Part shown: positions 1-64,000 of the stretch, piece after piece
Layout of the letters: each line of letters starts with the position of its first letter
How positions within the stretch are numbered: the stretch's first letter is position 1
From: Candidatus Moraniibacteriota bacterium
GTDB taxonomy: Bacteria > Patescibacteriota > Minisyncoccia > Moranbacterales > GCA-2747515
DNA: 64,000 nucleotides
Direction of reading: 5' to 3'
NCBI GenBank assembly: GCA_046116545.1
Contig: CP175956.1
Coordinates: forward strand, 1,025,734-1,089,733
The notes under the pieces: model-generated
The model's database searches: none
Told to the model about the DNA's origin: nothing
The model's input: only the letters and a program-made list of their open reading frames with translations
Made by a program: the position numbers and the translations under genes

Positions 1-88
1 CAGCTTGTGTAATTGAAAAATTAAGAATTATTGCTAACGCAATTATTCCTAATATGTAAGTTAATTTGTTTTTGAAAGTTTTTTTCAT
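1..88 (-). CDS. Partial CDS (N-terminus only; gene continues off the left edge of the window). The predicted product begins MKKTFKNKLTYILGIIALAIILNFSITQA, a signal-peptide or membrane anchor
   Basis: Manual reverse-complement translation from the ATG at 88..86. It is co-directional with the downstream efflux operon and has a hydrophobic N-terminus. Confidence 0.3.
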   Translation of the reverse strand, partial: MKKTFKNKLTYILGIIALAIILNFSITQA

Positions 89-218
89 TTTTTGTGTTTA
101 TTGTATCCCCTGTTCTCTCGTATTTACTAAGTTTTTAGTGTTTTCTTTTATCCTCTTATGTAAAATAATTATATCATAAATCTAGGACTTTGTCCTAATT
201 TTTATATACATATTAAAC

Positions 219-1472
219 TCAAGAACTCAATGCCTCCATAGGACTTACCTCTGCTGCACGACGTGCTGGATATACCCCAAAAATAATACCTGCAACAACA
301 GAAAAAATAATTGATATGACAACAGCATTTAAAGGAATGAACAGATTTATACTTGTAAATCCTGCACGTTCAATAATTACAAAAAATAGAGAAATTATAG
401 CTGATGCAACAACAATACCTATCATAGCGCCTGCAATACTAATAATAACGGATTCTATAATAAATTGCTGTACTATGTCTTCACGTCTTGCACCTATTGC
501 TTTGCGCAAACCTATTTCAGGTGTACGTTCCTCCACAGACACAATCATAATGTTCATAATGCCCACACCGCCAACTAGCAGTGAGATTGAAGCTAATGAA
601 ATCAACAAAATATTTACACCAGCTATCACTGAACCAAGCATGTCCTGAGCCTCCTTCATTGTCATCACATTGAAATCATCATCTTTTGGGTCATCGATAT
701 CATGACGTGATCGCAAAACATATTCAATATCTTCGACTGTATTATCAATTTGTTCGACATCATCTACTTTCACCGTAATATATGATAAATAATCAATACC
801 CAAAATCTTTTTTTGCAAAGTTGTATACGGTAAATATACTAAATCATCAAAAGAAAATCCAAATGAAGTCCCCCGCTCATCCAAAATACCTACAACACGG
901 TACCTTCCACCATTCATAGAAATACGCTCACCCACTATATCTTTTTGCTCTCCAAATAATGACTCTGCAACAGCTGACCCTAGTACGATTACATTTGATG
1001 CTGATAACTCCTCATCTGTTGAAAAAAATCTTCCCTCACTTATGTCAACACCAGGGTCCACAATAGGAGCATCAGAACTTGACCCAAGCAGTATTACATA
1101 TGTGTTTTCACCATCAAACTTCGCTTGTGCCTGACCCATAATTCCTGCATTGTATGTCTGTACATTGTCTAATTTTTCAATTGACTCAGCATCTTCATCT
1201 GTAAGTGTTGTAATTTGAACACCCATTGCCATATCTGAAATATTTTCTACTGACACATGTTCTGTTTCTGGAATAGACACTTCTATTTGAATTGTATCTG
1301 ATCCAAAAGCATCAATTTCATCCATAATATACTCTTTGATATTTTCCCCCATCGTAATAACACTCATAATTGAAGCAACACTTATTATAATACCAAGCAA
1401 CGTCAAAATCGTTCGCCCTGTATGCGAAAATAGATTTTTGATTGATATGTTGATAAGTCTCCAAAATTTCAT
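219..1472 (-). CDS. ABC transporter permease, FtsX/MacB-like (N-terminal TM helix, large periplasmic domain, C-terminal 3-TM FtsX domain)
   Basis: 417-aa ORF. The C-terminal motif RTPEIGLRKAIGARREDIVQQFIIES is typical of FtsX/MacB permeases. It forms an operon with the ATPase and HlyD genes. Confidence 0.8.
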   Translation of the reverse strand: MKFWRLINISIKNLFSHTGRTILTLLGIIISVASIMSVITMGENIKEYIMDEIDAFGSDTIQIEVSIPETEHVSVENISDMAMGVQITTLTDEDAESIEKLDNVQTYNAGIMGQAQAKFDGENTYVILLGSSSDAPIVDPGVDISEGRFFSTDEELSASNVIVLGSAVAESLFGEQKDIVGERISMNGGRYRVVGILDERGTSFGFSFDDLVYLPYTTLQKKILGIDYLSYITVKVDDVEQIDNTVEDIEYVLRSRHDIDDPKDDDFNVMTMKEAQDMLGSVIAGVNILLISLASISLLVGGVGIMNIMIVSVEERTPEIGLRKAIGARREDIVQQFIIESVIISIAGAMIGIVVASAIISLFFVIIERAGFTSINLFIPLNAVVISIIFSVVAGIIFGVYPARRAAEVSPMEALSS

Positions 1473-1481
1473 AATACTATT

Positions 1482-2729
1482 TTATTCATAACGCAATGCT
1501 TCCATCGGAGAGATACGCGCAGCTCGCCTAGCTGGATAAATTCCAAAGAAAAAACCAATAACAATCGAAATAATTAGTGACACATATACCATCTGCATAG
1601 TTATGACGATACCCCACTCCAAATCATATTGAGCTGCAGCAACTCCAGCAACCCATACAACTAACAATCCTACTAAAAATCCAATAATCCCGCCTATGAA
1701 TGAAATAACCATTGACTCAAAAAGAAATTGCCACATAATATCTCGTCTTCTAGCGCCTACCGCTTTCCTAAGTCCGATTTCACGTACACGTTTTGAAAGT
1801 GCTATAAACATTATATTCATCACACCCACACCTCCTACAATAAGCGAAATAGATGCAACAGCTACTAAAAAATATTTCATAATATTCGTAATATTGTTTA
1901 TAGCGGATAATGCTGATGCAATATTACGCACAGAAAAATCATCACCGTCACCATCAGCGATATCATGCCTTGACCGCAAAATAGTACGTACATCTTCTTT
2001 TGTTTGCTCAACATTCACCTCATCATCTGTCTTTAAACGGATGAAATTAAGATAATCAATGCCTAACATATTTTTTTGTGCTGTTTGCAGTGGAATATAT
2101 ATAGCCTCATCATAATTAGATGCAAATGTTGCGCCACGCTCTTCCATTACACCAATCACACGAAATGATTGAGAACCAATTTTTACCTTTTTTCCAAGAG
2201 GCTCTTCACTATCAAAAATATCTTTTGCAATTTTTGACCCAAATACGACAACTCGTGCCAATGATTCATCCTCAGCACCCGTAAAAAATCTCCCATTTGC
2301 AACACTGTTACCTTCTACAATAATCATGTCTGCTGAAACACCTTGAAATGTTAACGACTTATCGTACGACTTATACTGCACAACATCATTACTGGATACA
2401 TACCCACTTACAGCAACTGCATGGGGAACATTTGTCTTTTTACGCAATGCCTCTAAATCACCGTTTTTCATCGTTGTCACTACAATACCAAATGTACTTG
2501 CTGGTGGCCCATCGTCATCTGCTGCTCCTGGCAAAATTGCAATCAAATCAGACCCCACATTACGAACCTGATCAAGAATCATATTTTGAGCACTCGTTCC
2601 CACACTCATCACAACCATTACTGCCGCAATACCAATGACAATACCAATAACTGTCAAAAATGTTCGCATTTTTGCTGCAAGAAAATTCTGCATCGTAATC
2701 CGCAATGATAACATTATTTGGTTTAACAT
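1482..2729 (-). CDS. Second, non-identical ABC transporter permease of the FtsX/MacB-like type (LolC/LolE-like pairing)
   Basis: 415-aa ORF with the REIGLRKAVGARRRDIMWQFLFES FtsX motif. It lies 9 nt downstream of its paralog. Confidence 0.8.
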   Translation of the reverse strand: MLNQIMLSLRITMQNFLAAKMRTFLTVIGIVIGIAAVMVVMSVGTSAQNMILDQVRNVGSDLIAILPGAADDDGPPASTFGIVVTTMKNGDLEALRKKTNVPHAVAVSGYVSSNDVVQYKSYDKSLTFQGVSADMIIVEGNSVANGRFFTGAEDESLARVVVFGSKIAKDIFDSEEPLGKKVKIGSQSFRVIGVMEERGATFASNYDEAIYIPLQTAQKNMLGIDYLNFIRLKTDDEVNVEQTKEDVRTILRSRHDIADGDGDDFSVRNIASALSAINNITNIMKYFLVAVASISLIVGGVGVMNIMFIALSKRVREIGLRKAVGARRRDIMWQFLFESMVISFIGGIIGFLVGLLVVWVAGVAAAQYDLEWGIVITMQMVYVSLIISIVIGFFFGIYPARRAARISPMEALRYE

Positions 2730-2789
2730 ACCTTTAAATACGAAAAAATATTTATATTTAAACTATCTGTAGAATTTTTTACAAATATT

Positions 2790-2882
2790 GTCATTTCGAC
2801 TGAAGCGATAGCGGAATGGAGAAATTTCTAATCTTACAGTTTTGAGATCTCTCGACTTCGTTATCACTTCGCTCGAGATGAC
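2790..2882 (-). repeat. Roughly 93-nt imperfect inverted repeat (hairpin) inside the efflux operon, between the ATPase stop and the permease start
   Basis: The left arm GTCATTTCGACTGAAGCGATAGCGGAATGGAG (2790..2821) pairs with the right arm CTCGACTTCGTTATCACTTCGCTCGAGATGAC (2851..2882) with a few mismatches. It sits in an unusually long 166-nt intra-operon gap. Confidence 0.4.
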
Positions 2883-2895
2883 AACTGAAAAAAAT

Positions 2896-3642
2896 TTACT
2901 TCAAGATATTTTCTGTTTTGGCTGAACGCTGATTTTTCACAGTCATATCATCTACAATTTTTCCATCAACAATTTGTAAAATGCGTCTAGCATGCTCTGC
3001 CGTCCTACTTTCATGTGTTACTAAAATGATTGTATGTCCTTGTTTATTTAAATCCTCCAAGATATGCATAACTTGCAACCCAGATTTTGAATCCAAATTT
3101 CCAGTTGGCTCATCTGCAAAAATAATTGTAGGATTGTTAATCAAAGCTCTTGCAATTGCAATGCGTTGTTTTTCTCCTCCAGAAAGTTGACTTGGCATAT
3201 GACTTACGCGATGCTCCATACTCACACTTTTAAGTGCATTCATAACGCGTTCTTTATTCGTTTTCTTTCTCTCTTCCTTTCGTTTAGATCTTCCATAAAA
3301 ATCATAAAGAAGTGGAAGTTCCACATTTTCAAAAACACTTACACGCTGCATGAGATTAAATGATTGAAAAATAAAACCAATCTCTTGATTACGAATATAC
3401 GCCAATTTTTCCTCATCAAATTCATGTGTATCTTTACCACGAAAAAAATATTCTCCACTTGTTTTTTGCTCCAAAAAACTCAACACATGCATCAAAGTTG
3501 ATTTTCCAGAACCAGATGGACCCATAATTGCAACAAATTCTCCAGCATTGATATCACATGACACACCACGAAGTGCGTGTGTTTTTGTTTCACCTGTATC
3601 AAAAACTTTTGTGATATCTTTACAAGAAATAATTTTTTCCAT
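2896..3642 (-). CDS. ABC transporter ATP-binding protein (MacB/LolD-type)
   Basis: Walker A motif GPSGSGKST, ABC signature LSGGEKQRIAIARAL and Walker B motif IIFADEPTGNLD are all present. Confidence 0.9.
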   Translation of the reverse strand: MEKIISCKDITKVFDTGETKTHALRGVSCDINAGEFVAIMGPSGSGKSTLMHVLSFLEQKTSGEYFFRGKDTHEFDEEKLAYIRNQEIGFIFQSFNLMQRVSVFENVELPLLYDFYGRSKRKEERKKTNKERVMNALKSVSMEHRVSHMPSQLSGGEKQRIAIARALINNPTIIFADEPTGNLDSKSGLQVMHILEDLNKQGHTIILVTHESRTAEHARRILQIVDGKIVDDMTVKNQRSAKTENILK

Positions 3643-3651
3643 AAACTCTAT

Positions 3652-4710
3652 CTATTTATCATCCAAATCTTCTTCATCAACAGCATATATAATTATGCCC
3701 TCGTTCAAACCACTACTAACCTCAACGTCACCATCATCACCTTCAACTCCAGTGACAATATATTGTTTGTTATACTGTTCATCTGTAGTTTTTATATACA
3801 CATATTCACCATCATCATCACTACGCACAAATCGCAATGGTACCGTCAAAACATTGTTTTTTTGATTTACAACAACATCCACATCAACACTCATTCCTGA
3901 TAAAATATTTTTATCTATATTTTCAGGTAGTGCAAAAGTTGTATTATAATATGTCACATCCTGTACTCTCACAGCCTCTGGATCAATTCTCAATATATCC
4001 ACATCAAACTGTTCATCATTATATGCATCAAATATTGCAAATGCTTTTTGATCTTTATTCATCTTTGCAGCATCCGTCTCAGACATCAATATTTCAATCT
4101 CCATATCATTCTCATCGATTACACGCATCACAATACCTTGAGCAACTTCCCCAACACGTACATTTTTTTGTGTTACAATCCCATCGATAGGAGATACAAC
4201 TTCTGTATTTTTAAAATGTGACTGCGCTCCATACAACCGTGTACGCGCTTGTTCCACATCTTTTCTGATACGTTCTTTTTCTTCTGGCTTATAATCATCC
4301 CAATGTCTGCGTGCAAGTTGTTCAGCTGCTTGAGCTTTTTCTACATCAATACGAGCTGATTGAATCTCTGCAATAATAGAATTACGATCAATAACAATAA
4401 GTACTTGGCCCTCCTCCACAGTATCACCAACATCCACACTAACCGATTTTACAAGTGCAGGCGAAACAAAAGATAAATTTGCATAATTCACCGGTGTAAC
4501 CTTACCACTAGCACTCACAGTTTCCATAACATCATCTATATTAACAACATATGAATCGATATCCGAATCATTGTTATTGCTAGCAAATCGTTGCCACACA
4601 AGCCATACAACAAAAAGCACAACTACTACAATACTAACTATTTTTATAATTTTTTTCATATACTCCGCAATTGATAAAAACTTTACTTCATACATTATAT
4701 CATACCACAT
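3652..4710 (-). CDS. HlyD-family periplasmic adaptor (membrane fusion protein) of the tripartite efflux system
   Basis: N-terminal TM anchor, a biotin-lipoyl-like segment (VSGKVTPVNYANLSFVSPALVKSVSVDVGDTVEEGQVL) and a coiled-coil region. Its start overlaps the ATPase gene by 9 nt. Confidence 0.8.
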   Translation of the reverse strand: MWYDIMYEVKFLSIAEYMKKIIKIVSIVVVVLFVVWLVWQRFASNNNDSDIDSYVVNIDDVMETVSASGKVTPVNYANLSFVSPALVKSVSVDVGDTVEEGQVLIVIDRNSIIAEIQSARIDVEKAQAAEQLARRHWDDYKPEEKERIRKDVEQARTRLYGAQSHFKNTEVVSPIDGIVTQKNVRVGEVAQGIVMRVIDENDMEIEILMSETDAAKMNKDQKAFAIFDAYNDEQFDVDILRIDPEAVRVQDVTYYNTTFALPENIDKNILSGMSVDVDVVVNQKNNVLTVPLRFVRSDDDGEYVYIKTTDEQYNKQYIVTGVEGDDGDVEVSSGLNEGIIIYAVDEEDLDDK

Positions 4711-4799
4711 CCATCATGAAAAAATAAAGTCATTTTGCATATTTAAAAAAGACCCTCACTAATGCAAAAGTCTTTTAAAAGTTTATTGTTCAATTTTGT

Positions 4800-6509
4800 C
4801 TACTGATAAAACCCACTAGCATCAGAAGTAGCCGTATAAGTTACAGACCCTGTATAAACTCCTGAAGGTTGTGATGGTGATACATCTACTTTGTAACACA
4901 CATCAGTTGTTGTTGAAGTTGAATTATATGCTGTGTATGCTGCTATTGCTTGAGCTGTTTGTGGTACACCTGCATATTCTGCATCATCATTTGTTGTTCC
5001 TTCTTCACACAGATCTCCTGAGGTTGTCCATATGTTATTGAAGGTGTTATGAGTTGTATCATTTTGTGGAAATTGTATTACTGAGAAACCTAAACCTTTT
5101 GTTGTTGGAGCGTTCCAAGATTCTGTTACTTTTGTTGTTTGATCAAATTGTGTTAGGTCTGGTATTTCATCTGTATTATTTGAATGTACTAGGGTTGTAT
5201 TTGAAGCTCCATTATCATTTATCATTGATAAATAATAACCTTGGGTATCATTTGTTGTTACTATACAAGTTGATTCTCCTACTGCTGGAGTTCCTGCTAT
5301 TACTATTCCTGGGTTTGCTACTGTTCCTAGTATTACATCATAATCTCCTGTTGATCCATCTTTATCATAACAATCCATTGATAGAGTTGCATTTACTTCT
5401 ACATTTAGGTTTAGGTCATCTAGTCCTGATATTGTTCCATCTCCGTTTACAATGTAAGTTGTTGCGTGGTCTGTTGTGAAAATACACAACCCGTTTGTTA
5501 TTGTACATGTTGGAGTTGTATGTTGTGTCCACTGTGTATCTCCATCATTTTGGTATAGGATATCCATTTCCATTCCATTGTAAGCTTCGCTTACAGTTAT
5601 TTCTACTGTTACTGGATTTGAGAAATCTAGAGATATTCCTGGTACACCTAGTTTTACTGCTCCTGCAGCATTTTCTTCTGATTCTTGTACTGTTGCTATT
5701 ACGTTCTCTGTTATGAAACTTTGGAAATCAAATAATTGATTTGTTGCTTCTGTTATTATTGTGTTTGTTGGAAATATTGCATCTGTGTTGTTTGATTGGA
5801 ATGTTACTTGTACTTGGGTTGTTGTTTGTGTTGTGTTATCTATTGTTCCATTATCTATTGTTATGTAGCCGTCATTTACTGCATCTTGCATTTGGGTATT
5901 ATCTGGGTCTAAAATTACAATATCTAATGAATCATCAAAAACTGATACAGTTCCAGCATCATCAACATCAAATCCATCAAATCCAATATAAGTGCCAAGA
6001 CGTAAGGTAGTCTTAATCTCAATTGTATGTTCTTGTGCTGGATTTAAATTCAAAATTTGATAAACAACCAACCCCATAGTTAAAGTTGAATTAGTTGGTA
6101 TAGTATAAGATCCATGCAAAAACCCATCTACATATACATCATAACTTCCGCCAACATTAGATACACTATCTCTTGAACAATAAATCCGCAATAAATCAGA
6201 ATTAGAAAGATTAAATTTGACAGAATCACCAACAACATTAGTGCGCCATAAATTTCCATTTATCCAATTATTAACAGATCCTGTAAAAAACCAGCTTCCC
6301 TCCATTGTAAAGGGATTTGATGGAGAGCCTATATCAAGTCTTTGAGTTCCCACTTCTGGCGTAAGCAACTGTTGTCCTACTGAGACAGAAGTAGTCCTTG
6401 ATTCTGCAATAAAACTATCTTCAGCTACTGCATATGTTGATTGCGCTAAACTAAATAGCGAAACAATTATTATAATGCTTTGTGTAACTTTTTTTATATG
6501 TAACGTCAT
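4800..6509 (-). CDS. Secreted surface protein, paralog 1. It has a signal peptide, a lectin/CBM-like N-terminal beta-sandwich, and the conserved ~285-aa C-terminal domain shared with 28516..31230 and 52305..55013
   Basis: 569-aa ORF. The N-terminus MTLHIKKVTQSIIIIVSLFSLAQSTYA looks like a Sec signal. The C-terminus from TYIVNGDGTISG to the end is nearly identical to the other two paralogs. Confidence 0.7.
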   Translation of the reverse strand: MTLHIKKVTQSIIIIVSLFSLAQSTYAVAEDSFIAESRTTSVSVGQQLLTPEVGTQRLDIGSPSNPFTMEGSWFFTGSVNNWINGNLWRTNVVGDSVKFNLSNSDLLRIYCSRDSVSNVGGSYDVYVDGFLHGSYTIPTNSTLTMGLVVYQILNLNPAQEHTIEIKTTLRLGTYIGFDGFDVDDAGTVSVFDDSLDIVILDPDNTQMQDAVNDGYITIDNGTIDNTTQTTTQVQVTFQSNNTDAIFPTNTIITEATNQLFDFQSFITENVIATVQESEENAAGAVKLGVPGISLDFSNPVTVEITVSEAYNGMEMDILYQNDGDTQWTQHTTPTCTITNGLCIFTTDHATTYIVNGDGTISGLDDLNLNVEVNATLSMDCYDKDGSTGDYDVILGTVANPGIVIAGTPAVGESTCIVTTNDTQGYYLSMINDNGASNTTLVHSNNTDEIPDLTQFDQTTKVTESWNAPTTKGLGFSVIQFPQNDTTHNTFNNIWTTSGDLCEEGTTNDDAEYAGVPQTAQAIAAYTAYNSTSTTTDVCYKVDVSPSQPSGVYTGSVTYTATSDASGFYQ

Positions 6510-6575
6510 ATTTTTATTTTTATTTTTGTCTTACAGATTTTATTATATCACACATGTCTTTTCCTACAAAAGATA

Positions 6576-7262
6576 TTATTGTGATGACTGCAATCTTCCA
6601 TCTTTCAGCCAAACAGCCCTATCAACATATTTTTTATCATCTGGCTCATGTGTCACCATTATAATTGTCTGACCGTATTTATCTACTAATTCACGCATAA
6701 TACCCAAAACAACCGCCGCAGCCTCAGAATCCAAATTTGCCGTTGGTTCATCTGCAAATAGAATATCTGGCTTATTTACAATTGCACGTGCAATTGACAC
6801 ACGTTGTTGTTCACCTCCTGATAATTCTGATGGGAGATTATTTTCACGACCATGTAATCCTACTCTTTTAATAATTTCAAGCACTTCACTATTATATTGA
6901 GACTTTTTCTTTCCCAATGCCATCATGGGTAGTGCAACATTTTCATATAAATTTAACTCTGGAATCAAAGCGTAATCTTGGAACACATACCCAAGCATCT
7001 TTAGCCGAAACTCTGCGCGTTCTTTCTCTGATAATTTAGCAACATCTATACCGTCAATTTCAATATAACCTGAAGTTGGTCTATCAAGTAATGCAATTTG
7101 ATGCAAAAATGTTGACTTTCCAGAACCACTACGACCCATCAGTGCTACAAATTCACTTTTTTTTAATTGTATATCAATACCTTTAAGAGCATATACTGGA
7201 CTTGGTGAATCAGCTTTATATGTTTTAACAAGTTGTTTTGTTTGTAGAATAATTTTTTGCAT
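6576..7262 (-). CDS. ABC transporter ATP-binding protein (MacB/LolD-type), second system
   Basis: Walker A GRSGSGKST, signature LSGGEQQRVSIARAI and Walker B ILFADEPTANLD are present. Confidence 0.9.
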   Translation of the reverse strand: MQKIILQTKQLVKTYKADSPSPVYALKGIDIQLKKSEFVALMGRSGSGKSTFLHQIALLDRPTSGYIEIDGIDVAKLSEKERAEFRLKMLGYVFQDYALIPELNLYENVALPMMALGKKKSQYNSEVLEIIKRVGLHGRENNLPSELSGGEQQRVSIARAIVNKPDILFADEPTANLDSEAAAVVLGIMRELVDKYGQTIIMVTHEPDDKKYVDRAVWLKDGRLQSSQ

Positions 7263-7271
7263 AATTTTTTA

Positions 7272-8492
7272 TTATCGCATCAATGTAAGAATTTTTTTAC
7301 GAACCTCTTTTACTGCTGGAATAAATGAGCCTATAAGACCTGCCACAATAAAAAGCATAATACTCATACGCAATGCTTCTCTTTTAATTACTGGCACCAT
7401 ATCACCCATAGGAAAATCAATGGGATGTGCTCTGAAAAATCCAATTACACCAAAATTCATTAATAAAAATCCAAATATTACACCAAGTATAGTATAAAAC
7501 ATCCCTCTAATAACATAAGAATACATTACTGCTTTTTCTGGAATGCCTATCGCTTTTAAAATACCAATTTGCTTTCTTCTATTTACAATATCTACAAAAA
7601 TGATGATAAATATTACAAGACCTGCAACAAGCGAACCAATAATCCGCAATATCGAACCAATCATATCAAAAGACTTGTTAATTGTGGCACCCATTGATAA
7701 TTTATCGTTATAATCTGATATCTCATAATCTCCCAAGTTTATTTTTGAAAAATCAGCCACCGCTTCTTGTGATAAATGCTTATCAGTAAGCCGCACAATA
7801 ATTTCACTCGATTCATTTGTCGTGCCAAGGACTGAATTTAAATCATCTTGCAAAACAATCATCTTTGAATCAGTGTCAAAATTCTTTGTCTTATAAATTC
7901 CTACAATTTCATATTCTCTACTAATATCATTATTATATTCTGCTGTGATGACGTCACCTGTTCGTACACCCTCTAGATCCTCTGGAAATACTGAACTTCC
8001 ATACCCACCAGCCATATCTGCACCAAGTAAAGCTTTTCCATAATCATTATTTTCCAAGAATCTACCTTCGATAATATGTGATTTTAAATCAATAGACTCA
8101 TTTTCAACTTCTGGATTTACACCAATAACACCTGCCTCAAACTGTGCCACGTCCCTACCATCATTATATTTATCATTTTTAAGTGTAGCTCCTGTACGCA
8201 AATGTGCTGTCACACTACTCACATAATAAAAATCCTGTATTTCATCTATAAAATCATTTGTATTTTTGATATATTTATCTCCTATCTGTGGCTCAATAAT
8301 CACTTCACCATATTGATAATTAATTTTACCATTATCCATCGTAGCAGTGATCCCTTTAAATACAGCATCTACAAAAAGTAAATTCAAAAAAACAACAAGC
8401 ATGATAAGAACCGTCAACATAAGAGATCCTTTATCCCCCCGTAAAATTGTTTTAATAGCCAAGAATAATGACAATTTTGCATTACTAAACAT
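7272..8492 (-). CDS. ABC transporter permease, FtsX/MacB-like, second system
   Basis: 406-aa ORF with an N-terminal TM helix, a periplasmic domain, and a C-terminal FtsX domain (RRKQIGILKAIGIPEKAVMYSYVIRG followed by TM helices). Confidence 0.8.
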   Translation of the reverse strand: MFSNAKLSLFLAIKTILRGDKGSLMLTVLIMLVVFLNLLFVDAVFKGITATMDNGKINYQYGEVIIEPQIGDKYIKNTNDFIDEIQDFYYVSSVTAHLRTGATLKNDKYNDGRDVAQFEAGVIGVNPEVENESIDLKSHIIEGRFLENNDYGKALLGADMAGGYGSSVFPEDLEGVRTGDVITAEYNNDISREYEIVGIYKTKNFDTDSKMIVLQDDLNSVLGTTNESSEIIVRLTDKHLSQEAVADFSKINLGDYEISDYNDKLSMGATINKSFDMIGSILRIIGSLVAGLVIFIIIFVDIVNRRKQIGILKAIGIPEKAVMYSYVIRGMFYTILGVIFGFLLMNFGVIGFFRAHPIDFPMGDMVPVIKREALRMSIMLFIVAGLIGSFIPAVKEVRKKILTLMR

Positions 8493-8515
8493 ACTGCTCG
8501 AATTTGTAAATGATA

Positions 8516-9511
8516 TTATTCCACATTTTCTAATTTTACCACCTTATCACCAACGCTCAATCCTGAAATTATTTCAATATTTTCATCTCCAATAATACCA
8601 GTTTCAAAATATTTTTTTACAAATGGATCTTTCTTATTATTTTCTGAATTCATCACATATACAAAATATCCTTCATCATCTTTTTGAGTAATATCTCTCA
8701 ATACGATTGTTACGTTATTTTTATGTTCAATAACAATATCCACTTCAGCATTCATTCCATCTAAAATAGCAATATTTTCTTTATTATCAATATCTATAAT
8801 CGTCTTATAATATGTGCTATTTTGATCAACTGTACTACCTGTATCCATCGATGCAAACGTACCTGCTATAGCGTTATTTGGATATGCATCAAAAACAATA
8901 TATGCTTTATCACCTTTAGAAACCTTTGCAACATCAACTTCTGGTAATAACCCTTCTACCCGTAATGATTCTAAATCAATGATTTTCATAATAATACCTG
9001 ACGCGACCTCTCCAACTCGTGCATTTTGTTCAATTATCACACCATCAATTGGCGATACAATCGTTGTTTTAGCTGCCTGTGCATATATCTCATTCAATGT
9101 TTGTCGTGATTGCTCTGTAGCTTTTTTAATGCTCTCGCGTTCTTCTGGCTTCAACACATCCCATTTACGTCTAGCTTGTTGCTCTGCCAACTCTGCACGT
9201 TCTACTGCAAGTTTTGCATTATTAATTTGTGCATAAATTGATTTTTTGTCCAAACGAAAAAGCTCTTGACCTTCTTCTACATAATCATTCACTGATACAT
9301 CTACAGAATTGATCAATGTCGGTAACTCTGTAGAAATATCCGCATATACTTCTGGTGTCATTTGAGCATTAATATCAATTGTCTTTTCTACATCACCACT
9401 AGCAATAATTACTTCAGTATAAGATTGTACAATATTACGTGACCGAAAAAAGAAAATACCGCCCACAACGAGAATCAAAACAACAATAACAGTAATAATT
9501 TTATTTTTCAT
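8516..9511 (-). CDS. HlyD-family periplasmic adaptor, second system
   Basis: N-terminal TM anchor, a lipoyl-like hairpin and a coiled-coil region. It is homologous to 3652..4710 (shared motifs such as ARRKWD..KPEE and VSPIDG). Confidence 0.8.
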   Translation of the reverse strand: MKNKIITVIVVLILVVGGIFFFRSRNIVQSYTEVIIASGDVEKTIDINAQMTPEVYADISTELPTLINSVDVSVNDYVEEGQELFRLDKKSIYAQINNAKLAVERAELAEQQARRKWDVLKPEERESIKKATEQSRQTLNEIYAQAAKTTIVSPIDGVIIEQNARVGEVASGIIMKIIDLESLRVEGLLPEVDVAKVSKGDKAYIVFDAYPNNAIAGTFASMDTGSTVDQNSTYYKTIIDIDNKENIAILDGMNAEVDIVIEHKNNVTIVLRDITQKDDEGYFVYVMNSENNKKDPFVKKYFETGIIGDENIEIISGLSVGDKVVKLENVE

Positions 9512-9651
9512 ATTTTTTTTAAATTGAATTAATCAACTATTATAAGTATAACATTAGACATTTCATAAAAAAACCCCTACCATGTAATATATATAATTCA
9601 TTAAGCATCTTTATTATTCATTATCTTAATGATAAAGTAATTATCAATATT

Positions 9652-10113
9652 ATGCAAATATCTTCTGACAATAATACTGCTGCACTAGTGCAAAAAGAAA
9701 GTCGTGTCGCAACACTCTTCATATATACAATTGCCGAAAGAATGGGCTTACAGCTCACAGATATTCGATGTTTAGATCATCTAATGGAAAATCAATCAGC
9801 AACAGCTGGCGATATTGCCCGAGTTACTGGACTCACTACAGGAGCGGTTACAGCAATGATTGACCGTTTGGAAAAAATAAATTTGGTAAGGCGTACAGCA
9901 GACGAAAAAGATAGACGAAAAACTATTATCATTCTATACAATAAGAATTTTCATAAATCAAATATTATAACTAATTTTTTTACAAAAAATGTAACAGAAT
10001 TGCTGAATATGTATTCTACAGAAGAACAAGAATTAATTGCCGATTGGAATAAAAAAATGACAATACTTTTTCAAGATGAAATTAAACAACTAAACTCTGT
10101 CAAATCAAAATAA
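9652..10113 (+). CDS. MarR-family transcriptional regulator, transcribed divergently from efflux operon 2
   Basis: Winged-HTH segment LTDIRCLDHLMENQSATAGDIARVTGLTTGAVTAMIDRLEKINLVRRTADEKDRRK, which is typical of MarR regulators. Confidence 0.75.
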   Translation: MQISSDNNTAALVQKESRVATLFIYTIAERMGLQLTDIRCLDHLMENQSATAGDIARVTGLTTGAVTAMIDRLEKINLVRRTADEKDRRKTIIILYNKNFHKSNIITNFFTKNVTELLNMYSTEEQELIADWNKKMTILFQDEIKQLNSVKSK

Positions 10114-10123
10114 TTATCTATTA

Positions 10124-11257
10124 TTATTTAATAACTTGTGCAACTTTTTTTGCTACACGTTCATCAAATGGATCTGGTATAACTCTATCAACTGTTGGAG
10201 TCTCTACACACTCAGCAATTGCATATGCAGCATCTACAAACATGCTATTTTTGAATTGTGTTATACCATTATCAAGCGCACCTCGAAATATTCCAGGAAA
10301 AGCTAGTACATTATTTATCTGATTTGGAAAATCACTTCTACCTGTAGCCACCACAAAAGCTCCTGCTTTTTTTGCAACATCTGGCATTATTTCTGGCTCT
10401 GGATTTGCAAGTGCAAATATTATAGGATCTTTTTTCATTATACTTAAAGCCTCTTTTTTCAAAGCTCCAGCAACTGACACTCCCACAAACACATCAGCAT
10501 CCACCAATGCTTTTTTAAGCATTCCACATACTCCACCACCATTTGTAACTTGCATCAATCGAACTTTAGTATCATTTAAATCCACCCGTTCTTTGCATAT
10601 AATCCCTTTACTATCACATAATACTATATTTGTAACACCAAATTCCAATAAGATATTTGTTATTGCAACACCAGCTGCTCCAACACCATTTATAACAACT
10701 TTTAAATCTTCTTTTTTTGTATCACGAAGTTTTAGCGCATTTATAAGTCCTGCTAAAACCACAACTGCTGTTCCATGTTGATCATCATGCATTACCGGAA
10801 TATCCAAATCCTCTCTCAATCTTTTTTCAACTTCAAAACATCTAGGAGCACTTATATCCTCCAAATTGATCCCACCAAATGTTGGTGCTATATTTTTAAC
10901 TAATTCAACTATCTCATCTACATTCTGAGTATTTATACAAATCGGAACAGCATCAACATCAGCAAATTTTTTAAATAATGCAGCTTTACCTTCCATAACA
11001 GGGATAGCAGCATGAGCACCTAAATTCCCAAGTCCTAGTATTGCGCTTCCATCAGAAACAATTGCTACTGTATTTTTCTTTATAGTTAACTCTTTTGCCT
11101 TACTAACATCTTCAGCTATTGCTCTAGAAATTGCCGCAACACCTGGTGAATAAGCTAATGATAAATCTTCTTTATTATTTAAATCCACTTTTAACCCCGT
11201 CTCTATTTTTCCACCTACCCTTTTATGTAATTCTATAGATTCTTCATATATATCCAT
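10124..11257 (-). CDS. NAD(P)-dependent malic enzyme (small form)
   Basis: The N-terminus IELHKRVGGKIETGLKVDLNNKEDLSLAYSPGVAAISRAIAED matches the malic-enzyme family. The Rossmann motif GVGAAGVAI is present. Confidence 0.8.
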   Translation of the reverse strand: MDIYEESIELHKRVGGKIETGLKVDLNNKEDLSLAYSPGVAAISRAIAEDVSKAKELTIKKNTVAIVSDGSAILGLGNLGAHAAIPVMEGKAALFKKFADVDAVPICINTQNVDEIVELVKNIAPTFGGINLEDISAPRCFEVEKRLREDLDIPVMHDDQHGTAVVVLAGLINALKLRDTKKEDLKVVINGVGAAGVAITNILLEFGVTNIVLCDSKGIICKERVDLNDTKVRLMQVTNGGGVCGMLKKALVDADVFVGVSVAGALKKEALSIMKKDPIIFALANPEPEIMPDVAKKAGAFVVATGRSDFPNQINNVLAFPGIFRGALDNGITQFKNSMFVDAAYAIAECVETPTVDRVIPDPFDERVAKKVAQVIK

Positions 11258-11265
11258 ATTTTCTA

Positions 11266-11832
11266 TTATTTTATATTATCAATAATTTCAGCAAGTGTTT
11301 TACTTCCAACCCACTTTTTATTTTCTTCACCGACTTCATTGATTAAAACGAAAGTATGTTGCTTGCTAACGCCATAATTCTGCTTCAAATCGTCATCATC
11401 AAAATCAACTTTTACTATAGCAACATCTGTAGGAATATCATTTTTTTCTGATTCTATATTTTTTTCAGCTTCTACACAACTAGGGCACCAATCAGCTGTA
11501 AAAAAAACTACTACATTTTCATATTCACTCACACCATCATCACCATAATTACCGTAATATCCCGGAGCGTTATTTTCTTCTAAAATTTTTTCACCAACTT
11601 CTTTCAATGCTTCTCCCACTTTTTCCTTTCCACTATCAACAACTTTTTCAATAACGATATCTCCATGCTCCTCCATTATTTCACCAGCTTTTTGTCCTGC
11701 TTCACTTTTTATTTCTTGCACATTATTTCCACCATAACCAAACATTATTGCAGATATTCCAATTATCAAAATAATTAGCAATACTACAAAAATTTTCGAA
11801 CCACCTTTATATGTTTTTTTCATAAAAATCAA
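11266..11832 (-). CDS. Membrane-anchored thioredoxin-like protein (TlpA/thioredoxin fold)
   Basis: N-terminal TM helix and a WCPSC redox motif (FFTADWCPSCVEAEKN). Confidence 0.55.
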   Translation of the reverse strand: MIFMKKTYKGGSKIFVVLLIILIIGISAIMFGYGGNNVQEIKSEAGQKAGEIMEEHGDIVIEKVVDSGKEKVGEALKEVGEKILEENNAPGYYGNYGDDGVSEYENVVVFFTADWCPSCVEAEKNIESEKNDIPTDVAIVKVDFDDDDLKQNYGVSKQHTFVLINEVGEENKKWVGSKTLAEIIDNIK

Positions 11833-11836
11833 TTGC

Positions 11837-12574
11837 TTATGTAAATAAAGTTCCTACAAAATAAGCTATAAATGCTGCTGTCATACCAAGTCCTACGATT
11901 TCTAGAACTGATATAATCACACATTCCTTAGTAAATCTAGCTCGAATGATTCCCAAAACACCCAAAGCAATCGCTGCAAAAATACTAGCTGTAGCAAATC
12001 GTCCATCAAATGATGGGATGTCAAACATATACGGAAGAAGTGGCACTGCACCAAACATAATAAAAGAAATAAATGTAATCGAAGCGGCTTTAACAGGTGA
12101 ATCTTCTGGATGTGCCATATTCAATTCATATCTCATCATAAAATCAGCCCAAAATTCAGGATTTCTCTTATAAATATCTGCAAGTGCTACTGCATCTTCT
12201 TTTGTAAAACCATTTTCAGTTAAAATTAAAACTGTTTCATCATACTCAAATTTTTCAGTTTCTTTTATTTCTTTATATTCTTTTTTCCATTCCTTTTCAA
12301 ATAACTTTTTTTCAGCACGAGAAGATAAAAAATCACCAACACCCATACTAAAACCATCAGCAAACAAATTAGCCAACCCAAAAACTAACACAACCGTCAC
12401 CGGAATAGTAATTGATTCATCTGATGTCATAGATGCTCCTGTAAAACCAGCCACCACTGCAAAAGTTGTAATTATTCCATCAATTCCACCATAAACAAGT
12501 TCTTTCAGGTTGGCTGAAAAAATAGTTTGATTATGAACTTGCTTCAAATGATTATTTAAAATTTCTCTATCCAT
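11837..12574 (-). CDS. VIT1/CCC1-family iron/manganese transporter
   Basis: Motif VYGGIDGIITTFAVVAGFTGA, followed by a cytoplasmic loop and C-terminal TM helices, which is typical of VIT-family proteins. Confidence 0.7.
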   Translation of the reverse strand: MDREILNNHLKQVHNQTIFSANLKELVYGGIDGIITTFAVVAGFTGASMTSDESITIPVTVVLVFGLANLFADGFSMGVGDFLSSRAEKKLFEKEWKKEYKEIKETEKFEYDETVLILTENGFTKEDAVALADIYKRNPEFWADFMMRYELNMAHPEDSPVKAASITFISFIMFGAVPLLPYMFDIPSFDGRFATASIFAAIALGVLGIIRARFTKECVIISVLEIVGLGMTAAFIAYFVGTLFT

Positions 12575-12610
12575 ACAACTTATTATATATCATCTACAAT
12601 TAATTACAAA

Positions 12611-12648
12611 ATAAAAAACATCTAAAGATTACTCTCAGATGTTTTTTG
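12611..12648 (-). terminator. Intrinsic terminator downstream of the rpmG–rpmB pair (works on both strands)
   Basis: Stem AACATCT/AGATGTT with a 13-nt loop, flanked by T tracts on both strands. Confidence 0.5.
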
Positions 12649-12657
12649 AAAACAAAT

Positions 12658-12891
12658 TTATTTCTGTACTAGATCTCTAAGATCATACTTTTTTCCTTCT
12701 CGTTGCCATTTATTCAATGTGCGAATTGCAGAAGTTGAAAGTCGTACAGTCATTTTTAGTCCAGTGGCTGGATTTATAAGATTCTTCTTTTGGAGATTCA
12801 CTTTGAACTTTCTCTTAGTTTTCACTTGTGAATGAGAAACTTTGTGTCCGCTAATAGAACTCTTTCCAGTGATTTGACATGTTCTAGACAT
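12658..12891 (-). CDS. rpmB: 50S ribosomal protein L28
   Basis: 77-aa product MSRTCQITGKSSISGHKVSHSQVKTKRKF…, the canonical L28 N-terminus. Confidence 0.85.
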   Translation of the reverse strand: MSRTCQITGKSSISGHKVSHSQVKTKRKFKVNLQKKNLINPATGLKMTVRLSTSAIRTLNKWQREGKKYDLRDLVQK

Positions 12892-12909
12892 AACTAAATA
12901 TATAAATTA

Positions 12910-13083
12910 TTATTTCTTTTCCCTGTAAACTGTATGCGTTTTAGTAATAGGATTAAACTTTTTCAGTTCAAGCTTAATACCTCGCAATTTCTTAGTGTTT
13001 TTGTGAGCCCAAATAATATGACCCTTTCCTTTTCCCTCTTCATCTCCAAGAGAAACAAGTTTTATAAGATTATCCTGTGACAT
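12910..13083 (-). CDS. rpmG: 50S ribosomal protein L33 (57 aa, lacks the Zn-binding cysteines)
   Basis: Hand translation MSQDNLIKLVSLGDEEGKGKGHIIWAHKNTKKLRGIKLELKKFNPITKTHTVYREKK. The C-terminal part RLELKKF.P..K.HT….EKK matches the L33 pattern. It sits 18 nt upstream of rpmB and was missed by the ORF track because it is shorter than 60 aa. Confidence 0.6.
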   Translation of the reverse strand: MSQDNLIKLVSLGDEEGKGKGHIIWAHKNTKKLRGIKLELKKFNPITKTHTVYREKK

Positions 13084-13331
13084 AACATTTCAAAACAAAT
13101 ATTAACATAAACGCTTTTACCAGCGTTTTTTTACGTATGTCTTAGTATACACGATTATAAAAATATTGCAAGTAACCAAAATACTCACAATCAACAATAA
13201 ACTCATCAGATACTAAATCACCCTCAATTTTTATATACTTACAAAAATATTGCATCTATATATTTAATTTTAACTATATATTTTTTTACAAAAAATCAAC
13301 CTTTTTAATATCCATATTAAAGAGGCACTTC

Positions 13332-14390
13332 TTAAATTATCACTCCCCCACCCAAACAAACTTTTCCATCATAAAAAACTGCGTATTGCCCTGGTGTTAT
13401 CCCTCTATCTTTTTCACTAAGTTTCACACTCAGTCTACCTACATCATTATATATTTTCACAATTTCACAATCATGAAAATTTTCTCCATGACGCAATTTC
13501 ACTTGCAAAAATTTCTTTGTTGGAACATCATTTATCCAATTCATATTTCTCACTTCAAACTCATCTCTACTATAATCCTCACCTGAAAATCCATGTGATA
13601 GATAAACTATATTTTCTTCCACATTTTTATCACATACATACCACGGACCACCATTTATATCCACACCCCGTCTTTGTCCTATTGTATAAAAATAAAATCC
13701 ATCATGCTCACCTAATTTTTCACCTGTTTCTTTTTCCACAAATTCACCCTTCCGAGTTCCTAAATGCTGTTTTACAAAATCACGAAAAGAGATTTTACCT
13801 AGAAAACAAATTCCCTGCGAATCTTTACGAGTTGCTGTTGCTAATCTATTTTCTCGCGCATACATTCTCACCTCTTTTTTTTGCATATAACCTATTGGAA
13901 ATATTACTTTCTGTAATTGCTCTTGTGTCATCATTGCCAAAAAATATGTTTGATCTTTCACAGAATCTGGAGCTCTTTTTAATTTCACATCTCCATTTTC
14001 TATTTCTTCAATCTGTGCATAATGACCCGTTGCGATTTTATCAAAGTCTTTACCATATTTATCGTAAAAAGCACCGAATTTAACTTCTCTATTACATAGC
14101 ATGTCTGGATTTGGAGTTAATCCCTTTTCCACTGAATCAATCGTATAGCTCACAACTTTCTCATGATATTCTTTTTGTAGTGGTACTACATTTAATTTCA
14201 CATCACATTGTTTACACACTTTTTCCACATAAGATAGATCTTCTTCCCATGGACATTCACCCAAAAAAGACATTTCATCTTCAAGCCAAATCTTGAGATA
14301 AAATGCTTCTATGTCATGTCCTTGTTGTTTAAGTAAATGTAATGCAACCGAGCTATCCACACCACCACTTACCAATACTGCTATTTTCAT
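13332..14390 (-). CDS. mnmA: tRNA-specific 2-thiouridylase MnmA
   Basis: MKIAVLVSGGVDSSVALHLLKQQGHDIEAFYLKIW PP-loop, plus the conserved C-terminal region. Confidence 0.9.
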   Translation of the reverse strand: MKIAVLVSGGVDSSVALHLLKQQGHDIEAFYLKIWLEDEMSFLGECPWEEDLSYVEKVCKQCDVKLNVVPLQKEYHEKVVSYTIDSVEKGLTPNPDMLCNREVKFGAFYDKYGKDFDKIATGHYAQIEEIENGDVKLKRAPDSVKDQTYFLAMMTQEQLQKVIFPIGYMQKKEVRMYARENRLATATRKDSQGICFLGKISFRDFVKQHLGTRKGEFVEKETGEKLGEHDGFYFYTIGQRRGVDINGGPWYVCDKNVEENIVYLSHGFSGEDYSRDEFEVRNMNWINDVPTKKFLQVKLRHGENFHDCEIVKIYNDVGRLSVKLSEKDRGITPGQYAVFYDGKVCLGGGVII

Positions 14391-14514
14391 ATTTACTGAT
14401 TTGCTAAAACATCAAAAAGTGACTCATCCAGAAGAAACTGCCACAAAAAAGATAATATTATCACAAATATAACTATGTAAATCACTGCTTTTATTGCAAG
14501 TTTTGCCATATTTT

Positions 14515-15477
14515 TTATTTATTTAAAAAATTATCAACAATCCTTGTTACTTCTTCTGCATTACTAGCATCCATAAGTTCAACTCTAAGAGCACTTGCAT
14601 TTTCAAATCCATTTGCATATGCCTTGTAATGCTTTTTCATTATTGCAAAATTTTTCACTCCTGTAAAAAGTTCACCGAATAGTTGCGTATGTTCTACTAA
14701 CACTTTCAATTTTTCTTCCACTGATATATTTTGAACTTCTTTTGAAAATAACCATGGATTACCAAAAACACCTCGTCCTATCATGATTCCATCACAACCT
14801 GTTTCTTCAACTTTTCTAACTCCCTGTTCTATAGTCGTTATATCTCCATTCCCCAATAATTTTGTTTCTGGAGCTATATCATTTTTCATCTCTACAATAC
14901 TAGACATCAAATCCCAATGCGCATCCACCTTACTCATTTCTTTACGAGTACGAAGATGAACAGTCAATGCCGCAACATCCATTTCAAGTATATTTGGCAA
15001 CCAAGTATCCATTTCATTTTCATTAAATCCAATTCTAGTTTTCACACTAACTGGCATATCTCCAGCTCCTGCCAAAGTTGCACTTATTATATCCTTTGCT
15101 AACGGTACATTTTGTATAAGCGCTGAACCTGTTCCTTGTTTTACTATATTTTTCTCAGGACAACCCATATTTATATCAATTCCATCAAATCCTAATTCAT
15201 TACACAATTTTGCAACACCTTCAAAATTCTTTGGTTCAATCCCAAAAACCTGAGCAACTACTGGTCGCTCGCTCTCATCAAACCATAGATGATTCATTAA
15301 TTTTTCTCTGCCCACTGGATGTGAAAGTCCATCAACACTCACAAACTCAGTAAAAATCACATCTGGTTCTGAATACTTTGCAATAATTTTCCGAAAAGCA
15401 GCATCTGTCACATCATACATTGGAGCAAGTGCAAAAAATGGTTTATTTAATTTTCCCCAAAATCCTTTATTTATCAT
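14515..15477 (-). CDS. tRNA-dihydrouridine synthase (Dus family)
   Basis: LAPMYDVTDAAFRKI followed by FGIEPKNF…DINMGCP…, a TIM-barrel flavoenzyme signature. Confidence 0.85.
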   Translation of the reverse strand: MINKGFWGKLNKPFFALAPMYDVTDAAFRKIIAKYSEPDVIFTEFVSVDGLSHPVGREKLMNHLWFDESERPVVAQVFGIEPKNFEGVAKLCNELGFDGIDINMGCPEKNIVKQGTGSALIQNVPLAKDIISATLAGAGDMPVSVKTRIGFNENEMDTWLPNILEMDVAALTVHLRTRKEMSKVDAHWDLMSSIVEMKNDIAPETKLLGNGDITTIEQGVRKVEETGCDGIMIGRGVFGNPWLFSKEVQNISVEEKLKVLVEHTQLFGELFTGVKNFAIMKKHYKAYANGFENASALRVELMDASNAEEVTRIVDNFLNK

Positions 15478-15558
15478 ATATATACTTATAATATCATATA
15501 TAAATTATAATCATATACTTTATTTTATAAAATGTCTATCATTTCATAAAAATTTTCA

Positions 15559-15587
15559 TTGACAAAATGCCAAAAAAATGATATATT
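15559..15587 (+). promoter_or_regulatory. Sigma-70-like promoter (TTGACA-N17-TATATT) for the 15641 gene
   Basis: TTGACA at 15559..15564 and TATATT at 15582..15587. An AAGGAG Shine-Dalgarno sequence lies 8 nt before the ATG at 15641. Confidence 0.45.
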
Positions 15588-15640
15588 TTGACCGTTAACA
15601 AGTATGTATTTTTACAATCAATCTACGAAGGAGTCATGAA

Positions 15641-16300
15641 ATGAACAAAAACCTCGCACCCAAAGTTAAATCTATCGAATTTCGATACGGACCAAATGAC
15701 AGTATAACTGACATTTGCGTCAAAGGCATAACTACAAAAAATGTGGCCAGTATATGTTCTGATTTAAGTGTTATATGTGGTCAACAAATAATTTTTCTAA
15801 ATCAGAGTCGACGAAACCCTGGAAATCACCATTTCATATCAAAAACAGAAAGTTTATATTTAGACTTATCTGCACATAGAATCTTCCAAAAACAGTTTCC
15901 AGAACTGTTTCGTAAAACCCGAATCATCAAAGATGAACGTGCCTTTAAACTACAAGAAATATTTTTTGCTCTTATGGAAGTCCGAGTAAGAGATCAAAGG
16001 GATTTAAAAAATTTGCATAAAACTCTTGCGGATACCAGAAAAACAACATTGGGTAGCAATCCGGTGGATTATGCAACTGACAACTTTTCTGTAGTTGAGC
16101 AACATAAAATACTATCAATACGATTAGAAACCCTTAAAAATCGTATCAAAACTCAAACACACCTAATCAACCACTTACACAAAGAAGGCTGGTGTGGTCA
16201 CTGCGAAGGACCTGGTTGCAAAGAGCTAATGCTCAAAGAAGACATCATTGATAACCTCACGCTTCTATGTCCAGAGTGCATAGAAAAATATAGTGACTAA
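15641..16300 (+). CDS. Hypothetical protein with a C-terminal Cys cluster (CGHCEGPGC…CPEC, zinc-ribbon-like)
   Basis: 219-aa ORF with a good Shine-Dalgarno sequence and promoter. I recognise no family. Confidence 0.5.
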   Translation: MNKNLAPKVKSIEFRYGPNDSITDICVKGITTKNVASICSDLSVICGQQIIFLNQSRRNPGNHHFISKTESLYLDLSAHRIFQKQFPELFRKTRIIKDERAFKLQEIFFALMEVRVRDQRDLKNLHKTLADTRKTTLGSNPVDYATDNFSVVEQHKILSIRLETLKNRIKTQTHLINHLHKEGWCGHCEGPGCKELMLKEDIIDNLTLLCPECIEKYSD

Positions 16301-16377
16301 TTGCAATGATTACAACAATGGCATAAGGATAACATATCCTTATGCCATTTTTCTTATTTATGATATCCTAAATACAT

Positions 16378-18471
16378 ATGCTAACAATGAATACCAAATT
16401 ATCTGAATTATCAAGAATTACAGATAAACATGCTAAAAAATTACAAAAATTAAATCTTTACACAACTAAAGACCTGCTTTATCATTTTCCTAAACGATAT
16501 GATGACTTTTCTCATATCTATGACATCTCAGAACTTTATGAGGAAATGAATGCAACTGTTACAGGATTTGCAAACAACATAAAAACAACTCGCCTACCAA
16601 CTCGCAGACTCACTATAACTTCAGCAACAATTTCAGATGATACAGGATCAATTGAAATGATATGGTTTAACCAAGCTTTTGTAGAAAATACATTAAAGAC
16701 AGATAAAAAAATAAGAGTTAGTGGCAAAGTAGCTTTAAGTAAAAAAGGTATTATACAGTTCAATGCCCCCAATATAGAAAGACTTGAACGTACACCCACA
16801 AGTACTGGACGACTCGTCCCTATATATCCAGAAACTGCTGGCATTACTTCAAAATGGCTTAGATGGCAAATTCAAATGATATTATCAAAGGATATTGATT
16901 TTGAAGATATGATTCCACAAAATATCCTTGATGAATTAAAATTACAGTCTCTTGGAGATGCTCTAAAAACAATACACTTCCCTAAAAAAGAAATTGAGGT
17001 TGAATACGCTGCAAAACGATTTATGTTTGAAGAGATGTTTATCTTACAACTCATAACACTTCGCACTAAAGCATCTCTCAATAAAGAAAAATCTATCAAG
17101 ATACCTTTTGATAAAAAACTGACACAAGACTTCATCGATACACTACCTTTCACTCCCACTGATGCACAGAAAAAAAGTTCCTTTCAAATATTGACAGATA
17201 TGCAAAAAACAACACCCATGAATAGATTACTAAATGGTGATGTTGGAGCTGGTAAAACCTTAGTAGCTGCCATTGCCGCACTTGATTGTATTAAGGCTGG
17301 ACATCAAGTTGCAATTCTAGCTCCCACAGAAGTCTTAGCTAGACAACACTTCAACACATTTATTAATTTTTTTGAGAAATACGAATATAACATTGGACTA
17401 TTAACTGGAGCACACAAAATAATTGGCTCTCATCCAGCACTCACAAAAGAAGTTACTCGTCCAAATATGCTCAAAGCTATCGCAAATAAAGAACTGCAAT
17501 TAGTAATTGGAACTCATGCAATAATTCAAGATGATGTTGCCTTTGACGATCTTGCACTTATAGTTGTAGATGAACAACATAGATTTGGTGTAGCACAAAG
17601 AGCAACTCTGACCAAAAAAACATCTGAAAGTAACGATGGAAATCCAAATACAGTTCCACACTTTTTAACTATGACAGCAACTCCAATCCCAAGAACTTTT
17701 GCTCTCGCGCTATTTGGAGATTTAGATGTATCACTACTGGATGAAAAACCAGGCAATAGAAAAGAAATTAAAACTCAAATAGTCGAACCAAAAAATCAAA
17801 ATGAAATTTATGCTTTTATAAAAAATGAAATTGATTCAGGACGACAAGCATATATAATATTACCATTAGTCGAAGAATCCGAAGCTCTAAAAAATGTGAA
17901 AGCTGCAAAAGAGGAGTGCGAAAGACTTGATAATGACGTATTTCAAAAAGAAACTCTTGGACTCATGCATGGAAGACTAAAATCAAAAGAGAAAGAGTTG
18001 TTAATGAAGGATTTTGAAAGTGGAAAAATTGATATTTTAGTTTCCACATCAGTTGTCGAAGTTGGAGTTGATGTCCCAAATGCAACTGTAATGATAATAG
18101 AAAATGCAGAAAGATTTGGACTTTCCCAATTACACCAATTCCGAGGACGAATAGGACGTGAAAAACATCAATCACATTGTTATCTATTCTCAGAAAACAC
18201 AAAAAGTCCTAGATTAAAATCCATGGAAAAATATTCAGACGGATTTAAACTTGCAGAAATAGATTTAAAATTACGCGGACCAGGTCAATTCTTAGGATCA
18301 GCACAAAGCGGACTCCCAGATGGCGCAATGAAAAACATTTCAAATATAAAACTAGTTACTATATCCCGAGAATATGCAATTCAAATATTAAAAAAAGACC
18401 CGAATCTAATAAAGTATCCAAAGCTTCAACAAAAATTATCAGAATTTTACGAAAATGTCCATTTGGAATAA
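16378..18471 (+). CDS. recG: ATP-dependent DNA helicase RecG
   Basis: Wedge/OB-fold N-terminus, the TDAQKKSSFQILTDM motif, Walker A GDVGAGKT and helicase C-terminal motifs (QLHQFRGRIGR). Confidence 0.9.
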   Translation: MLTMNTKLSELSRITDKHAKKLQKLNLYTTKDLLYHFPKRYDDFSHIYDISELYEEMNATVTGFANNIKTTRLPTRRLTITSATISDDTGSIEMIWFNQAFVENTLKTDKKIRVSGKVALSKKGIIQFNAPNIERLERTPTSTGRLVPIYPETAGITSKWLRWQIQMILSKDIDFEDMIPQNILDELKLQSLGDALKTIHFPKKEIEVEYAAKRFMFEEMFILQLITLRTKASLNKEKSIKIPFDKKLTQDFIDTLPFTPTDAQKKSSFQILTDMQKTTPMNRLLNGDVGAGKTLVAAIAALDCIKAGHQVAILAPTEVLARQHFNTFINFFEKYEYNIGLLTGAHKIIGSHPALTKEVTRPNMLKAIANKELQLVIGTHAIIQDDVAFDDLALIVVDEQHRFGVAQRATLTKKTSESNDGNPNTVPHFLTMTATPIPRTFALALFGDLDVSLLDEKPGNRKEIKTQIVEPKNQNEIYAFIKNEIDSGRQAYIILPLVEESEALKNVKAAKEECERLDNDVFQKETLGLMHGRLKSKEKELLMKDFESGKIDILVSTSVVEVGVDVPNATVMIIENAERFGLSQLHQFRGRIGREKHQSHCYLFSENTKSPRLKSMEKYSDGFKLAEIDLKLRGPGQFLGSAQSGLPDGAMKNISNIKLVTISREYAIQILKKDPNLIKYPKLQQKLSEFYENVHLE

Positions 18472-18615
18472 ATCATTGTTCGAATCCTATTGTCCCAACT
18501 GATTTTTCTAATAAAATAAAAAGTGACAACGAGTTCTCGTCATCACTTTATAAAAAAATATATTCATCAAACTCATTAAAGCCCTTGATGAACTCCTTAC
18601 TCCCATCTTAATGTC

Positions 18616-18924
18616 CTATTGCAAAAAGAAGCCCAAAGGTATGCCAACACACTGAATCCCTGCAGCAACAATTAATGCGTTATTTCTGTGCTTTTTTTCA
18701 GAAAACACAAATGAGCTAATGACCAATACAAGAGTATTGAATATTGTCATTGCAAACACACTGTAAGCAAGGTTGACATTGATATTTGGAATCACAGGCA
18801 AAACAAATCCTGCAAAAACTACATTGATGATCAAGAATATAATCCCTACCTGGGGTGTTAATACTTTTCTTGACAACGATAATAATGGAACACCAAAACA
18901 CAGACCTAACAAAAATAAGTTCAT
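18616..18924 (-). CDS. Small hypothetical membrane protein (3 predicted TM helices)
   Basis: 102-aa hydrophobic ORF. It gives no family signal. Confidence 0.4.
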   Translation of the reverse strand: MNLFLLGLCFGVPLLSLSRKVLTPQVGIIFLIINVVFAGFVLPVIPNINVNLAYSVFAMTIFNTLVLVISSFVFSEKKHRNNALIVAAGIQCVGIPLGFFLQ

Positions 18925-19096
18925 GTCATTCTCCTTTTGAGTAGATATTTTTTGTTAACATTTGTTGAAATTTTCAACATTAAATATTAACATTATTTCA
19001 TGTTTTTGTCAACTTCACGACGGGACACTCTATTCCAAAACTGAATTTAAAATTGTTCGAACCTCATCTCATAGGTCCAACAATTTTTTTCAAAAT

Positions 19097-19131
19097 AAAA
19101 AACCTCGATTTATTTTGTAAATCGAGGTTTT
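19097..19131 (-). terminator. Intrinsic terminator immediately downstream of the phosphoesterase gene
   Basis: AAAACCTCGATTTA / TAAATCGAGGTTTT palindrome followed by TTTTTTATTTTG on the minus strand. Confidence 0.5.
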
Positions 19132-19148
19132 ATAACTACACACATCCA

Positions 19149-20105
19149 TTATGAGATATGCTCAACTTCCAGATTGTCCAAATTTAAAATCATGAAACCA
19201 CCTCCAAAACCAAACATGCCATCGGGTGCAGGAATAATCTTTACACCAAACTCACTCATTAGCTTCGGTATCTCAATCCTTTCAAGATAGTACTTCTCGA
19301 CACCTCGAGAAATTTCCTTATCGAAAGCGATGTTAAGTACCAATCTCAAAAGTACTCTAATTGGCAATAGCCACTTTGAAGTAAAAGCTCTGATAGCAAC
19401 TTGATTAAATAAAAGTGAGATATTGGAATGATAATGTCCACAAAAAAATAATTCAATATTATCCTTGTGGTCATTAATTATCTTTAAAAACCGTTCATTG
19501 GACATTGAGTCAGGATCATGGACAAATAGTATAACTTTTTCATCTTTGGTCATATCCTTTTCTAAACGATCCAAGATATCTTTTTTCATGTCATCAATAT
19601 TAAAGTCTTTTCCACATTTCTCCGTCAAGAGATATGGGATAAAACACAAACGATATCCCAAAACAACTGTAGAATAGTACAAATTTTTTCTACCTGCTAG
19701 TGTGAGAAATCTTTTAATGCTTGCAAGAGAAGCACCTCCTTCAGAATCAGTTGCTAATGGCAATGTCTTTTTGTGATAACCTGACTCATGATTTCCCATG
19801 TTCAAAGAAATCGAAAAAATATTGTTTTCAGCTTTAAACTGTCTGATGATATCCTGAGCCGACTGCAAATCTTCATCCGTCAATATACCACGCTCATTAA
19901 ATGTGTTTTCCTGCAGGTCTCCATTATGAATCACATATTGAATTCCGCGACTCTTGATAACATGCTTCATTTTCTGCATCACATCATCTTTACCAATACC
20001 TCCAAATATTTGAATGATACGCTCTCCCAAACTCTTTTTTTGCGAATAAAACTTTTGTGCAGCAAAAGGAGTCTTATGCCAATCGGATGTTAATAGTATA
20101 TTCAT
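19149..20105 (-). CDS. Calcineurin-like metallophosphoesterase
   Basis: Motifs LTSDWH, HNGDL, GNHE and GHYH in the canonical order. Confidence 0.7.
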   Translation of the reverse strand: MNILLTSDWHKTPFAAQKFYSQKKSLGERIIQIFGGIGKDDVMQKMKHVIKSRGIQYVIHNGDLQENTFNERGILTDEDLQSAQDIIRQFKAENNIFSISLNMGNHESGYHKKTLPLATDSEGGASLASIKRFLTLAGRKNLYYSTVVLGYRLCFIPYLLTEKCGKDFNIDDMKKDILDRLEKDMTKDEKVILFVHDPDSMSNERFLKIINDHKDNIELFFCGHYHSNISLLFNQVAIRAFTSKWLLPIRVLLRLVLNIAFDKEISRGVEKYYLERIEIPKLMSEFGVKIIPAPDGMFGFGGGFMILNLDNLEVEHIS

Positions 20106-20328
20106 TATTTTCTCCCTGTCTGTATGATTTCACTATTTTATATAAATTGTTAAGACAACAAAATGACTATATATTATACAAAATAAATAACATTTTGTCA
20201 ATACCATTTTGCAATAATAATTATCAAGTAATAACTTTACTGATACTGATATACACTACTGTTAAAGCAGAAAAAAACTTTATATTTACCATCATTTTCA
20301 AAGCATATGGGATGGTATTGAAACTTTC

Positions 20329-21270
20329 TTATCCCAAAGAATTATATAAAGCATGAATTTTTTGTGTTGCTAAATCTTGTAATTCCTCTTTCGATTGTCT
20401 GCCATTTTCATCTATGTGTATTGATTTATCAAAAATAACCTTACTATTTCGAATTCCTGTTGGCACAATATCCAAAGTTTCACCTGTAACTCTTTTATAT
20501 TCCCTAGCAACAAGTGCATAGCCAGCATATGATCTACGATCGTCTTCTTCAATCCTGGAAAATGGTCCTTCTGTAAAAATAGCCACATTTTCACCACTTA
20601 GTAATAAAGCCACCATTGATTTGATATTTTTTATATTACCACCTCCCAATCCATCTACACCTTCTTTCACTTTTTCATGAGCCTCTCTTTCAGATACTCG
20701 TGATTTTTTTACAACTTTTTCTTGTTGTTTATCATCAAGATTAGAAAATGTTTCTCGTACAGAAACCATTCCTAACTTCTTCATCAACCACTTAAAAGCT
20801 CCTATTTTATCATTATCCCAATTTATTGTTTCTGCTGAAACTATATGAACTGGATCTTCTAATGCCGCAATAAGCCTGCCCGTTTCTCCACCTCTATGAT
20901 TAGCTATAAATAACTTAGGGTTATCAGACAACTGCTCTTTTCCATAAACGTCTTTTAAAGCTAGTTTGCTTATCAATTTAAATATCTTATACACTGTAGA
21001 TGGTTTTTGTATTTCTATGTAATCAGGTAGATTTTTTTCAATATACGAAAATATTTTTTCTTCTCTCTTTTTTTTAATAATATTCTCATCTTCCATTTTA
21101 TCAATTAAAGCTATTTGTTCATGCAACTCTCCAATTTTTTCTGCATCTTTTTTGATATATATTTCAGTATTTTCTGTCTCACATTGCATTTCTTTTGCCT
21201 CAGATTTTTCAAAAGTTTCTCTATCTGTATTATTCGTTTTTTCTTGTATTCTAAATTTAGATTCATTCAT
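20329..21270 (-). CDS. Hypothetical protein with degenerate lysophospholipid-acyltransferase-like blocks
   Basis: FIANHRGGE (NHxxxxD-like block lacking the Asp), IFTEGPFS (FPEG-like block) and IVPTGI. The match is weak. Confidence 0.35.
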   Translation of the reverse strand: MNESKFRIQEKTNNTDRETFEKSEAKEMQCETENTEIYIKKDAEKIGELHEQIALIDKMEDENIIKKKREEKIFSYIEKNLPDYIEIQKPSTVYKIFKLISKLALKDVYGKEQLSDNPKLFIANHRGGETGRLIAALEDPVHIVSAETINWDNDKIGAFKWLMKKLGMVSVRETFSNLDDKQQEKVVKKSRVSEREAHEKVKEGVDGLGGGNIKNIKSMVALLLSGENVAIFTEGPFSRIEEDDRRSYAGYALVAREYKRVTGETLDIVPTGIRNSKVIFDKSIHIDENGRQSKEELQDLATQKIHALYNSLG

Positions 21271-21410
21271 AAATCAATATTCCTATTAACAATCTAAGTA
21301 TAGCATACAAAAAAAGGCAATGTACCTCTCTGTCAAAAATGAGTACCATCTACTCCAAAACTAAATTCCAAACCGTTCAAACATCATACCATAGAGCCAA
21401 CACTGCATTA

Positions 21411-22571
21411 CTATTTTTTATCATAATATTCAATAGTATCTTCATACACTTGTACTAAGTTTTTGGCACATGCTGTTGTTGTATACTTTTCCTGAGCTAT
21501 TTGACGAGCTGCTTTACTCATTAATTTTATCTTTTCTTTATCATCAATTAATGAAATGACTGCATTTATAAATTCTCTTTCATCTTCTATTACAGATATT
21601 CCATTGACACTATCCTCAATTAAATCTCCAACACCATTTTCACCGATTGCTACAATTGGTTTTCCTACATACATATTTTCTGTAACTATCGTACCTTGTG
21701 TTTCTGAAGTAGATGCATACACAAAAAAATCTCCAGCATCTAAATAATTTTTCACATCTTCTCGTTTAATTTTTCCTGGAAAAATAACTTGACCCAAAAC
21801 ATTTTTTAATTTAAAAATATCTTCCATTTCTTTTTGTAATTCTCCTTCTCCACCACACAAAAACACTACATCAGATTTTTCACTTAAAACTTCAGCAATA
21901 CAATTTGCCAAAAATATTACATTTTTTTCTTCATTCAATCTAGAAACTGTGACTAAAACTGTTTTGTCTTCAGAAATATCATATTGGTTTTTTATTTTAT
22001 TTCCCATAGGATTCACGAATAAATCCTCATCAACTCCAGAAGGCACAATACTTACCCTTTCATGCTCAACTCCAGCTATTTTTATAACATCAATAATTGA
22101 TTTTGTTGGAACGATAACATGGTCACAATCTTCTGCAAAACCTGCTGCCTCTTTCATTGCCCAATGTCCAGATAATTTTTCTGGTATAAGTGGTGTATAG
22201 TGGGCATACCTGTCATAAAGTGAATGCCAAGTAAAAATAAGTGGCACATCTTTTTTTATAGCCCATTTACTTGCAACTGAACCAAGTAAGTTTGGATGCT
22301 GTGCATGAATTATATCTATATCTAATGATTTTATTACATCATCCATTTTGTGTGAATATGGTATAACAATAGAAAAATCAATCTTCGTAGGAGCCTTCAC
22401 TGAAGGATATCTAAAAATATTCACTTCATCGTTGCTATTATCACCCCATTCAGGAGCAAACACATAAACCGTATGACCTAATGCAATTAGCGATCTACGA
22501 AACCCCTCCACTGAAGTACTTACTCCATAAGGATTTGGTAAATAATTATTCGTAAATATTGCTATTTTCAT
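21411..22571 (-). CDS. Glycosyltransferase family 4 (GT-B fold)
   Basis: The N-terminus MKIAIFTNNYLPNPYGVSTSVEGF is typical of GT4 enzymes. The C-terminal EGFG-like block GEGELQ…E.QGT is present. Confidence 0.8.
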   Translation of the reverse strand: MKIAIFTNNYLPNPYGVSTSVEGFRRSLIALGHTVYVFAPEWGDNSNDEVNIFRYPSVKAPTKIDFSIVIPYSHKMDDVIKSLDIDIIHAQHPNLLGSVASKWAIKKDVPLIFTWHSLYDRYAHYTPLIPEKLSGHWAMKEAAGFAEDCDHVIVPTKSIIDVIKIAGVEHERVSIVPSGVDEDLFVNPMGNKIKNQYDISEDKTVLVTVSRLNEEKNVIFLANCIAEVLSEKSDVVFLCGGEGELQKEMEDIFKLKNVLGQVIFPGKIKREDVKNYLDAGDFFVYASTSETQGTIVTENMYVGKPIVAIGENGVGDLIEDSVNGISVIEDEREFINAVISLIDDKEKIKLMSKAARQIAQEKYTTTACAKNLVQVYEDTIEYYDKK

Positions 22572-22576
22572 TGTTT

Positions 22577-23434
22577 TTAATTTTTATTTACAAAATCAAC
22601 AACACTTTCAAACACATCAGAATGTTCTCCATTTCCCATAAAGTTATGACTTGCATCTTTTATAACACGCATTTCTTTTTTTTCAGAATTCACCTTGTTA
22701 TAAATATTATAAATACTATTTTTTGATATAAGATGATCTTTTTCTGGTTGAATAATAAATATCGGCTGTGTGATTTTTTCTAAATTCTGATGAGAATTTT
22801 TTATAACCTCTAAAGCTTCAAATGCACTTGAAATTGGATATTTTTGATATGAAATTAATTGTGTTATGCTTGGTTTTTTATTTTTAAATTTTGGATAATA
22901 TTTCTTTTTATATTTTGTAAATTTATTTACAGTCCTAGCTGCACATAGACCAGCTTTTTCATGTTTCATTTTATAGGGAGTACTCATAAGCACAAGACCA
23001 TCTACATCTTTATTATTTGCAGCAACTTGTATAGATAAATTTCCACCCATAGACATTCCACCTAGGTACACTTTTTTATATTGTTTTCTTACTCTTTTAT
23101 ATGTTTTTTCCACATCAGATACCCACTGTTCCCAACTAACATTTTCCAAATGTTCAGGCTGTGTACCATGTCCTGATAGAAGTGGAGCATCTACCGCAAG
23201 TCCCTTATTATTTAATTGTTCCCCCAATACCCTCATCTCATATGGAGTAGAAGTCCAACCATGCACCAAAATAACACAGGTATCTTCTGTGCCTTTTAAG
23301 TGAAATGGTTTATTTATAATATTATTATCTTTTTCACAACACTCAATCATAGATTGTGGTAGATCACTATCACTAATTTTGAATGTTTTATATAAATTTT
23401 GTATATACTCAGTCATGTGTCTATCAATAAACAA
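22577..23434 (-). CDS. Alpha/beta-hydrolase (esterase/lipase-like)
   Basis: HGWTSTP segment, a nucleophile elbow GGMSMGG (GxSxG) and a C-terminal His. Confidence 0.7.
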   Translation of the reverse strand: MFIDRHMTEYIQNLYKTFKISDSDLPQSMIECCEKDNNIINKPFHLKGTEDTCVILVHGWTSTPYEMRVLGEQLNNKGLAVDAPLLSGHGTQPEHLENVSWEQWVSDVEKTYKRVRKQYKKVYLGGMSMGGNLSIQVAANNKDVDGLVLMSTPYKMKHEKAGLCAARTVNKFTKYKKKYYPKFKNKKPSITQLISYQKYPISSAFEALEVIKNSHQNLEKITQPIFIIQPEKDHLISKNSIYNIYNKVNSEKKEMRVIKDASHNFMGNGEHSDVFESVVDFVNKN

Positions 23435-23493
23435 CTATAATTTATTTTATAAAATACTACACTGCTTTTCCTTTTTTTACAATACTATCACCA

Positions 23494-24090
23494 TTAATTA
23501 TATGGATCTTCGAGAATCTCTTTTGCTTTTTTCTTATCCCATTTATACCAAATTAAAGCACTTCCAATAAATAATGTAGACATTATCCAACCAGCCCATG
23601 ATACATACTCAACAATTCTTTCATACATATATCCAAAAGAATACCCTATTATAACCAGAAAACCACTCCAAAAGATACCCCCTATAAGTGTATACATAAA
23701 AAATTTCCAAAATGGCATCTTCACTATACCCGCAGCAATAAATGTCACCCAACACAATCCAGTTGTAGATTTAACTGCTATAATTATTTTTCCACCATGT
23801 CCATTAAATGCTTTTTCCATTTTCAATACTGATGATTCCTTTATTCCTACTCTATATCCAATTTTATTTACAAATCTCATCCCCCATTTACGACCAATTC
23901 CATACAATAAAACATCTCCGATTATTCCAGCTACTAGAGAAATACAAAAAACTACATATACATTAAATACTCCCATTGAAGCCATAAATGCTGCAACTAT
24001 TGCAACTATTGGACCTATAATCATCATCAATGGAATCATTATCGCGTATCCGTATTCATTCAAAAATTGTATTACTACCTGTCCATCCAT
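23494..24090 (-). CDS. DedA/SNARE-associated family membrane protein
   Basis: IIAVKSTTGLCWVTFIAAGIVKMPFWKFFMYTLIGGIFWS, a DedA-like signature. Confidence 0.75.
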   Translation of the reverse strand: MDGQVVIQFLNEYGYAIMIPLMMIIGPIVAIVAAFMASMGVFNVYVVFCISLVAGIIGDVLLYGIGRKWGMRFVNKIGYRVGIKESSVLKMEKAFNGHGGKIIIAVKSTTGLCWVTFIAAGIVKMPFWKFFMYTLIGGIFWSGFLVIIGYSFGYMYERIVEYVSWAGWIMSTLFIGSALIWYKWDKKKAKEILEDPYN

Positions 24091-24129
24091 AATGTTTATT
24101 ATATATCATTTTTACTATATAATACAGTT

Positions 24130-25806
24130 ATGGAAAACTTCAAAAACATATCACACTCCAGTGATAGAAAAATAGAAAATAATAAAATACATCAAAATAG
24201 TGAAAAAGGCTTTACCAGACGAGAATTCAATATTGGACTAGCTGCCGCTGCAACTGTTACTGCAATTGGAGGTACTAAATTTTTAACATCCCGAAGAACT
24301 GGAGAATTAGAAAATGATATTAGCCCTGAAGACCAACTTAAACTTGATTCAAAACTAGCAGAAATACAAAAACGATTAACACCCACAGACCAACAAACAG
24401 AAATTTTAAAAACAGAAGATGAAATTGTTGGTAAAACATTTAGACAACAAATTCAAGAAAATGGCTATATTTCTATTGACGCACAAACAAAAAAAGCAAT
24501 TTATGACCATTGGCACAAAAGATATTCACCTGATGGTAGTGATTATAGTGGTGGACTGATAGAGGGCCTAAACCGAATGGAACCATGGATTGATGAAATA
24601 AAAGAAATATTTAATGATTATGATATTCCCTCAGAATATATTTTTTTAGCTATTCCAGAATCTCATTTTGATATTGATGCTGTCTCACATACTGGGGCAA
24701 TTGGACCTTACCAAATAACAGCACAAACTGCAGACCTGTTCGATATGCAACATACTACTGCATATGATGAGCGACGCGATCCAATCTATAGTGCCCAATT
24801 ATGTGCAAAACATTTGAAACACAGCTATGAACGATTTGGACATGATTGGTCACTTGCTCTCATGGACTATAATGGTGGATTTACAAATAATTATCTAGAA
24901 TACGTAAAAGAAACCGAAAAAGTAACTCCATTAGAAATTCAAGATGAAATACACACTTTACAAAATGGCGAGACATTATCTTCAGTAGCTATAAAATATA
25001 ATACATCAATACGACTTTTACGAAGAGCTAATAATATTTCAACTGAAGAGGTTCTTAAACTTGGAATTGGTAAAAAATTAAGAATCCCACAAGAAAGAAA
25101 TATAACACTTGAAGGATTTAATGATTGGTTGGAAGATCGCATAAATGATGAGATCTCAGATGATAAACCTTATATTGTACAACCTGGAGATACGTTAACT
25201 AAAATTCAAACAAAAACCGGGATTGCAATAAAGGATATTATGTCGACCAATGGATTGACTGACACAATTGTTAAAATTGGACAAAAACTAAAACTACCTC
25301 CCACAGAAAGAACTGCAGACATTGTTAATAAAAAACTTAATGCTATATCAAAATTTAGTGAAAATATAAATTATCCAGAAAAATTTTTTGCCATATCTGA
25401 CATAATAAAATCTGAAGGTCTTGATAATATATTACATGACACGCAAAGAATATATAAAATGATTGATATCCCAAAAGTAAATATTACAAAATTTACACAC
25501 ACAGTTACACGTGGTGACACAGTGAGAGGTCTTGCTATAAAACTCAAAAGAAAATATCCACAAACCCAATTAACAATTGCCACTATAATTGGAATGTTTA
25601 AAAATACACATAATTTAGATACAAAATATACTATACGCAAGGGACAGAAATTAAGCATTTCATTTCCCATGGAAAGACCTGCTACATTATTAGATATTTC
25701 AAAAAAACATAATTTAGCTATTAATTTTCTACAAAAACTAAATCCTGCAATATTAATAAATAAAGCTGAGTTGCCCAAAGATATTAAAGTTAGAATACCT
25801 AAGTAA
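24130..25806 (+). CDS. Membrane-anchored lytic transglycosylase (SLT domain) with three LysM repeats
   Basis: SLT motif LAIPESHFDIDAVSHTGAIGPYQI. LysM-like units: HTLQNGETLSSVAIKY, YIVQPGDTLTKIQTKTG and HTVTRGDTVRGLAIKL. The start was moved to the second Met to avoid a 24-nt head-on overlap with the DedA gene. Confidence 0.75.
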   Translation: MENFKNISHSSDRKIENNKIHQNSEKGFTRREFNIGLAAAATVTAIGGTKFLTSRRTGELENDISPEDQLKLDSKLAEIQKRLTPTDQQTEILKTEDEIVGKTFRQQIQENGYISIDAQTKKAIYDHWHKRYSPDGSDYSGGLIEGLNRMEPWIDEIKEIFNDYDIPSEYIFLAIPESHFDIDAVSHTGAIGPYQITAQTADLFDMQHTTAYDERRDPIYSAQLCAKHLKHSYERFGHDWSLALMDYNGGFTNNYLEYVKETEKVTPLEIQDEIHTLQNGETLSSVAIKYNTSIRLLRRANNISTEEVLKLGIGKKLRIPQERNITLEGFNDWLEDRINDEISDDKPYIVQPGDTLTKIQTKTGIAIKDIMSTNGLTDTIVKIGQKLKLPPTERTADIVNKKLNAISKFSENINYPEKFFAISDIIKSEGLDNILHDTQRIYKMIDIPKVNITKFTHTVTRGDTVRGLAIKLKRKYPQTQLTIATIIGMFKNTHNLDTKYTIRKGQKLSISFPMERPATLLDISKKHNLAINFLQKLNPAILINKAELPKDIKVRIPK

Positions 25807-25871
25807 TAACAAAAAAACAACTCCTATTAATGGGAGTTGTTTTTATATTGTTCTTTTTTTGCTCTAATTCA

Positions 25872-28202
25872 TTAGACTATAATATCCTTTCTAACGATTC
25901 CATCTTTAACACGTATTTCACCACGCTTTTCGAATTGTTTACCACTTATAGGCTGTCCTTTTGCCTTAATATTATATAATCCATTATCTGCAAGAAGATA
26001 ATACCTACCAATTGAATCTGTTACAGCAAATCCCTCTTTATAACTAGTTTCTTTTTTATAGAGATTAACAACAGCAAATGGAATTGGCTTTCCATCACTT
26101 GTTTCCACTACACCATATTTCTTTTTCTTAAAGAATTTTTGAAATATAAATAACACAACGTAGATACCAAGTACAACAAAATTAAATATTGACGGGTAAA
26201 AATAAGTAATTATTATAGTTGCACTAAATCCTATAACATAAATTGCTGTAAAAAAGTACTTTTTAAATATTGACCAGTTAGAATTATATTGTTTCTCCTT
26301 CTTAACAGCATATTCCTTCCAATCAATATTATCAGATTTCATAGCAATATTTGAAAGCATAACGTGATCTTCATTTATTTCAACTTCTCCTCCATCATAA
26401 ATATTTCCATACAATTCGTCATTAGAATCATTAGTCATTAATTTATAATCTTTTTTAGCTACGTTAATAATGTAATTTCCTGGACTTACTAAAAATCCAA
26501 ATCTACCATCTTTATCAGAATATGTTGTTGCCATCTCCTTGCCCATTGTATCCAAAAGTACAATCTTTACAGCTGGGATAGGAACTCTTGTTTCACTATC
26601 AAATACAACTCCCCAATTTCTTTCTTCCTTACGCCTTCCTATTATTCCAAATAATTCCAAAAATTGTAAAAATACAGTACTACTAAATGCTCCTGGCATA
26701 GCTGCAAATAACGGTATCGAAGATCCAGCTAGTGCAGCCGTTGTCCCAGCTACAGCTCCTACAGTAGCAGCAGTTTGATATGTTCTCTTAGTTTCCTCTG
26801 GGGCTATAGTTTCTCTAGCTTTTTCTTTTTTTACACTCTCACCAACATACGAATCATCCGCTTCATCTAACTCTTCTTCCAATTTATCTTCTAGTTCTTC
26901 TTCATCTACATCAGTAGAACCACCTGAAATATCACAAGCTCCTATATAATCACCATGATCCAAATGCTCTTGAAGTGATAATTCTGCAATTGAAATAGTA
27001 TCACCCTTGTGACAAATAATAATCTTTTTACCTTCAACTTGTGTACATGCACCAACAGTAGCTCCTTGATCTAAATAAGTCTGCAATTCTGATTGCAAAA
27101 CAATTATTGTAATTCCATCTGAACAGATTTCAACTGTGGGATCTGGAATACTTACAGTATTTGTAGTTGCACTTTTTGAACTTGAATACTCACTTTCATA
27201 ATCCTCACCATCAAGAGAATATTTAACCTTAAATGTATATTCTGTTCCCGAATTAAGTCCAGTTAATCCCAAAACCACCTCGCCACTACCATCTGTTTTT
27301 TTACTAAAATCAACTGTAAATGTATTTCCGGTTAATTCATTTTTTATATGAACAATAAAATCCAAATCTTCATCTTGTCTGTCACTAACTTCAACAATAA
27401 TATCTAGTGAACTAGTTGTGATATTATCAATGCTTTTAATTTCAGGATCAGACAAATCTTCTTCATCTTTAATAGTCGTTATAGTTTTTGAATTCGAATA
27501 CTCACTAAAATTCAAACTTCCATTTCTAGTATATTTAACCTTAAATGTATATTCTGTATCAGGATCCAAACTATCCATATTAAGTATCACATTACTTCCA
27601 GTAATATTTTTTGTCATTTGTACAGTATATGAACCTCCGCCGCTAACTTCAACAATAAAATCCATAAAACTTCCTATAAAACTAGGATCAATTGCTACAT
27701 TCAAGTCTACTGTATTAATAGTAACATCATCAATAGAACTAAGAACTGGTGCGTTAATTAATGTTGTAGCACTGTCCATATCAGAATCACCACTAAAAAC
27801 TCCACCCGGCCTAGAATATCTCACATTAAACTCATATTCCGTTCCCGGATCTAGCCCTGTCACATTTAAAATAGTTTGTGCATTAGAGTCAGTTCCCTGT
27901 GTATAATTAGCACTTGAGACATCTCCTGAAACAACATTTGTAATCGTCACAACATAATCAAGTATTTCATTTGCATAACCACTGTATGTATTTTCAACTT
28001 CAGTAAGTAAATCTAGGGAATTTGTAGTTACATTATCTATACTAATAATAGATGGAGTTGCTGGAACAACAACCAAACTATTATCTACAGTCACACCTAA
28101 ATTTTGACCAGCGTTCTGAGTAGCTGCCTCAACATTAGAAAATACACCTACAATAACAAAAAATAAAATTGTTATAATGACTTTTTCAAAAATTTTTTTC
28201 AT
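25872..28202 (-). CDS. Large multi-domain membrane protein. Domain order: signal peptide, 3 Fn3-like repeats, a duplicated Cys/His motif, an acidic linker, a TM helix, a CarboxypepD_reg-like domain, a TM hairpin, and a second CarboxypepD_reg-like domain
   Basis: Three ~95-aa repeats (SIDNVTTNSLDLL…, SIDDVTINTVDLNV…, SIDNITTSSLDIIV…). Motifs ICSDGITIIVLQSELQTYLDQGATVGAC and ICHKGDTISIAELSLQEHLDHGDYIGAC. Regulatory-domain-like segments RVPIPAVKIVLLDTMGKEMATTYSDKDGRFGF and GKPIPFAVVNLYKKETSYKEGFAVTDSIGRYYL. Confidence 0.6.
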   Translation of the reverse strand: MKKIFEKVIITILFFVIVGVFSNVEAATQNAGQNLGVTVDNSLVVVPATPSIISIDNVTTNSLDLLTEVENTYSGYANEILDYVVTITNVVSGDVSSANYTQGTDSNAQTILNVTGLDPGTEYEFNVRYSRPGGVFSGDSDMDSATTLINAPVLSSIDDVTINTVDLNVAIDPSFIGSFMDFIVEVSGGGSYTVQMTKNITGSNVILNMDSLDPDTEYTFKVKYTRNGSLNFSEYSNSKTITTIKDEEDLSDPEIKSIDNITTSSLDIIVEVSDRQDEDLDFIVHIKNELTGNTFTVDFSKKTDGSGEVVLGLTGLNSGTEYTFKVKYSLDGEDYESEYSSSKSATTNTVSIPDPTVEICSDGITIIVLQSELQTYLDQGATVGACTQVEGKKIIICHKGDTISIAELSLQEHLDHGDYIGACDISGGSTDVDEEELEDKLEEELDEADDSYVGESVKKEKARETIAPEETKRTYQTAATVGAVAGTTAALAGSSIPLFAAMPGAFSSTVFLQFLELFGIIGRRKEERNWGVVFDSETRVPIPAVKIVLLDTMGKEMATTYSDKDGRFGFLVSPGNYIINVAKKDYKLMTNDSNDELYGNIYDGGEVEINEDHVMLSNIAMKSDNIDWKEYAVKKEKQYNSNWSIFKKYFFTAIYVIGFSATIIITYFYPSIFNFVVLGIYVVLFIFQKFFKKKKYGVVETSDGKPIPFAVVNLYKKETSYKEGFAVTDSIGRYYLLADNGLYNIKAKGQPISGKQFEKRGEIRVKDGIVRKDIIV

Positions 28203-28372
28203 ATTTTTTTATTTAATTTACATCTTTTTAAATTATAACATTTTTAAATAACTTTGCACACCAAAACTCTCAAAATTAACATATATTATATATACTTGAT
28301 TTTTTATAAAAACACTGTTACAATAATTCCCGTACTAAAGAAACAACAATTTATCAGACCTTGCTATAAAAA

Positions 28373-28444
28373 GGTCCGGTCGTCTAGTGGTTAGGACGCC
28401 AGGTTTTCATCCTGGTAACCGGAGTTCGATTCTCCGTCGGACTA
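28373..28444 (+). tRNA. tRNA-Glu (anticodon UUC)
   Basis: Manual fold: acceptor GGTCCGG/TCGGACT (G·U at both ends), D arm GTCT…GGAC, anticodon stem CCAGG/CCTGG with loop TTTTCAT, T arm CGGAG-TTCGATT-CTCCG and discriminator A. The 5' half closely resembles E. coli tRNA-Glu. Confidence 0.85.
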
Positions 28445-28464
28445 CAAATGTGCACTATTTTTAA

Positions 28465-28498
28465 AAACACCTGTATTATGTGAGGTGTTTTTTGTTTT
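28465..28498 (+). terminator. Bidirectional intrinsic terminator. It terminates tRNA-Glu on the + strand and surface paralog 2 on the - strand
   Basis: AAACACCT-gtattatgtg-AGGTGTTT stem-loop followed by TTTTTGTTTT. Confidence 0.5.
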
Positions 28499-28515
28499 GA
28501 ATTATTTAATTTTTT

Positions 28516-31230
28516 CTATTGATAATACCCACTAGCATCAGAAGTGGCTGTGTATGTCACAGATCCAGTATAAACTCCTGAAGGTTGTGATGGTGATACA
28601 TCTACTTTGTAACATACATCAGTTGTTGATGAAGTTGAATTATATGCTGTGTATGCTGCTATTGCTTGAGCTGTTTGTGGTACACCTGCATATTCTGCAT
28701 CATCATTTGTTGTTCCTTCTTCACACAGATCTCCTGAGGTTGTCCATATGTTATTGAAGGTGTTATGAGTTGTATCATTTTGTGGAAATTGTATTACTGA
28801 GAAACCTAAACCTTTTGTTGTTGGAGCGTTCCAAGATTCTGTTACTTTTGTTGTTTGATCAAATTGTGTTAGGTCTGGTATTTCATCTGTATTATTTGAA
28901 TGTACTAGGGTTGTATTTGAAGCTCCATTATCATTTATCATTGATAAATAATAACCTTGGGTATCATTTGTTGTTACTATACAAGTTGATTCTCCTACTG
29001 CTGGAGTTCCTGCTATTACTATTCCTGGGTTTGCTACTGTTCCTAGTATTACATCATAATCTCCTGTTGATCCATCTTTATCATAACAATCCATTGATAG
29101 GGTTGCATTTACTTCTACATTTAGGTTTAGGTCATCTATTCCTGATATTGTTCCATCTCCGTTTACAATATAAGTTGTTGCATGGTTTGTTGTGAATGTA
29201 CATATTCCGTTTGTTACTGTACATGTTGTATGGGTATTCCATGTTACTTCTCCTTCTAGTTGTGAAAGGACTTCTAGTTCCATATCATTGTAAGCTTCGC
29301 TTACAGTTATTTCCATTGTTATATTTTGTGAAAAAGATAGGTTTTCATTTGGTATACCTAGTCTTACTGCTCCTATTGCATTTGGATGATCTCCTTTTTC
29401 TTCTGATAGTGTATTCTCTGTTATGAAGTTTTCAAAGTTAAAGTTTTGATTCAAGCTTTCGGTTATTACTGTATTATTTGGGAATATCGCATTTGTTGTA
29501 TTTGATTGGAAGGTTACTTGTACTTGGGTTGTTGTTTGGGTTGCGTTGTCTATTGTTCCGTTATCTACTGAGATGTAGCCATTTGTTTCTAAATCACTCA
29601 TATCTGTTGTACTTGGATCTGGAATTGTTTGATTTGTTAATGGATTTGTTGTGAAACTTTGTTCTTCTCCATATACGATTCCTTTTTCATTTGTTGCTTT
29701 TGCTCTTATGTAATATGTTGTGTTTGGCGTTAGGCTTGTTAGGTCACAAGAGTATGTTCCTAATGCTCCTACACCTGCGGTGCAGTCATCAGTGTAAGTT
29801 TCACTTACTGTTCCCCATTGGATTTCTCTTGTTGGATTCTCTGTTCCTATATCTGTTATATTTGCATTTCCTATTGCCGATGTAGTTCCTATATTATTTG
29901 TTGTGTTTGTTATTGTTTGAGCTTTGTTTGTTAGGAAGTGGATGTGGATTGCACCTCTATTTATTCCTCCTGCGTCATCATCAGGAACACCAACTGCAAT
30001 ATCTTGAATACCATCATCATTAACATCACCTATATATGCAATATTTCTTCCATAACGATCATCATTTACAAGTGTTGGACCATTTATTGTATTAGAATTA
30101 ACTTCAACCGTTGATTTTACCGAACCATCCATATTCATAAAATGAATATGGATTGTGCCACGATCTGTACCAGCTGCATCATCCAAATAAGCTCCTACTG
30201 CAATATCTTCTGCACCATCATTATTAAGATCTCCTATACCCGCAACTGACACACCATAAAGATCACTGTCTGCAAGATTTGGACCATTTGTTGTTGTACT
30301 ATCAATTTTTATAGTTGAATCAATAGAGCCATCTGTATTCATAAAATGAATATAGATTGCACCACGATCCGTTCCATTTGTATCATCACGATAAGCTCCT
30401 ACTGCAATATCTTGTACACCATCATTATTAAGGTCTCCTATACCAGTAACTGCTATACCATAACGATCATCATTTACAAGTGTTGGACCATTTGTTGTTG
30501 TGTCATTTATTTCTACGGTTGAATCAATAGAGCCATCTGTATTCATAAAGTGAATATATATTGTTCCTCTATTTTCACCACCCGCATCATCACGATAAGC
30601 ACCTGATGCAATATCTTGCACTCCATCACCATTAATGTCTCCTATACCCGCAACTGTTACACCATAATAATCATAATCTACAAGATTTGGACCATTTGTT
30701 GTTGTGTCATCTATTTCTACAGTAGAATCAATAGAGCCATCTGTATTCATAAAGTGAATATGAACAGCTCCAGAATCTACATTCCCACCTGAATCATCAC
30801 GATAAGCTCCTACTGCAATATCTTGTACACCATCATTATTAAGGTCTCCTATACCGGTAACTGATATACCATAACGATCACCATTTACAAGTGTTGGACC
30901 ATTTGTTGTTGCATCATTTATTTCTACAGTAGAATCAATAGAGCCATCTGCATTCATAAAATGAATATATATCGCACCACGTTCCGCTCCGTTTGCATCA
31001 TCAAAATACGCACCCACTGCAATATCTTGTACACCATCATTATTAAGGTCTCCTATACCCGCAACTGTTACACCATAATAATCAGAATCTAATAAAACTG
31101 GACCATTTGTAGTCAGATCATTAATCTCCACAGTAGAATCAATAGATCCATCTCCTACAGCAAGTGTTGTTTGTGTATAAAAAAGTGTAGCAATAAATGC
31201 TACCGAAAGTATTATAATATTATTTTTCAT
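28516..31230 (-). CDS. Secreted surface protein, paralog 2. Domain order: signal peptide, 7 FG-GAP repeats (integrin-alpha-like beta-propeller), an Fn3-like domain, and the conserved C-terminal domain
   Basis: 904 aa. A ~68-aa unit YG.SV.GIGDLNNDGVQDIAVGAY.DD.GG…G.IHIHFMN.DGS occurs 7 times. An Fn3-like segment reads YSCDLTSLTPNTTYYIRAKATNEKG. The C-terminal ~285 aa are nearly identical to paralogs 1 and 3. Confidence 0.75.
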   Translation of the reverse strand: MKNNIIILSVAFIATLFYTQTTLAVGDGSIDSTVEINDLTTNGPVLLDSDYYGVTVAGIGDLNNDGVQDIAVGAYFDDANGAERGAIYIHFMNADGSIDSTVEINDATTNGPTLVNGDRYGISVTGIGDLNNDGVQDIAVGAYRDDSGGNVDSGAVHIHFMNTDGSIDSTVEIDDTTTNGPNLVDYDYYGVTVAGIGDINGDGVQDIASGAYRDDAGGENRGTIYIHFMNTDGSIDSTVEINDTTTNGPTLVNDDRYGIAVTGIGDLNNDGVQDIAVGAYRDDTNGTDRGAIYIHFMNTDGSIDSTIKIDSTTTNGPNLADSDLYGVSVAGIGDLNNDGAEDIAVGAYLDDAAGTDRGTIHIHFMNMDGSVKSTVEVNSNTINGPTLVNDDRYGRNIAYIGDVNDDGIQDIAVGVPDDDAGGINRGAIHIHFLTNKAQTITNTTNNIGTTSAIGNANITDIGTENPTREIQWGTVSETYTDDCTAGVGALGTYSCDLTSLTPNTTYYIRAKATNEKGIVYGEEQSFTTNPLTNQTIPDPSTTDMSDLETNGYISVDNGTIDNATQTTTQVQVTFQSNTTNAIFPNNTVITESLNQNFNFENFITENTLSEEKGDHPNAIGAVRLGIPNENLSFSQNITMEITVSEAYNDMELEVLSQLEGEVTWNTHTTCTVTNGICTFTTNHATTYIVNGDGTISGIDDLNLNVEVNATLSMDCYDKDGSTGDYDVILGTVANPGIVIAGTPAVGESTCIVTTNDTQGYYLSMINDNGASNTTLVHSNNTDEIPDLTQFDQTTKVTESWNAPTTKGLGFSVIQFPQNDTTHNTFNNIWTTSGDLCEEGTTNDDAEYAGVPQTAQAIAAYTAYNSTSSTTDVCYKVDVSPSQPSGVYTGSVTYTATSDASGYYQ

Positions 31231-31444
31231 TTTTATATTTAAAGTTATTTATTTTATACTTTTCAGTATATCATATATTGTACCTTCCACATAAAAAATG
31301 TATGCTGATTTATTCAACTATTTATTACCTCATCCCGTTTCTTCAACTCTTTAATTAAGGTAATTTCATTTTATTAAACATATAGCCTGCAAAATATAAA
31401 AACCACCCCTATAAAGTAGTGATTTTTTAAATAGCTATTTTTTA

Positions 31445-32041
31445 CTAAAATTTTTCTGACTCTAACACTATTAATAACAATTTCTTTTTTGCTCTTCTTA
31501 ATAACGTCCCAACACTACTAGTTGGTTTATTTAAAATTTCACTTATTTCAGTATATGATTTGTCTTCAAAATATCTTAATGTTATGACTTGTGCATAATT
31601 TTCTGGTAATTGAGCTACAGCATCTTCTAATTCACCCCTTAACTCAATTTGAAACCATTCATCTAAAGTCGTACTGGTTTTATCTGATATCTCTATATTA
31701 TCCTTTACTGAATCAACCTCTTCTATTGATATAGTTTTCCTTTTATTACTTCTATTAAACCAATTCATTGTTTCATTATGAGCAATTCTATAAATCCATG
31801 ATGAAAACTTTTTTTCACAATCAAATGAATCGATATGCTTTAATGTTTTTATAAAAACATTTTGAACTAAATCCTTCGATTCATCTGAATTATTCACAAA
31901 ACGCATTACGTAATAAAATAATTTTTTCTCATACCTTTTTATTATCACATCAAAACATGCAGTATTTCCATTTTGAACCATTCTCACTATTTCATTATCA
32001 TCAACACTTTCATCACAACCAAAAATTTCTTTTTTATTCAT
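31445..32041 (-). CDS. RNA polymerase ECF-type sigma-70 factor
   Basis: Region 2 (DLVQNVFIKTLKHIDSFD…FSSWIYRIAHNETMNW) and region 4 (SYTEISEILNKPTSSVGTLLRRAKKKL). Confidence 0.8.
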   Translation of the reverse strand: MNKKEIFGCDESVDDNEIVRMVQNGNTACFDVIIKRYEKKLFYYVMRFVNNSDESKDLVQNVFIKTLKHIDSFDCEKKFSSWIYRIAHNETMNWFNRSNKRKTISIEEVDSVKDNIEISDKTSTTLDEWFQIELRGELEDAVAQLPENYAQVITLRYFEDKSYTEISEILNKPTSSVGTLLRRAKKKLLLIVLESEKF

Positions 32042-32106
32042 AAACTATTGCAAAAAGACTATAAAATACGTACTATTAGAATACTATTCTATTTTATTAT
32101 AAGCAA

Positions 32107-33183
32107 ATGAAAATCTTATCAATTGAAACATCATGTGACGAAACAGCGGCTAGTGTTGTAGCATTTTCTGACAATTCTATAAACGTACAATCAAATGTTA
32201 TTTCATCTCAAGTTGAGTTACATGCTAAATGGGGTGGTGTTGTACCAAATCTTGCTGCTCGTGAACATACAAAAAATATCATCCCTGTTATTACAGAAGC
32301 ACTCGAAACTGCAAATACATCCAGAAATGATATTGATCTAATCTCAGTAACTCACGGACCAGGCTTAATCCCAGCACTATTATCTGGAGTAAGTGCTACA
32401 AAATCACTTGCCTATTCTTGGAATAAACCTCTAATGGGAGTTCACCATATAGAGGGTCATATTTATGCTAACTGGATAAATAATCCCAATATTGAATTTC
32501 CAGCACTTGCACTTGTTGTTTCTGGTGGACACACACAACTTGTACTCATGCAAAATCACTGCGAGTATGAAATAATTGGACAAACTCAAGATGATGCTGT
32601 TGGTGAAGCTTTTGACAAAGTATCTAGAATGTTGGGACTGGGCTACCCTGGTGGACCAATCATTTCAGAACGCTCTGAGATATTTGCACAAAGTAATTCT
32701 GAAAATAAAATCACACTTCCCCAACCAATGAAATATAGTGGGGATTATAATTTTTCATTCTCAGGTATAAAAACAGCAGCCCTTTATTTGGTAAAAAATT
32801 ATAGAAAAGAAAATAATTTATCTGAAGAAGATGTCTTACCACAAAATTTCATAGACTCTGTTGCAAATGCCTTTCAGACAGCTACAGCAGAAATTCTAAC
32901 AGAAAAAACAAAAAAAGCATCCGAACAATACAATGTAAAATCAATACTACTTGCTGGAGGTGTTAGTGCTAATGTACAACTGCGAAATTCCCTTAAAAAA
33001 GCTGTTGAAACTTCAAGCACAAATTTCTATGCTCCTGATTTTGAATACTGTTTGGATAATGCAGCTATGATAGCTATAGCCACATATTATAGATGGAACA
33101 CTTTATCACAAATAGAAAAAAATAACTTATCAAATGGCTGGAAAAATATTTCAGCTTACGCAAATTTAAACTTAGCTAACTAA
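32107..33183 (+). CDS. tsaD: tRNA N6-adenosine threonylcarbamoyltransferase TsaD
   Basis: MKILSIETSCDETAASVV N-terminus and the HHIEGH metal-binding motif of the Kae1/TsaD family. Confidence 0.9.
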   Translation: MKILSIETSCDETAASVVAFSDNSINVQSNVISSQVELHAKWGGVVPNLAAREHTKNIIPVITEALETANTSRNDIDLISVTHGPGLIPALLSGVSATKSLAYSWNKPLMGVHHIEGHIYANWINNPNIEFPALALVVSGGHTQLVLMQNHCEYEIIGQTQDDAVGEAFDKVSRMLGLGYPGGPIISERSEIFAQSNSENKITLPQPMKYSGDYNFSFSGIKTAALYLVKNYRKENNLSEEDVLPQNFIDSVANAFQTATAEILTEKTKKASEQYNVKSILLAGGVSANVQLRNSLKKAVETSSTNFYAPDFEYCLDNAAMIAIATYYRWNTLSQIEKNNLSNGWKNISAYANLNLAN

Positions 33184-33299
33184 AAATGTATAACATGTGG
33201 ATAACTTATTGTACTATTTTACACTTTATTGTATTATTAAAATGTATATAGGGTATTCAATGCAATACAAAAATAAAAATAAAAAGAGGAGACTTAAAA

Positions 33300-33542
33300 A
33301 TGGGACGTATATTAAAAACTTTTATAAAACACTGTTCATATTGTAATAAAGATTTTGGCTGTACTTCAGCTGATGGTATTACAAAAAAATGTGACACATG
33401 TGACACAGAATATGGTTCTGCAAGTTGCAGCATTAATTCAATGTTCACAGTTATATCTCATGGCATATGTACAGAGAATTGTTTCATCACAAGCTTAGAT
33501 CCTCAAATGGCAAAGCGTTACATGGAGAGTGCTAATGCGTAG
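33300..33542 (+). CDS. Small cysteine-rich protein (10 Cys in 80 aa), probably a Zn-ribbon protein
   Basis: Strong Shine-Dalgarno sequence AAGAGGAG 7–8 nt upstream. The Cys pattern is CxxC…C…CxxC…C…C…C..C with no signal peptide. Confidence 0.45.
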   Translation: MGRILKTFIKHCSYCNKDFGCTSADGITKKCDTCDTEYGSASCSINSMFTVISHGICTENCFITSLDPQMAKRYMESANA

Positions 33543-33683
33543 CAAGTTATTAATAATAAAATATATACACAAACAGTAATCATTTTAATGATTACTGTTT
33601 TCTTTTACTTGAAAATTTTATTACTATTGAAATCGTTGGGTTTTACTGCTATTGTAAACATACTAAAATACCTTTAAACCCAT

Positions 33684-36311
33684 ATGATTATGAAAGAATT
33701 ATCAAAACAATACGACCCTCAAAAAACAGAAGATAATATTTATAAATTATGGGAAGAATCTGGTTTTTTCAATCCTGACAACTTAGATGGCGAACCATTT
33801 TCAATCATGATGCCACCTCCAAATGTTACTGGAGTTTTACATCTTGGCCATGCAATGGAAAATACAATAATGGACATCATGATACGATATCAACGTATGA
33901 ATGGTAAAAAAGCATTACTACTTCCTGGTACCGATCATGCAGCCGTAGCCACTCAAGCAAAAGTTGAGAAATTATTGATTGCAAAAGGAATTGAAAATCC
34001 ACGAGAAGAACTTGGACGTGAAAAACTACTAGATGAAATTCGTGAGTACGCTGAAGATTCAAAATCAACAATTTTATCTCAAATTCGTAAAATGGGAACT
34101 AGTTGCGATTGGAGCAGACTTGCCTATACTTTTGATGATGACCGCTCAACGGCTGTAAACACAGTATTTACAAAAATGTACAATGATGGACTTATCTATC
34201 GTGGGCATAGAGTTATAAACTGGTCAGTCAAAGGTCAGTCAACATGTTCTGATGATGAGTTAGAGCACTTAGAGCGACCTGGTAAATTATACACATTTAA
34301 GTACAGTGCTGACTTCCCTATTTCAATAGCAACAACTAGACCTGAAACTAAACTTGGTGATACAGCTGTAGCTGTCCATCCTGATGACAAAAGATATCAA
34401 AAATTCATAGGGCAAACATTCACAGTTGATGTTGGCGCAAAAAAACCACTGAAAATAAAGATTATTACAGATACAGAAATCGACAAAGACTTTGGTACTG
34501 GTGCACTAGGAGTAACACCTGCCCATAGCTCAATTGATTTTGCAATGTATGAAAAACAAAAAGCCAATGACAATGAAATAGCTCTTATTCAAGTAATTGA
34601 TCAGTACGGCAAAATGACAGAAGATGCTGGAACTTCTTATGAAGGACTTTTTGTTGAAGAAGCTCGTGCAAAATTTGTTGATTATTTAAAAAATAATAAC
34701 TTATTAGAAAAAGAAGAAGATGTAATGCAAAATGTCGGAACATCAGATCGCTTTGGTGATGTCGTAGAAGCACTTCCGATGACACAATGGTTTGTGGACG
34801 TGAATAAAAAAATTCCTGGCAAAGAAAAAAGTCTCAAAGAGTTAATGACAGAAGCTGTATCAATCGGACACGGTGGTGACATTGAAAAAAAAGTAAATAT
34901 TATACCAAAACGATTTGAATCCACATATTTCAACTGGATTGATAATTTAAGAGACTGGTGTATATCTCGTCAGGTATGGTGGGGTCATCAAATACCTGTT
35001 TGGTACAATGGCGATGAAGTTTTTGTAGGAACAAATAAGCCTGAAGGAACTAATTGGACTCAAGATGAAGATACTTTGGACACATGGTTTTCTTCTGGTC
35101 TTTGGACATTTTCAACTTTAGGTTGGCCAAATCAAACGAAAGATTTAGAAACTTTTCACCCAACAAATTGGATGCAAATGGGACACGAAATATTATTTTT
35201 TTGGATGGCCCGAATGATACTTATGTCAACTTATACATTAGATGAAATTCCTTTTGAAAATGTATATATCCATGGTGTTCTCAGAGATAAAGACGGTAAT
35301 AAATTTTCCAAATCATCTGGAAATACATTAGATCCAATGGATGTAACCAAGGAATACGGAACTGATGCCTTACGACTAAGCTGCATATCTGGAATAACCC
35401 CTGGCAATGACTCCAAATTTTATAATGAAAAAGTTGAAAATGGTAGAAACTTTGCAAATAAACTATGGAATATAGGTCGTTACATAACATCTTCAACAAA
35501 CATTTCCTCTGAAGTAGATTTTGAAAAACTATCAATTTCTGATAAATGGATTTTATCAAAATTACACGACACAATTACTGGTGTAAATAAGGACATGGAA
35601 AAATATAATTTTTCTCAAGCAAGTGAACGATTACGTAGCTTCACATGGGATGAATTCGCTGATTGGTATGTAGAAATTCATAAAGTTGAAAAAAATGATG
35701 CTCTCTTAGTTTATATTTATCAAACATTACTAAAATTATGGCATCCATTTATACCATTTGTTACAGAAACGATTTGGCAAGAAATGTTTGAAACAGATTC
35801 ATTACTCATGGTTGAAAATTGGCCCGACACAAATAATATTCATGTCACATCTTCTGATTTTGATTCAATAAAAGAAATCATTACAAGTATCCGAAATATA
35901 CGCGCGACATTTACAGTCCCTGCAAACTCAGAAATTGACATAACAATCATAACAAAAAATACTGAAAATATAACACCTACTGAAAATCTCATAAAACGAC
36001 TTGCAAAAGTGAATTCAATATCAATACAAGAATCTGATATAGATCAGTCTGAATCAGCTTCTGCTATATGTGGAACTGATAAATTGTATGTTCACTTATC
36101 TGGCATTATTGATATAGACAAAGAAAAAAACAGATTGCAAAAAGAAATTGATAAAACTAATAGTTATTTAACTGTATTGGAGAAAAAACTATCAAATAAA
36201 CAATTTGTAGAAAATGCTCCCAAAGAGGTTGTCACCACAGAAAAAGAAAACATGACAACGGCCACTAATAAAGTATCGGAACTATCTGAAAACTTAAAGA
36301 ATTTAAACTAA
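33684..36311 (+). CDS. valS: Valine--tRNA ligase
   Basis: HIGH motif PPPNVTGVLHLGHA, KMSKS motif KFSKSSGN, an editing domain and a C-terminal coiled coil. Confidence 0.95.
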   Translation: MIMKELSKQYDPQKTEDNIYKLWEESGFFNPDNLDGEPFSIMMPPPNVTGVLHLGHAMENTIMDIMIRYQRMNGKKALLLPGTDHAAVATQAKVEKLLIAKGIENPREELGREKLLDEIREYAEDSKSTILSQIRKMGTSCDWSRLAYTFDDDRSTAVNTVFTKMYNDGLIYRGHRVINWSVKGQSTCSDDELEHLERPGKLYTFKYSADFPISIATTRPETKLGDTAVAVHPDDKRYQKFIGQTFTVDVGAKKPLKIKIITDTEIDKDFGTGALGVTPAHSSIDFAMYEKQKANDNEIALIQVIDQYGKMTEDAGTSYEGLFVEEARAKFVDYLKNNNLLEKEEDVMQNVGTSDRFGDVVEALPMTQWFVDVNKKIPGKEKSLKELMTEAVSIGHGGDIEKKVNIIPKRFESTYFNWIDNLRDWCISRQVWWGHQIPVWYNGDEVFVGTNKPEGTNWTQDEDTLDTWFSSGLWTFSTLGWPNQTKDLETFHPTNWMQMGHEILFFWMARMILMSTYTLDEIPFENVYIHGVLRDKDGNKFSKSSGNTLDPMDVTKEYGTDALRLSCISGITPGNDSKFYNEKVENGRNFANKLWNIGRYITSSTNISSEVDFEKLSISDKWILSKLHDTITGVNKDMEKYNFSQASERLRSFTWDEFADWYVEIHKVEKNDALLVYIYQTLLKLWHPFIPFVTETIWQEMFETDSLLMVENWPDTNNIHVTSSDFDSIKEIITSIRNIRATFTVPANSEIDITIITKNTENITPTENLIKRLAKVNSISIQESDIDQSESASAICGTDKLYVHLSGIIDIDKEKNRLQKEIDKTNSYLTVLEKKLSNKQFVENAPKEVVTTEKENMTTATNKVSELSENLKNLN

Positions 36312-36316
36312 TTTCA

Positions 36317-36820
36317 ATGAATTTCATTTTAACATTCATTCTTGGAATATTTGTAGCAATATCTTCATTAATCACTCAAGTGTTTGTCAGTTTAATAGCT
36401 GAGTTATTTTTTCATATCAAAAACTTAACTTTTCAGTATGATATGAACGATACTATAAAAAATATAATAATCTTAATAGTTTTAGCAGCAATGATTGAAG
36501 AGTGCTTAAGATATATTGTTATAAAATATCAAATATCTAAATACACAAGAGAAACTACATTACTATGCATTATTTATGGAATATTATTTGGATTTGGATT
36601 TGCCACTCTTGAAGCATTAATGTTATTTCTTGGGAATTCTCTCTCTCTAAATAATATAATCTTATTTATACCAGTTATTTTCATACACACCATAGCAAGT
36701 GTATTTTTAATGCTTACAATAACAAAGAACTCTAAAATACAATTTGATATTATATTTATACTGCTTGCCATACTTTTTCATGCATCTGCAAACCTCATTT
36801 TATATAATTCTCTTATATAA
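36317..36820 (+). CDS. CPBP-family (CAAX/Abi) intramembrane metalloprotease-like protein
   Basis: Polytopic membrane ORF with EExxxR (MIEECLRYIV), FxxxH (FIHTIASV) and HxxxN (FHASANL) motifs in the order expected for the CPBP family. Confidence 0.5.
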   Translation: MNFILTFILGIFVAISSLITQVFVSLIAELFFHIKNLTFQYDMNDTIKNIIILIVLAAMIEECLRYIVIKYQISKYTRETTLLCIIYGILFGFGFATLEALMLFLGNSLSLNNIILFIPVIFIHTIASVFLMLTITKNSKIQFDIIFILLAILFHASANLILYNSLI

Positions 36821-36944
36821 TTCATCCATAGTTTCCTTGCATTAAAAAACAAAGTATTTTATAATATATAATATACTAACAACTTAAACGAGAAGTGATT
36901 TAATCATCACTCTCACCTATTTATAAATCATAACTCACGATAAT

Positions 36945-37496
36945 ATGAAAAAAGAAAAGAAGTCATTTCTAAATAGATTTTCTGGAGGAAATAATGAGAC
37001 AGAACAACCAATGATGCAAGAGCAGCAGCCAATGTCTATGCCTGTTTATGCAGAAGAGGAAGAAACTCAAATGCAAGTTGAACAATATCCTCAAGAAGAA
37101 CAACCAATGATGCAATCAGGGCAAGATGACTGGGCGCAGGAAGAAATGACAGAAACTGATGACTCAGAAGGACAATTAACAATTGATGTTTATCAAACAG
37201 ACACTGAAATAGTTATCAAATCAACTATCGCAGGAGTAAAGCCGGAAGACTTAGATGTATCAATTAGCAATGATATGCTCACCATTAAAGGTGATCGAAA
37301 AAATGAAGAAGTTGTTGACGATAATAATTTTTATTACAAAGAATGTTATTGGGGATCTTTTTCTCGTTCAGTAGTATTGCCAATGGATGTATTAGCTGAT
37401 AAAATCGATGCTACTTTAAAAAATGGAATTCTGACAATTAGATTGCCTAAGGCTGATGTAACAAAGACAAAGAAAATCCAAGTGCGCGGCTTTTAA
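36945..37496 (+). CDS. Hsp20/alpha-crystallin small heat-shock protein with an N-terminal Q/E/M-rich low-complexity extension
   Basis: Alpha-crystallin domain from LTIDVYQTDTEIVIKS to ATLKNGILTIRLPKA. The N-terminal 70 aa consist of EQQPM-type repeats. Confidence 0.8.
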   Translation: MKKEKKSFLNRFSGGNNETEQPMMQEQQPMSMPVYAEEEETQMQVEQYPQEEQPMMQSGQDDWAQEEMTETDDSEGQLTIDVYQTDTEIVIKSTIAGVKPEDLDVSISNDMLTIKGDRKNEEVVDDNNFYYKECYWGSFSRSVVLPMDVLADKIDATLKNGILTIRLPKADVTKTKKIQVRGF

Positions 37497-37581
37497 TTAG
37501 CATTATATTTACATTACAACACAAAAAGTTATGGAGGGTTTGTAAAACCCTCCTTTTTGACCCAATTATAATAATAGTGAA

Positions 37582-38862
37582 ATGTTAGCAAAATCCAATA
37601 CAATTTTATTTATTTTTTCAATAACATTACTATTACCAAGTATTGTCTTTGCCAATGAACCCAAAACAACCAGTGAAAATACTGTTGAATTAACAATAAA
37701 TAATTCTGTAAAAGAATATCTAACACTTTCTGATATAGCTAATTTTTCAACCAAAACACCTTTTTTATTTTATGATGATAATTATAAAACTGAAATCCAA
37801 AAACCTATACGCTGTCTAAATACTTATGAACCGTGTCTTTTAACTTCATCACTCAGACAATCACACACAACAAACAATGATACAATCACCAACATAAACA
37901 ATTCTAATATAGATATATTTGTAGATGATATTGCCAGAAAAGTTTCTACAGACCCTGTTAACGCAAAACTGAGGTTTGATGATGAAACTGGAAAACTTGA
38001 AGAAGTTTCACCACACACAGACGGAGTAAAATTGGATATTGAACAAGCAAAAATTCAAATCATAAATACTGTATCCAGCCTCAATAATAACAATGCACTC
38101 GAATTACCTATAACAATTAATCCAGCACAAATAACTAGCATAAGCGCCAAAGAGCTTGGTATTCAAAAATTAATTGGCAAAGGAGAATCTGATTTTAAAG
38201 GTTCCACAAAAAGTAGAATTCATAATATTACAACCGCTGCAAAACGATTTGATGGTTTAGTAATAGCTCCTAATGAAGAATTTTCTTTTGTTTCCATACT
38301 TGGCCCAGTTGATGGAGAACATGGCTACAAAGAAGAGTTAGTTATCCTAGATAATGAAACAAAACCAGAATACGGAGGTGGAATTTGTCAGGTTTCAACA
38401 ACTGTTTTTCGAGGTGCTATCTTAAGTGGCATGAAAATAACACAAAGACGTAATCATTCTTATCCAGTTCATTATTACATGCCTATAGGCTTTGATGCTA
38501 CTGTATATGTACCTGCTCCAGATTTTAGATTTATAAATAATACACCTGGACACATTTTGCTAAACATGGAAATGGAAGGAACTAAATTAGTTTTTAAATA
38601 CTACGGAACAGATGATGGTAGAGAGGTTGAGATGAAAGGGCCTTTCATAACTGACCGGCAACCAAATGGGGCCATGAAGACTTACTTTACACAAAAAGTT
38701 ACTGATAAGTCTGGAAATGATATCATCGATGATGTATTTAAAAGTAATTATAAATCTCCAGATGATTACCCACATCCAGGAGATGTTGCTAAGTTCACTG
38801 AGAAACCAGAAGACTGGTCAAAAAGTCAGTGGAAAGACTACAAAATTGCTAATGGCTTATAA
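37582..38862 (+). CDS. Secreted VanW-like domain protein
   Basis: Signal peptide. The GGGICQVSTTVFRGAILSGMKITQRRNHS block resembles the conserved core of VanW-family proteins. Confidence 0.6.
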   Translation: MLAKSNTILFIFSITLLLPSIVFANEPKTTSENTVELTINNSVKEYLTLSDIANFSTKTPFLFYDDNYKTEIQKPIRCLNTYEPCLLTSSLRQSHTTNNDTITNINNSNIDIFVDDIARKVSTDPVNAKLRFDDETGKLEEVSPHTDGVKLDIEQAKIQIINTVSSLNNNNALELPITINPAQITSISAKELGIQKLIGKGESDFKGSTKSRIHNITTAAKRFDGLVIAPNEEFSFVSILGPVDGEHGYKEELVILDNETKPEYGGGICQVSTTVFRGAILSGMKITQRRNHSYPVHYYMPIGFDATVYVPAPDFRFINNTPGHILLNMEMEGTKLVFKYYGTDDGREVEMKGPFITDRQPNGAMKTYFTQKVTDKSGNDIIDDVFKSNYKSPDDYPHPGDVAKFTEKPEDWSKSQWKDYKIANGL

Positions 38863-38870
38863 ACGTTCAT

Positions 38871-39393
38871 TCAACCCATTTTTTTATTTTGCTTAAATTC
38901 CTTAATATAGATATCTTGTTTTTGATATGGGATTTCAATATTTGATTTTTGTAAAGATTCGTAAATAGCTGTATTCAATTCATCTATTGCTGGACCTCTA
39001 TCTGAAGCCTCTTTTATCCAACATAATAATTTAAACTCCATCCCAGACTCTCCAAATTCCACAAACCTAGTTATTGGAAATGGATTTTTCAGAACATACT
39101 CACTGTCCATTGCAATACCTGTCATGAGATTCTTCACCACACCAACATCAGAGCCATAAGCTATATGCACACTAACATCTATCCTAGTATTCCTAGTAGG
39201 ACCACCAGACTCATTTATAACTGGAGTATTACCAATAAATTGCATTTAGTATAACTATCTCAACATCATCCATTGTCATTATCCTAGTGCTCCTTATGCC
39301 TATATCAACAAAATCCCCCACTCTATACGGCTGATCTGCCATTATAAATAAATAACTCATTGCAAGCTTATTACTTTCATCTATTTCAATGAA
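38871..39393 (-). pseudogene. Remnant of a mechanosensitive channel MscS gene. The N-terminal TM domain is missing and a frameshift separates the beta-domain from the C-terminal domain
   Basis: Frame A (39393..39229) encodes …MSYLFIMADQPYRVGDFVDIGIRSTRIMTMDDVEIVILNAIYW*. Frame B (39245..38871) encodes MQFIGNTPVINESGGPTRNTRIDVSVHIAYGSDV…, which is MscS-like (IPN…VGVAY.SD). There are stops upstream in all frames, and the tRNA genes begin 135 nt away. Confidence 0.55.
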
Positions 39394-39528
39394 GTATTTT
39401 TGTAGCTAACTTCATTCTTATGTACCTAGGGAGGGATTTACCCATCCGACATAACATTCTCATCCCTTCTTAAAATAAAAAGAAACTCTTTACAATAAAG
39501 AATTTCTAATCTTTTTCATATCATTATG

Positions 39529-39602
39529 TGCCCCGGGAGGGATTCGAACCCCCGACCAACGGGATAGAAACCCGCTGCTCTAATCCACTGAGCTACCGAG
39601 GC
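39529..39602 (-). tRNA. tRNA-Arg (anticodon UCU)
   Basis: Manual fold of the reverse complement: acceptor GCCTCGG/CCGGGGC, anticodon stem GCGGG/CCCGT with loop TTTCTAT, and T arm GGGGG-TTCGAAT-CCCTC. Confidence 0.85.
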
Positions 39603-39680
39603 ATGAAATGTTCATGCTTGCGAGATTCTCATTATCAACTTGAACATATGATGTTCAGTTACTGCTAGAACTCGACTTTG

Positions 39681-39753
39681 TGCGCCGTGAGGGATTTGAA
39701 CCCCCGACCGTTTGATTAAGAGTCAACTGCTCTACCAACTGAGCTAACGGCGC
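39681..39753 (-). tRNA. tRNA-Lys (anticodon CUU)
   Basis: Reverse complement GCGCCGTTAGCTCAGTTGGTAGAGCAGTTGACTCTTAATCAAACGG…ACGGCGCA. It closely resembles E. coli tRNA-Lys, and the anticodon loop is CTCTTAA. Confidence 0.8.
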
Positions 39754-39864
39754 AATACAATTCATTATAGAGAAAAATAAATAATTAGTCAATACACTTA
39801 AAAAATAAAAAGCAATGATAAATACTTGAAGTATTCATTGCTTTTTATTAAAGTGGCTTATGTC

Positions 39865-42849
39865 TTACTCATTTTCATCAGTATTTTCTTCATCTGAAGC
39901 TTCTTCAGTTGTCTTACCTACAACAACCACGATATCATGATTATATGTTGACACTTCTTCATCATTTCTTTCAGATTCAACTTTATCAAATTTTCTTTCC
40001 AAGATTTCCTTAATAGACTTCAATTCCCCCTTATCAGTTTCTCCACCATACATTATAACTACACCACTAATATCTCTGTCTTCTTTTCTTATTTCAGCTT
40101 CATAACCATCACTAGACAATACTTTTTGACCATCCTCTGCATCAGACTCACTATTATTTCCACTAATAATTAATAATGAAATATTCTGAGTCTCATCTTC
40201 AACAGTTTCCTCATTATTTTCTTCCAAACTATCTTCTGCCTTATCCATTCCATCATTAACATCTTGAGTCCTTGATGCATCAACATTACTTCCACCTTGC
40301 TCCACAGTATCAATCAAGCCTTGTATATTTTCCCGAGATTTTTCATCTGTTTCTGGTATCATATGCAATATTTTCTTATATTCTTCCAATGCCTCATCAC
40401 TTCTACCTGTTTTTTCATACAATAAAGCCAAATTTAAATGAGAATTTATTTCCTGATCATTAACGCCTATTATTTGCAACAATAAATTTTCTGCATTTTT
40501 ATTATCCTCATCACTACCCCTAACCTGCAATAATCTAGCTAAATTAAAGCCATAATTAACCTGCCGAGACAATAATTGCTGTTGTGACAAACTTCTATCC
40601 ATTTGCGTTATTTGTAACGCCATCATCATTGACTTGATTGCTTCATCGATATTATTTAGAGCTTCTTCTGTTATTGCTATATAATAATGTGCTGGAGCAA
40701 AAATACTAATTTCTTGTTCTCCGTCTTCAAAAGTAGTTTTTTCTTTAGCGCTTTCAAACAATTCTTTTGCCTCCTGTATTAATTTATTTTTCTCATCAAT
40801 AGCTTCATCTCCACTTGATTGAGCTTCCATTAGTTTTAATTTCCCAACAGCTATATCAAGATAAGGATTTTGAGGTTCTAAAGCCCTAGCTGCCTCATAT
40901 GCACTTATTGCTGAATTCAAAGCTCCATTTATATAACCTCCACTATTTTCAAAAATAAATCCTGCAGTTTCATTTGCTAATACATCATTTGGCATCAAAT
41001 CTCTCCCTTGTGCAGCTGTTCCTGCAGCACTTTTGACGTATCGTGATACAGAGTCTTTATTAGCACTATCACCTTTAGCTAACTCTATATTAGCTAAGTC
41101 TAAACCATACTGACTAATAATTGTGTAATAACGACCTTCTTTATCATTAAAACTAACAGCCTTTGTGAATTCTTTCGATGATTCTTCAAAGTTTTGTTCA
41201 GCTCTAGCCTTTAGAGCTTTACCCGCATGCACATCAGCTACGAACATTTTTCCAAGAGTAACAAATCCAAATATGACTCCTACTGCAACCATTATTGACA
41301 AAAATGCAAATGTCAATGCATTTTGAGGTGTTGACGACATTGATAATACCAATTTAGTATCATTTGACATTCCACTTCTAAGTAATCCCAGAGTTGTAGC
41401 TGCAACCAAAACACCATAAACAACAATGAATCCATCAACGGACCATAACATCACATATAACATAGCCATTACTGACGTAACAAACAATCCCAAAGAAATA
41501 ACCTTTATATCTTCATCTTCTACCTTCATGAATGCATGTACTACGTTGCTTATATATGAAAGACAAACAACTATCAATGCTAATGCTCCTATAATACCAA
41601 TTGTTGATAAACTCTCTAATAAAACACCTCTATCTGAGAAAAATCTGATATCATATTGACCACTTTCATTTAATTTTTCTGGTCTATACAAAGAAAAATT
41701 ATATCCATATGTCCCTGGTCCACTTCCAATGATTGGTTTATTTTTCAAAGCATCTTTTACGACATCAAAAGACAAACTATATTTTACTGAAGCTTCTGGT
41801 TGAATTGCAGTTCTAGTTAATATTGGTTGATCAAAAATATAAAATGCAACAATTATTAAGAAAGATATAATTGCTAACATTGATGTTTTTTGTGATACTT
41901 TAACAAATTTACTCACTGTAAATACTAGCAATAAAGCAACAGCAATTATCACAATATACCATTTAACATAACCAAATAACAAAGATAATGTCATTAAATT
42001 AATTGCTGTTATTATAAAAAACAATGCTGTTAGTATTTTTTCTTTTGCCCCACTTACAGATGCACTCTTACCTATAAGTGAAGTAGATATTATAAATATA
42101 GGCAACATCATTGCCAAGAATGCAGCTAATGAAGTGAATGAACCTGTAAGACTTGGTATTATATAATCAAGTAAGTTCTGCGGAATAAAGCGCATAGTAG
42201 CTAAGAATGACCAAATTGTCACTATGCTACCACTAATAACTATAGTCCACCACATGAGCATAACACGCTTTTTTGTAGCAAATGAAACCACTAAATAATA
42301 CGCTAATATTATAGCAGTAACACTCATTAATCCATTTATAGGATTTCCAAAGAAACCAAAGAAACTATGATATTTATCAACAGAAAAAATAGTTGCTAAC
42401 ACATATACCATCCAAAAAATTCCTATTGGGATATCCAGTGAAGTTCGTCTTATTTCTATTTTACCTCCCATAACACCTCTTGCTGCCCATGCTATAACAC
42501 CTATGAAAACCCAAAAATAAAAATAATATTGTTTTTCAAATGAAATACCCTGATATGTCATGTTAATGAAAAATAAGGGTAATCCAAAAAACAACATGAA
42601 GATACACACTGATACCACTTTATCAAGTATGTTTATCATTTTTTTTGAATCTTGAGTAGAACTTTCTTTTTTATTAGCAGTTCTTGCACCTTGTCTATTT
42701 ACCATACGTGATGACGACTGCACATTATTCCCTCCCTGCATAGCTGGATATCTAGTATTAGCTCTACGTCTACTAGAATTTTGTACATTTATAGTTCCTC
42801 TACTACTTGGTGTTTGTCCTACCTGTGTTTTTTTATTCATTTCATCCAT
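39865..42849 (-). CDS. Large polytopic membrane protein: O-antigen-ligase-like (Wzy_C-type) core with C-terminal TPR repeats and an acidic tail
   Basis: 994 aa. It has a disordered Arg/Ser-rich N-terminus, at least 10 TM helices, and a GSGPGTYGYNF loop (GxGxG…F) of the kind seen in O-antigen ligases. TPR-like helices span aa ~640–850, and the C-terminus is D/E-rich. Confidence 0.5.
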   Translation of the reverse strand: MDEMNKKTQVGQTPSSRGTINVQNSSRRRANTRYPAMQGGNNVQSSSRMVNRQGARTANKKESSTQDSKKMINILDKVVSVCIFMLFFGLPLFFINMTYQGISFEKQYYFYFWVFIGVIAWAARGVMGGKIEIRRTSLDIPIGIFWMVYVLATIFSVDKYHSFFGFFGNPINGLMSVTAIILAYYLVVSFATKKRVMLMWWTIVISGSIVTIWSFLATMRFIPQNLLDYIIPSLTGSFTSLAAFLAMMLPIFIISTSLIGKSASVSGAKEKILTALFFIITAINLMTLSLLFGYVKWYIVIIAVALLLVFTVSKFVKVSQKTSMLAIISFLIIVAFYIFDQPILTRTAIQPEASVKYSLSFDVVKDALKNKPIIGSGPGTYGYNFSLYRPEKLNESGQYDIRFFSDRGVLLESLSTIGIIGALALIVVCLSYISNVVHAFMKVEDEDIKVISLGLFVTSVMAMLYVMLWSVDGFIVVYGVLVAATTLGLLRSGMSNDTKLVLSMSSTPQNALTFAFLSIMVAVGVIFGFVTLGKMFVADVHAGKALKARAEQNFEESSKEFTKAVSFNDKEGRYYTIISQYGLDLANIELAKGDSANKDSVSRYVKSAAGTAAQGRDLMPNDVLANETAGFIFENSGGYINGALNSAISAYEAARALEPQNPYLDIAVGKLKLMEAQSSGDEAIDEKNKLIQEAKELFESAKEKTTFEDGEQEISIFAPAHYYIAITEEALNNIDEAIKSMMMALQITQMDRSLSQQQLLSRQVNYGFNLARLLQVRGSDEDNKNAENLLLQIIGVNDQEINSHLNLALLYEKTGRSDEALEEYKKILHMIPETDEKSRENIQGLIDTVEQGGSNVDASRTQDVNDGMDKAEDSLEENNEETVEDETQNISLLIISGNNSESDAEDGQKVLSSDGYEAEIRKEDRDISGVVIMYGGETDKGELKSIKEILERKFDKVESERNDEEVSTYNHDIVVVVGKTTEEASDEENTDENE

Positions 42850-42913
42850 AAAATATAAATTATATGTTTATTCTGTATATATAAATATTACAATACAATG
42901 CATTATTATTCAA

Positions 42914-43381
42914 CTAATTAAAATATTGCACAGATACATTCTGTCCAATTTCAATATCACTTGCTTCTATTTTACCAGAATTAATCTCCAAAACCAAATC
43001 AGCCTTCTTTTTTGAATTAATAATTTTAAACTGATTATTATGTGCCACATTCTTAGTGATATCAACTACCTCATAATTATCAATCCACACCATATCTATA
43101 TCAAAATTTACATCCTTCATCCAAAAGTCATAATTATCTGAGCCATCAAAAACAAACAGCATCCCACAATTATCACATAACATTCTCTCATCCCCCAAGC
43201 CCTTCTGCATAGCCTCCCTTGTTTGCACAATTTTAACATTAAATACTTTCCCATTTATGTCAACATTTCCCATACTCACATTACCATCCCAACATATAAC
43301 AAAAAAAGTAACTACCATACCAATTGATGCAATTATTTTATATGCTATATTTTTTCTTTTTTCCATAAGCCAATAGTACAA
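42914..43381 (-). CDS. DUF192-domain protein
   Basis: MLFVFDGSDNYDFWMKDVNFDIDMVWID resembles the DUF192 core. It has an N-terminal TM/signal segment. Confidence 0.65.
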   Translation of the reverse strand: MYYWLMEKRKNIAYKIIASIGMVVTFFVICWDGNVSMGNVDINGKVFNVKIVQTREAMQKGLGDERMLCDNCGMLFVFDGSDNYDFWMKDVNFDIDMVWIDNYEVVDITKNVAHNNQFKIINSKKKADLVLEINSGKIEASDIEIGQNVSVQYFN

Positions 43382-44372
43382 AAAACAATACTAAAATCAC
43401 ATACAATATACCAAGTGCAACAATCTTTTCAATTGATTGTGTAATTATTGCAATTGTAGCCGAACTTATCGTTATTACATAGTACAGCGCTATGATATTA
43501 TATTCACTCCACCCAATATCCAACAACCTATGGTGCAAATGAGTTCTATCACTACCAAATATTGATTTTCCATCCTTAAATCTATTTACGATAACCCACA
43601 TTGCATCTACCAAAGGCACTGCCAACACCAGTAATGTTGTACCTATCTTCACACCAGCAGCAATGGATAATACGGCAATTACAAAACCCATAAAAAATGC
43701 ACCACTAGAACCTGCAAATATTTGAGCTTGTGGCAAATTAAACATTAAAAACCCTATGACACTACCTGCCAAAATAATTGCCATTATAGCAATTGGTGGT
43801 TGATTAACCTGTTCTTGCAACGAAATTATAAATATACTAACAGCAGCTATAACAACAATTCCTCCTGCCAAGCCATCCATCCCATCACTCCAGTTTATAG
43901 AGTTAATTATAACCAACATCCAGATAATCATAAAAATTAAACCCACTCCGAACATACTATCTGTAAATTCAATTACTCCCCCAAAAGGATTTGTTATAAA
44001 TTTAACTCGTATGCCCAAAATAAATATAGACAAGGTCAATGCAATTTGTATAAATATTTGAGATTTCCAACTCAACTGTTTTATATCATCAAAAATTCCA
44101 ACTAATAACATGACTAACCCTCCCAAAACTATAATCCAAACTAAGTTATCAAAAACTAAATATTTATTTAAAAAAAGTGTCGCTACAACTGAAATTATTA
44201 TAGCCACACCACCAAATCTTGATATATTTTTTTTATGTATATGTCTGTCACTGCTTCTATTATAATTTATATTATACTTTTTATGCAATTTTATAAAAAT
44301 AAAACATACCACAATAGATATAACAAAACTTATCAAAAAAGGATATCCATAAAAAATAATATTTTCTATCAT
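43338..44372 (-). CDS. Polyprenyl-phosphate N-acetylhexosamine-1-phosphate transferase (MraY/WecA/WbpL family)
   Basis: Motifs RFGGVAIIISV, IFDDIKQLSWKSQIF and NWSDGMDGLAGG. It is 344 aa with about 10 TM helices. Confidence 0.8.
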   Translation of the reverse strand: MIENIIFYGYPFLISFVISIVVCFIFIKLHKKYNINYNRSSDRHIHKKNISRFGGVAIIISVVATLFLNKYLVFDNLVWIIVLGGLVMLLVGIFDDIKQLSWKSQIFIQIALTLSIFILGIRVKFITNPFGGVIEFTDSMFGVGLIFMIIWMLVIINSINWSDGMDGLAGGIVVIAAVSIFIISLQEQVNQPPIAIMAIILAGSVIGFLMFNLPQAQIFAGSSGAFFMGFVIAVLSIAAGVKIGTTLLVLAVPLVDAMWVIVNRFKDGKSIFGSDRTHLHHRLLDIGWSEYNIIALYYVITISSATIAIITQSIEKIVALGILYVILVLFFVLLAYGKKKKYSI

Positions 44373-46063
44373 TTCTTTTTCTTAATTGTTTTATCAGTAA
44401 CCCAAAATTCTGTAAAATATTTTTTAAATAAAATTCTTGTTTGAGAATCAATCGCAGGCATTGCCCCAAGTGTTGGTGCAATAATAGGTACAAGCAGCCA
44501 TTGCAAAACCATATGAATGTATCTTTTTCTGGAATACCTTTTTGGACGCTTCGGCAGTAAAAACATAGACAATGAAATTGAAATCGCAAGTCCGCTCATA
44601 GCTAATAACATCAGGAATCTTGTCACAAATGGAAGCGCATGAGCTAACGTACTTTGATTAAATTCATTTCCACCAAAAATAAGTGGTAACCAGCCCAATA
44701 ACGCTAATATAAACGGAGCAGTTGCCCATGAATGATGCCCTTCCAACATTTCAAATGCAATTTTCATTTTATCAGTATACGGTATTTTTTTATCTGGCCA
44801 AATAGCACGCATAATGATTGGAAAATTTTCTATTCCATATGCCCATCGTCTCTTTTGTTTGTACTGATTCTTTATTGTCCCCATATATGTATCTGACAAT
44901 ACAGCGTCCATTGATATAGGTAAATATATTGGCCTCACAGCATAATCACCATGAAAATAACTATACCCTTTCCAATAAATAATAGAATCTTCACTGATCA
45001 TATTAACCGGCCAATAATTCACATCCACAAGAGTTTTAAATGGCTCTGAGTGTGACGAAAATGTAACCATTTCCTTACGTGTACTTTGAAACATATGCCA
45101 AAAAGATGAACTAGTAACAATAACTCGTACAAATGCATTTGTATCCCATATATTATTATGATAAAGAGGTATTGGCTGATATGCTCTTTGTAGTCTTTTG
45201 GGATCTATTATGTATTCATAGGTAAGTGCTGCAAAGTATTGTGGATGCACAACACTTTCACAATCAAAATTAGAAAATATGACTCTTTCATAATCAATAT
45301 CATGCTCATCTAAGTATGTTCTTAACTTTTTTGCAGCATATGTTGCATTTGATGCTTTACATTTCATTTCACCATCAGCAACTTCATGAGTAGTAACTAT
45401 AAAATCACGAAATGTGTTTTTATATTTATCTGTCAAAAAATTAACTTTTTCCTCTCGTTTTTCTTTATTTTCTCTTTCCTCTGTAGCAAGTAAAATTATA
45501 ATTTTATCATTTGAATATTGACTCTGGGCAATTGACGCCAATGCAGGATCAATATTTTCAGCTCCCTCAGTAGCAGTTGGTAACATAACCACATGAATAA
45601 TATCATGCCAATCCATTGATTCCTCAACCTCAATGTCTCTTAAATTTTTAAGTAATTCTTTTGTTTTTTGTATTTCAGCTTTTAAAATTCTCCGCTCTTT
45701 AAATCCCCTCAAGCCTTTCAACATATCATTCATATCAACAATCCTTTTTGCAACTTCCTGCATGAACTCTTCTGGCTCACCCACCTTAGAGCATCTATCA
45801 AGCCAATTTATTTTTTGACCTCTTTGAAGTTTTTTATATGCTTTCACAGAATAATATGAAATAAATACCGTCCTATGTATCCAGTAGATATCAAAAGCAA
45901 TAATGAAAACAGCAACCCATACAGGAACAAGTATTGAAAAAACCACCATTCCAATAAGTGTTGACCACGTCAAAATAGCTGGAATTACTTCCAACCTTCT
46001 TTGCCATTTTCGTTCTTTTACCACTTTAGTTTGTGGGTTTGGAAAAATAAATTCATCACTCAT
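44369..46063 (-). CDS. Membrane-embedded processive family-2 glycosyltransferase (cellulose/PNAG-synthase-like)
   Basis: N-terminal TM pair, a cytoplasmic GT-A domain, a QKRRW motif (QxxRW) and C-terminal TM helices. It overlaps the downstream gene by 4 nt, which suggests translational coupling. Confidence 0.6.
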   Translation of the reverse strand: MSDEFIFPNPQTKVVKERKWQRRLEVIPAILTWSTLIGMVVFSILVPVWVAVFIIAFDIYWIHRTVFISYYSVKAYKKLQRGQKINWLDRCSKVGEPEEFMQEVAKRIVDMNDMLKGLRGFKERRILKAEIQKTKELLKNLRDIEVEESMDWHDIIHVVMLPTATEGAENIDPALASIAQSQYSNDKIIILLATEERENKEKREEKVNFLTDKYKNTFRDFIVTTHEVADGEMKCKASNATYAAKKLRTYLDEHDIDYERVIFSNFDCESVVHPQYFAALTYEYIIDPKRLQRAYQPIPLYHNNIWDTNAFVRVIVTSSSFWHMFQSTRKEMVTFSSHSEPFKTLVDVNYWPVNMISEDSIIYWKGYSYFHGDYAVRPIYLPISMDAVLSDTYMGTIKNQYKQKRRWAYGIENFPIIMRAIWPDKKIPYTDKMKIAFEMLEGHHSWATAPFILALLGWLPLIFGGNEFNQSTLAHALPFVTRFLMLLAMSGLAISISLSMFLLPKRPKRYSRKRYIHMVLQWLLVPIIAPTLGAMPAIDSQTRILFKKYFTEFWVTDKTIKKKK

Positions 46064-46440
46064 ACAGAACTATTATTTATAACTATACTAATCGATGCAA
46101 TGACCAGCGCAACTGAAGCAAACAATGACCCTAGTAATACTATATAGGAAGCAACTCTTTCTTTTGCATTATATAATACATATCCTATTAACAAATCTAT
46201 TACAAAAAAAATGACACCCATCAGTGGTAATAAATACGCCTGCCACCATGGAGCTGATAAACTTGTTCCAAAAAATACATTATATTGAAGTTTTAAAGGA
46301 ATTTCACTTGGCTCTATAAATACCATAAATAAAATAACAACTCCAACATTAACAAAAACAGTAACTATAGTAACCCAATGCACAATAGCGTTATTCCAAT
46401 ATGTTACATTATCTTGTTTTTGTTCCTCAGTTACTGACAT
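46060..46440 (-). CDS. Small 4-TM membrane protein, translationally coupled to the GT2 synthase (possible accessory subunit)
   Basis: 126-aa hydrophobic ORF with an ATGA overlap with the GT2 start. Confidence 0.4.
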   Translation of the reverse strand: MSVTEEQKQDNVTYWNNAIVHWVTIVTVFVNVGVVILFMVFIEPSEIPLKLQYNVFFGTSLSAPWWQAYLLPLMGVIFFVIDLLIGYVLYNAKERVASYIVLLGSLFASVALVIASISIVINNSSV

Positions 46441-46457
46441 ATCTCTTATTATAAGAT

Positions 46458-47537
46458 TTAGTTAATCTCTAAATTTGGTTTATCAACTTCCTCCACTTCA
46501 ATTTCTCGATTTTCTCTCTCAGTTATTCTCATCACATCTTTATCTATCTTACCTAATTCTCCATAAGCCTTATTGAAATGATTTACAGTTGTCTGCAATT
46601 GTTTACCCATTTTATTTACATACACTTCAAATGTAAGCCAATGCTTATTCAATTTCTCAACTCTCATTTTTATATCCTTTGCATTTTCTTCAATCTCCAA
46701 TGCACGCAATCCCTGCAATACTGTTTGTAAATATGCTAAAAATGATGTTGGAGAAACTATAACAACGTGCTTATCACGAAAAGCATACTCGATCATATTT
46801 ATATCACCAACTCGATTAACAAGCAAGTCATAATATATAGCTTCTGACGGTATAAACATAAATGCAAATTCCGTTGTATTTTCATCTGGTCTTATATATT
46901 TTGATGTTTCATCAATCCTATTTTTCAAATCATTTCTGAATTGCTTATTTAATTCTGTAATATTATCATTTTCTCCAGCATTTATTATCCTTTCATAATT
47001 TTCAAGTGAAAACTTTGAATCAATAGGAATAATTTTATCTTTTGCAAATACAACAGCATCTACTATTTCTCCATCTGAAAAAGCATATTGCATTTTAAAT
47101 GTATCTGGCGGCAAAACATTTGATAATACATGTTCAAGAATAAATTCACCAAGTACACCCCTTTGTTTTGGATTTCTTAAAATATCCTGTAAATCTTGAA
47201 GCTGACCTGAAAAATCTACTATTCTTTGATTTGTCTTATCTAATTCACCAAGTCGTTTATTTACATTATCCATTAATCTCTCTGATCTTTGAGATATTTC
47301 ACCTATCACTTCCCTAGCTTCTCGAAATTGATTTTGTCCAGCCTTATGCATTCTCTCTAAATTCTGTTCTACAGACATTCTCATTCTTTCATTTGACTCT
47401 CCTATATTATTTAGCTGTTGTGACATGGCACCTACTTGTTCATCGCTACCTCCCGCATTATTATTGGAGCGCAAAATGAAAATAATATTTACAATTGCCA
47501 ATATTATTAGAATGCTCAAAAAAATATAAATCACCAT
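46458..47537 (-). CDS. rmuC: DNA recombination protein RmuC
   Basis: N-terminal TM helix and coiled coil. The C-terminal RmuC core reads NPKQRGVLGEFILEHVL…DGEIVDAVV…KIIPIDSKFSLENYERI…FMFIPSEAIYYDLL…VSPTSFLAYLQTV. Confidence 0.75.
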   Translation of the reverse strand: MVIYIFLSILIILAIVNIIFILRSNNNAGGSDEQVGAMSQQLNNIGESNERMRMSVEQNLERMHKAGQNQFREAREVIGEISQRSERLMDNVNKRLGELDKTNQRIVDFSGQLQDLQDILRNPKQRGVLGEFILEHVLSNVLPPDTFKMQYAFSDGEIVDAVVFAKDKIIPIDSKFSLENYERIINAGENDNITELNKQFRNDLKNRIDETSKYIRPDENTTEFAFMFIPSEAIYYDLLVNRVGDINMIEYAFRDKHVVIVSPTSFLAYLQTVLQGLRALEIEENAKDIKMRVEKLNKHWLTFEVYVNKMGKQLQTTVNHFNKAYGELGKIDKDVMRITERENREIEVEEVDKPNLEIN

Positions 47538-47610
47538 AAGATTTCCTAAAACTTACACATTAAAAAATATTTAATAAATTAAAATGTGCTTAATTATTAA
47601 TATTAAAAAT

Positions 47611-48213
47611 TTATTTTTGTAGATTGACAATAAATTTCTGTAATTTTGAAACCTTATTTACCACAATATCATTTGGTGAACTTAAGAACTCAATTAAAAA
47701 TCTATCCATCATGTCAAGTCTATACGTCAATTCTTCAGTAGACATAGCCATGTATCGAACTTCTTTTCCGACTTCAGCCTCTATTGCTTCAATTACTTTT
47801 AGTAATTTTGTACGACTCATATCATCACACACTATAAGCACATCAAGTCTAGCCTTATTATAATTCAAAAATACTCCACTTACGATAACCAACTTAACAT
47901 TACCTATGGAATCTATTTTTTCAAGCTCTTTGCATTGTGGATATGTATTTGCCTTTATGAATAAATTCCTTAATTCAACATAGTATGGAAATGACTCATT
48001 TAGTGTATAATATTTCACTTTTTTTCTCGTTGCTTCTTGTATAAAATCAATCTTCAGAAGAGCATTTATGTCAGCACGAATGCGCCTACCATCAACACTC
48101 ATTTTTTCCTTCATTTCATCCACAGTGATTTCTCTGCCTGGATTCAATACAAAAAAACGTAATACTCTAGATCGTGATTTAGAACCAAATAAATTCTCTA
48201 AAATTTCTGGCAT
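47611..48213 (-). CDS. Hypothetical protein: N-terminal winged-HTH-like region plus an uncharacterised C-terminal domain
   Basis: 200 aa. SRSRVLRFFVLNPGREITVDEM has an HTH character. I cannot place the C-terminal half. Confidence 0.4.
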   Translation of the reverse strand: MPEILENLFGSKSRSRVLRFFVLNPGREITVDEMKEKMSVDGRRIRADINALLKIDFIQEATRKKVKYYTLNESFPYYVELRNLFIKANTYPQCKELEKIDSIGNVKLVIVSGVFLNYNKARLDVLIVCDDMSRTKLLKVIEAIEAEVGKEVRYMAMSTEELTYRLDMMDRFLIEFLSSPNDIVVNKVSKLQKFIVNLQK

Positions 48214-48366
48214 AATTAATGAAAAGTCAACAAATTATTTATCCCCTCCTAATCTACTATTTTAGTGTACTATCAAACACAACAAAACTCAAGGATGCTA
48301 CAAATTATCACAAATCTTTGCACTTATCCCGATTCCTTTGTATAATTAATATGAGTTAAATTAATT

Positions 48367-50709
48367 ATGGATCAAAAAAATAAAAACTGCATAAATAAGG
48401 GGTTTCAAATGGATATGAATATATCTAATATTTTTGTTGCTAAAAATGCAAAAAAACGAGCTTTTGTCGAACAGTTTGAACATAAAAGTGTTAACTTCAC
48501 ACAAAAAAACTTAGGCACTATATTCGGTTTTTTCATTGTTCGTGACTCTTCTCCAACATCAGAAAACATAGTTAACTTCTTGTCATCTGAAGTGAAAAAG
48601 AAGTATTTTTCTCCCGTGACAAAAGATGCTGATGAAAAATTTGAAATAACACTCCACCACATCAATAGAATACTAGAAGAAATAGCTAACATAGGGAATA
48701 TTGATTGGATAGGCACAATAGATAGTGCTATTTGTGTAATAAATAATACATCAATCACATTCAGTGTTACTGGTAATGCTCACATATTATTATTACGAGA
48801 CAACGCTCTTATGGATATAAGTGAGGGCCTAGCATCAAAAGAAGCCTCCGAATACCCACTAAAAACATTTATAGATATTTCAAGTGGTGAACTTTGTCCT
48901 GATGATAAATTGATTATAACCTCTCCTGAATTATTAGATTATGTATCTTTTGCTGAATTGCAAAAAAATGCAATTCATTTCGGACATGACAATTTCATAC
49001 AATTTATACAAACAGTATTAACAAATGAATGTTCCATGGCAACAGCTACAGTTATAGAGATAAACCAAAAAGAACAATCGCTAACAAATATTCAAGTAAC
49101 TAAACAGCTACCCTCCAATGAGCCTGTAAATGCATTTGGTGCTACTGCCTTTGAGAAAAATGACACAAATCTAAAGAATGCCGATATAGATACTGACGAA
49201 TTACTAAAAGACACTGAACGAGAAATTGAAGATGAATGGACTGACGAGAAAGGGCACATCCATATACAAGGCACTGACGAAGAAATTCCAGAACAAACTA
49301 TTCTAGAAACAACTCAAGAAAAAATAAATGATCTGAGTGAACAACTACAAGAATTCAGTTCAAAAAAATTCAAAAAAATTTCCAAATCTATTGCTGCATT
49401 AAGAGCTAAACAAACTAACGAATCTTTACAAACAGATCAACCAGAAGACTACGAAAATACTTCTATCGACTATATTGAGGATGATTTTGATGATGAAGTC
49501 ATTGGTACAGATATCAATGAATCTAAAACTACTGGTTATATCGAAGAAGATTCAATTAATAACGAACCAAAAAAAACTAAACAACTTGTTTATACAGTAT
49601 GTACTGTAACAAAAAATGCCACAAAAAATACTACTGTAAAATGTGTTCGACTAATTACAAATTTACGAAATAAACTGACAAAAAATTCAGTTGATGCCTC
49701 CACACAAGAAATTAGCAAATATACAGAAATAGAGAAAAAATCTATTCTGCCAAGTTTTCACCACATCACAAATCTTTGGCACACTATGAGCACTCAAACA
49801 AAATTAATTTCTATAGGTATATTGTTATTCATAATATTAGCACCTATATTTTTCATGATGATTTCAAGTAAAAGTGGTGAAAAAGTTATTGAAGAACCTC
49901 AAAAAGATACGTCCACACAAGAACAACTCCCAGAAGAAAAACCCATTGAACCAATTTCTTCAAACACAATAGAAGATGCCACTATATTACTCGAAGATTC
50001 TAACATAGTGTCAACATTATTCATGAAAGATTCTCAGTTAGGAATATCAAAACAAGCTATAACACTACTTAATGGAACTAAAAAAGACACATTCAAAATC
50101 CCTAGTGATGCCGGAGAAATTAAACTTGCTACAAATATGGATGACTTAGATTTAATATTTTTTTTAACAACATCTGATAAAGTATATTCTTTCAGTCCAA
50201 TTGTCAAAAAATTTACCCAACAAAAAAACATCCCCTCCATCAAAGCTTCTGACGTAGATACCCTTAATTCATTCATGACTTATATATACACAACCGATGA
50301 TAAACAAATCAAAAGATACACCAGACAAGAAAATGGCTTTGTGGAAGGAGAAAATTGGTTAACAGCGGATGTGAATCTATCCAAAACTACAACACTTGCA
50401 ATTGATGATGACATTTATACTGCTCGTGATGGTAAAATTTCCAAATTTTCTTCTCACAAAAAAGCACCTTTCTCACAAGACCCCACAATACAAAATGCAT
50501 TTTTAATATATACAACACCCGACACATCAAATATGTGGATTTTAGACAAAGAGCAAAAAACAGTATTTAAAACAAAAAAAGAATCTGGTAAAAAGTTAGA
50601 TGAATTCGTACATGATGATTTTGCAAATGCAACATCATTAACAATTGATGAAAAAAATAATAAAATTGTAATATCTACACCAGACAAAATCCTATCTTTC
50701 AAAATATAG
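48367..50709 (+). CDS. Hypothetical 780-aa protein: a PP2C/SpoIIE-like phosphatase-like N-terminal domain, an acidic linker, a single TM helix, and a ~280-aa extracytoplasmic C-terminal domain
   Basis: The PPM-like segment is IDSAICVINNTSITFSVTGNAHILLLRDNALMDISE…ATATVIEI. The TM helix is LISIGILLFIILAPIFFMMI. The true start may be the internal Met (MDMNISN). Confidence 0.4.
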   Translation: MDQKNKNCINKGFQMDMNISNIFVAKNAKKRAFVEQFEHKSVNFTQKNLGTIFGFFIVRDSSPTSENIVNFLSSEVKKKYFSPVTKDADEKFEITLHHINRILEEIANIGNIDWIGTIDSAICVINNTSITFSVTGNAHILLLRDNALMDISEGLASKEASEYPLKTFIDISSGELCPDDKLIITSPELLDYVSFAELQKNAIHFGHDNFIQFIQTVLTNECSMATATVIEINQKEQSLTNIQVTKQLPSNEPVNAFGATAFEKNDTNLKNADIDTDELLKDTEREIEDEWTDEKGHIHIQGTDEEIPEQTILETTQEKINDLSEQLQEFSSKKFKKISKSIAALRAKQTNESLQTDQPEDYENTSIDYIEDDFDDEVIGTDINESKTTGYIEEDSINNEPKKTKQLVYTVCTVTKNATKNTTVKCVRLITNLRNKLTKNSVDASTQEISKYTEIEKKSILPSFHHITNLWHTMSTQTKLISIGILLFIILAPIFFMMISSKSGEKVIEEPQKDTSTQEQLPEEKPIEPISSNTIEDATILLEDSNIVSTLFMKDSQLGISKQAITLLNGTKKDTFKIPSDAGEIKLATNMDDLDLIFFLTTSDKVYSFSPIVKKFTQQKNIPSIKASDVDTLNSFMTYIYTTDDKQIKRYTRQENGFVEGENWLTADVNLSKTTTLAIDDDIYTARDGKISKFSSHKKAPFSQDPTIQNAFLIYTTPDTSNMWILDKEQKTVFKTKKESGKKLDEFVHDDFANATSLTIDEKNNKIVISTPDKILSFKI

Positions 50710-50803
50710 CAACTATTTACAAAAACTATTTTTTATGTTATAGTGAAATTTAAAGTTATTTTACAAAAATATAAATCTATCAATAACTAGGAGGAATTCA
50801 AAA

Positions 50804-51034
50804 ATGCCACTTCCCAATGTTTTTTTAGCATCTTTTAAAGGTTTAAAGCTTGCTTTTTTTACGATTGCATTCGCGTATGGACTATTTGCATTAACGCTAA
50901 CAGTAATTCATTTAGCGACTACACCCATGGCAGTAGATTGGTTTAACATATCTGATAATTTTGTCATGAAACTAAAAAACATTGAACATTCAGTCACTCA
51001 ACTAACAGAGATTAAAGATGGAAATTCTCATTGA
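50804..51034 (+). CDS. Small membrane protein (76 aa)
   Basis: Strong Shine-Dalgarno sequence AGGAGG 8 nt upstream, with one or two TM helices. Confidence 0.35.
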   Translation: MPLPNVFLASFKGLKLAFFTIAFAYGLFALTLTVIHLATTPMAVDWFNISDNFVMKLKNIEHSVTQLTEIKDGNSH

Positions 51035-51148
51035 AGAAATTATGTTGATGATAGATTAGCCTTTCCAGGTGAAATACTAATAGCTCAATACCCCTAAAAT
51101 TCCAACACGCCATATAATTATCAATTATATGGCGTGTTTTATTTTTGT

Positions 51149-52195
51149 TTATTTCTCAATATTTATACTTACTTTTTCATTATCCTCTTCGGCACTTACT
51201 CTTTGATCCTTCTTGGCATCTACTATTTTTGTTGATTCTACATTCACAAACTTAACACTTTGATTACTTCTCGCATTGTTTCTTTTTTTACTGTTTTGTT
51301 TTTTAACGATATGTTTCTTATCTCTACTATTTATAATCTTCAATAAAACAAGTATACAAACAATCACAATTATCGCAACTAGTGGGAAAAAATAACCCAT
51401 AGTAAAATCTATTTTCATCCTAGTTGCCCCCTCACCATCTACAAAAACTGTGGTTGCCTTATACAACCCAAATAATGACGGAACATCTTCAACTATAATA
51501 AACTCAAATATTTTTCCCGGAAATACAAAATGTTTTTCATACTCATATAAATTTTCTTTTTTTGTAAAAATATTTCTTACTACAATTTCACCATATGGTA
51601 CGTAATGTATATTTCCTGTATTTTCAAATTCAGCCGCATACTCAACCGTACCAAATGATAATAATGGAATATCAAATTTATTTACACGACCACTCGCATG
51701 TGTATCCCCCTTCACATTCACTAGTACATGCACTCCAACTTGACCATTAACCTGCACTGTATTATCTGAATCATCCTCGATTCTGAATATAGCAGCACCT
51801 CTATGACTTCCTATAACAGCATCATTGGGTGTATTCACAGTAAATACTATCTCTCGCTTCTCTCCATCAGTTAATTTGATATACTCTTCATCTACACTAA
51901 GCCAATTACTAAGACCTGTTTGTTCATCTTTATCATCAATGAGAACTAAATCATTATTTTCTCCCAAAACATAATCTTTTGCATCTAAAATAATTTCCTG
52001 TTCTTTTCCTGAAATATTTTTTACATTAATTACAAACTGTTGTGATTCACCTGCATTTACATCAAAAACAATAGCCGTTTGATCAACTTCAACGCCTAAG
52101 TTACCTGCAAATGAAATCTGCGGCAAAACCACCAGAAACCCACTCATTACCAAATACTGAACTACTTTATAAAATTTCATATTTTTTACTATCAA
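51149..52195 (-). CDS. Cell-surface protein with an N-terminal signal, beta-rich ectodomain, C-terminal TM anchor and Lys-rich tail (DUF916/DUF3324-like architecture)
   Basis: 348 aa. It has a signal peptide and a C-terminal hydrophobic helix FFPLVAIIVIVCILVLL followed by a K/R/N-rich tail. The family assignment rests on architecture only. Confidence 0.45.
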   Translation of the reverse strand: MIVKNMKFYKVVQYLVMSGFLVVLPQISFAGNLGVEVDQTAIVFDVNAGESQQFVINVKNISGKEQEIILDAKDYVLGENNDLVLIDDKDEQTGLSNWLSVDEEYIKLTDGEKREIVFTVNTPNDAVIGSHRGAAIFRIEDDSDNTVQVNGQVGVHVLVNVKGDTHASGRVNKFDIPLLSFGTVEYAAEFENTGNIHYVPYGEIVVRNIFTKKENLYEYEKHFVFPGKIFEFIIVEDVPSLFGLYKATTVFVDGEGATRMKIDFTMGYFFPLVAIIVIVCILVLLKIINSRDKKHIVKKQNSKKRNNARSNQSVKFVNVESTKIVDAKKDQRVSAEEDNEKVSINIEK

Positions 52196-52304
52196 TTACT
52201 TACTCTTTCAAATATTTTCAAGTATACCATACATTCAATAAAAACTAATCACCCATTTAAATCCAAATTTAAATAGGTAATTAATTATTTAAGTTTAATT
52301 TTAT

Positions 52305-55013
52305 CTACTGATAAAACCCACTAGCATCAGAAGTAGCAGTATAAGTTACTGAACCTGTATATACTCCTGAAGGTTGTGATGGTGATACATCAACTTTGTA
52401 ACATACATCAGTTGTTGTTGAAGTTGAATTATATGCTGTGTATGCTGCTATTGCTTGAGCTGTTTGTGGTACACCTGCATATTCTGCATCATCATTTGTT
52501 GTTCCTTCTTCACACAGATCTCCTGAGGTTGTCCATATGTTATTGAAGGTGTTATGAGTTGTATCATTTTGTGGAAATTGTATTACTGAGAAACCTAAAC
52601 CTTTTGTTGTTGGAGCGTTCCAAGATTCTGTTACTTTTGTTGTTTGATCAAATTGTGTTAGGTCTGGTATTTCATCTGTATTATTTGAATGTACTAGGGT
52701 TGTATTTGAAGCTCCATTATCATTTATCATTGATAAATAATAACCTTGGGTATCATTTGTTGTTACTATACAAGTTGATTCTCCTACTGCTGGAGTTCCT
52801 GCTATTACTATTCCTGGGTTTGCTACTGTTCCTAGTATTACATCATAATCTCCTGTTGATCTATCTTTATCATAACAATCCATTGATAGAGTTGCATTTA
52901 CTTCTACATTTAGGTTTAGGTCATCTATTCCTGATATTGTTCCATCTCCGTTTACAATATAAGTTGTTGCATGGTTTGTTGTGAATGTACATATTCCGTT
53001 TGTTACTGTACATGTTGTATGGGTATTCCATGTAGTAGATCCTTCTAGTTGTGAGAGAACTTCTAGTTCCATATCATTGTAAGCTTCGCTTACATTCATT
53101 TCTATTGTTATATCATTTGAGAAACTTAGGTTTTCATTTGGTATACCTAGTCTTACTGCTCCTATAGCATTTGGGTGTTCTACTTTTTCACTTGTTAAAG
53201 TATTTTGTGTTATGAAGTTTTGGAAGTTGAAGAGTCCTGCACTTGCTTCAGTTATTACAGTACTTGTTGGAAATATTGCATTTGTTGTTGGTGATTGGAA
53301 AGTTATTTGTTCATTTGTTGTTGTTTGTGTTGTATTGTCTAAAGTTCCATTATCTACTGTTATGTAACCATTTGTTGTTAGATCATCCATATCTATTGTA
53401 TCTGGATCTATAACTATTTGGCTTGTTAATGCATTTGTTGTAAAACTTTGTTCTTGACCATATACTATTCCTTTTTCATTTGTTGCTTTTGCTCTTATGT
53501 AATATGTTGTGTCTGGAGTTAAATCAGTCATATCACAGGAGTAACTTCCTGTGCCTCCAGTTCCTGCGGTGCAGTCATCAGTGTAAGTTTTACTTACTGT
53601 TCCCCATTCTATTTCTCTTGTAGGATTTTGAGTTCCTATATCTGTTATTTCTGCGTTTCCTATTGCTGTTGTTGTTCCTATTGTTGAAGTTGTATCTGTT
53701 TGAGTTTGAGCTTTGTTTGTTAAGAAATGGATGTGGATTGCTCCTCTGTCTATTCCTCCTGCGTCATCATAACGCGCAGTAACAATAAGATCTTGAACGC
53801 CATCATTATTAAGATCACCTATATTTGTGATGGACGCACTATAAAGATCTGCATCAGAAAGCACTGGACCATTTGTAGTATTATCATTAATTTCTACTGT
53901 TGATTTAACTGAACCATCCGTATTCATAAAGTGAATATGTATCGTACCACGATTTGCACCACCAGCATCATCAAGATATGCACCTACTGCAATATCTTGT
54001 ACACCGTCACCATCGAGGTCCCCCATATTTACAATAGACTCACCATAATAATCCGAGTCTGCTAAATCAGGTCCATTTACTGTTAAATCATTAATCTCTA
54101 CTGTTGATTTAACCGAACCATCTGTATTCATAAAGTGAATATGTATCGTACCACGACTTGTACCATTCAAACTATCATAAACTGCACCTACGGCAATATC
54201 ATTTACACCATCATTATTAAGATCACCTATATTTGCAACAGATTCTCCATATTGATCACCATCGAGAGTAGGTCCATTTATAGTTAAATGATTAATTTCT
54301 ATAGTAGAATCTATAGAACCATCTGTATTCATGAAATGTATGTGTACCGTACCATTATTAATTCCACCAGTATCATCACCAGTTGCTCCAACCATAATAT
54401 CCTCAACACTATCATTATTAAGATCGCCCAAATTTTCAATAGATATACCATAAAGATCACCATCAGACAATGTTGGACCATTTATAGTGCTATCATTAAT
54501 CTTTACAGTTGAATCAATTGAACCATCTGTATTCATAAAGTGAATATATACTGCACCCTGATCTGTACCTCCTGTGTCATCACGATATGATCCAACCGTA
54601 ATATCTTGTACACCATCATTATTCAAATCATTCAAATTTGCAATAGCATATCCATATCTATCACCATCTGAAAGCACTGGTCCATTTATTGTTAAATGAT
54701 TTATTTCTACAGTGGATTTAACAGAACCATCTATATTCATGAAATGAATATGTACTGCACCGCGATCTGTACCTCCTGCATCATCATAAAATGCCCCAAT
54801 AGCAATATCATCCACACCATCACCATCAAGATCACCAATGTTTTCAACAGCTGATCCATATGAATCCGAATCATTAAGCACTGGTCCATTTGTTGTTAAA
54901 TCATTTATTTCGATAGTTGAGTCTATTGAGCCGTCTCCTGCTGCAAAAGTTGATTGTGAACAAAAAAGTGTAGCAATAAATGCTATTGAAATTATAATTA
55001 GATTATTTTTCAT
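52305..55013 (-). CDS. Secreted surface protein, paralog 3. Domain order: signal peptide, 7 FG-GAP-like repeats, an Fn3-like domain, and the conserved C-terminal domain
   Basis: 902 aa. It has the same architecture as 28516..31230. The last ~370 aa are nearly identical to paralog 2, and the last ~285 aa are nearly identical to paralog 1. Confidence 0.75.
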   Translation of the reverse strand: MKNNLIIISIAFIATLFCSQSTFAAGDGSIDSTIEINDLTTNGPVLNDSDSYGSAVENIGDLDGDGVDDIAIGAFYDDAGGTDRGAVHIHFMNIDGSVKSTVEINHLTINGPVLSDGDRYGYAIANLNDLNNDGVQDITVGSYRDDTGGTDQGAVYIHFMNTDGSIDSTVKINDSTINGPTLSDGDLYGISIENLGDLNNDSVEDIMVGATGDDTGGINNGTVHIHFMNTDGSIDSTIEINHLTINGPTLDGDQYGESVANIGDLNNDGVNDIAVGAVYDSLNGTSRGTIHIHFMNTDGSVKSTVEINDLTVNGPDLADSDYYGESIVNMGDLDGDGVQDIAVGAYLDDAGGANRGTIHIHFMNTDGSVKSTVEINDNTTNGPVLSDADLYSASITNIGDLNNDGVQDLIVTARYDDAGGIDRGAIHIHFLTNKAQTQTDTTSTIGTTTAIGNAEITDIGTQNPTREIEWGTVSKTYTDDCTAGTGGTGSYSCDMTDLTPDTTYYIRAKATNEKGIVYGQEQSFTTNALTSQIVIDPDTIDMDDLTTNGYITVDNGTLDNTTQTTTNEQITFQSPTTNAIFPTSTVITEASAGLFNFQNFITQNTLTSEKVEHPNAIGAVRLGIPNENLSFSNDITIEMNVSEAYNDMELEVLSQLEGSTTWNTHTTCTVTNGICTFTTNHATTYIVNGDGTISGIDDLNLNVEVNATLSMDCYDKDRSTGDYDVILGTVANPGIVIAGTPAVGESTCIVTTNDTQGYYLSMINDNGASNTTLVHSNNTDEIPDLTQFDQTTKVTESWNAPTTKGLGFSVIQFPQNDTTHNTFNNIWTTSGDLCEEGTTNDDAEYAGVPQTAQAIAAYTAYNSTSTTTDVCYKVDVSPSQPSGVYTGSVTYTATSDASGFYQ

Positions 55014-55082
55014 ATTTTTTATTTTAACTTTTTATTTTCTAACTTTCAGTATATCATTTATTATTATTTTTACAAAATTTTT

Positions 55083-55116
55083 AATCAAAATTAAAAGATA
55101 TCTTTTGATTTTGATT
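55083..55116. repeat. 34-nt imperfect palindrome centred on GATATC
   Basis: AATCAAAATTAAAAGAT|ATCTTTTGATTTTGATT with one mismatch. Confidence 0.5.
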
Positions 55117-55136
55117 ATTATTCTTTTTTATCATGA

Positions 55137-55172
55137 AAATGTAGTGGACAGACATGTCTGTCCACTACATTT
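55137..55172. repeat. 36-nt perfect palindrome AAATGTAGTGGACAGACA|TGTCTGTCCACTACATTT
   Basis: Checked base by base. It is centred between 55154 and 55155, about 125 nt upstream of the paralog-3 start codon. Confidence 0.6.
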
Positions 55173-55213
55173 AAATTATTATAATATTTTTTTTAACCTA
55201 TCCCTATTCGTAA

Positions 55214-55233
55214 AGACGCATTGCAATGCGTCT
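55214..55233. repeat. 20-nt perfect palindrome AGACGCATTGCAATGCGTCT
   Basis: Checked base by base. Confidence 0.55.
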
Positions 55234-55385
55234 CTACATTACACATATGCTCAAAAAATATTCATCTGTAGGGACATGCTCTTGTGGCTGTCCTCACATC
55301 ATATACACATGGCGGGCACAAGGCCACGCCACTACAATAAATAATCATTAGTTAAAAATGGTATGACATTTGATATAATTTTTAA

Positions 55386-55413
55386 AAACAAAAAAAACCA
55401 ACCTTTCGGTTGG
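55386..55413 (-). terminator. Intrinsic terminator of the rRNA unit (just 3' of the 5S gene)
   Basis: On the minus strand, CCAACCGAAAGGTTGG is followed by TTTTTTTTGTTTTT. Confidence 0.55.
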
Positions 55414-55437
55414 CATTTGAACTTTCATTTTGAATAC

Positions 55438-55554
55438 ACTGTTCCCAGCATTGACCTACTCTCCCTCATAGAGGTACCATCGGCGCTGATAGGCTTAACT
55501 GCTGAGTTCGGTATGGGATCAGGTGTGACCCTATCGCCAAAAACACTGGAAACA
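55438..55554 (-). rRNA. rrf: 5S ribosomal RNA
   Basis: The reverse complement contains GGTCACACCTGATCCCATACCGAACTCAG…GCGCCGATGGTA…GAGAGTAGG. Helix I is TGTTTCCAG/CTGGGAACA. Confidence 0.8.
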
Positions 55555-55784
55555 CTATATTCAAAATGTGCATATAATTAGTTTTTATCACAATTCAAAG
55601 AATTATGATAAATATCAGGAGAGAAACAACGAGTATTTGTGACTAAACAACCTTCTCATTCTTTAGTTTATACATTTAACATGCATAAATATCTTTAAGT
55701 TTCTCTTAATTGTCAACTCAATTATAGACAATTTTCATCTGTTTACAAATAAATTTATAAACAAGACAAAGAAGAAATAAAAGA

Positions 55785-59020
<3,236 letters not shown>

Positions 59021-59635
59021 TTTATTTCGTTATAAGTCTATAAAGAATTGACAATTAAGATAAACCTAATTGAAAACTCATATACTACTTAATTAGAATG
59101 AGTGTTTGTTCTTGTTCTATCATTTGATGCTGACATGACCTAAGTCATATCGTATCAATGAAATTGCTTAACCTATTGTTGCTTTCTCCTGATTTAACCA
59201 CATTCATATTTCCGCAAATATTATGTAGCTAATCAAAATTATATGCAATTGTGAAAGTTCTCATTCTGCGGAAACAAGTAAGTCTTTTTCACCATGTTTC
59301 AGCACAATATTTTCTATAATTTTTTTCAAATAAAAAAACGAGTTATGTCCCCAAAAATTAACCTCGTTTATTCGCTCTTTCTCAGGAAAGTAATTCTCTT
59401 CCTCGGAGCAGTAATAACTACTATAGCAAAGCTAAAAAATTTGTCAAGCTTTTGAAAATTAATGTCTATTTTTAACAAATAAACAACTCCCAATTGCTCC
59501 AAAAAATTTCAAAACTTTTTAAATGAACGTCTCTTTCCTCAACTCAAAGAAGTATATACTACTTCCATTTTTTTTGCAAGTCTTTGTTTTAATAACCACT
59601 TAAATACTCCTTACTAGTCCTTTAACTGTACGGTA

Positions 59636-59674
59636 AGAAAATAAAAAATCAGTTGTGTATATACACAACTGATT
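59636..59674 (-). terminator. Intrinsic terminator downstream of pyrF and the small Cys-rich ORF
   Basis: 28-nt perfect palindrome AATCAGTTGTGTAT|ATACACAACTGATT followed on the minus strand by TTTTTATTTTC. Confidence 0.55.
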
Positions 59675-59701
59675 TAGTTAACTAATTATTTTGTTAAAAA
59701 A

Positions 59702-59860
59702 TTAGTCTTTATTATTTTTCTCATACAACATGCGTTGTTGAAAAAATTCACAGTGTTCGAAACAACCCTTTTCTTTATGTTCACATGTTTTACATGCTTC
59801 GGGCATTTCAACTTCCTTTATTTTCCTATCATACCCTTTTGCAATTTCCACACCTGCCAT
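59702..59860 (-). CDS. Small Cys-rich protein (52 aa; CxxC…C…HC zinc-ribbon-like)
   Basis: Hand translation MAGVEIAKGYDRKIKEVEMPEACKTCEHKEKGCFEHCEFFQQRMLYEKNNKD. It lies between the pyrF stop and the terminator. It has a weak Shine-Dalgarno sequence and is absent from the ORF track because it is shorter than 60 aa. Confidence 0.35.
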   Translation of the reverse strand: MAGVEIAKGYDRKIKEVEMPEACKTCEHKEKGCFEHCEFFQQRMLYEKNNKD

Positions 59861-59876
59861 ATCAACATCCGCCTTT

Positions 59877-60896
59877 TTAAAATGGCACCATTCCTATTCG
59901 ACGCTTAACAGCATCATTAAGTGCATCCCGCCCTTGTTGACTTGCTTTTGCAGCTGCATTAGCAAAATTACTTGGATCACATGCAAATTCTTTACTAAAC
60001 TTTTTCAAATATGCATAATTAGTTGCTCGTGAATTATTCACAACAATACCAAATCCGTCATCATTAACACCTATAACAGCATCATCAGCACCACTGCCTT
60101 GATACCCAAAACCGGGTTTAAGCTTGAATGCATAGGGAATTTCAGATTGCATAACAACTGCATCTTCCGGATACGTTGCACCCATGACAACACCAATACT
60201 TGAGTAACCGTGTCGCCCTTTTACATCCTTACCCAATTCACGCACTTGTCTTGCTAAAACAATCCATGCCTTTACTTCTTCTGGCGTCATTATCTCTTGC
60301 AGTTCTGCCTCTGGCTTAAAGGATGTTTTATCAACTACAAAAATTCCTTTTCCCTCAGCAGCAGCAACTTCCTTAAATGGTTTGAAATTAGGTTCACCAA
60401 TCCAAGGAGTAATAGTAAGCGCATCTGCATTGTACACAGACGGCATCATAACAAGTTCACCAGCTTCACCAATTACATCAATCTGTCCGAGATGACCATC
60501 TGCATAAGCCTGTGCTGTATCTCCGCCATCCTCTCGCTTAGCATCTTCAATACAAATCATATCCAATGATTTGATATATACACTTACCCTCTCAAACGCT
60601 CGCACACCATGATAACCATACTTTTCAAAAAATGCCATCTGTGGCTTGTAGCCTAACGCAAACTCATTGGTCGAATTAATAATCGCCATACAGTAAACAA
60701 CAATTACTTCCTCAACAGCTCTCAATCCTGGACCAAACTCATCAGCAGCCCACTTCAAAATGTGTGGTGGAAAGTATCGCAACTGTGGATCAAGTCCTAC
60801 AATTAAATATGATCCTCTCTCAAGAATGGCATCAATTAGCTTATCTGCAAAGTTTGTTTTCATTCCTAATTTCTCCCTATTGTTTTGATAGTTCAT
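59877..60896 (-). CDS. pyrF: Orotidine-5'-phosphate decarboxylase, type 2
   Basis: FADKLIDAILERGSYLIVGLDP matches the N-terminal signature of type-2 OMP decarboxylases. It is co-located with pyrE. Confidence 0.7.
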   Translation of the reverse strand: MNYQNNREKLGMKTNFADKLIDAILERGSYLIVGLDPQLRYFPPHILKWAADEFGPGLRAVEEVIVVYCMAIINSTNEFALGYKPQMAFFEKYGYHGVRAFERVSVYIKSLDMICIEDAKREDGGDTAQAYADGHLGQIDVIGEAGELVMMPSVYNADALTITPWIGEPNFKPFKEVAAAEGKGIFVVDKTSFKPEAELQEIMTPEEVKAWIVLARQVRELGKDVKGRHGYSSIGVVMGATYPEDAVVMQSEIPYAFKLKPGFGYQGSGADDAVIGVNDDGFGIVVNNSRATNYAYLKKFSKEFACDPSNFANAAAKASQQGRDALNDAVKRRIGMVPF

Positions 60897-61431
60897 TAAC
60901 TATACGCTCAACCAATGCGACTGGATCATCATCAATGATAATGGTAGCCTTGGTTTGTTTATCCGTTTCTCCTAATCCTGGAATAATCACATCATTAACA
61001 AATCCACCAGAATGATACAAAAGACCAATCACCTTTCCTTCACCCTCATCAACCATGAGGGTGAATTCATTCATCGTACCCCATCGTCCAGCAATAAAAA
61101 TACCAGCATCACATGTCCGTGTACAAATAAGATTTCTGCCCTTACATCCCATCCCTGTAAAACTAAGAATGTGTGGCAAAGTCGGAAATTCATACTTTTC
61201 TTCATGTTCTTTCCGATTCATTGCCGGAGAAAATCCAAGCACAGTTCCACCAAAATTGTCAGCTCCTACAGCCGCCTCATATGGCAAACCATAACACGCA
61301 CCTGTGCATAAAATATTACCCGATTCAGCAATTGTTTTACCAATGGTATATGCAGACTTTTTTTGTCTATCCATATTGTCACCACCAGCTGAACCAAAAA
61401 CTCCAATTTTAAAAGCTTGTCCTGCAACCAT
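60877..61431 (-). CDS. TIGR00725/LOG-like Rossmann-fold protein (SLOG/DprA-related family)
   Basis: KIGVFGSAGGD…GKTIAESGNILCTGACYGLPYEAAVGA…GIFIAGRWGTMNE pattern (GxGxxG…PGGxGTxxE-like). Confidence 0.55.
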   Translation of the reverse strand: MVAGQAFKIGVFGSAGGDNMDRQKKSAYTIGKTIAESGNILCTGACYGLPYEAAVGADNFGGTVLGFSPAMNRKEHEEKYEFPTLPHILSFTGMGCKGRNLICTRTCDAGIFIAGRWGTMNEFTLMVDEGEGKVIGLLYHSGGFVNDVIIPGLGETDKQTKATIIIDDDPVALVERIVNELSKQ

Positions 61432-61449
61432 AACAAATCTCCTTCATTA

Positions 61450-62019
61450 TTATTTCATTGCAAGTAACTCACTTTTTGTGAATATTGCATGCACATTATC
61501 ATAACCAGCTTTAGCCAATACCTCTTTACCACCCTCTTCGCGATCAACTATTAGAATGACTATACCAACCACAAGTCCACTTTTTTCTAATGCCTCTATA
61601 GCACGAATTAATGTTCCTGCGGTTGTTATAACATCATCCACCAATGCAACCATGTCACCGTCTTTGACAGACTGAGGTCTCTCAATTTGATTTCCTGCAC
61701 CATGATCATTTGTCTTTTTACGTACAATAATCTGTGCCAAATCAGTAGCAGTCTCATCCAGAGAACTAAGAACTGATATCGCATCCACAAGTGGAGTTGC
61801 ACCAACTGGTACACCTGCCACAGCTGATATGTTCAAACCAGACTCTTGTATCATTCTCAAAAAACACTGTCCAATAAGTACTGCACCCCTAGCTTCCAAA
61901 AACGTCTGCTTACCATTGATATAAAAATCAGACGTCTTGCCAGATGTTAATGTAAACTCACCTTTTCTATAAGAACGCTCCAAAAGCATCTTTCCTAACT
62001 CAGTTAACTGATTCTCCAT
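61450..62019 (-). CDS. pyrE: Orotate phosphoribosyltransferase
   Basis: ERSYRKGEFTLTSGKTSDFYINGKQ and the PRPP-binding motif MVALVDDVITTAGT. Confidence 0.85.
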   Translation of the reverse strand: MENQLTELGKMLLERSYRKGEFTLTSGKTSDFYINGKQTFLEARGAVLIGQCFLRMIQESGLNISAVAGVPVGATPLVDAISVLSSLDETATDLAQIIVRKKTNDHGAGNQIERPQSVKDGDMVALVDDVITTAGTLIRAIEALEKSGLVVGIVILIVDREEGGKEVLAKAGYDNVHAIFTKSELLAMK

Positions 62020-62176
62020 TTTTCCACTCCTGTTTTAATTGATGACTTTTTCAAAAAAGTCAGTTATGTGAACGAACTAAAAACTTAAGCATAACCCTAT
62101 CAAAAATTACACCAATTGTAAAATCAGAATTATAAAAAACGAACAAACTAATTTGTTCGTTTTTTATAACTTTTTA

Positions 62177-63193
62177 TTAAATCATCTCTCCATACAATAC
62201 TGCCATATCAACTAATCTGTTTGCATAACCCCATTCATTATCATACCATGCCACCACTTTAACTAGATTTCCACCAACTACTTTTGTAAGGGGTAAATCC
62301 ACTATTGTTGAATGATTATCTCCTATAAAATCACTTGATACTAACATCTCGTCTGTTACTCCAAGTATTCCTTTTAATTCTCCACTTGATGCTTCTAGAA
62401 ATGCATCATTAATTTCTTTTTCTGTCACATCTTTCTTTGTAACTATTGTTATATCTGAAATTGATGCATCTATTGTTGGAACTCTCATAGCCATTCCATC
62501 AAATTTATTTTCAAGTTGTGGCAATACAAGTGTAGCGGCAATCGCTGCTCCTGTTGTAGTTGGAATTATGTTTTGAGCTGCTGCACGAGATTTACGCAAA
62601 TCCTTATCTGGACCATCTTGTAATTTTTGAGTTGAAGTATACGAGTGAATTGTAGTCATAAGTGATTTTTCAACTCCAAATTTTTCATCCATCACCTTCA
62701 TAACTGGTGAAATACAGTTTGTTGTACAAGAAGCATTTGAAATCACATGAGTTGATTCATCTGTTGGTTCCAATACACCAAGTACAAACGTATCTACATC
62801 TCCATCGCCTTTTGCAGGTGCTGATAATACAACTCTTTTTGCTCCCGCATCAATATGACCATAAGCAGCACCATCTTTTACAAAAAATCCAGTACATTCC
62901 AAAACAACATCTACATCTCGCTCTCTCCAAGGTAACTTTACAGGTTCTGGTTCAGCTGTTGTGAAATATTTTTTACCATCAACTATTATATTTTCATCAT
63001 CAGATGTAACTTCTTTATTATATTTTCTAAACACACTATCATATTGCAACAGATGAGCTAAAGTTTTATTATCAGTTAAATCATTTATCGCTACAACTTC
63101 ACAATCCTCCCTATCTGACATAATACGAAATGCAGCTCGTCCAATACGACCAAATCCGTTTATGGCTATTTTTGTTTTTTTCATACTTTTCAT
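62177..63193 (-). CDS. gap: Glyceraldehyde-3-phosphate dehydrogenase (type I)
   Basis: KIAINGFGRIGRAAFR Rossmann motif and the active site SNASCTTNC. Confidence 0.9.
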   Translation of the reverse strand: MKSMKKTKIAINGFGRIGRAAFRIMSDREDCEVVAINDLTDNKTLAHLLQYDSVFRKYNKEVTSDDENIIVDGKKYFTTAEPEPVKLPWRERDVDVVLECTGFFVKDGAAYGHIDAGAKRVVLSAPAKGDGDVDTFVLGVLEPTDESTHVISNASCTTNCISPVMKVMDEKFGVEKSLMTTIHSYTSTQKLQDGPDKDLRKSRAAAQNIIPTTTGAAIAATLVLPQLENKFDGMAMRVPTIDASISDITIVTKKDVTEKEINDAFLEASSGELKGILGVTDEMLVSSDFIGDNHSTIVDLPLTKVVGGNLVKVVAWYDNEWGYANRLVDMAVLYGEMI

Positions 63194-63264
63194 TTTTAAA
63201 ATAATTATTTATATTAAAATTATCTCTAAACCTATACTTAAATATATATATTAAAGATAAATTT

Positions 63265-63990
63265 CTAATTAAGCATCCTAGCAATTTGCATAAATTTTGC
63301 TGGCGACAGACTAGCACCTCCAACTAATACTCCATCTGCATATGCTTTTGTGCAAAGTTCAGTTACATTTTCAGCTACAACACTTCCTCCATATAATATT
63401 CCTATACTTTCAGCACACTCTTTACTATGTGATGCTGAGATAATTGAACGAATATACATTATCATTGTATGAATTTCATCTGTTGTTGGAGTTTTACCAC
63501 TTCCTATTGCCCAAACTGGCTCATACGCAAATATTATATTTTCTATTTCCTCTTCAGAAAAATTCTTTGCTATCATTTCAACCTGTGCTTTCACACTCAC
63601 CATCTCATCATCACCATTATTCATAAATCCGACACAGACTATTGGCATAAGATCAACTCGCAAAGCCATGAGAACTTTTTTAGCAATATCCTCATTTGTT
63701 TCATGATTGTAAAGACGTCTTTCACTGTGACCAATGATTACAAATTCAGCTCCGATTGATTTAATTGTTTTTGGAGAAGTATTTCCAGTATAGCTGCCAT
63801 ACAACTCCCAAAAACAATCTTGAGCCCCAAGACCTGCATTAGTCTTTCCTAATATCTTAGCAAAACTTTCAAGATAAACAGTTGGTGGACAAATCACTAC
63901 ATGATTATTAGTTTTCAATGCCTTAAATTCTTCGACAAATTCTTCACAATAAGAATCTCGCTGAGAAATATTTTCCATATTCATTTTCAA
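63265..63990 (-). CDS. tpiA: Triosephosphate isomerase
   Basis: Motifs VICPP, IIGHSERR, AYEPVWAIGSGKT and ILYGGSV. Confidence 0.85.
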   Translation of the reverse strand: MKMNMENISQRDSYCEEFVEEFKALKTNNHVVICPPTVYLESFAKILGKTNAGLGAQDCFWELYGSYTGNTSPKTIKSIGAEFVIIGHSERRLYNHETNEDIAKKVLMALRVDLMPIVCVGFMNNGDDEMVSVKAQVEMIAKNFSEEEIENIIFAYEPVWAIGSGKTPTTDEIHTMIMYIRSIISASHSKECAESIGILYGGSVVAENVTELCTKAYADGVLVGGASLSPAKFMQIARMLN

Positions 63991-64000
63991 GTTTCCTACA

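What the first reader, a model, noticed from the sequence alone, without database searches (positions are those of the whole stretch)
25872..28202. Unusual domain architecture: extracellular Fn3×3 and a duplicated Cys/His motif, joined through TM segments to two CarboxypepD_reg-like domains on alternating sides of the membrane
After three Fn3-like repeats come two copies of a ~30-aa motif, IC(S/H)xG(I/D)TI…(Y/H)LDxG(A/D)x(V/I)GAC. A poly-D/E linker follows, then a TM helix, a basic stop-transfer sequence, a carboxypeptidase-regulatory-like beta-sandwich, a TM hairpin, and a second such beta-sandwich. I do not recognise this combination. The paired Cys/His motif could bind metal or form disulfides.
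Basis: partly seen in the sequence, partly recalled or inferred. Interest (0 to 1): 0.55.

Follow-up and report, generated by a model that had tools for sequence, protein, structure and literature searches.

The report
Surface protein with uncharted membrane anchor
This gene encodes a cell-surface protein of an ultra-small (Patescibacteria) bacterium, and its unrecognised C-terminal half is a widespread but undescribed membrane-anchor module that this bacterial group attaches to many different surface proteins.

Summary
The 776-aa ORF (25872-28202, minus strand) is real. Its listed parts are confirmed: signal peptide, three Fn3 domains, two Cys-bounded ~30-aa motifs, an acidic linker, hydrophobic segments and two CarboxypepD_reg beta-sandwiches.

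- The beta-sandwiches are separated by a tight two-helix hairpin, so they lie on the same side of the membrane, not on alternating sides. Charge bias, Cys parity and module-only paralogs all point to the cytoplasm.
- The architecture is not a one-off. Nineteen full-length orthologs exist in Ca. Moraniibacteriota.

The last ~310 aa form a portable module that always sits at the extreme C-terminus. It occurs in over a thousand 50%-identity protein clusters; every source name that gives an organism is patescibacterial. It is fused to Fn3, beta-propeller or GloVer ectodomains, or stands alone. No Pfam model, NCBIfam model, PDB structure or paper found here covers it as a unit.

The Cys motif is a separate, widespread, uncurated mini-domain (CH...TI...HLxHGDxxGxC; at least 334 metagenome loci). 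Both Cys are invariant, which suggests a disulfide. The His/His/His/Asp block is kept in copy 2 and lost as a unit in copy 1.

Best reading: a surface adhesin or stalk protein held by a new kind of polytopic anchor. Moderately interesting.

The parts
28125..28202 (-). Signal peptide (residues 1-26; n-region MKKIFEK, hydrophobic core, VEA|A cleavage-type site)
   Evidence: Read from the sequence. The Kyte-Doolittle 19-residue window peaks at 2.37, and the V-x-A-A site is conserved in the orthologs. No signal-peptide predictor was available, so cleavage is inferred.
28062..28124 (-). Conserved N-terminal peptide (residues 27-47, ...GQNLGVTVDNSLVVVP...)
   Evidence: 65% mean identity among 19 orthologs, higher than the Fn3 domains. 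V37, D40, N41 and P47 are invariant. AlphaFold pLDDT is below 50. Function unknown.
27762..28061 (-). Fn3 domain 1 (residues ~48-147)
   Evidence: Pfam fn3 best stretch 50-130; AlphaFold beta-sandwich at pLDDT ~90.
27474..27755 (-). Fn3 domain 2 (residues ~150-243)
   Evidence: Pfam fn3 (3 stretches) and Interfer-bind 195-236; AlphaFold pLDDT ~90.
27162..27449 (-). Fn3 domain 3 (residues ~252-347)
   Evidence: Pfam fn3 and Arylsulfotran_N Ig-like 262-339; AlphaFold pLDDT ~88.
27045..27134 (-). Cys-bounded mini-domain, copy 1 (residues 357-386, VEICSDGITIIVLQSELQTYLDQGATVGAC). Degenerate type: His/His/His/Asp replaced by S/Y/Q/A.
   Evidence: AlphaFold predicts a beta-hairpin (356-369) plus a helix (370-378) at pLDDT 60-80.
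26934..27023 (-). Cys-bounded mini-domain, copy 2 (residues 394-423, IIICHKGDTISIAELSLQEHLDHGDYIGAC). Canonical CH...HLxHGDxxGxC type.
   Evidence: The same motif occurs in at least 334 metagenome loci. AlphaFold predicts a hairpin (393-406) plus a helix (407-415).
26799..26933 (-). Acidic, poorly conserved linker (residues 424-468)
   Evidence: Residues 425-477 have net charge -12. Only 24% mean identity among orthologs. pLDDT below 50.
26712..26798 (-). Module helix A (residues ~469-497). Ala/Gly-rich hydrophobic helix, the proposed outside-to-inside membrane span.
   Evidence: AlphaFold predicts a long helix in both models, 469-500 and 469-495. Across the family the KD 19-window maximum averages 1.77 and exceeds 1.6 in 70% of members. 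Helix A is absent from module-only proteins that have no ectodomain.
26637..26711 (-). Module helix B (residues ~498-522, AAMPGAFSSTVFLQFLELFGIIG). The most conserved segment; probably interfacial or re-entrant on the cytoplasmic face.
   Evidence: 74% identity among orthologs. KD maximum averages 1.35 and is TM-grade in only 34% of members. AlphaFold shows short broken helices at low confidence. Its disposition is inferred.
26328..26636 (-). Basic cluster RRKEER followed by W-G, then beta-sandwich 1 (residues 523-625, CarboxypepD_reg / transthyretin-like)
   Evidence: Pfam PF13620 best stretch 531-588. pLDDT above 90 in the module model. Foldseek matches carboxypeptidase D, SdrD B, CnaB and transthyretin. 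W530 and G531 are invariant.
26262..26327 (-). Basic amphipathic helix before the hairpin (residues 626-647)
   Evidence: AlphaFold helix 628-640. Family mean of 4.8 K/R in 21 residues. Hydrophobic moment 0.32 with mean hydrophobicity -0.22.
26133..26261 (-). Transmembrane hairpin C-D (residues 648-690) with a tight Y-P-S turn (P670 and N674 invariant)
   Evidence: KD maxima 1.87 and 2.12. AlphaFold helices 642-668 and 672-691 at pLDDT above 90. The turn carries almost no charge across the family.
25875..26132 (-). KKKK cluster plus beta-sandwich 2 (residues 691-776, CarboxypepD_reg-like), ending at the protein's C-terminus
   Evidence: Second Pfam PF13620 stretch. pLDDT above 90. Net charge +8. 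The module ends at the protein C-terminus in 142 of 142 full-length module hits (median 0 residues after it).
25813..25844 (.). Bidirectional terminator-like hairpin shared with the convergent SLT/LysM gene
   Evidence: 12-14 bp stem with T-runs on both strands.

Best explanation
The gene encodes a cell-surface protein of a Ca. Moraniibacteriota (Patescibacteria/CPR) bacterium.

Shown:
- A Sec-type signal peptide is followed by a rod of three Fn3 domains, two small Cys-bounded beta-hairpin-plus-helix mini-domains and an acidic linker.
- The last ~310 residues are a portable, strongly conserved module found at the extreme C-terminus of many patescibacterial proteins. It consists of two adjoining hydrophobic segments (A, B), a basic cluster followed by W-G, a transthyretin-like beta-sandwich, a basic amphipathic helix, a tight two-helix membrane hairpin, a second basic cluster and a second beta-sandwich.
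- In other proteins the module is fused to quite different ectodomains, or it stands alone.

Inferred:
- The Fn3 rod and mini-domains are outside the cell.
- Helix A crosses the membrane once, from outside to inside.
- Helix B lies in or on the inner leaflet.
- The C-D hairpin dips out and back.
- Both beta-sandwiches therefore sit together on the cytoplasmic face. The module then acts as a bulky polytopic anchor that holds a variable ectodomain on the cell. Its conserved cytoplasmic domains may also connect the ectodomain to something inside, such as oligomerisation partners or envelope-synthesis or signalling proteins.
- Each mini-domain is most likely stapled by a Cys-Cys disulfide.
- The canonical copy 2 additionally keeps a His/His/His/Asp site that may bind metal. 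Copy 1 has lost that site.
For: Architecture:
- establish the parts.

Orthologs and conservation:
- 19 full-length orthologs at 43-62% identity share the same layout.
- Among them the module segments are 53-74% identical, the Fn3 domains 48-58%, and the linker 24%.

Portability of the module:
- A profile of the module searched against 1.84 billion representative proteins gave 12,697 hits at E<=1e-3 and 1,578 at E<=1e-30.
- 142 of the 169 retrieved sequences carry the full-length module. It is always C-terminal (median 0 residues after it), with 2 to 3,682 residues before it.
- Ectodomains include fn3, SBBP and NHL propellers, Vgb_lyase-like domains and 'choice-of-anchor' GloVer repeats.
- Every source name that gives an organism is patescibacterial: Paceibacterota, Moraniibacteriota, Doudnabacteria. 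Three ortholog MAGs in the genome scan are labelled Micavibrio.
- The module model is confident: pLDDT 85, pTM 0.66, and above 90 from residue 526 onward.

Same side and cytoplasmic:
- In 114 non-orthologous members the flanks next to the domains carry 4.0, 4.8 and 2.5 K/R. The A-B junction carries 0.04 and the C-D turn 0.23.
- Ectodomains are acidic (-8 per 100 aa; -43 in this protein), while beta-sandwich 2 is basic.
- Among Cys-containing ectodomains the Cys count is even in 81 and odd in 13. Beta-sandwich 1 has no Cys in 106 of 114 members, and beta-sandwich 2 has a single unpaired Cys in 34 of 114.
- Module-only proteins P0246 and P0251 have no TM-grade segment before beta-sandwich 1 (KD maxima 0.93 and 1.24) and a K/R-rich N-terminus. 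Upstream genes abut their start codons, so the ORFs are complete.
- P0240 has an N-terminal TM followed by RRR and then a non-hydrophobic B segment.

Mini-domain:
- Both Cys are invariant in 33 of 33 copies.
- The H/H/H/D positions change as a block: 10 copies are CHHHDC, about 19 have all four positions changed, and 4 are intermediate.
- The motif is widespread and often at the C-terminus of other proteins.
Against: - CarboxypepD_reg, CnaB and SdrD-B type beta-sandwiches are typically extracytoplasmic. The best structural matches are surface adhesins.
- In most family members A and B look like a ~22+22-residue helical hairpin with a short acidic loop. If both span the membrane, beta-sandwich 1 would be outside in proteins whose N-terminal region is outside.
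- B reaches TM-grade hydrophobicity in 34% of members. Its hydrophobic moment of 0.29 does not decide the matter.
- AlphaFold confidence for A and B is low, and model coordinates could not be inspected.
- No dedicated topology predictor was available.
- No direct evidence exists for adhesion, for the disulfide, or for any cytoplasmic partner.
- Conserved synteny here may only reflect close relatedness of the genomes.
Confidence: 0.65

Rival explanations
1. All-outside topology. Helices A and B both span as a hairpin, and so do C and D. Both beta-sandwiches then lie on the outer face of the membrane, under the Fn3 stalk. There they bind the cell wall or another envelope polymer, tying the membrane, the wall and the surface protein together.
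For: - Transthyretin-like, CnaB and SdrD-B folds are usually extracellular.
- A and B resemble a helical hairpin of two ~22-residue hydrophobic stretches.
- The neighbourhood is envelope-themed: an SLT/LysM lytic transglycosylase, a VTT/DedA-family protein and GT4 glycosyltransferases.
Against: - About 11 K/R would sit on the outside against about 0.3 on the inside, a strong violation of the positive-inside rule across 114 members.
- The A-B loop is acidic with essentially no K/R.
- Module-only proteins have no exportable segment before beta-sandwich 1.
- The module carries unpaired single Cys, while the ectodomains carry paired Cys.
Confidence: 0.17
2. Signalling receptor or non-canonical anti-sigma factor. 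The Fn3 ectodomain senses a surface cue and the cytoplasmic beta-sandwiches control the ECF-type sigma factor encoded upstream, or in paralogs a neighbouring response regulator or kinase.
For: - An ECF-like sigma-70 gene (31445-32041) lies upstream on the same strand. It is directly adjacent in P0017's genome, and it is also present upstream of the ortholog in L008 and L010.
- Module paralogs lie next to a single-domain response regulator in three loci. One of those also has a histidine kinase next to the module gene.
Against: - No anti-sigma domain was detected, and the N-terminus is a signal peptide.
- In this window a 904-aa FG-GAP gene and an oppositely oriented tRNA-Glu separate the sigma gene from the target. 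The target ends at its own terminator, so co-transcription is unlikely.
- The synteny block also contains housekeeping genes (tsaD, valS), so it may be plain lineage synteny.
- The module occurs on many different proteins, with at least two genes per genome in three MAGs.
Confidence: 0.08
3. Elongasome-coupled anchor. The cytoplasmic beta-sandwiches dock onto the MreB/MreC/MreD/PBP2 machinery, so that surface proteins carrying the module are positioned or moved by cell-wall synthesis.
For: - Module-only genes sit right after mreC-(176-aa ORF with no Pfam hit)-PBP2 in one genome (L098) and after mreD-PBP2-folD in another (L099).
- P0020 (GloVer ectodomain plus module) follows mreB-mreC directly (L105).
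- That is 3 of the 10 distinct contexts examined.
Against: - No mre or PBP2 genes were found near the target or its Moraniibacteriota orthologs and paralogs in the DNA held here.
- Other paralogs sit next to ribosomal-protein, RNR or ATP-synthase genes.
- L098 and L099 are the same conserved locus, so there are only two independent associations.
Confidence: 0.08
4. Assembly or gene-calling artefact that fuses a secreted Fn3 protein to an unrelated membrane protein.
For: None beyond the unfamiliar architecture.
Against: The same end-to-end architecture occurs in 19 orthologs from independent assemblies in NCBI, JGI, ENA and Logan. The frame is uninterrupted.
Confidence: 0.01

Closest known systems
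Gram-positive MSCRAMM / CnaB-type adhesins (such as SdrD and UafA) anchored by LPXTG and sortase
   Same: Both are modular surface proteins: signal peptide, a rod of Ig-like or Fn3-like beta-sandwiches, and a C-terminal hydrophobic segment followed by a basic cluster. The module's beta-sandwiches are structurally closest to SdrD B, CnaB and carboxypeptidase D regulatory domains.
   Different: There is no LPXTG motif. The anchor is a ~310-aa polytopic module rather than a ~35-aa sorting signal. Its beta-sandwiches lie after the first membrane segment and are predicted to be cytoplasmic. Covalent attachment to the wall is not implied.
Portable C-terminal sorting/anchor signals (PEP-CTERM/exosortase, PGF-CTERM/archaeosortase, T9SS CTD) and Haft's 'choice-of-anchor' domains
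   Same: A conserved C-terminal element is swapped onto many unrelated ectodomains within one lineage. One module-bearing relative (P0020) carries the NCBIfam 'choice-of-anchor' GloVer repeat. A hydrophobic helix followed by a basic cluster is part of the element.
   Different: The module is about ten times larger and contains two folded domains and three or four hydrophobic helices. The hydrophobic-plus-basic unit is internal, not terminal. There is no PEP or PGF motif and no NCBIfam hit. No dedicated sorting enzyme is known or evident.
Pfam CarboxypepD_reg (PF13620) / transthyretin-like beta-sandwich domains
   Same: Both C-terminal domains match the model above its gathering score and match the fold.
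   Different: The Pfam family describes a single soluble domain. It does not describe the conserved arrangement with helices A and B, the basic clusters, the amphipathic helix and the membrane hairpin.
Archaeal S-layer stalk protein SlaB (PDB 8qox_B)
   Same: A membrane-anchored protein built of beta-sandwich domains that holds surface structures. It is a weak Foldseek hit (E 4e-4).
   Different: SlaB has a single C-terminal TM helix and extracellular beta-sandwiches plus a coiled coil. The query TM-score is only 0.19, and no sequence relationship is evident.

Membership tests
fn3 (PF00041) | Profile score above Pfam's gathering threshold | tested here: met
   49.3 bits against a cutoff of 25, in three stretches.
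fn3 (PF00041) | Seven-strand beta-sandwich fold of ~90-100 aa | tested here: met
   AlphaFold predicts three beta-sandwiches over residues 48-347 at pLDDT ~90. PDB sequence hits are to Fn3 domains of Tie2 and LIFR and to FN3con.
CarboxypepD_reg (PF13620) | Profile score above the gathering threshold | tested here: met
   50 bits against a cutoff of 32.3, in two stretches; best stretch 531-588.
CarboxypepD_reg (PF13620) | Transthyretin-like / prealbumin-like beta-sandwich fold | tested here: met
   Foldseek hits to carboxypeptidase D (3mn8), transthyretin and HIU hydrolase at probability 1.0 and rmsd 3-4 A, from a model with pLDDT above 90.
LPXTG sortase-anchored surface protein | LPXTG-type motif followed by a TM helix and a basic tail at the extreme C-terminus | tested here: not met
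   No LPxTG-like motif anywhere in the protein. About 250 residues follow the first hydrophobic-plus-basic unit.
PEP-CTERM / PGF-CTERM type sorting signals | Short terminal signature motif, TM helix and Arg-rich cluster; an NCBIfam model hit | tested here: not met
   No PEP, PGF or PEF motif and no NCBIfam family at E<=10.
T9SS C-terminal domain (TIGR04183) | Terminal beta-sandwich matching Por_Secre_tail, in an organism with an outer membrane and T9SS | tested here: not met
   The query has no NCBIfam hit. Relatives P0020 and P0073 give only partial 27.5-27.6-bit matches inside beta-sandwich 1, which is not terminal. Presence of T9SS genes was not examined.
ECF anti-sigma factor | N-terminal cytoplasmic anti-sigma domain (zf-HC2 / RskA type) followed by a TM helix | tested here: not met
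   No such Pfam domain at E<=10, and the N-terminus is a signal peptide.
ECF anti-sigma factor | Co-transcription with the sigma factor gene | tested here: inconclusive
   A sigma gene lies upstream on the same strand and is adjacent in some orthologs. In this window an FG-GAP gene and an opposite-strand tRNA-Glu separate them.
Patescibacterial C-terminal two-beta-sandwich membrane module (unnamed; defined here) | End-to-end profile match located at the extreme C-terminus | tested here: met
   The local hmmsearch matches profile positions 2-312 to the last residues of the ORF at E 1e-163. This is circular, because the query was used to build the profile. The independent test is that relatives built on unrelated ectodomains match end to end.
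Patescibacterial C-terminal two-beta-sandwich membrane module (unnamed; defined here) | Basic cluster plus invariant W-G before beta-sandwich 1; hairpin with a P...N turn; basic cluster before beta-sandwich 2 | tested here: met
   RRKEERNWG at 523-531, YPSIFN at 669-674, KKKK at 693-696. W, G, P and N are invariant or nearly so across divergent members.
Patescibacterial C-terminal two-beta-sandwich membrane module (unnamed; defined here) | Both beta-sandwiches cytoplasmic | not testable with these tools
   Only indirect evidence: charge bias, Cys parity and module-only paralogs. Reporter fusions or accessibility mapping are needed.
CH...HLxHGDxxGxC mini-domain (unnamed; uncurated) | Cys at both ends of a ~27-35-aa unit | tested here: met
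   C360/C386 and C397/C423. Both Cys are invariant in 33 family copies and are present in nearly all metagenome copies listed.
CH...HLxHGDxxGxC mini-domain (unnamed; uncurated) | Conserved His after Cys1, His-Leu, and His-Gly-Asp | tested here: inconclusive
   Met in copy 2 (CH...EHLDHGD). Not met in copy 1 (CS...TYLDQGA).

The most novel reading that the evidence does not exclude
The conserved C-terminal module is not a passive anchor. It is a transmembrane coupling device specific to Patescibacteria. Its two cytoplasmic beta-sandwiches would dock onto intracellular machinery, such as the MreB/MreC/PBP2 elongasome or response-regulator signalling. That would let these minimal cells position, move or read out many interchangeable surface ectodomains through one shared adaptor. 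The module-only genes embedded in mre/PBP2 operons would be the ancestral core component.
Probability: 0.12. Interest if true: 0.8.

Novelty: new variant of a known kind. Interest (0 to 1): 0.5.

Why it matters
Patescibacteria (CPR) are a large, mostly uncultured part of bacterial diversity, and many live attached to host cells. How they display and hold their surface proteins is largely unknown.

This finding points to two building blocks that have no Pfam or NCBIfam model, no matching whole-unit structure in the PDB, and no paper in the library searched:
- **A C-terminal membrane module of ~310 aa.** It is shared by more than a thousand protein clusters and probably has two cytoplasmic beta-sandwiches. 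Defining it would let many CPR proteins now labelled 'hypothetical' or 'carboxypeptidase regulatory-like' be annotated as membrane-anchored surface proteins, and would show which ectodomains these cells expose.
- **A small Cys-stapled CH...HGD mini-domain.** It is found in hundreds of metagenome loci well outside this family.

If the module also connects to cytoplasmic machinery, it would be a new way of linking surface to interior in minimal cells.

The protein itself is otherwise an ordinary-looking Fn3 stalk or adhesin.

Tried and rejected
- **Short motif profile against the 5.8-billion-protein index.** The third produced only 4 word-sharing candidates and no hits. This reflects the word index, not absence of the motif: a degenerate-DNA scan of metagenomes later found at least 334 loci.
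- **Motif profile against PDB sequences.** Nothing meaningful.
- **Literature.** Searches for the module and for the motif returned nothing.
- **Genome-contig scan with the module profile.** It used a narrow peptide pattern and recovered only Moraniibacteriota-level relatives. It gives no broad taxonomic census.
- **Very short 'module-only' hits on short contigs (P0079, P0098, P0223 and others).** These could be truncated gene calls, so I did not use them for topology. Only P0246 and P0251, whose starts are constrained by upstream genes, and P0240 were used.
- **Hydrophobic moment of helix B.** It does not discriminate between an interfacial and a spanning helix.
- **Known anchor or regulator types.** Sortase, PEP-CTERM, PGF-CTERM and T9SS signals, and a canonical anti-sigma factor, were considered and rejected on motif and domain tests.
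- **Gene-fusion artefact.** Rejected because of the orthologs.
- **Mre/PBP2 linkage for this particular gene.** Rejected, because none of those genes occur in the window or in orthologous loci.


Full report
**1. The observation**

The window is AT-rich (about 32% GC). It carries one long ORF at 25872..28202 on the minus strand, 776 aa with an ATG start. Pfam finds fn3 in three stretches (49.3 bits, cutoff 25) and CarboxypepD_reg in two stretches (50 bits, cutoff 32.3). It finds nothing for residues ~350-530. NCBIfam finds nothing at all. PDB sequence search finds only weak Fn3 matches.

The sequence shows these features directly:
- An N-terminal signal-peptide-like segment (residues 1-26).
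- Exactly four Cys (360, 386, 397, 423), which bound two ~30-aa motif copies matching at 12 of 30 positions.
- A D/E-rich linker; residues 425-477 have net charge -12.
- A ~45-residue moderately hydrophobic stretch (478-522) followed by RRKEER.
- A strongly hydrophobic stretch (648-690) with a YPS break, followed by KKKK.

One inference in the title is not. Two helices joined by a three-residue turn return the chain to the same side of the membrane, so the two CarboxypepD_reg domains cannot be on alternating sides.

**2. Relatives and structure**

Nineteen full-length proteins at 43-62% identity share the whole architecture. Where named, they come from Patescibacteria / Ca. Moraniibacteriota. 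Conservation is uneven:
- The signal peptide (26%) and the acidic linker (24%) drift.
- The Fn3 domains are 48-58% identical.
- Most of the C-terminal part is 67-74% identical. Helix A is 56% and the helix before the hairpin 53%. Helix B (498-522) is the most conserved segment of all.

**3. The C-terminal half is a portable module**

Two distant hits of the first search, P0020 and P0022, share only the last ~310 residues with the query and have unrelated N-terminal regions. I built a profile of this region (A2) and searched it against 1.84 billion representative proteins. It returned 12,697 proteins at E<=1e-3, 5,432 at 1e-10 and 1,578 at 1e-30. Some of these are giant proteins with many CarboxypepD_reg repeats.

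Of the 169 sequences retrieved, 142 match the module end to end. In all of these it sits at the extreme C-terminus (median 0 residues after it), preceded by 2 to 3,682 residues. The consensus across 114 non-orthologous members keeps the same landmarks:
- two hydrophobic segments;
- a basic cluster followed by an invariant W-G;
- a 'TDxDGRYGF' beta-sandwich;
- 'FDWNEFAK';
- a hairpin with a P...N turn;
- a second basic cluster;
- a 'GRYY' beta-sandwich.

The N-terminal regions carry fn3, SBBP or NHL beta-propellers, Vgb_lyase-like domains, or the NCBIfam 'choice-of-anchor' GloVer repeat. Some proteins consist of the module alone. Every source name that gives an organism points to Patescibacteria: Paceibacterota, Moraniibacteriota, Doudnabacteria. 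Three ortholog MAGs in the genome scan are labelled Micavibrio. Three MAGs carry at least two module genes each. This window has one. Neither Pfam nor NCBIfam models the unit, and literature searches found nothing.

**4. Topology (inferred)**

The N-terminal region should be outside the cell. It follows a signal peptide, it is very acidic (-43), and in module-bearing relatives the ectodomain Cys count is even in 81 cases and odd in 13 among those with any Cys, which suggests disulfides. Several lines place both beta-sandwiches on the cytoplasmic side:
- **Charge bias.** The segments flanking the domains carry on average 4.0 K/R (8 residues after B), 4.8 (21 residues before C) and 2.5 (7 residues after D). 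The A-B junction carries 0.04 and the C-D turn 0.23.
- **Cys content.** Beta-sandwich 1 has no Cys in 106 of 114 members. Beta-sandwich 2 has a single unpaired Cys in 34 of 114.
- **Domain charge.** Beta-sandwich 2 is basic (+8 here).
- **Module-only proteins.** P0246 and P0251 lack helix A and have only a K/R-rich N-terminus and a weakly hydrophobic B segment (KD maxima 0.93 and 1.24) before beta-sandwich 1. Their start codons abut the upstream genes on 36-kb and 146-kb contigs, so the ORFs are complete. With no export signal, beta-sandwich 1 must be cytoplasmic in those proteins.
- **P0240.** It starts with a strong TM helix followed directly by RRR and a non-hydrophobic B segment.

The simplest model is that helix A spans from outside to inside, B lies in or on the inner leaflet, C-D is a hairpin, and both beta-sandwiches are cytoplasmic.

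The evidence on the other side is as follows. This fold is usually extracellular. A and B look like a 22+22-residue hairpin in most members. B is TM-grade in 34% of members, and its hydrophobic moment is indecisive. AlphaFold is unsure about A and B. I put about 0.8 on 'same side and cytoplasmic' and about 0.17 on 'same side and outside'. 'Alternating' is excluded unless C-D is not a hairpin, which the confident model and the invariant Pro and Asn argue against.

**5. The Cys/His motif**

Within the family the copy number varies from 0 (P0009) to 3 (P0010, P0019). Both Cys are invariant in all 33 copies. The four positions His (after Cys1), His (before Leu), His and Asp (in HGD) behave as a block. 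Ten copies are C-H-H-H-D-C, about nineteen have all four positions replaced (typically Y/S, Y, Q/R/D, A), and four are intermediate. Copy 2 of this protein is canonical and copy 1 is fully degenerate. Among the other module-bearing proteins retrieved, the motif occurs only in three further Fn3-type relatives (P0024, P0049, P0056), so it is not part of the anchor.

The motif is, however, widespread elsewhere. A degenerate-DNA scan of metagenome contigs with HL[DAG][HQ]GD[YT]xG[PA] gave more than 599 pattern matches. Of these, 334 were confirmed by tblastn over the whole Cys-to-Cys span. Almost all listed hits begin 'CH', although that was not in the search pattern. In 39 of 79 ORFs with a stop codon in the locus, the motif lies within 5 residues of the C-terminus, and sometimes it is tandem. 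The carriers include secreted proteins with DUF5666, PepSY-like or propeller regions. No Pfam model, NCBIfam model, PDB sequence or paper covers the motif.

My reading is that it is an extracellular mini-domain stapled by a disulfide, with an optional His3/Asp site that could bind a metal or a ligand. This family does not depend on that site.

**6. Context**

The target gene ends at a bidirectional terminator-like hairpin (25813-25844), which it shares with a convergent SLT/LysM lytic transglycosylase gene. Beyond that lie a VTT/DedA-family gene, an alpha/beta hydrolase and a GT4 glycosyltransferase. On the target's 5' side lie tRNA-Glu on the opposite strand (28373-28445), a 904-aa FG-GAP protein and an ECF-type sigma-70 gene. 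The order tsaD, sigma, (variable insert), target, SLT/LysM, VTT, hydrolase, GT4 is kept in orthologous loci. Because housekeeping genes belong to the same block, this may be lineage synteny rather than functional linkage. A canonical anti-sigma role is not supported, since there is no anti-sigma domain and the N-terminus is a signal peptide.

Paralogs in other Patescibacteria show a more suggestive pattern:
- Module-only genes follow mreC-(176-aa ORF with no Pfam hit)-PBP2 in L098 and mreD-PBP2-folD in L099.
- P0020 follows mreB-mreC.
- Others sit next to a histidine kinase, a response regulator and Peptidase_M50 upstream of rpsL-rpsG.
- Others lie between RNR and ATP-synthase genes.

No mre or PBP2 genes lie near the target or its close relatives. 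I treat a link to the elongasome or to signalling as a lead, not a finding.

**7. Comparison and verdict**

In function the protein resembles Gram-positive stalk adhesins and, more generally, proteins that carry a lineage-specific portable C-terminal anchor. It fails the defining tests of the LPXTG, PEP-CTERM, PGF-CTERM and T9SS systems. Its parts are bona fide fn3 and CarboxypepD_reg domains.

What is new is the conserved polytopic module as a unit, its probable cytoplasmic beta-sandwiches, and the uncurated mini-domain. I class it as a new variant of a known kind (surface-protein anchors), with moderate interest (0.5). The architecture is common in its lineage and the ectodomain is ordinary. 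The module is a large, unannotated and experimentally testable piece of CPR cell-envelope biology.

Noticed in passing
L098 3001-3921; L099 3001-3900; L105 4001-7282: Module genes sit in or next to elongasome operons in other Patescibacteria. The orders are mreC-(176-aa ORF)-PBP2-module-only gene-response regulator-secE-nusG (L098), mreD-PBP2-folD-module-only gene-response regulator-secE (L099), and mreB-mreC-P0020 (L105). In L105 the module gene occupies the position where mreD would be expected.
   Followed up: partly
L100 2913-3818; L101 820-1797; L102 876-2480: Other short module genes lie just upstream of rpsL-rpsG(-fusA). L100 and L102 have a Peptidase_M50 gene in between, and L102 also has a PAS histidine kinase and a single-domain response regulator. 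This is a second recurrent housekeeping neighbourhood.
   Followed up: no
window 28373-28445 (+): tRNA-Glu (anticodon TTC) lies on the opposite strand, between the FG-GAP gene and the target. The target therefore has its own promoter region (28203-28372).
   Followed up: yes
window 28516-31230 (-) and 52305-55013 (-): Two paralogous ~900-aa secreted proteins carry FG-GAP (integrin-like propeller) repeats and an Fn3-like region. Neither matches the C-terminal membrane module profile. They may be released or partner-bound surface proteins. In orthologous loci the first one is sometimes absent between the sigma gene and the target.
   Followed up: partly
window 55782-59018 (-), 55443-55550 (-): The 23S rRNA gene spans 3,237 nt against a 2,925-position Rfam model, so it carries roughly 300 nt of extra sequence (insertions or an intron). 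A 5S rRNA gene lies next to it. This explains the local GC peak of 0.45.
   Followed up: no
window 28062-28124 (-), residues 27-47: The peptide right after the signal peptide (GQNLGVTVDN...VVVP) is more conserved (65%) than the Fn3 domains, yet AlphaFold leaves it unstructured. It may be a recognition or strand-donation element.
   Followed up: no
L008, L010, L011, L017 (record titles): Several MAGs labelled 'Micavibrio sp.' carry genes at 47-54% identity to the target. L008 and L010 also share the Moraniibacteriota-like gene order around the target. These bins are probably mislabelled Patescibacteria.
   Followed up: no
L018-L097 (metagenome loci): The CH...TI...HLxHGDxxGxC mini-domain often forms the last residues of otherwise unrelated secreted proteins, for example DUF5666-repeat proteins that end '...HGDTLGACP'. 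A variant has an insertion, 'CHIPPGNPxxxHTI'. Its terminal position suggests a role of its own, such as a sorting, capping or metal-binding tail.
   Followed up: partly
L103 5752-8154; L104 5744-8368: In two genomes the ~540-aa module proteins are followed by three consecutive ORFs with no Pfam hits (275-358, 318-358 and 175 aa), located between RNR and ATP synthase genes. This may be a conserved unknown gene set.
   Followed up: no

Follow-up and report, generated by a model that had tools for sequence, protein, structure and literature searches.

A secreted C-terminal domain beneath variable heads in Moraniibacteriota proteins, apparently a distant relative of the CPR Pam pilin domain

Background

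Bacteria of the candidate phyla radiation (CPR), whose cells lack an outer membrane, are thought to be attached to hosts, and the molecules responsible for this attachment are almost unknown. The closest described system is that of the Pam pili of Ca. Mycosynbacter amalyticus, which comprise the pilins PamA, PamB and PamT and the chaperones PamC and PamD, which are anchored in the membrane (bioRxiv 10.64898/2026.03.03.709456; NF058581, NF058579). These were reported in a 2026 preprint as donor-strand-exchange pili, with the pilin domain CPR_Pam_pilin_C solved within a filament, and host recognition by the fibres is stated there to be unknown (bioRxiv 10.64898/2026.03.03.709456).

A second comparison is offered by the WxL clusters of Firmicutes, which encode a small WxL protein, a large WxL protein with a C-terminal WxL domain, and WxLIP, a protein made up of DUF916, DUF3324 and a transmembrane (TM) helix (Siezen 2006, PMC1534035; Hassan & Williamson, PMC9772566, PMC10599100). 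In this literature WxL is taken to anchor proteins to the wall and DUF916 to bind peptidoglycan (PMC9772566, PMC10599100), and an AF2 prediction has a strand of the DUF916 hairpin completing the WxL beta-sandwich (PMC10599100). The third relevant group is the two-domain tip adhesins of chaperone-usher pili (FimH, PapG, CfaE, CsuE), in which a receptor-binding N-terminal head is carried by a C-terminal pilin domain. The locus described here, in a 64-kb window (the whole stretch of DNA analysed) of a Moraniibacteriota genome, shares features with all three.

Three paralogs with a common C-terminal module

The window contains the gene for a large secreted protein, P1, and tblastn finds exactly two further copies of its C-terminal region, in P2 and P3. 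The features are as follows.

28516..31230, minus strand: P1, a 904-aa secreted protein (open reading frame and translation)
52305..55013, minus strand: P2, a 902-aa paralog of P1-like architecture, with its C-terminal domain at ~52308..52922
4800..6509, minus strand: P3, a 569-aa paralog, with its C-terminal domain at ~4803..5417
29173..29625, minus strand: middle beta-sandwich, P1 residues 536-686, common to P1, P2 and P3 (tblastn, alignment)
28519..29133, minus strand: C-terminal domain (CTD) of P1, residues ~700-904, ~205 aa, all-beta, resembling the Pam pilin C-terminal domain, with four conserved Cys (limits from domain-only homologs)
29092..29130, minus strand: amphipathic strand LNLNVEVNATLSM, P1 residues 701-713, at the junction of linker and CTD, a candidate donor strand or N-terminal extension (alignments)

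P1 runs from a signal peptide through six to seven FG-GAP repeats (residues ~25-437; Pfam, E 3e-30), a weakly matched FN3-like domain (residues ~440-535; Pfam fn3/Pur_ac_phosph_N), the middle beta-sandwich and a linker to the CTD. P2 is 78% identical to P1 overall. P3 has a different N-terminal head, without a family match, followed by the same module as P1 and P2; homology between them begins at residue 536, which gives a common module of 369 aa (tblastn and alignment). The middle beta-sandwich is predicted by AF2 with ~10 strands and a pLDDT of 80-93, and it is separable from the CTD, as one protein carries the sandwich without the CTD (P0038) and two carry the CTD without the sandwich (P0020, P0022).

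An earlier sequence-only reading had proposed a conserved C-terminal module of about 285 aa in these three proteins, acting as an envelope anchor. A shared C-terminal region does exist, with different limits and a smaller size. The interval 28516..29373 holds the last 285 aa and the stop codon of P1 on the minus strand; it begins at residue 620, inside the separate upstream beta-sandwich, and so takes in 67 extra residues, since the start quoted for the module (YIVNGDG) is P1 residue 687 and the quoted stretch is thus 218 aa long (28519..29172). Domain-only homologs place the start of the CTD later still, at ~residue 700. The quoted ending GFYQ belongs to P2 and P3, while P1 terminates in GYYQ. 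The description of the composition was accurate: the 218 aa are rich in Thr, Asp, Gly, Ser and Asn (T 15.6%, D 9.2%, G 8.7%, S 8.7%, N 8.3%), and the four cysteines (C715, C750, C836, C873) are kept in close homologs. P1, P2 and P3 each have an N-terminal hydrophobic segment resembling a Sec signal peptide, as had been proposed, and this is the only hydrophobic segment in each (hydropathy and TM scans). Regular-expression, hydropathy and Pfam searches likewise agree with the reading in finding no LPXTG, with or without a hydrophobic tail, no W-x-L motif, no SLH repeats or WxL match, and no C-terminal or other TM helix beyond the signal-like segment, so the classical Gram-positive anchors are absent.

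Structure prediction and likeness to chaperone-usher pilins

The CTD is a ~205-aa secreted Ig-like beta-sandwich domain, modelled by AF2 with ~10 strands (pLDDT 87.9, pTM 0.82). Chaperone-usher pilins are the top PDB neighbours of this model in Foldseek, weakly (E 0.02-0.3, TM 0.3-0.5, with no match at E<1e-3). Of the top 50, about half are pilins that use a donor strand or the pilin parts of tip adhesins (CS20, CfaE, FimA/I/G, CsuE, PapG, CupB6), together with the TasA fibre; Ig-like sandwiches of a generic kind, among them the GH123 N-domain and CBM32, appear as well. A two-domain model gave noisy results. Three alignments (A2, A4, A5) used as profiles against PDB sequences returned only chance-level matches (topoisomerase II, the GH123 hairpin, Fab signal peptides), and the CTD matches neither the Fimbrial (PF00419) nor the SCPU family of Pfam; DUF4402 is matched weakly in 8 of 64 relatives.

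The strand LNLNVEVNATLSM is a possible point of contact between subunits. Its 13 residues have strictly alternating hydrophobic positions, conserved in alignments of both close and distant family members, and the first half is modelled with low confidence in AF2 monomers, as is the linker before it (pLDDT <50 and ~64-76). In short homologs the equivalent strand lies directly after the signal peptide, ahead of the domain, in the manner of an N-terminal extension. Differences from chaperone-usher systems are the size of the domain (~205 aa against ~150 aa) and the putative chaperone, which here is of the DUF916 type and membrane-anchored. No usher-like gene occurs among the scanned neighbours, and none would be expected since CPR cells have no outer membrane. 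The terminal motif GVYTGSVTYTATSDAS was considered as a counterpart of the WxL C-terminal motif and downgraded, its hairpin recurring in unrelated Ig-like sandwiches and PF13731 never being matched.

A large family related to Pam pilins

An exhaustive profile search (E<=1e-3) recovered 468 protein clusters with the CTD, and many genomes besides this one have the module. Among the best 142 new representatives, 76 are short, with a signal peptide and the domain only, and 66 are long. The mature short members consist of ~200-260 aa, and a signal-like N-terminal segment was found in 57 of 65 short relatives. The long members are large multidomain secreted proteins in which the domain lies within 6 aa of the C-terminus in every case (66/66), beneath heads that include FG-GAP propellers, LamG, FISUMP, DUF5122 and others. 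In this respect the sequence-only reading was right that a discrete C-terminal module is held constant under varying N-terminal heads. One operon elsewhere carries six short paralogs and one DUF916-type gene; the 64-kb window itself contains no short domain-only gene.

Searched alone against Pfam and NCBIfam, the CTD gives nothing above threshold, and no enzymatic or adhesin-tip family matches it. The earlier statement that it belongs to no known family does not hold for its relatives, which consistently match CPR_Pam_pilin_C or PamT below the curated cutoffs, nor for the partner gene, which falls in the DUF916/WxLIP family. The CTD of P1 itself aligns to positions 15-146 of the 148 in CPR_Pam_pilin_C (NF058581) with 12.5 bits and E 0.12, against a curated cutoff of 55 bits. 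The same model is matched by 18 of 45 close and 34 of 64 distant members, all below the cutoff (13-36 bits, at best 35.9 bits; best E 1e-8 to 7e-9); these matches nearly always span the whole profile, recur, and are usually the sole match of the protein. PamT is matched below its cutoff by 8 of 64 relatives (best E 1.7e-12). Searching for homologs with the distant alignment brought in no proteins named as Pam or WxL. On this profile evidence, the CTD appears to be a distant relative of the Pam pilus subunit domain.

Other features fit this relationship. Both systems are found in the CPR and have Sec signal peptides, paired cysteines, a C-terminal beta domain of ~150-200 aa behind a conserved strand and a beta-sandwich, single-domain (PamT-like) members, and an adjoining gene whose secreted, beta-rich product has a TM helix at its C-terminus. 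The lineages differ, Moraniibacteriota belonging to the Parcubacteria side of the radiation whereas Pam is found in Saccharimonadia or Microgenomatia, and the domain is larger here (~205 aa against the 148-position model). Filaments have been observed for Pam and none in the present lineage, and the window has neither an ATP-synthase neighbourhood nor an identified PamR-like terminator. In addition, the domain is fused here to large adhesin heads that precede it (FG-GAP propeller, LamG and others) and has a recognisably DUF916-type partner; the preprint contains neither such a fusion nor the word 'adhesin', and the DUF916 link is likewise absent from it (bioRxiv 10.64898/2026.03.03.709456).

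The DUF916-type partner

The gene immediately downstream of P2 encodes a candidate membrane-anchored chaperone or anchor.

51149..52195, minus strand: partner gene, 348 aa, probable ATG start at 52180, immediately downstream of P2 (TM scan, Pfam, blastp, HMM)

The protein starts with a signal peptide and ends in a C-terminal TM helix and a basic tail, and the ectodomains between them are beta-rich and of DUF916/WxLIP_PGBD type. The 109-nt gap separating its gene from P2 contains no terminator-like hairpin. Its match to PF06030 (E 0.002, 18.5 bits) lies below the gathering threshold of 27.3, but it has homologs in the genes found after short pilins elsewhere (blastp 2e-19 to 7e-13; HMM 2e-119). 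PF06030 is carried by ~30 of 84 members of this partner family and is the top Pfam match in all eight members scanned, above the gathering threshold in three. Among the related loci examined, a gene for a DUF916-type protein with a C-terminal TM anchor follows every short family gene for which downstream sequence is available (L001 x2, L002, L005 x2, L007, L008 x2, L010, L012). In the window, such a gene adjoins neither P1 nor P3. NCBIfam Pam models, including those of Pam-chaperone type, match none of the DUF916-type proteins.

The correspondence with WxL clusters is one of partner and arrangement: the partner family matches PF06030 (DUF916/WxLIP_PGBD) in both, and in both, large proteins carry the domain at their C-terminus without exception, while small ones consist of nothing else once mature. 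In contrast to WxL clusters, P1, P2 and P3 have no W.L motif, PF13731 matches neither the CTD (at E<=10) nor any of 64 relatives (at E<=0.1), no DUF3324 (PF11797) was found in the partner, the bacteria belong to the CPR rather than the Firmicutes, and the large proteins of Moraniibacteriota are mostly dispersed instead of clustered with the partner gene.

Gene conversion among the three copies

The CTD region is ~99% identical in amino-acid sequence over 218 aa among P1, P2 and P3, far beyond chance. Base-by-base comparison from the 3' end, with sliding identity, locates most of this in a single tract.

28630..29072, minus strand: 443-nt tract in P1, 100% identical in the three paralogs; further copies at 52419..52861 (P2) and 4914..5356 (P3)

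Because these 443 nt are perfectly identical while the flanking coding sequence is only 70-88% identical, the near-identity of the CTDs is largely the product of recent gene conversion. This weakens the use of constancy as an argument for an anchor, as the sequence-only reading had made it. The last 114 nt of the paralogs differ at 14 positions, 12 of them synonymous, and therefore point to purifying selection on the terminal strand.

Function of the domain

The CTD is probably the pilin or anchor part of modular adhesins, working through complementation by a beta-strand, and most likely joins their heads to a cell-surface fibre or a membrane-held complex rather than binding the wall directly. 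The idea of attachment put forward by the sequence-only reading thus survives in part: a C-terminal module beneath variable heads is what attachment would look like, while wall or S-layer binding does not follow. In the form first proposed, the CTD would be a non-covalent envelope anchor with direct affinity for peptidoglycan, some other polymer of the wall or the S-layer, of the kind reported for WxL, with short proteins competing or co-anchoring and the DUF916-type protein only stabilising the complex at the wall, without polymerisation. The invariably C-terminal position below variable heads fits such an anchor, and the combination of a small protein, a large protein and a DUF916-TM protein follows the logic of WxL clusters, where it is read as wall anchoring (PMC9772566, PMC10599100). 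However, W-x-L motifs are missing, PF13731 matches neither the CTD nor 64 relatives, the one family matched repeatedly is a pilin domain whose structure was solved in a filament, and loci in which up to six domain-only paralogs stand in tandem with a single chaperone-like gene look like sets of fibre subunits. Since about half of the family is domain-only and lies in tandem cassettes of pilin and chaperone-like genes, the behaviour is that of a fibre subunit and not of an anchor tag; nothing points to the wall or S-layer, and we regard direct binding as unlikely.

Alternatively, the CTD could be an Ig-like stalk or spacer of a generic kind that attaches nothing, and its constancy would then reflect no more than recent duplication and gene conversion. 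The tract of perfect DNA identity fits this, and the terminal hairpin motif (VDVP..Q.SG.Y.G.VT.TA) does recur in unrelated beta-sandwiches such as the GH123 N-domain. Yet a spacer would not be expected at the extreme C-terminus of all 66 long proteins, would not account for the complete mature protein in roughly half the members and would not pair tightly with one family of membrane proteins, and the excess of synonymous differences in the last 114 nt indicates selection; this makes the spacer improbable. We give least credence to the view that this C-terminal part is a signal for export or sorting, like the CTD of T9SS or a type 1 secretion signal, read by the MacB-type ABC exporters and HlyD-like adaptors beside P3. 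P3 does lie between two sets of genes for an ABC ATPase, an FtsX/MacB-like permease and a membrane-fusion protein, but all three paralogs have Sec-type signal peptides, a folded domain of 205 aa that makes up a whole mature protein is no sorting tag, and such neighbours are absent at P1, at P2 and at short members in other genomes. With the association found at no other locus, the MacB-type systems around P3 were rejected as a dedicated exporter, and an export signal is highly improbable.

If the CTD is a strand-complemented pilin or anchor domain, the proteins carrying it would be exported by Sec and first held by a strand from a membrane-anchored DUF916/WxLIP-type protein (for example the product of the gene adjoining P2), which would complete the sandwich in trans. 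The partner strand may later be replaced by the amphipathic strand that lies ahead of the CTD in the next subunit. Short domain-only paralogs, encoded elsewhere in genomes of this kind, would form the fibre or surface complex, on which P1, P2 and P3 could use the CTD to mount their variable heads: the FG-GAP beta-propeller with FN3 in P1 and P2, and the different head in P3. This would resemble the two-domain tip adhesins FimH and PapG, or the 'large WxL' proteins, and gene conversion may keep the three CTDs identical so that all fit one partner.

A wider proposal, which we consider possible but doubtful, starts from the pairing in this family of a Pam-like pilin domain with a membrane-anchored partner of DUF916/WxLIP type, which may form a bridge between two systems. 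The Pam pili of the CPR would then be the same ancient donor-strand-exchange system as the WxL clusters of Firmicutes, chaperone-assisted and usher-less, in bacteria that have no outer membrane; the large proteins would be interchangeable host-grasping tip adhesins of episymbiotic CPR, their pilin domains kept compatible with one assembly partner by gene conversion. WxL domains would then be pilin-like, polymerising or strand-accepting domains and not primarily peptidoglycan binders. Through the DUF916 partner, the pili of the CPR would be linked to the WxL surface-protein clusters of lactobacilli, enterococci and Listeria, which have long been enigmatic, and one mechanism, strand complementation by a membrane-anchored Ig-domain protein, would become testable for both. 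Should the CTD be a Pam-type pilin domain, the Pam system would extend to the Parcubacteria side of the radiation and a large, easily searchable class of modular adhesins would have been identified, whose heads (beta-propellers, lectin-like LamG domains and others) would be candidates for host recognition.

Assembly is an unlikely source of the identical tract: its flanks differ, the three copies lie in distinct contexts, and in related metagenome-assembled genomes (MAGs) the contigs break exactly within the CTD. A repeat homogenised by conversion in this way disrupts short-read assemblies of such genomes.

A probable Pam-type domain behind adhesin heads

The C-terminal domain (CTD) shared by P1, P2 and P3, three secreted paralogs in the window, is best read as a branch, in Moraniibacteriota, of the Pam-type pilin domain (Pam being a CPR donor-strand pilus system), standing behind modular adhesin heads and paired with a DUF916-type partner; this fusion and partnership, in Moraniibacteriota, are what is new here. 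The stretch 28516..29373, read from sequence alone as a conserved module of about 285 residues, codes on the minus strand only and holds the final 285 codons and stop of P1. With P1 as tblastn query, exactly two further copies were found in the 64-kb window, which has a GC content of 33% and whose nearest database relatives bear the name Candidatus Moraniibacteriota.

Paralogs and partner gene
28516..31230 (-) P1, ORF, 904 aa
52305..55013 (-) P2, 902 aa, 78% overall identity to P1
4800..6509 (-) P3, 569 aa, homology limited to P1 residues 536-904
51149..52195 (-) partner gene, 348 aa, same strand as P2 and 109 nt downstream of it

A hydrophobic signal-peptide-like segment opens all three proteins, in which sequence scans found no further transmembrane (TM) segment, LPxTG or W-x-L motif. 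In P1 and P2, Pfam recognises 6-7 FG-GAP repeats (E 3e-30) and, weakly, an FN3-like stretch, and the N-terminal ~200 residues of P3 matched no Pfam family.

The shared region is real, but its limits had to be corrected: the sequence-only reading quoted a sequence beginning at P1 residue 687 (218 aa) with coordinates beginning at residue 620, and homolog architectures tell apart two separable units. These are a middle beta-sandwich (P1 residues 536-686), which the homolog P0038 has without the CTD, and the CTD proper (about residue 700 to 904), carried without the middle domain by P0020 and P0022 and placed directly after the signal peptide in about 20 homologs of 230-270 aa. The CTD folds on its own as a beta domain at the C-terminus, and many small secreted proteins have no other domain. 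AlphaFold2 modelled the 369-aa module with a mean pLDDT of 84, the inter-domain linker (module residues 163-171) falling below 50, and the CTD alone as an all-beta fold of about 10 strands (pLDDT 87.9, pTM 0.82). Four cysteines are invariant or nearly so across the close family. In the junction strand LNLNVEVNATLSM (P1 residues 701-713) hydrophobic positions alternate strictly, a pattern kept in both the close alignment and the 64-member distant alignment; the first half of the strand is placed with low confidence in the monomer models.

A word-indexed search returned 42 homologs, the long ones with varied heads (LamG, FG-GAP, FISUMP, DUF5122), and an HMM search run exhaustively over 1.84 billion representatives gave 468 clusters at E<=1e-3 (120 at E<=1e-10), placing the domain, as the anchoring proposal presupposed, in other genomes. 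The 142 new representatives listed comprise 76 short (<=280 aa) and 66 long members (the longest 3773 aa), and every one of the 66 has the domain ending <=6 residues from the C-terminus.

A candidate membrane-anchored partner

The gap between P2 and the partner gene contains no terminator-like hairpin. In the partner, a signal peptide precedes a beta-rich ectodomain, and a TM helix near residue 260 is followed by a basic tail; the partner's best Pfam match, below threshold, is PF06030 (DUF916, now 'WxL-interacting protein PGBD'; E 0.002). Genes that flank short members in other genomes of Moraniibacteriota are its homologs (blastp 2e-19 to 7e-13), and a four-sequence partner profile retrieved 84 CPR proteins, about 30 of them with precomputed PF06030 and one named a DUF916 protein by NCBI. 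PF06030 was the top Pfam match in all eight family members scanned, above the gathering score in three.

In the related loci examined by HMM scan, each short gene with downstream sequence is followed by a same-strand partner-type gene (twice each in L001, L005 and L008; once in L002, L007, L010 and L012), and L019 and the window's P2 are likewise paired; P1, P3 and most large or contig-end copies are without an adjoining partner gene. The CTD and a DUF916-type protein anchored in the membrane are genetically coupled. In the metagenomic operon L023 (8001-15586), six ~210-aa domain-only paralogs are accompanied by one 304-aa DUF916-type TM-anchored protein and a polytopic membrane protein of 832 aa with a weak LIC_10190-family match, an arrangement that looks like a full fibre operon. 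Next door lie a glycosyltransferase and a radical-SAM gene, and the locus possibly includes a pilin-modifying enzyme.

The CTD family has a three-part logic and the DUF916 partner in common with the WxL clusters of Firmicutes, in which small WxL proteins consist of the domain only, large ones carry host-binding heads with the WxL domain always C-terminal, and WxLIP comprises DUF916, DUF3324 and a TM helix; an AlphaFold prediction in that literature has a DUF916 hairpin strand filling a gap in the WxL sandwich (PMC1534035, PMC9772566, PMC10599100). The CTD family fails the defining WxL sequence features.

Relation to Pam pilins

The CTD has no Pfam match, WxL (PF13731) being absent from it and from 64 relatives, of which eight have weak DUF4402 matches only. 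No confident match to an enzymatic or adhesin-tip family was found, in keeping with the sequence-only reading; its view that the domain belongs to no known family did not hold, given systematic though sub-threshold matches to Pam pilin models across the family. Against NF058581 (CPR_Pam_pilin_C, NCBIfam) the window CTD gives a weak but full-length match (12.5 bits, E 0.12, profile positions 15-146 of 148), and this model matches 18 of 45 close and 34 of 64 distant members, all sub-threshold, with best E of 1e-8 to 7e-9 and almost every match covering the model. NF058579 (CPR_pilus_PamT) matches 8 of the 64 distant members (best E 1.7e-12). No family member reaches the curated cutoffs of 55 bits (CPR_Pam_pilin_C) and 240 bits (PamT). 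Both models come from a 2026 preprint reporting cryo-EM structures of PamA and PamB filaments from the Saccharimonadia bacterium Ca. Mycosynbacter amalyticus, in which Pam pilins have paired cysteines, PamT is a tip pilin with a single domain, and PamC and PamD are chaperones with C-terminal TM helices; WxL, DUF916, adhesins and Parcubacteria are not mentioned there (bioRxiv 10.64898/2026.03.03.709456).

In a Foldseek search of the PDB the CTD model had no match below E 0.018 (TM-scores 0.3-0.5), and about half of the top 50 neighbours were donor-strand pilins or tip-adhesin pilin domains (CS20, CfaE, FimA/FimI/FimG, CsuE, PapG, CupB6), with the TasA fibre also present. Since generic Ig-like sandwiches likewise appear among the neighbours and the terminal hairpin motif is common to the CTD and a GH123 N-domain, the structural evidence is only supportive. 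The relationship of the CTD to a pilin domain whose structure was solved in a donor-strand filament is distant but systematic.

Homogenised copies, proposed mechanism and alternatives

The three genes have a 443-nt tract in common at 100% identity (28630..29072, 52419..52861 and 4914..5356), with just four differences over about 540 nt and 70-88% identity in the coding sequence 5' of this stretch. Because synonymous sites are identical too, the tract reflects recent gene conversion, beyond purifying selection alone. The final 114 nt, outside the tract, hold 14 differences, 12 of them synonymous, and therefore the terminal hairpin is also under strong selection. In GTDB genomes many domain matches fall right at the end of a contig, as many as seven loci in a single MAG, as would follow if homogenised copies interrupt short-read assembly; in Moraniibacteriota MAGs the repeated C-terminal sequence seems to break such assemblies systematically. 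In the GTDB Moraniibacteriota MAG loci L006 and L009-L022, many matches start at base 1-4 of the contig. Two 'Micavibrio sp.' MAG contigs (L004, DYDB01000016.1; L014, DYDB01000004.1; 37-41% GC) carry a Moraniibacteriota-type domain, and the title or binning of that MAG is probably wrong.

After Sec export, a strand of the membrane-anchored partner would capture and complete the CTD, which would afterwards be joined to other subunits via its conserved amphipathic strand. Short members would build a fibre or surface complex on which P1, P2 and P3 would mount adhesin heads through the CTD, and gene conversion would keep the three CTDs fitting one single partner. We hold this strand-complementation mechanism, taken as a whole, to be moderately probable. 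Its main rival, the direct wall or S-layer anchor put forward from sequence alone, agrees with the WxL literature's view of WxL and differs from the pilin reading chiefly in what the CTD attaches to; we regard it as rather unlikely. The anchoring idea survives in part, in that the CTD is an attachment module, but the wall or S-layer as its target is unsupported. A CTD acting as a passive spacer fits the data poorly and is improbable, and one acting as a sorting signal for ABC exporters, likewise a poor fit, is very improbable indeed.

Genomic surroundings

The gene immediately upstream of P1, on its strand, encodes an ECF-type sigma factor (31445..32041(-), SigW/RpoE-like, E 1e-33), which may be a dedicated regulator of this adhesin gene. 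Downstream, 25872..28202(-) encodes another envelope protein (776 aa; signal peptide, three FN3 and two carboxypeptidase-regulatory-like domains, acidic linker, TM helices), with no homology to the DUF916-type partner. Cell-wall-active proteins are encoded close to the adhesin genes at 24067..25806 (+) and 37582..38862 (+), one an SLT lytic transglycosylase with LysM repeats and the other VanW-like with a PG_binding_4 domain, which indicates a locally remodelled peptidoglycan wall. P2 starts ~430 nt downstream of the 5S rRNA (55443..55550(-)), on the same strand and past a terminator-like hairpin. The 23S rRNA (55782..59018(-)) has 3237 nt against a 2925-nt model, or about 300 nt of insertions; no 16S gene adjoins it, protein genes beginning at 59877, and the 16S therefore appears to be unlinked. 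P3 is flanked on both sides by MacB/FtsX-type ABC exporter sets (219..9511, minus strand), whose tripartite-style adaptors are odd if, as presumed, this bacterium has no outer membrane.

Exporter genes around P3
8516..9511 (-) adaptor (HlyD/MacA-like membrane-fusion protein), one side of P3
7272..8492 (-) permease (MacB/FtsX-type), same side
6576..7262 (-) ABC ATPase, same side
3652..4710 (-) adaptor (HlyD/MacA-like), other side of P3
2896..3642 (-) ABC ATPase, that other side
1482..2729 and 219..1472 (-) permeases (MacB/FtsX-type), that other side
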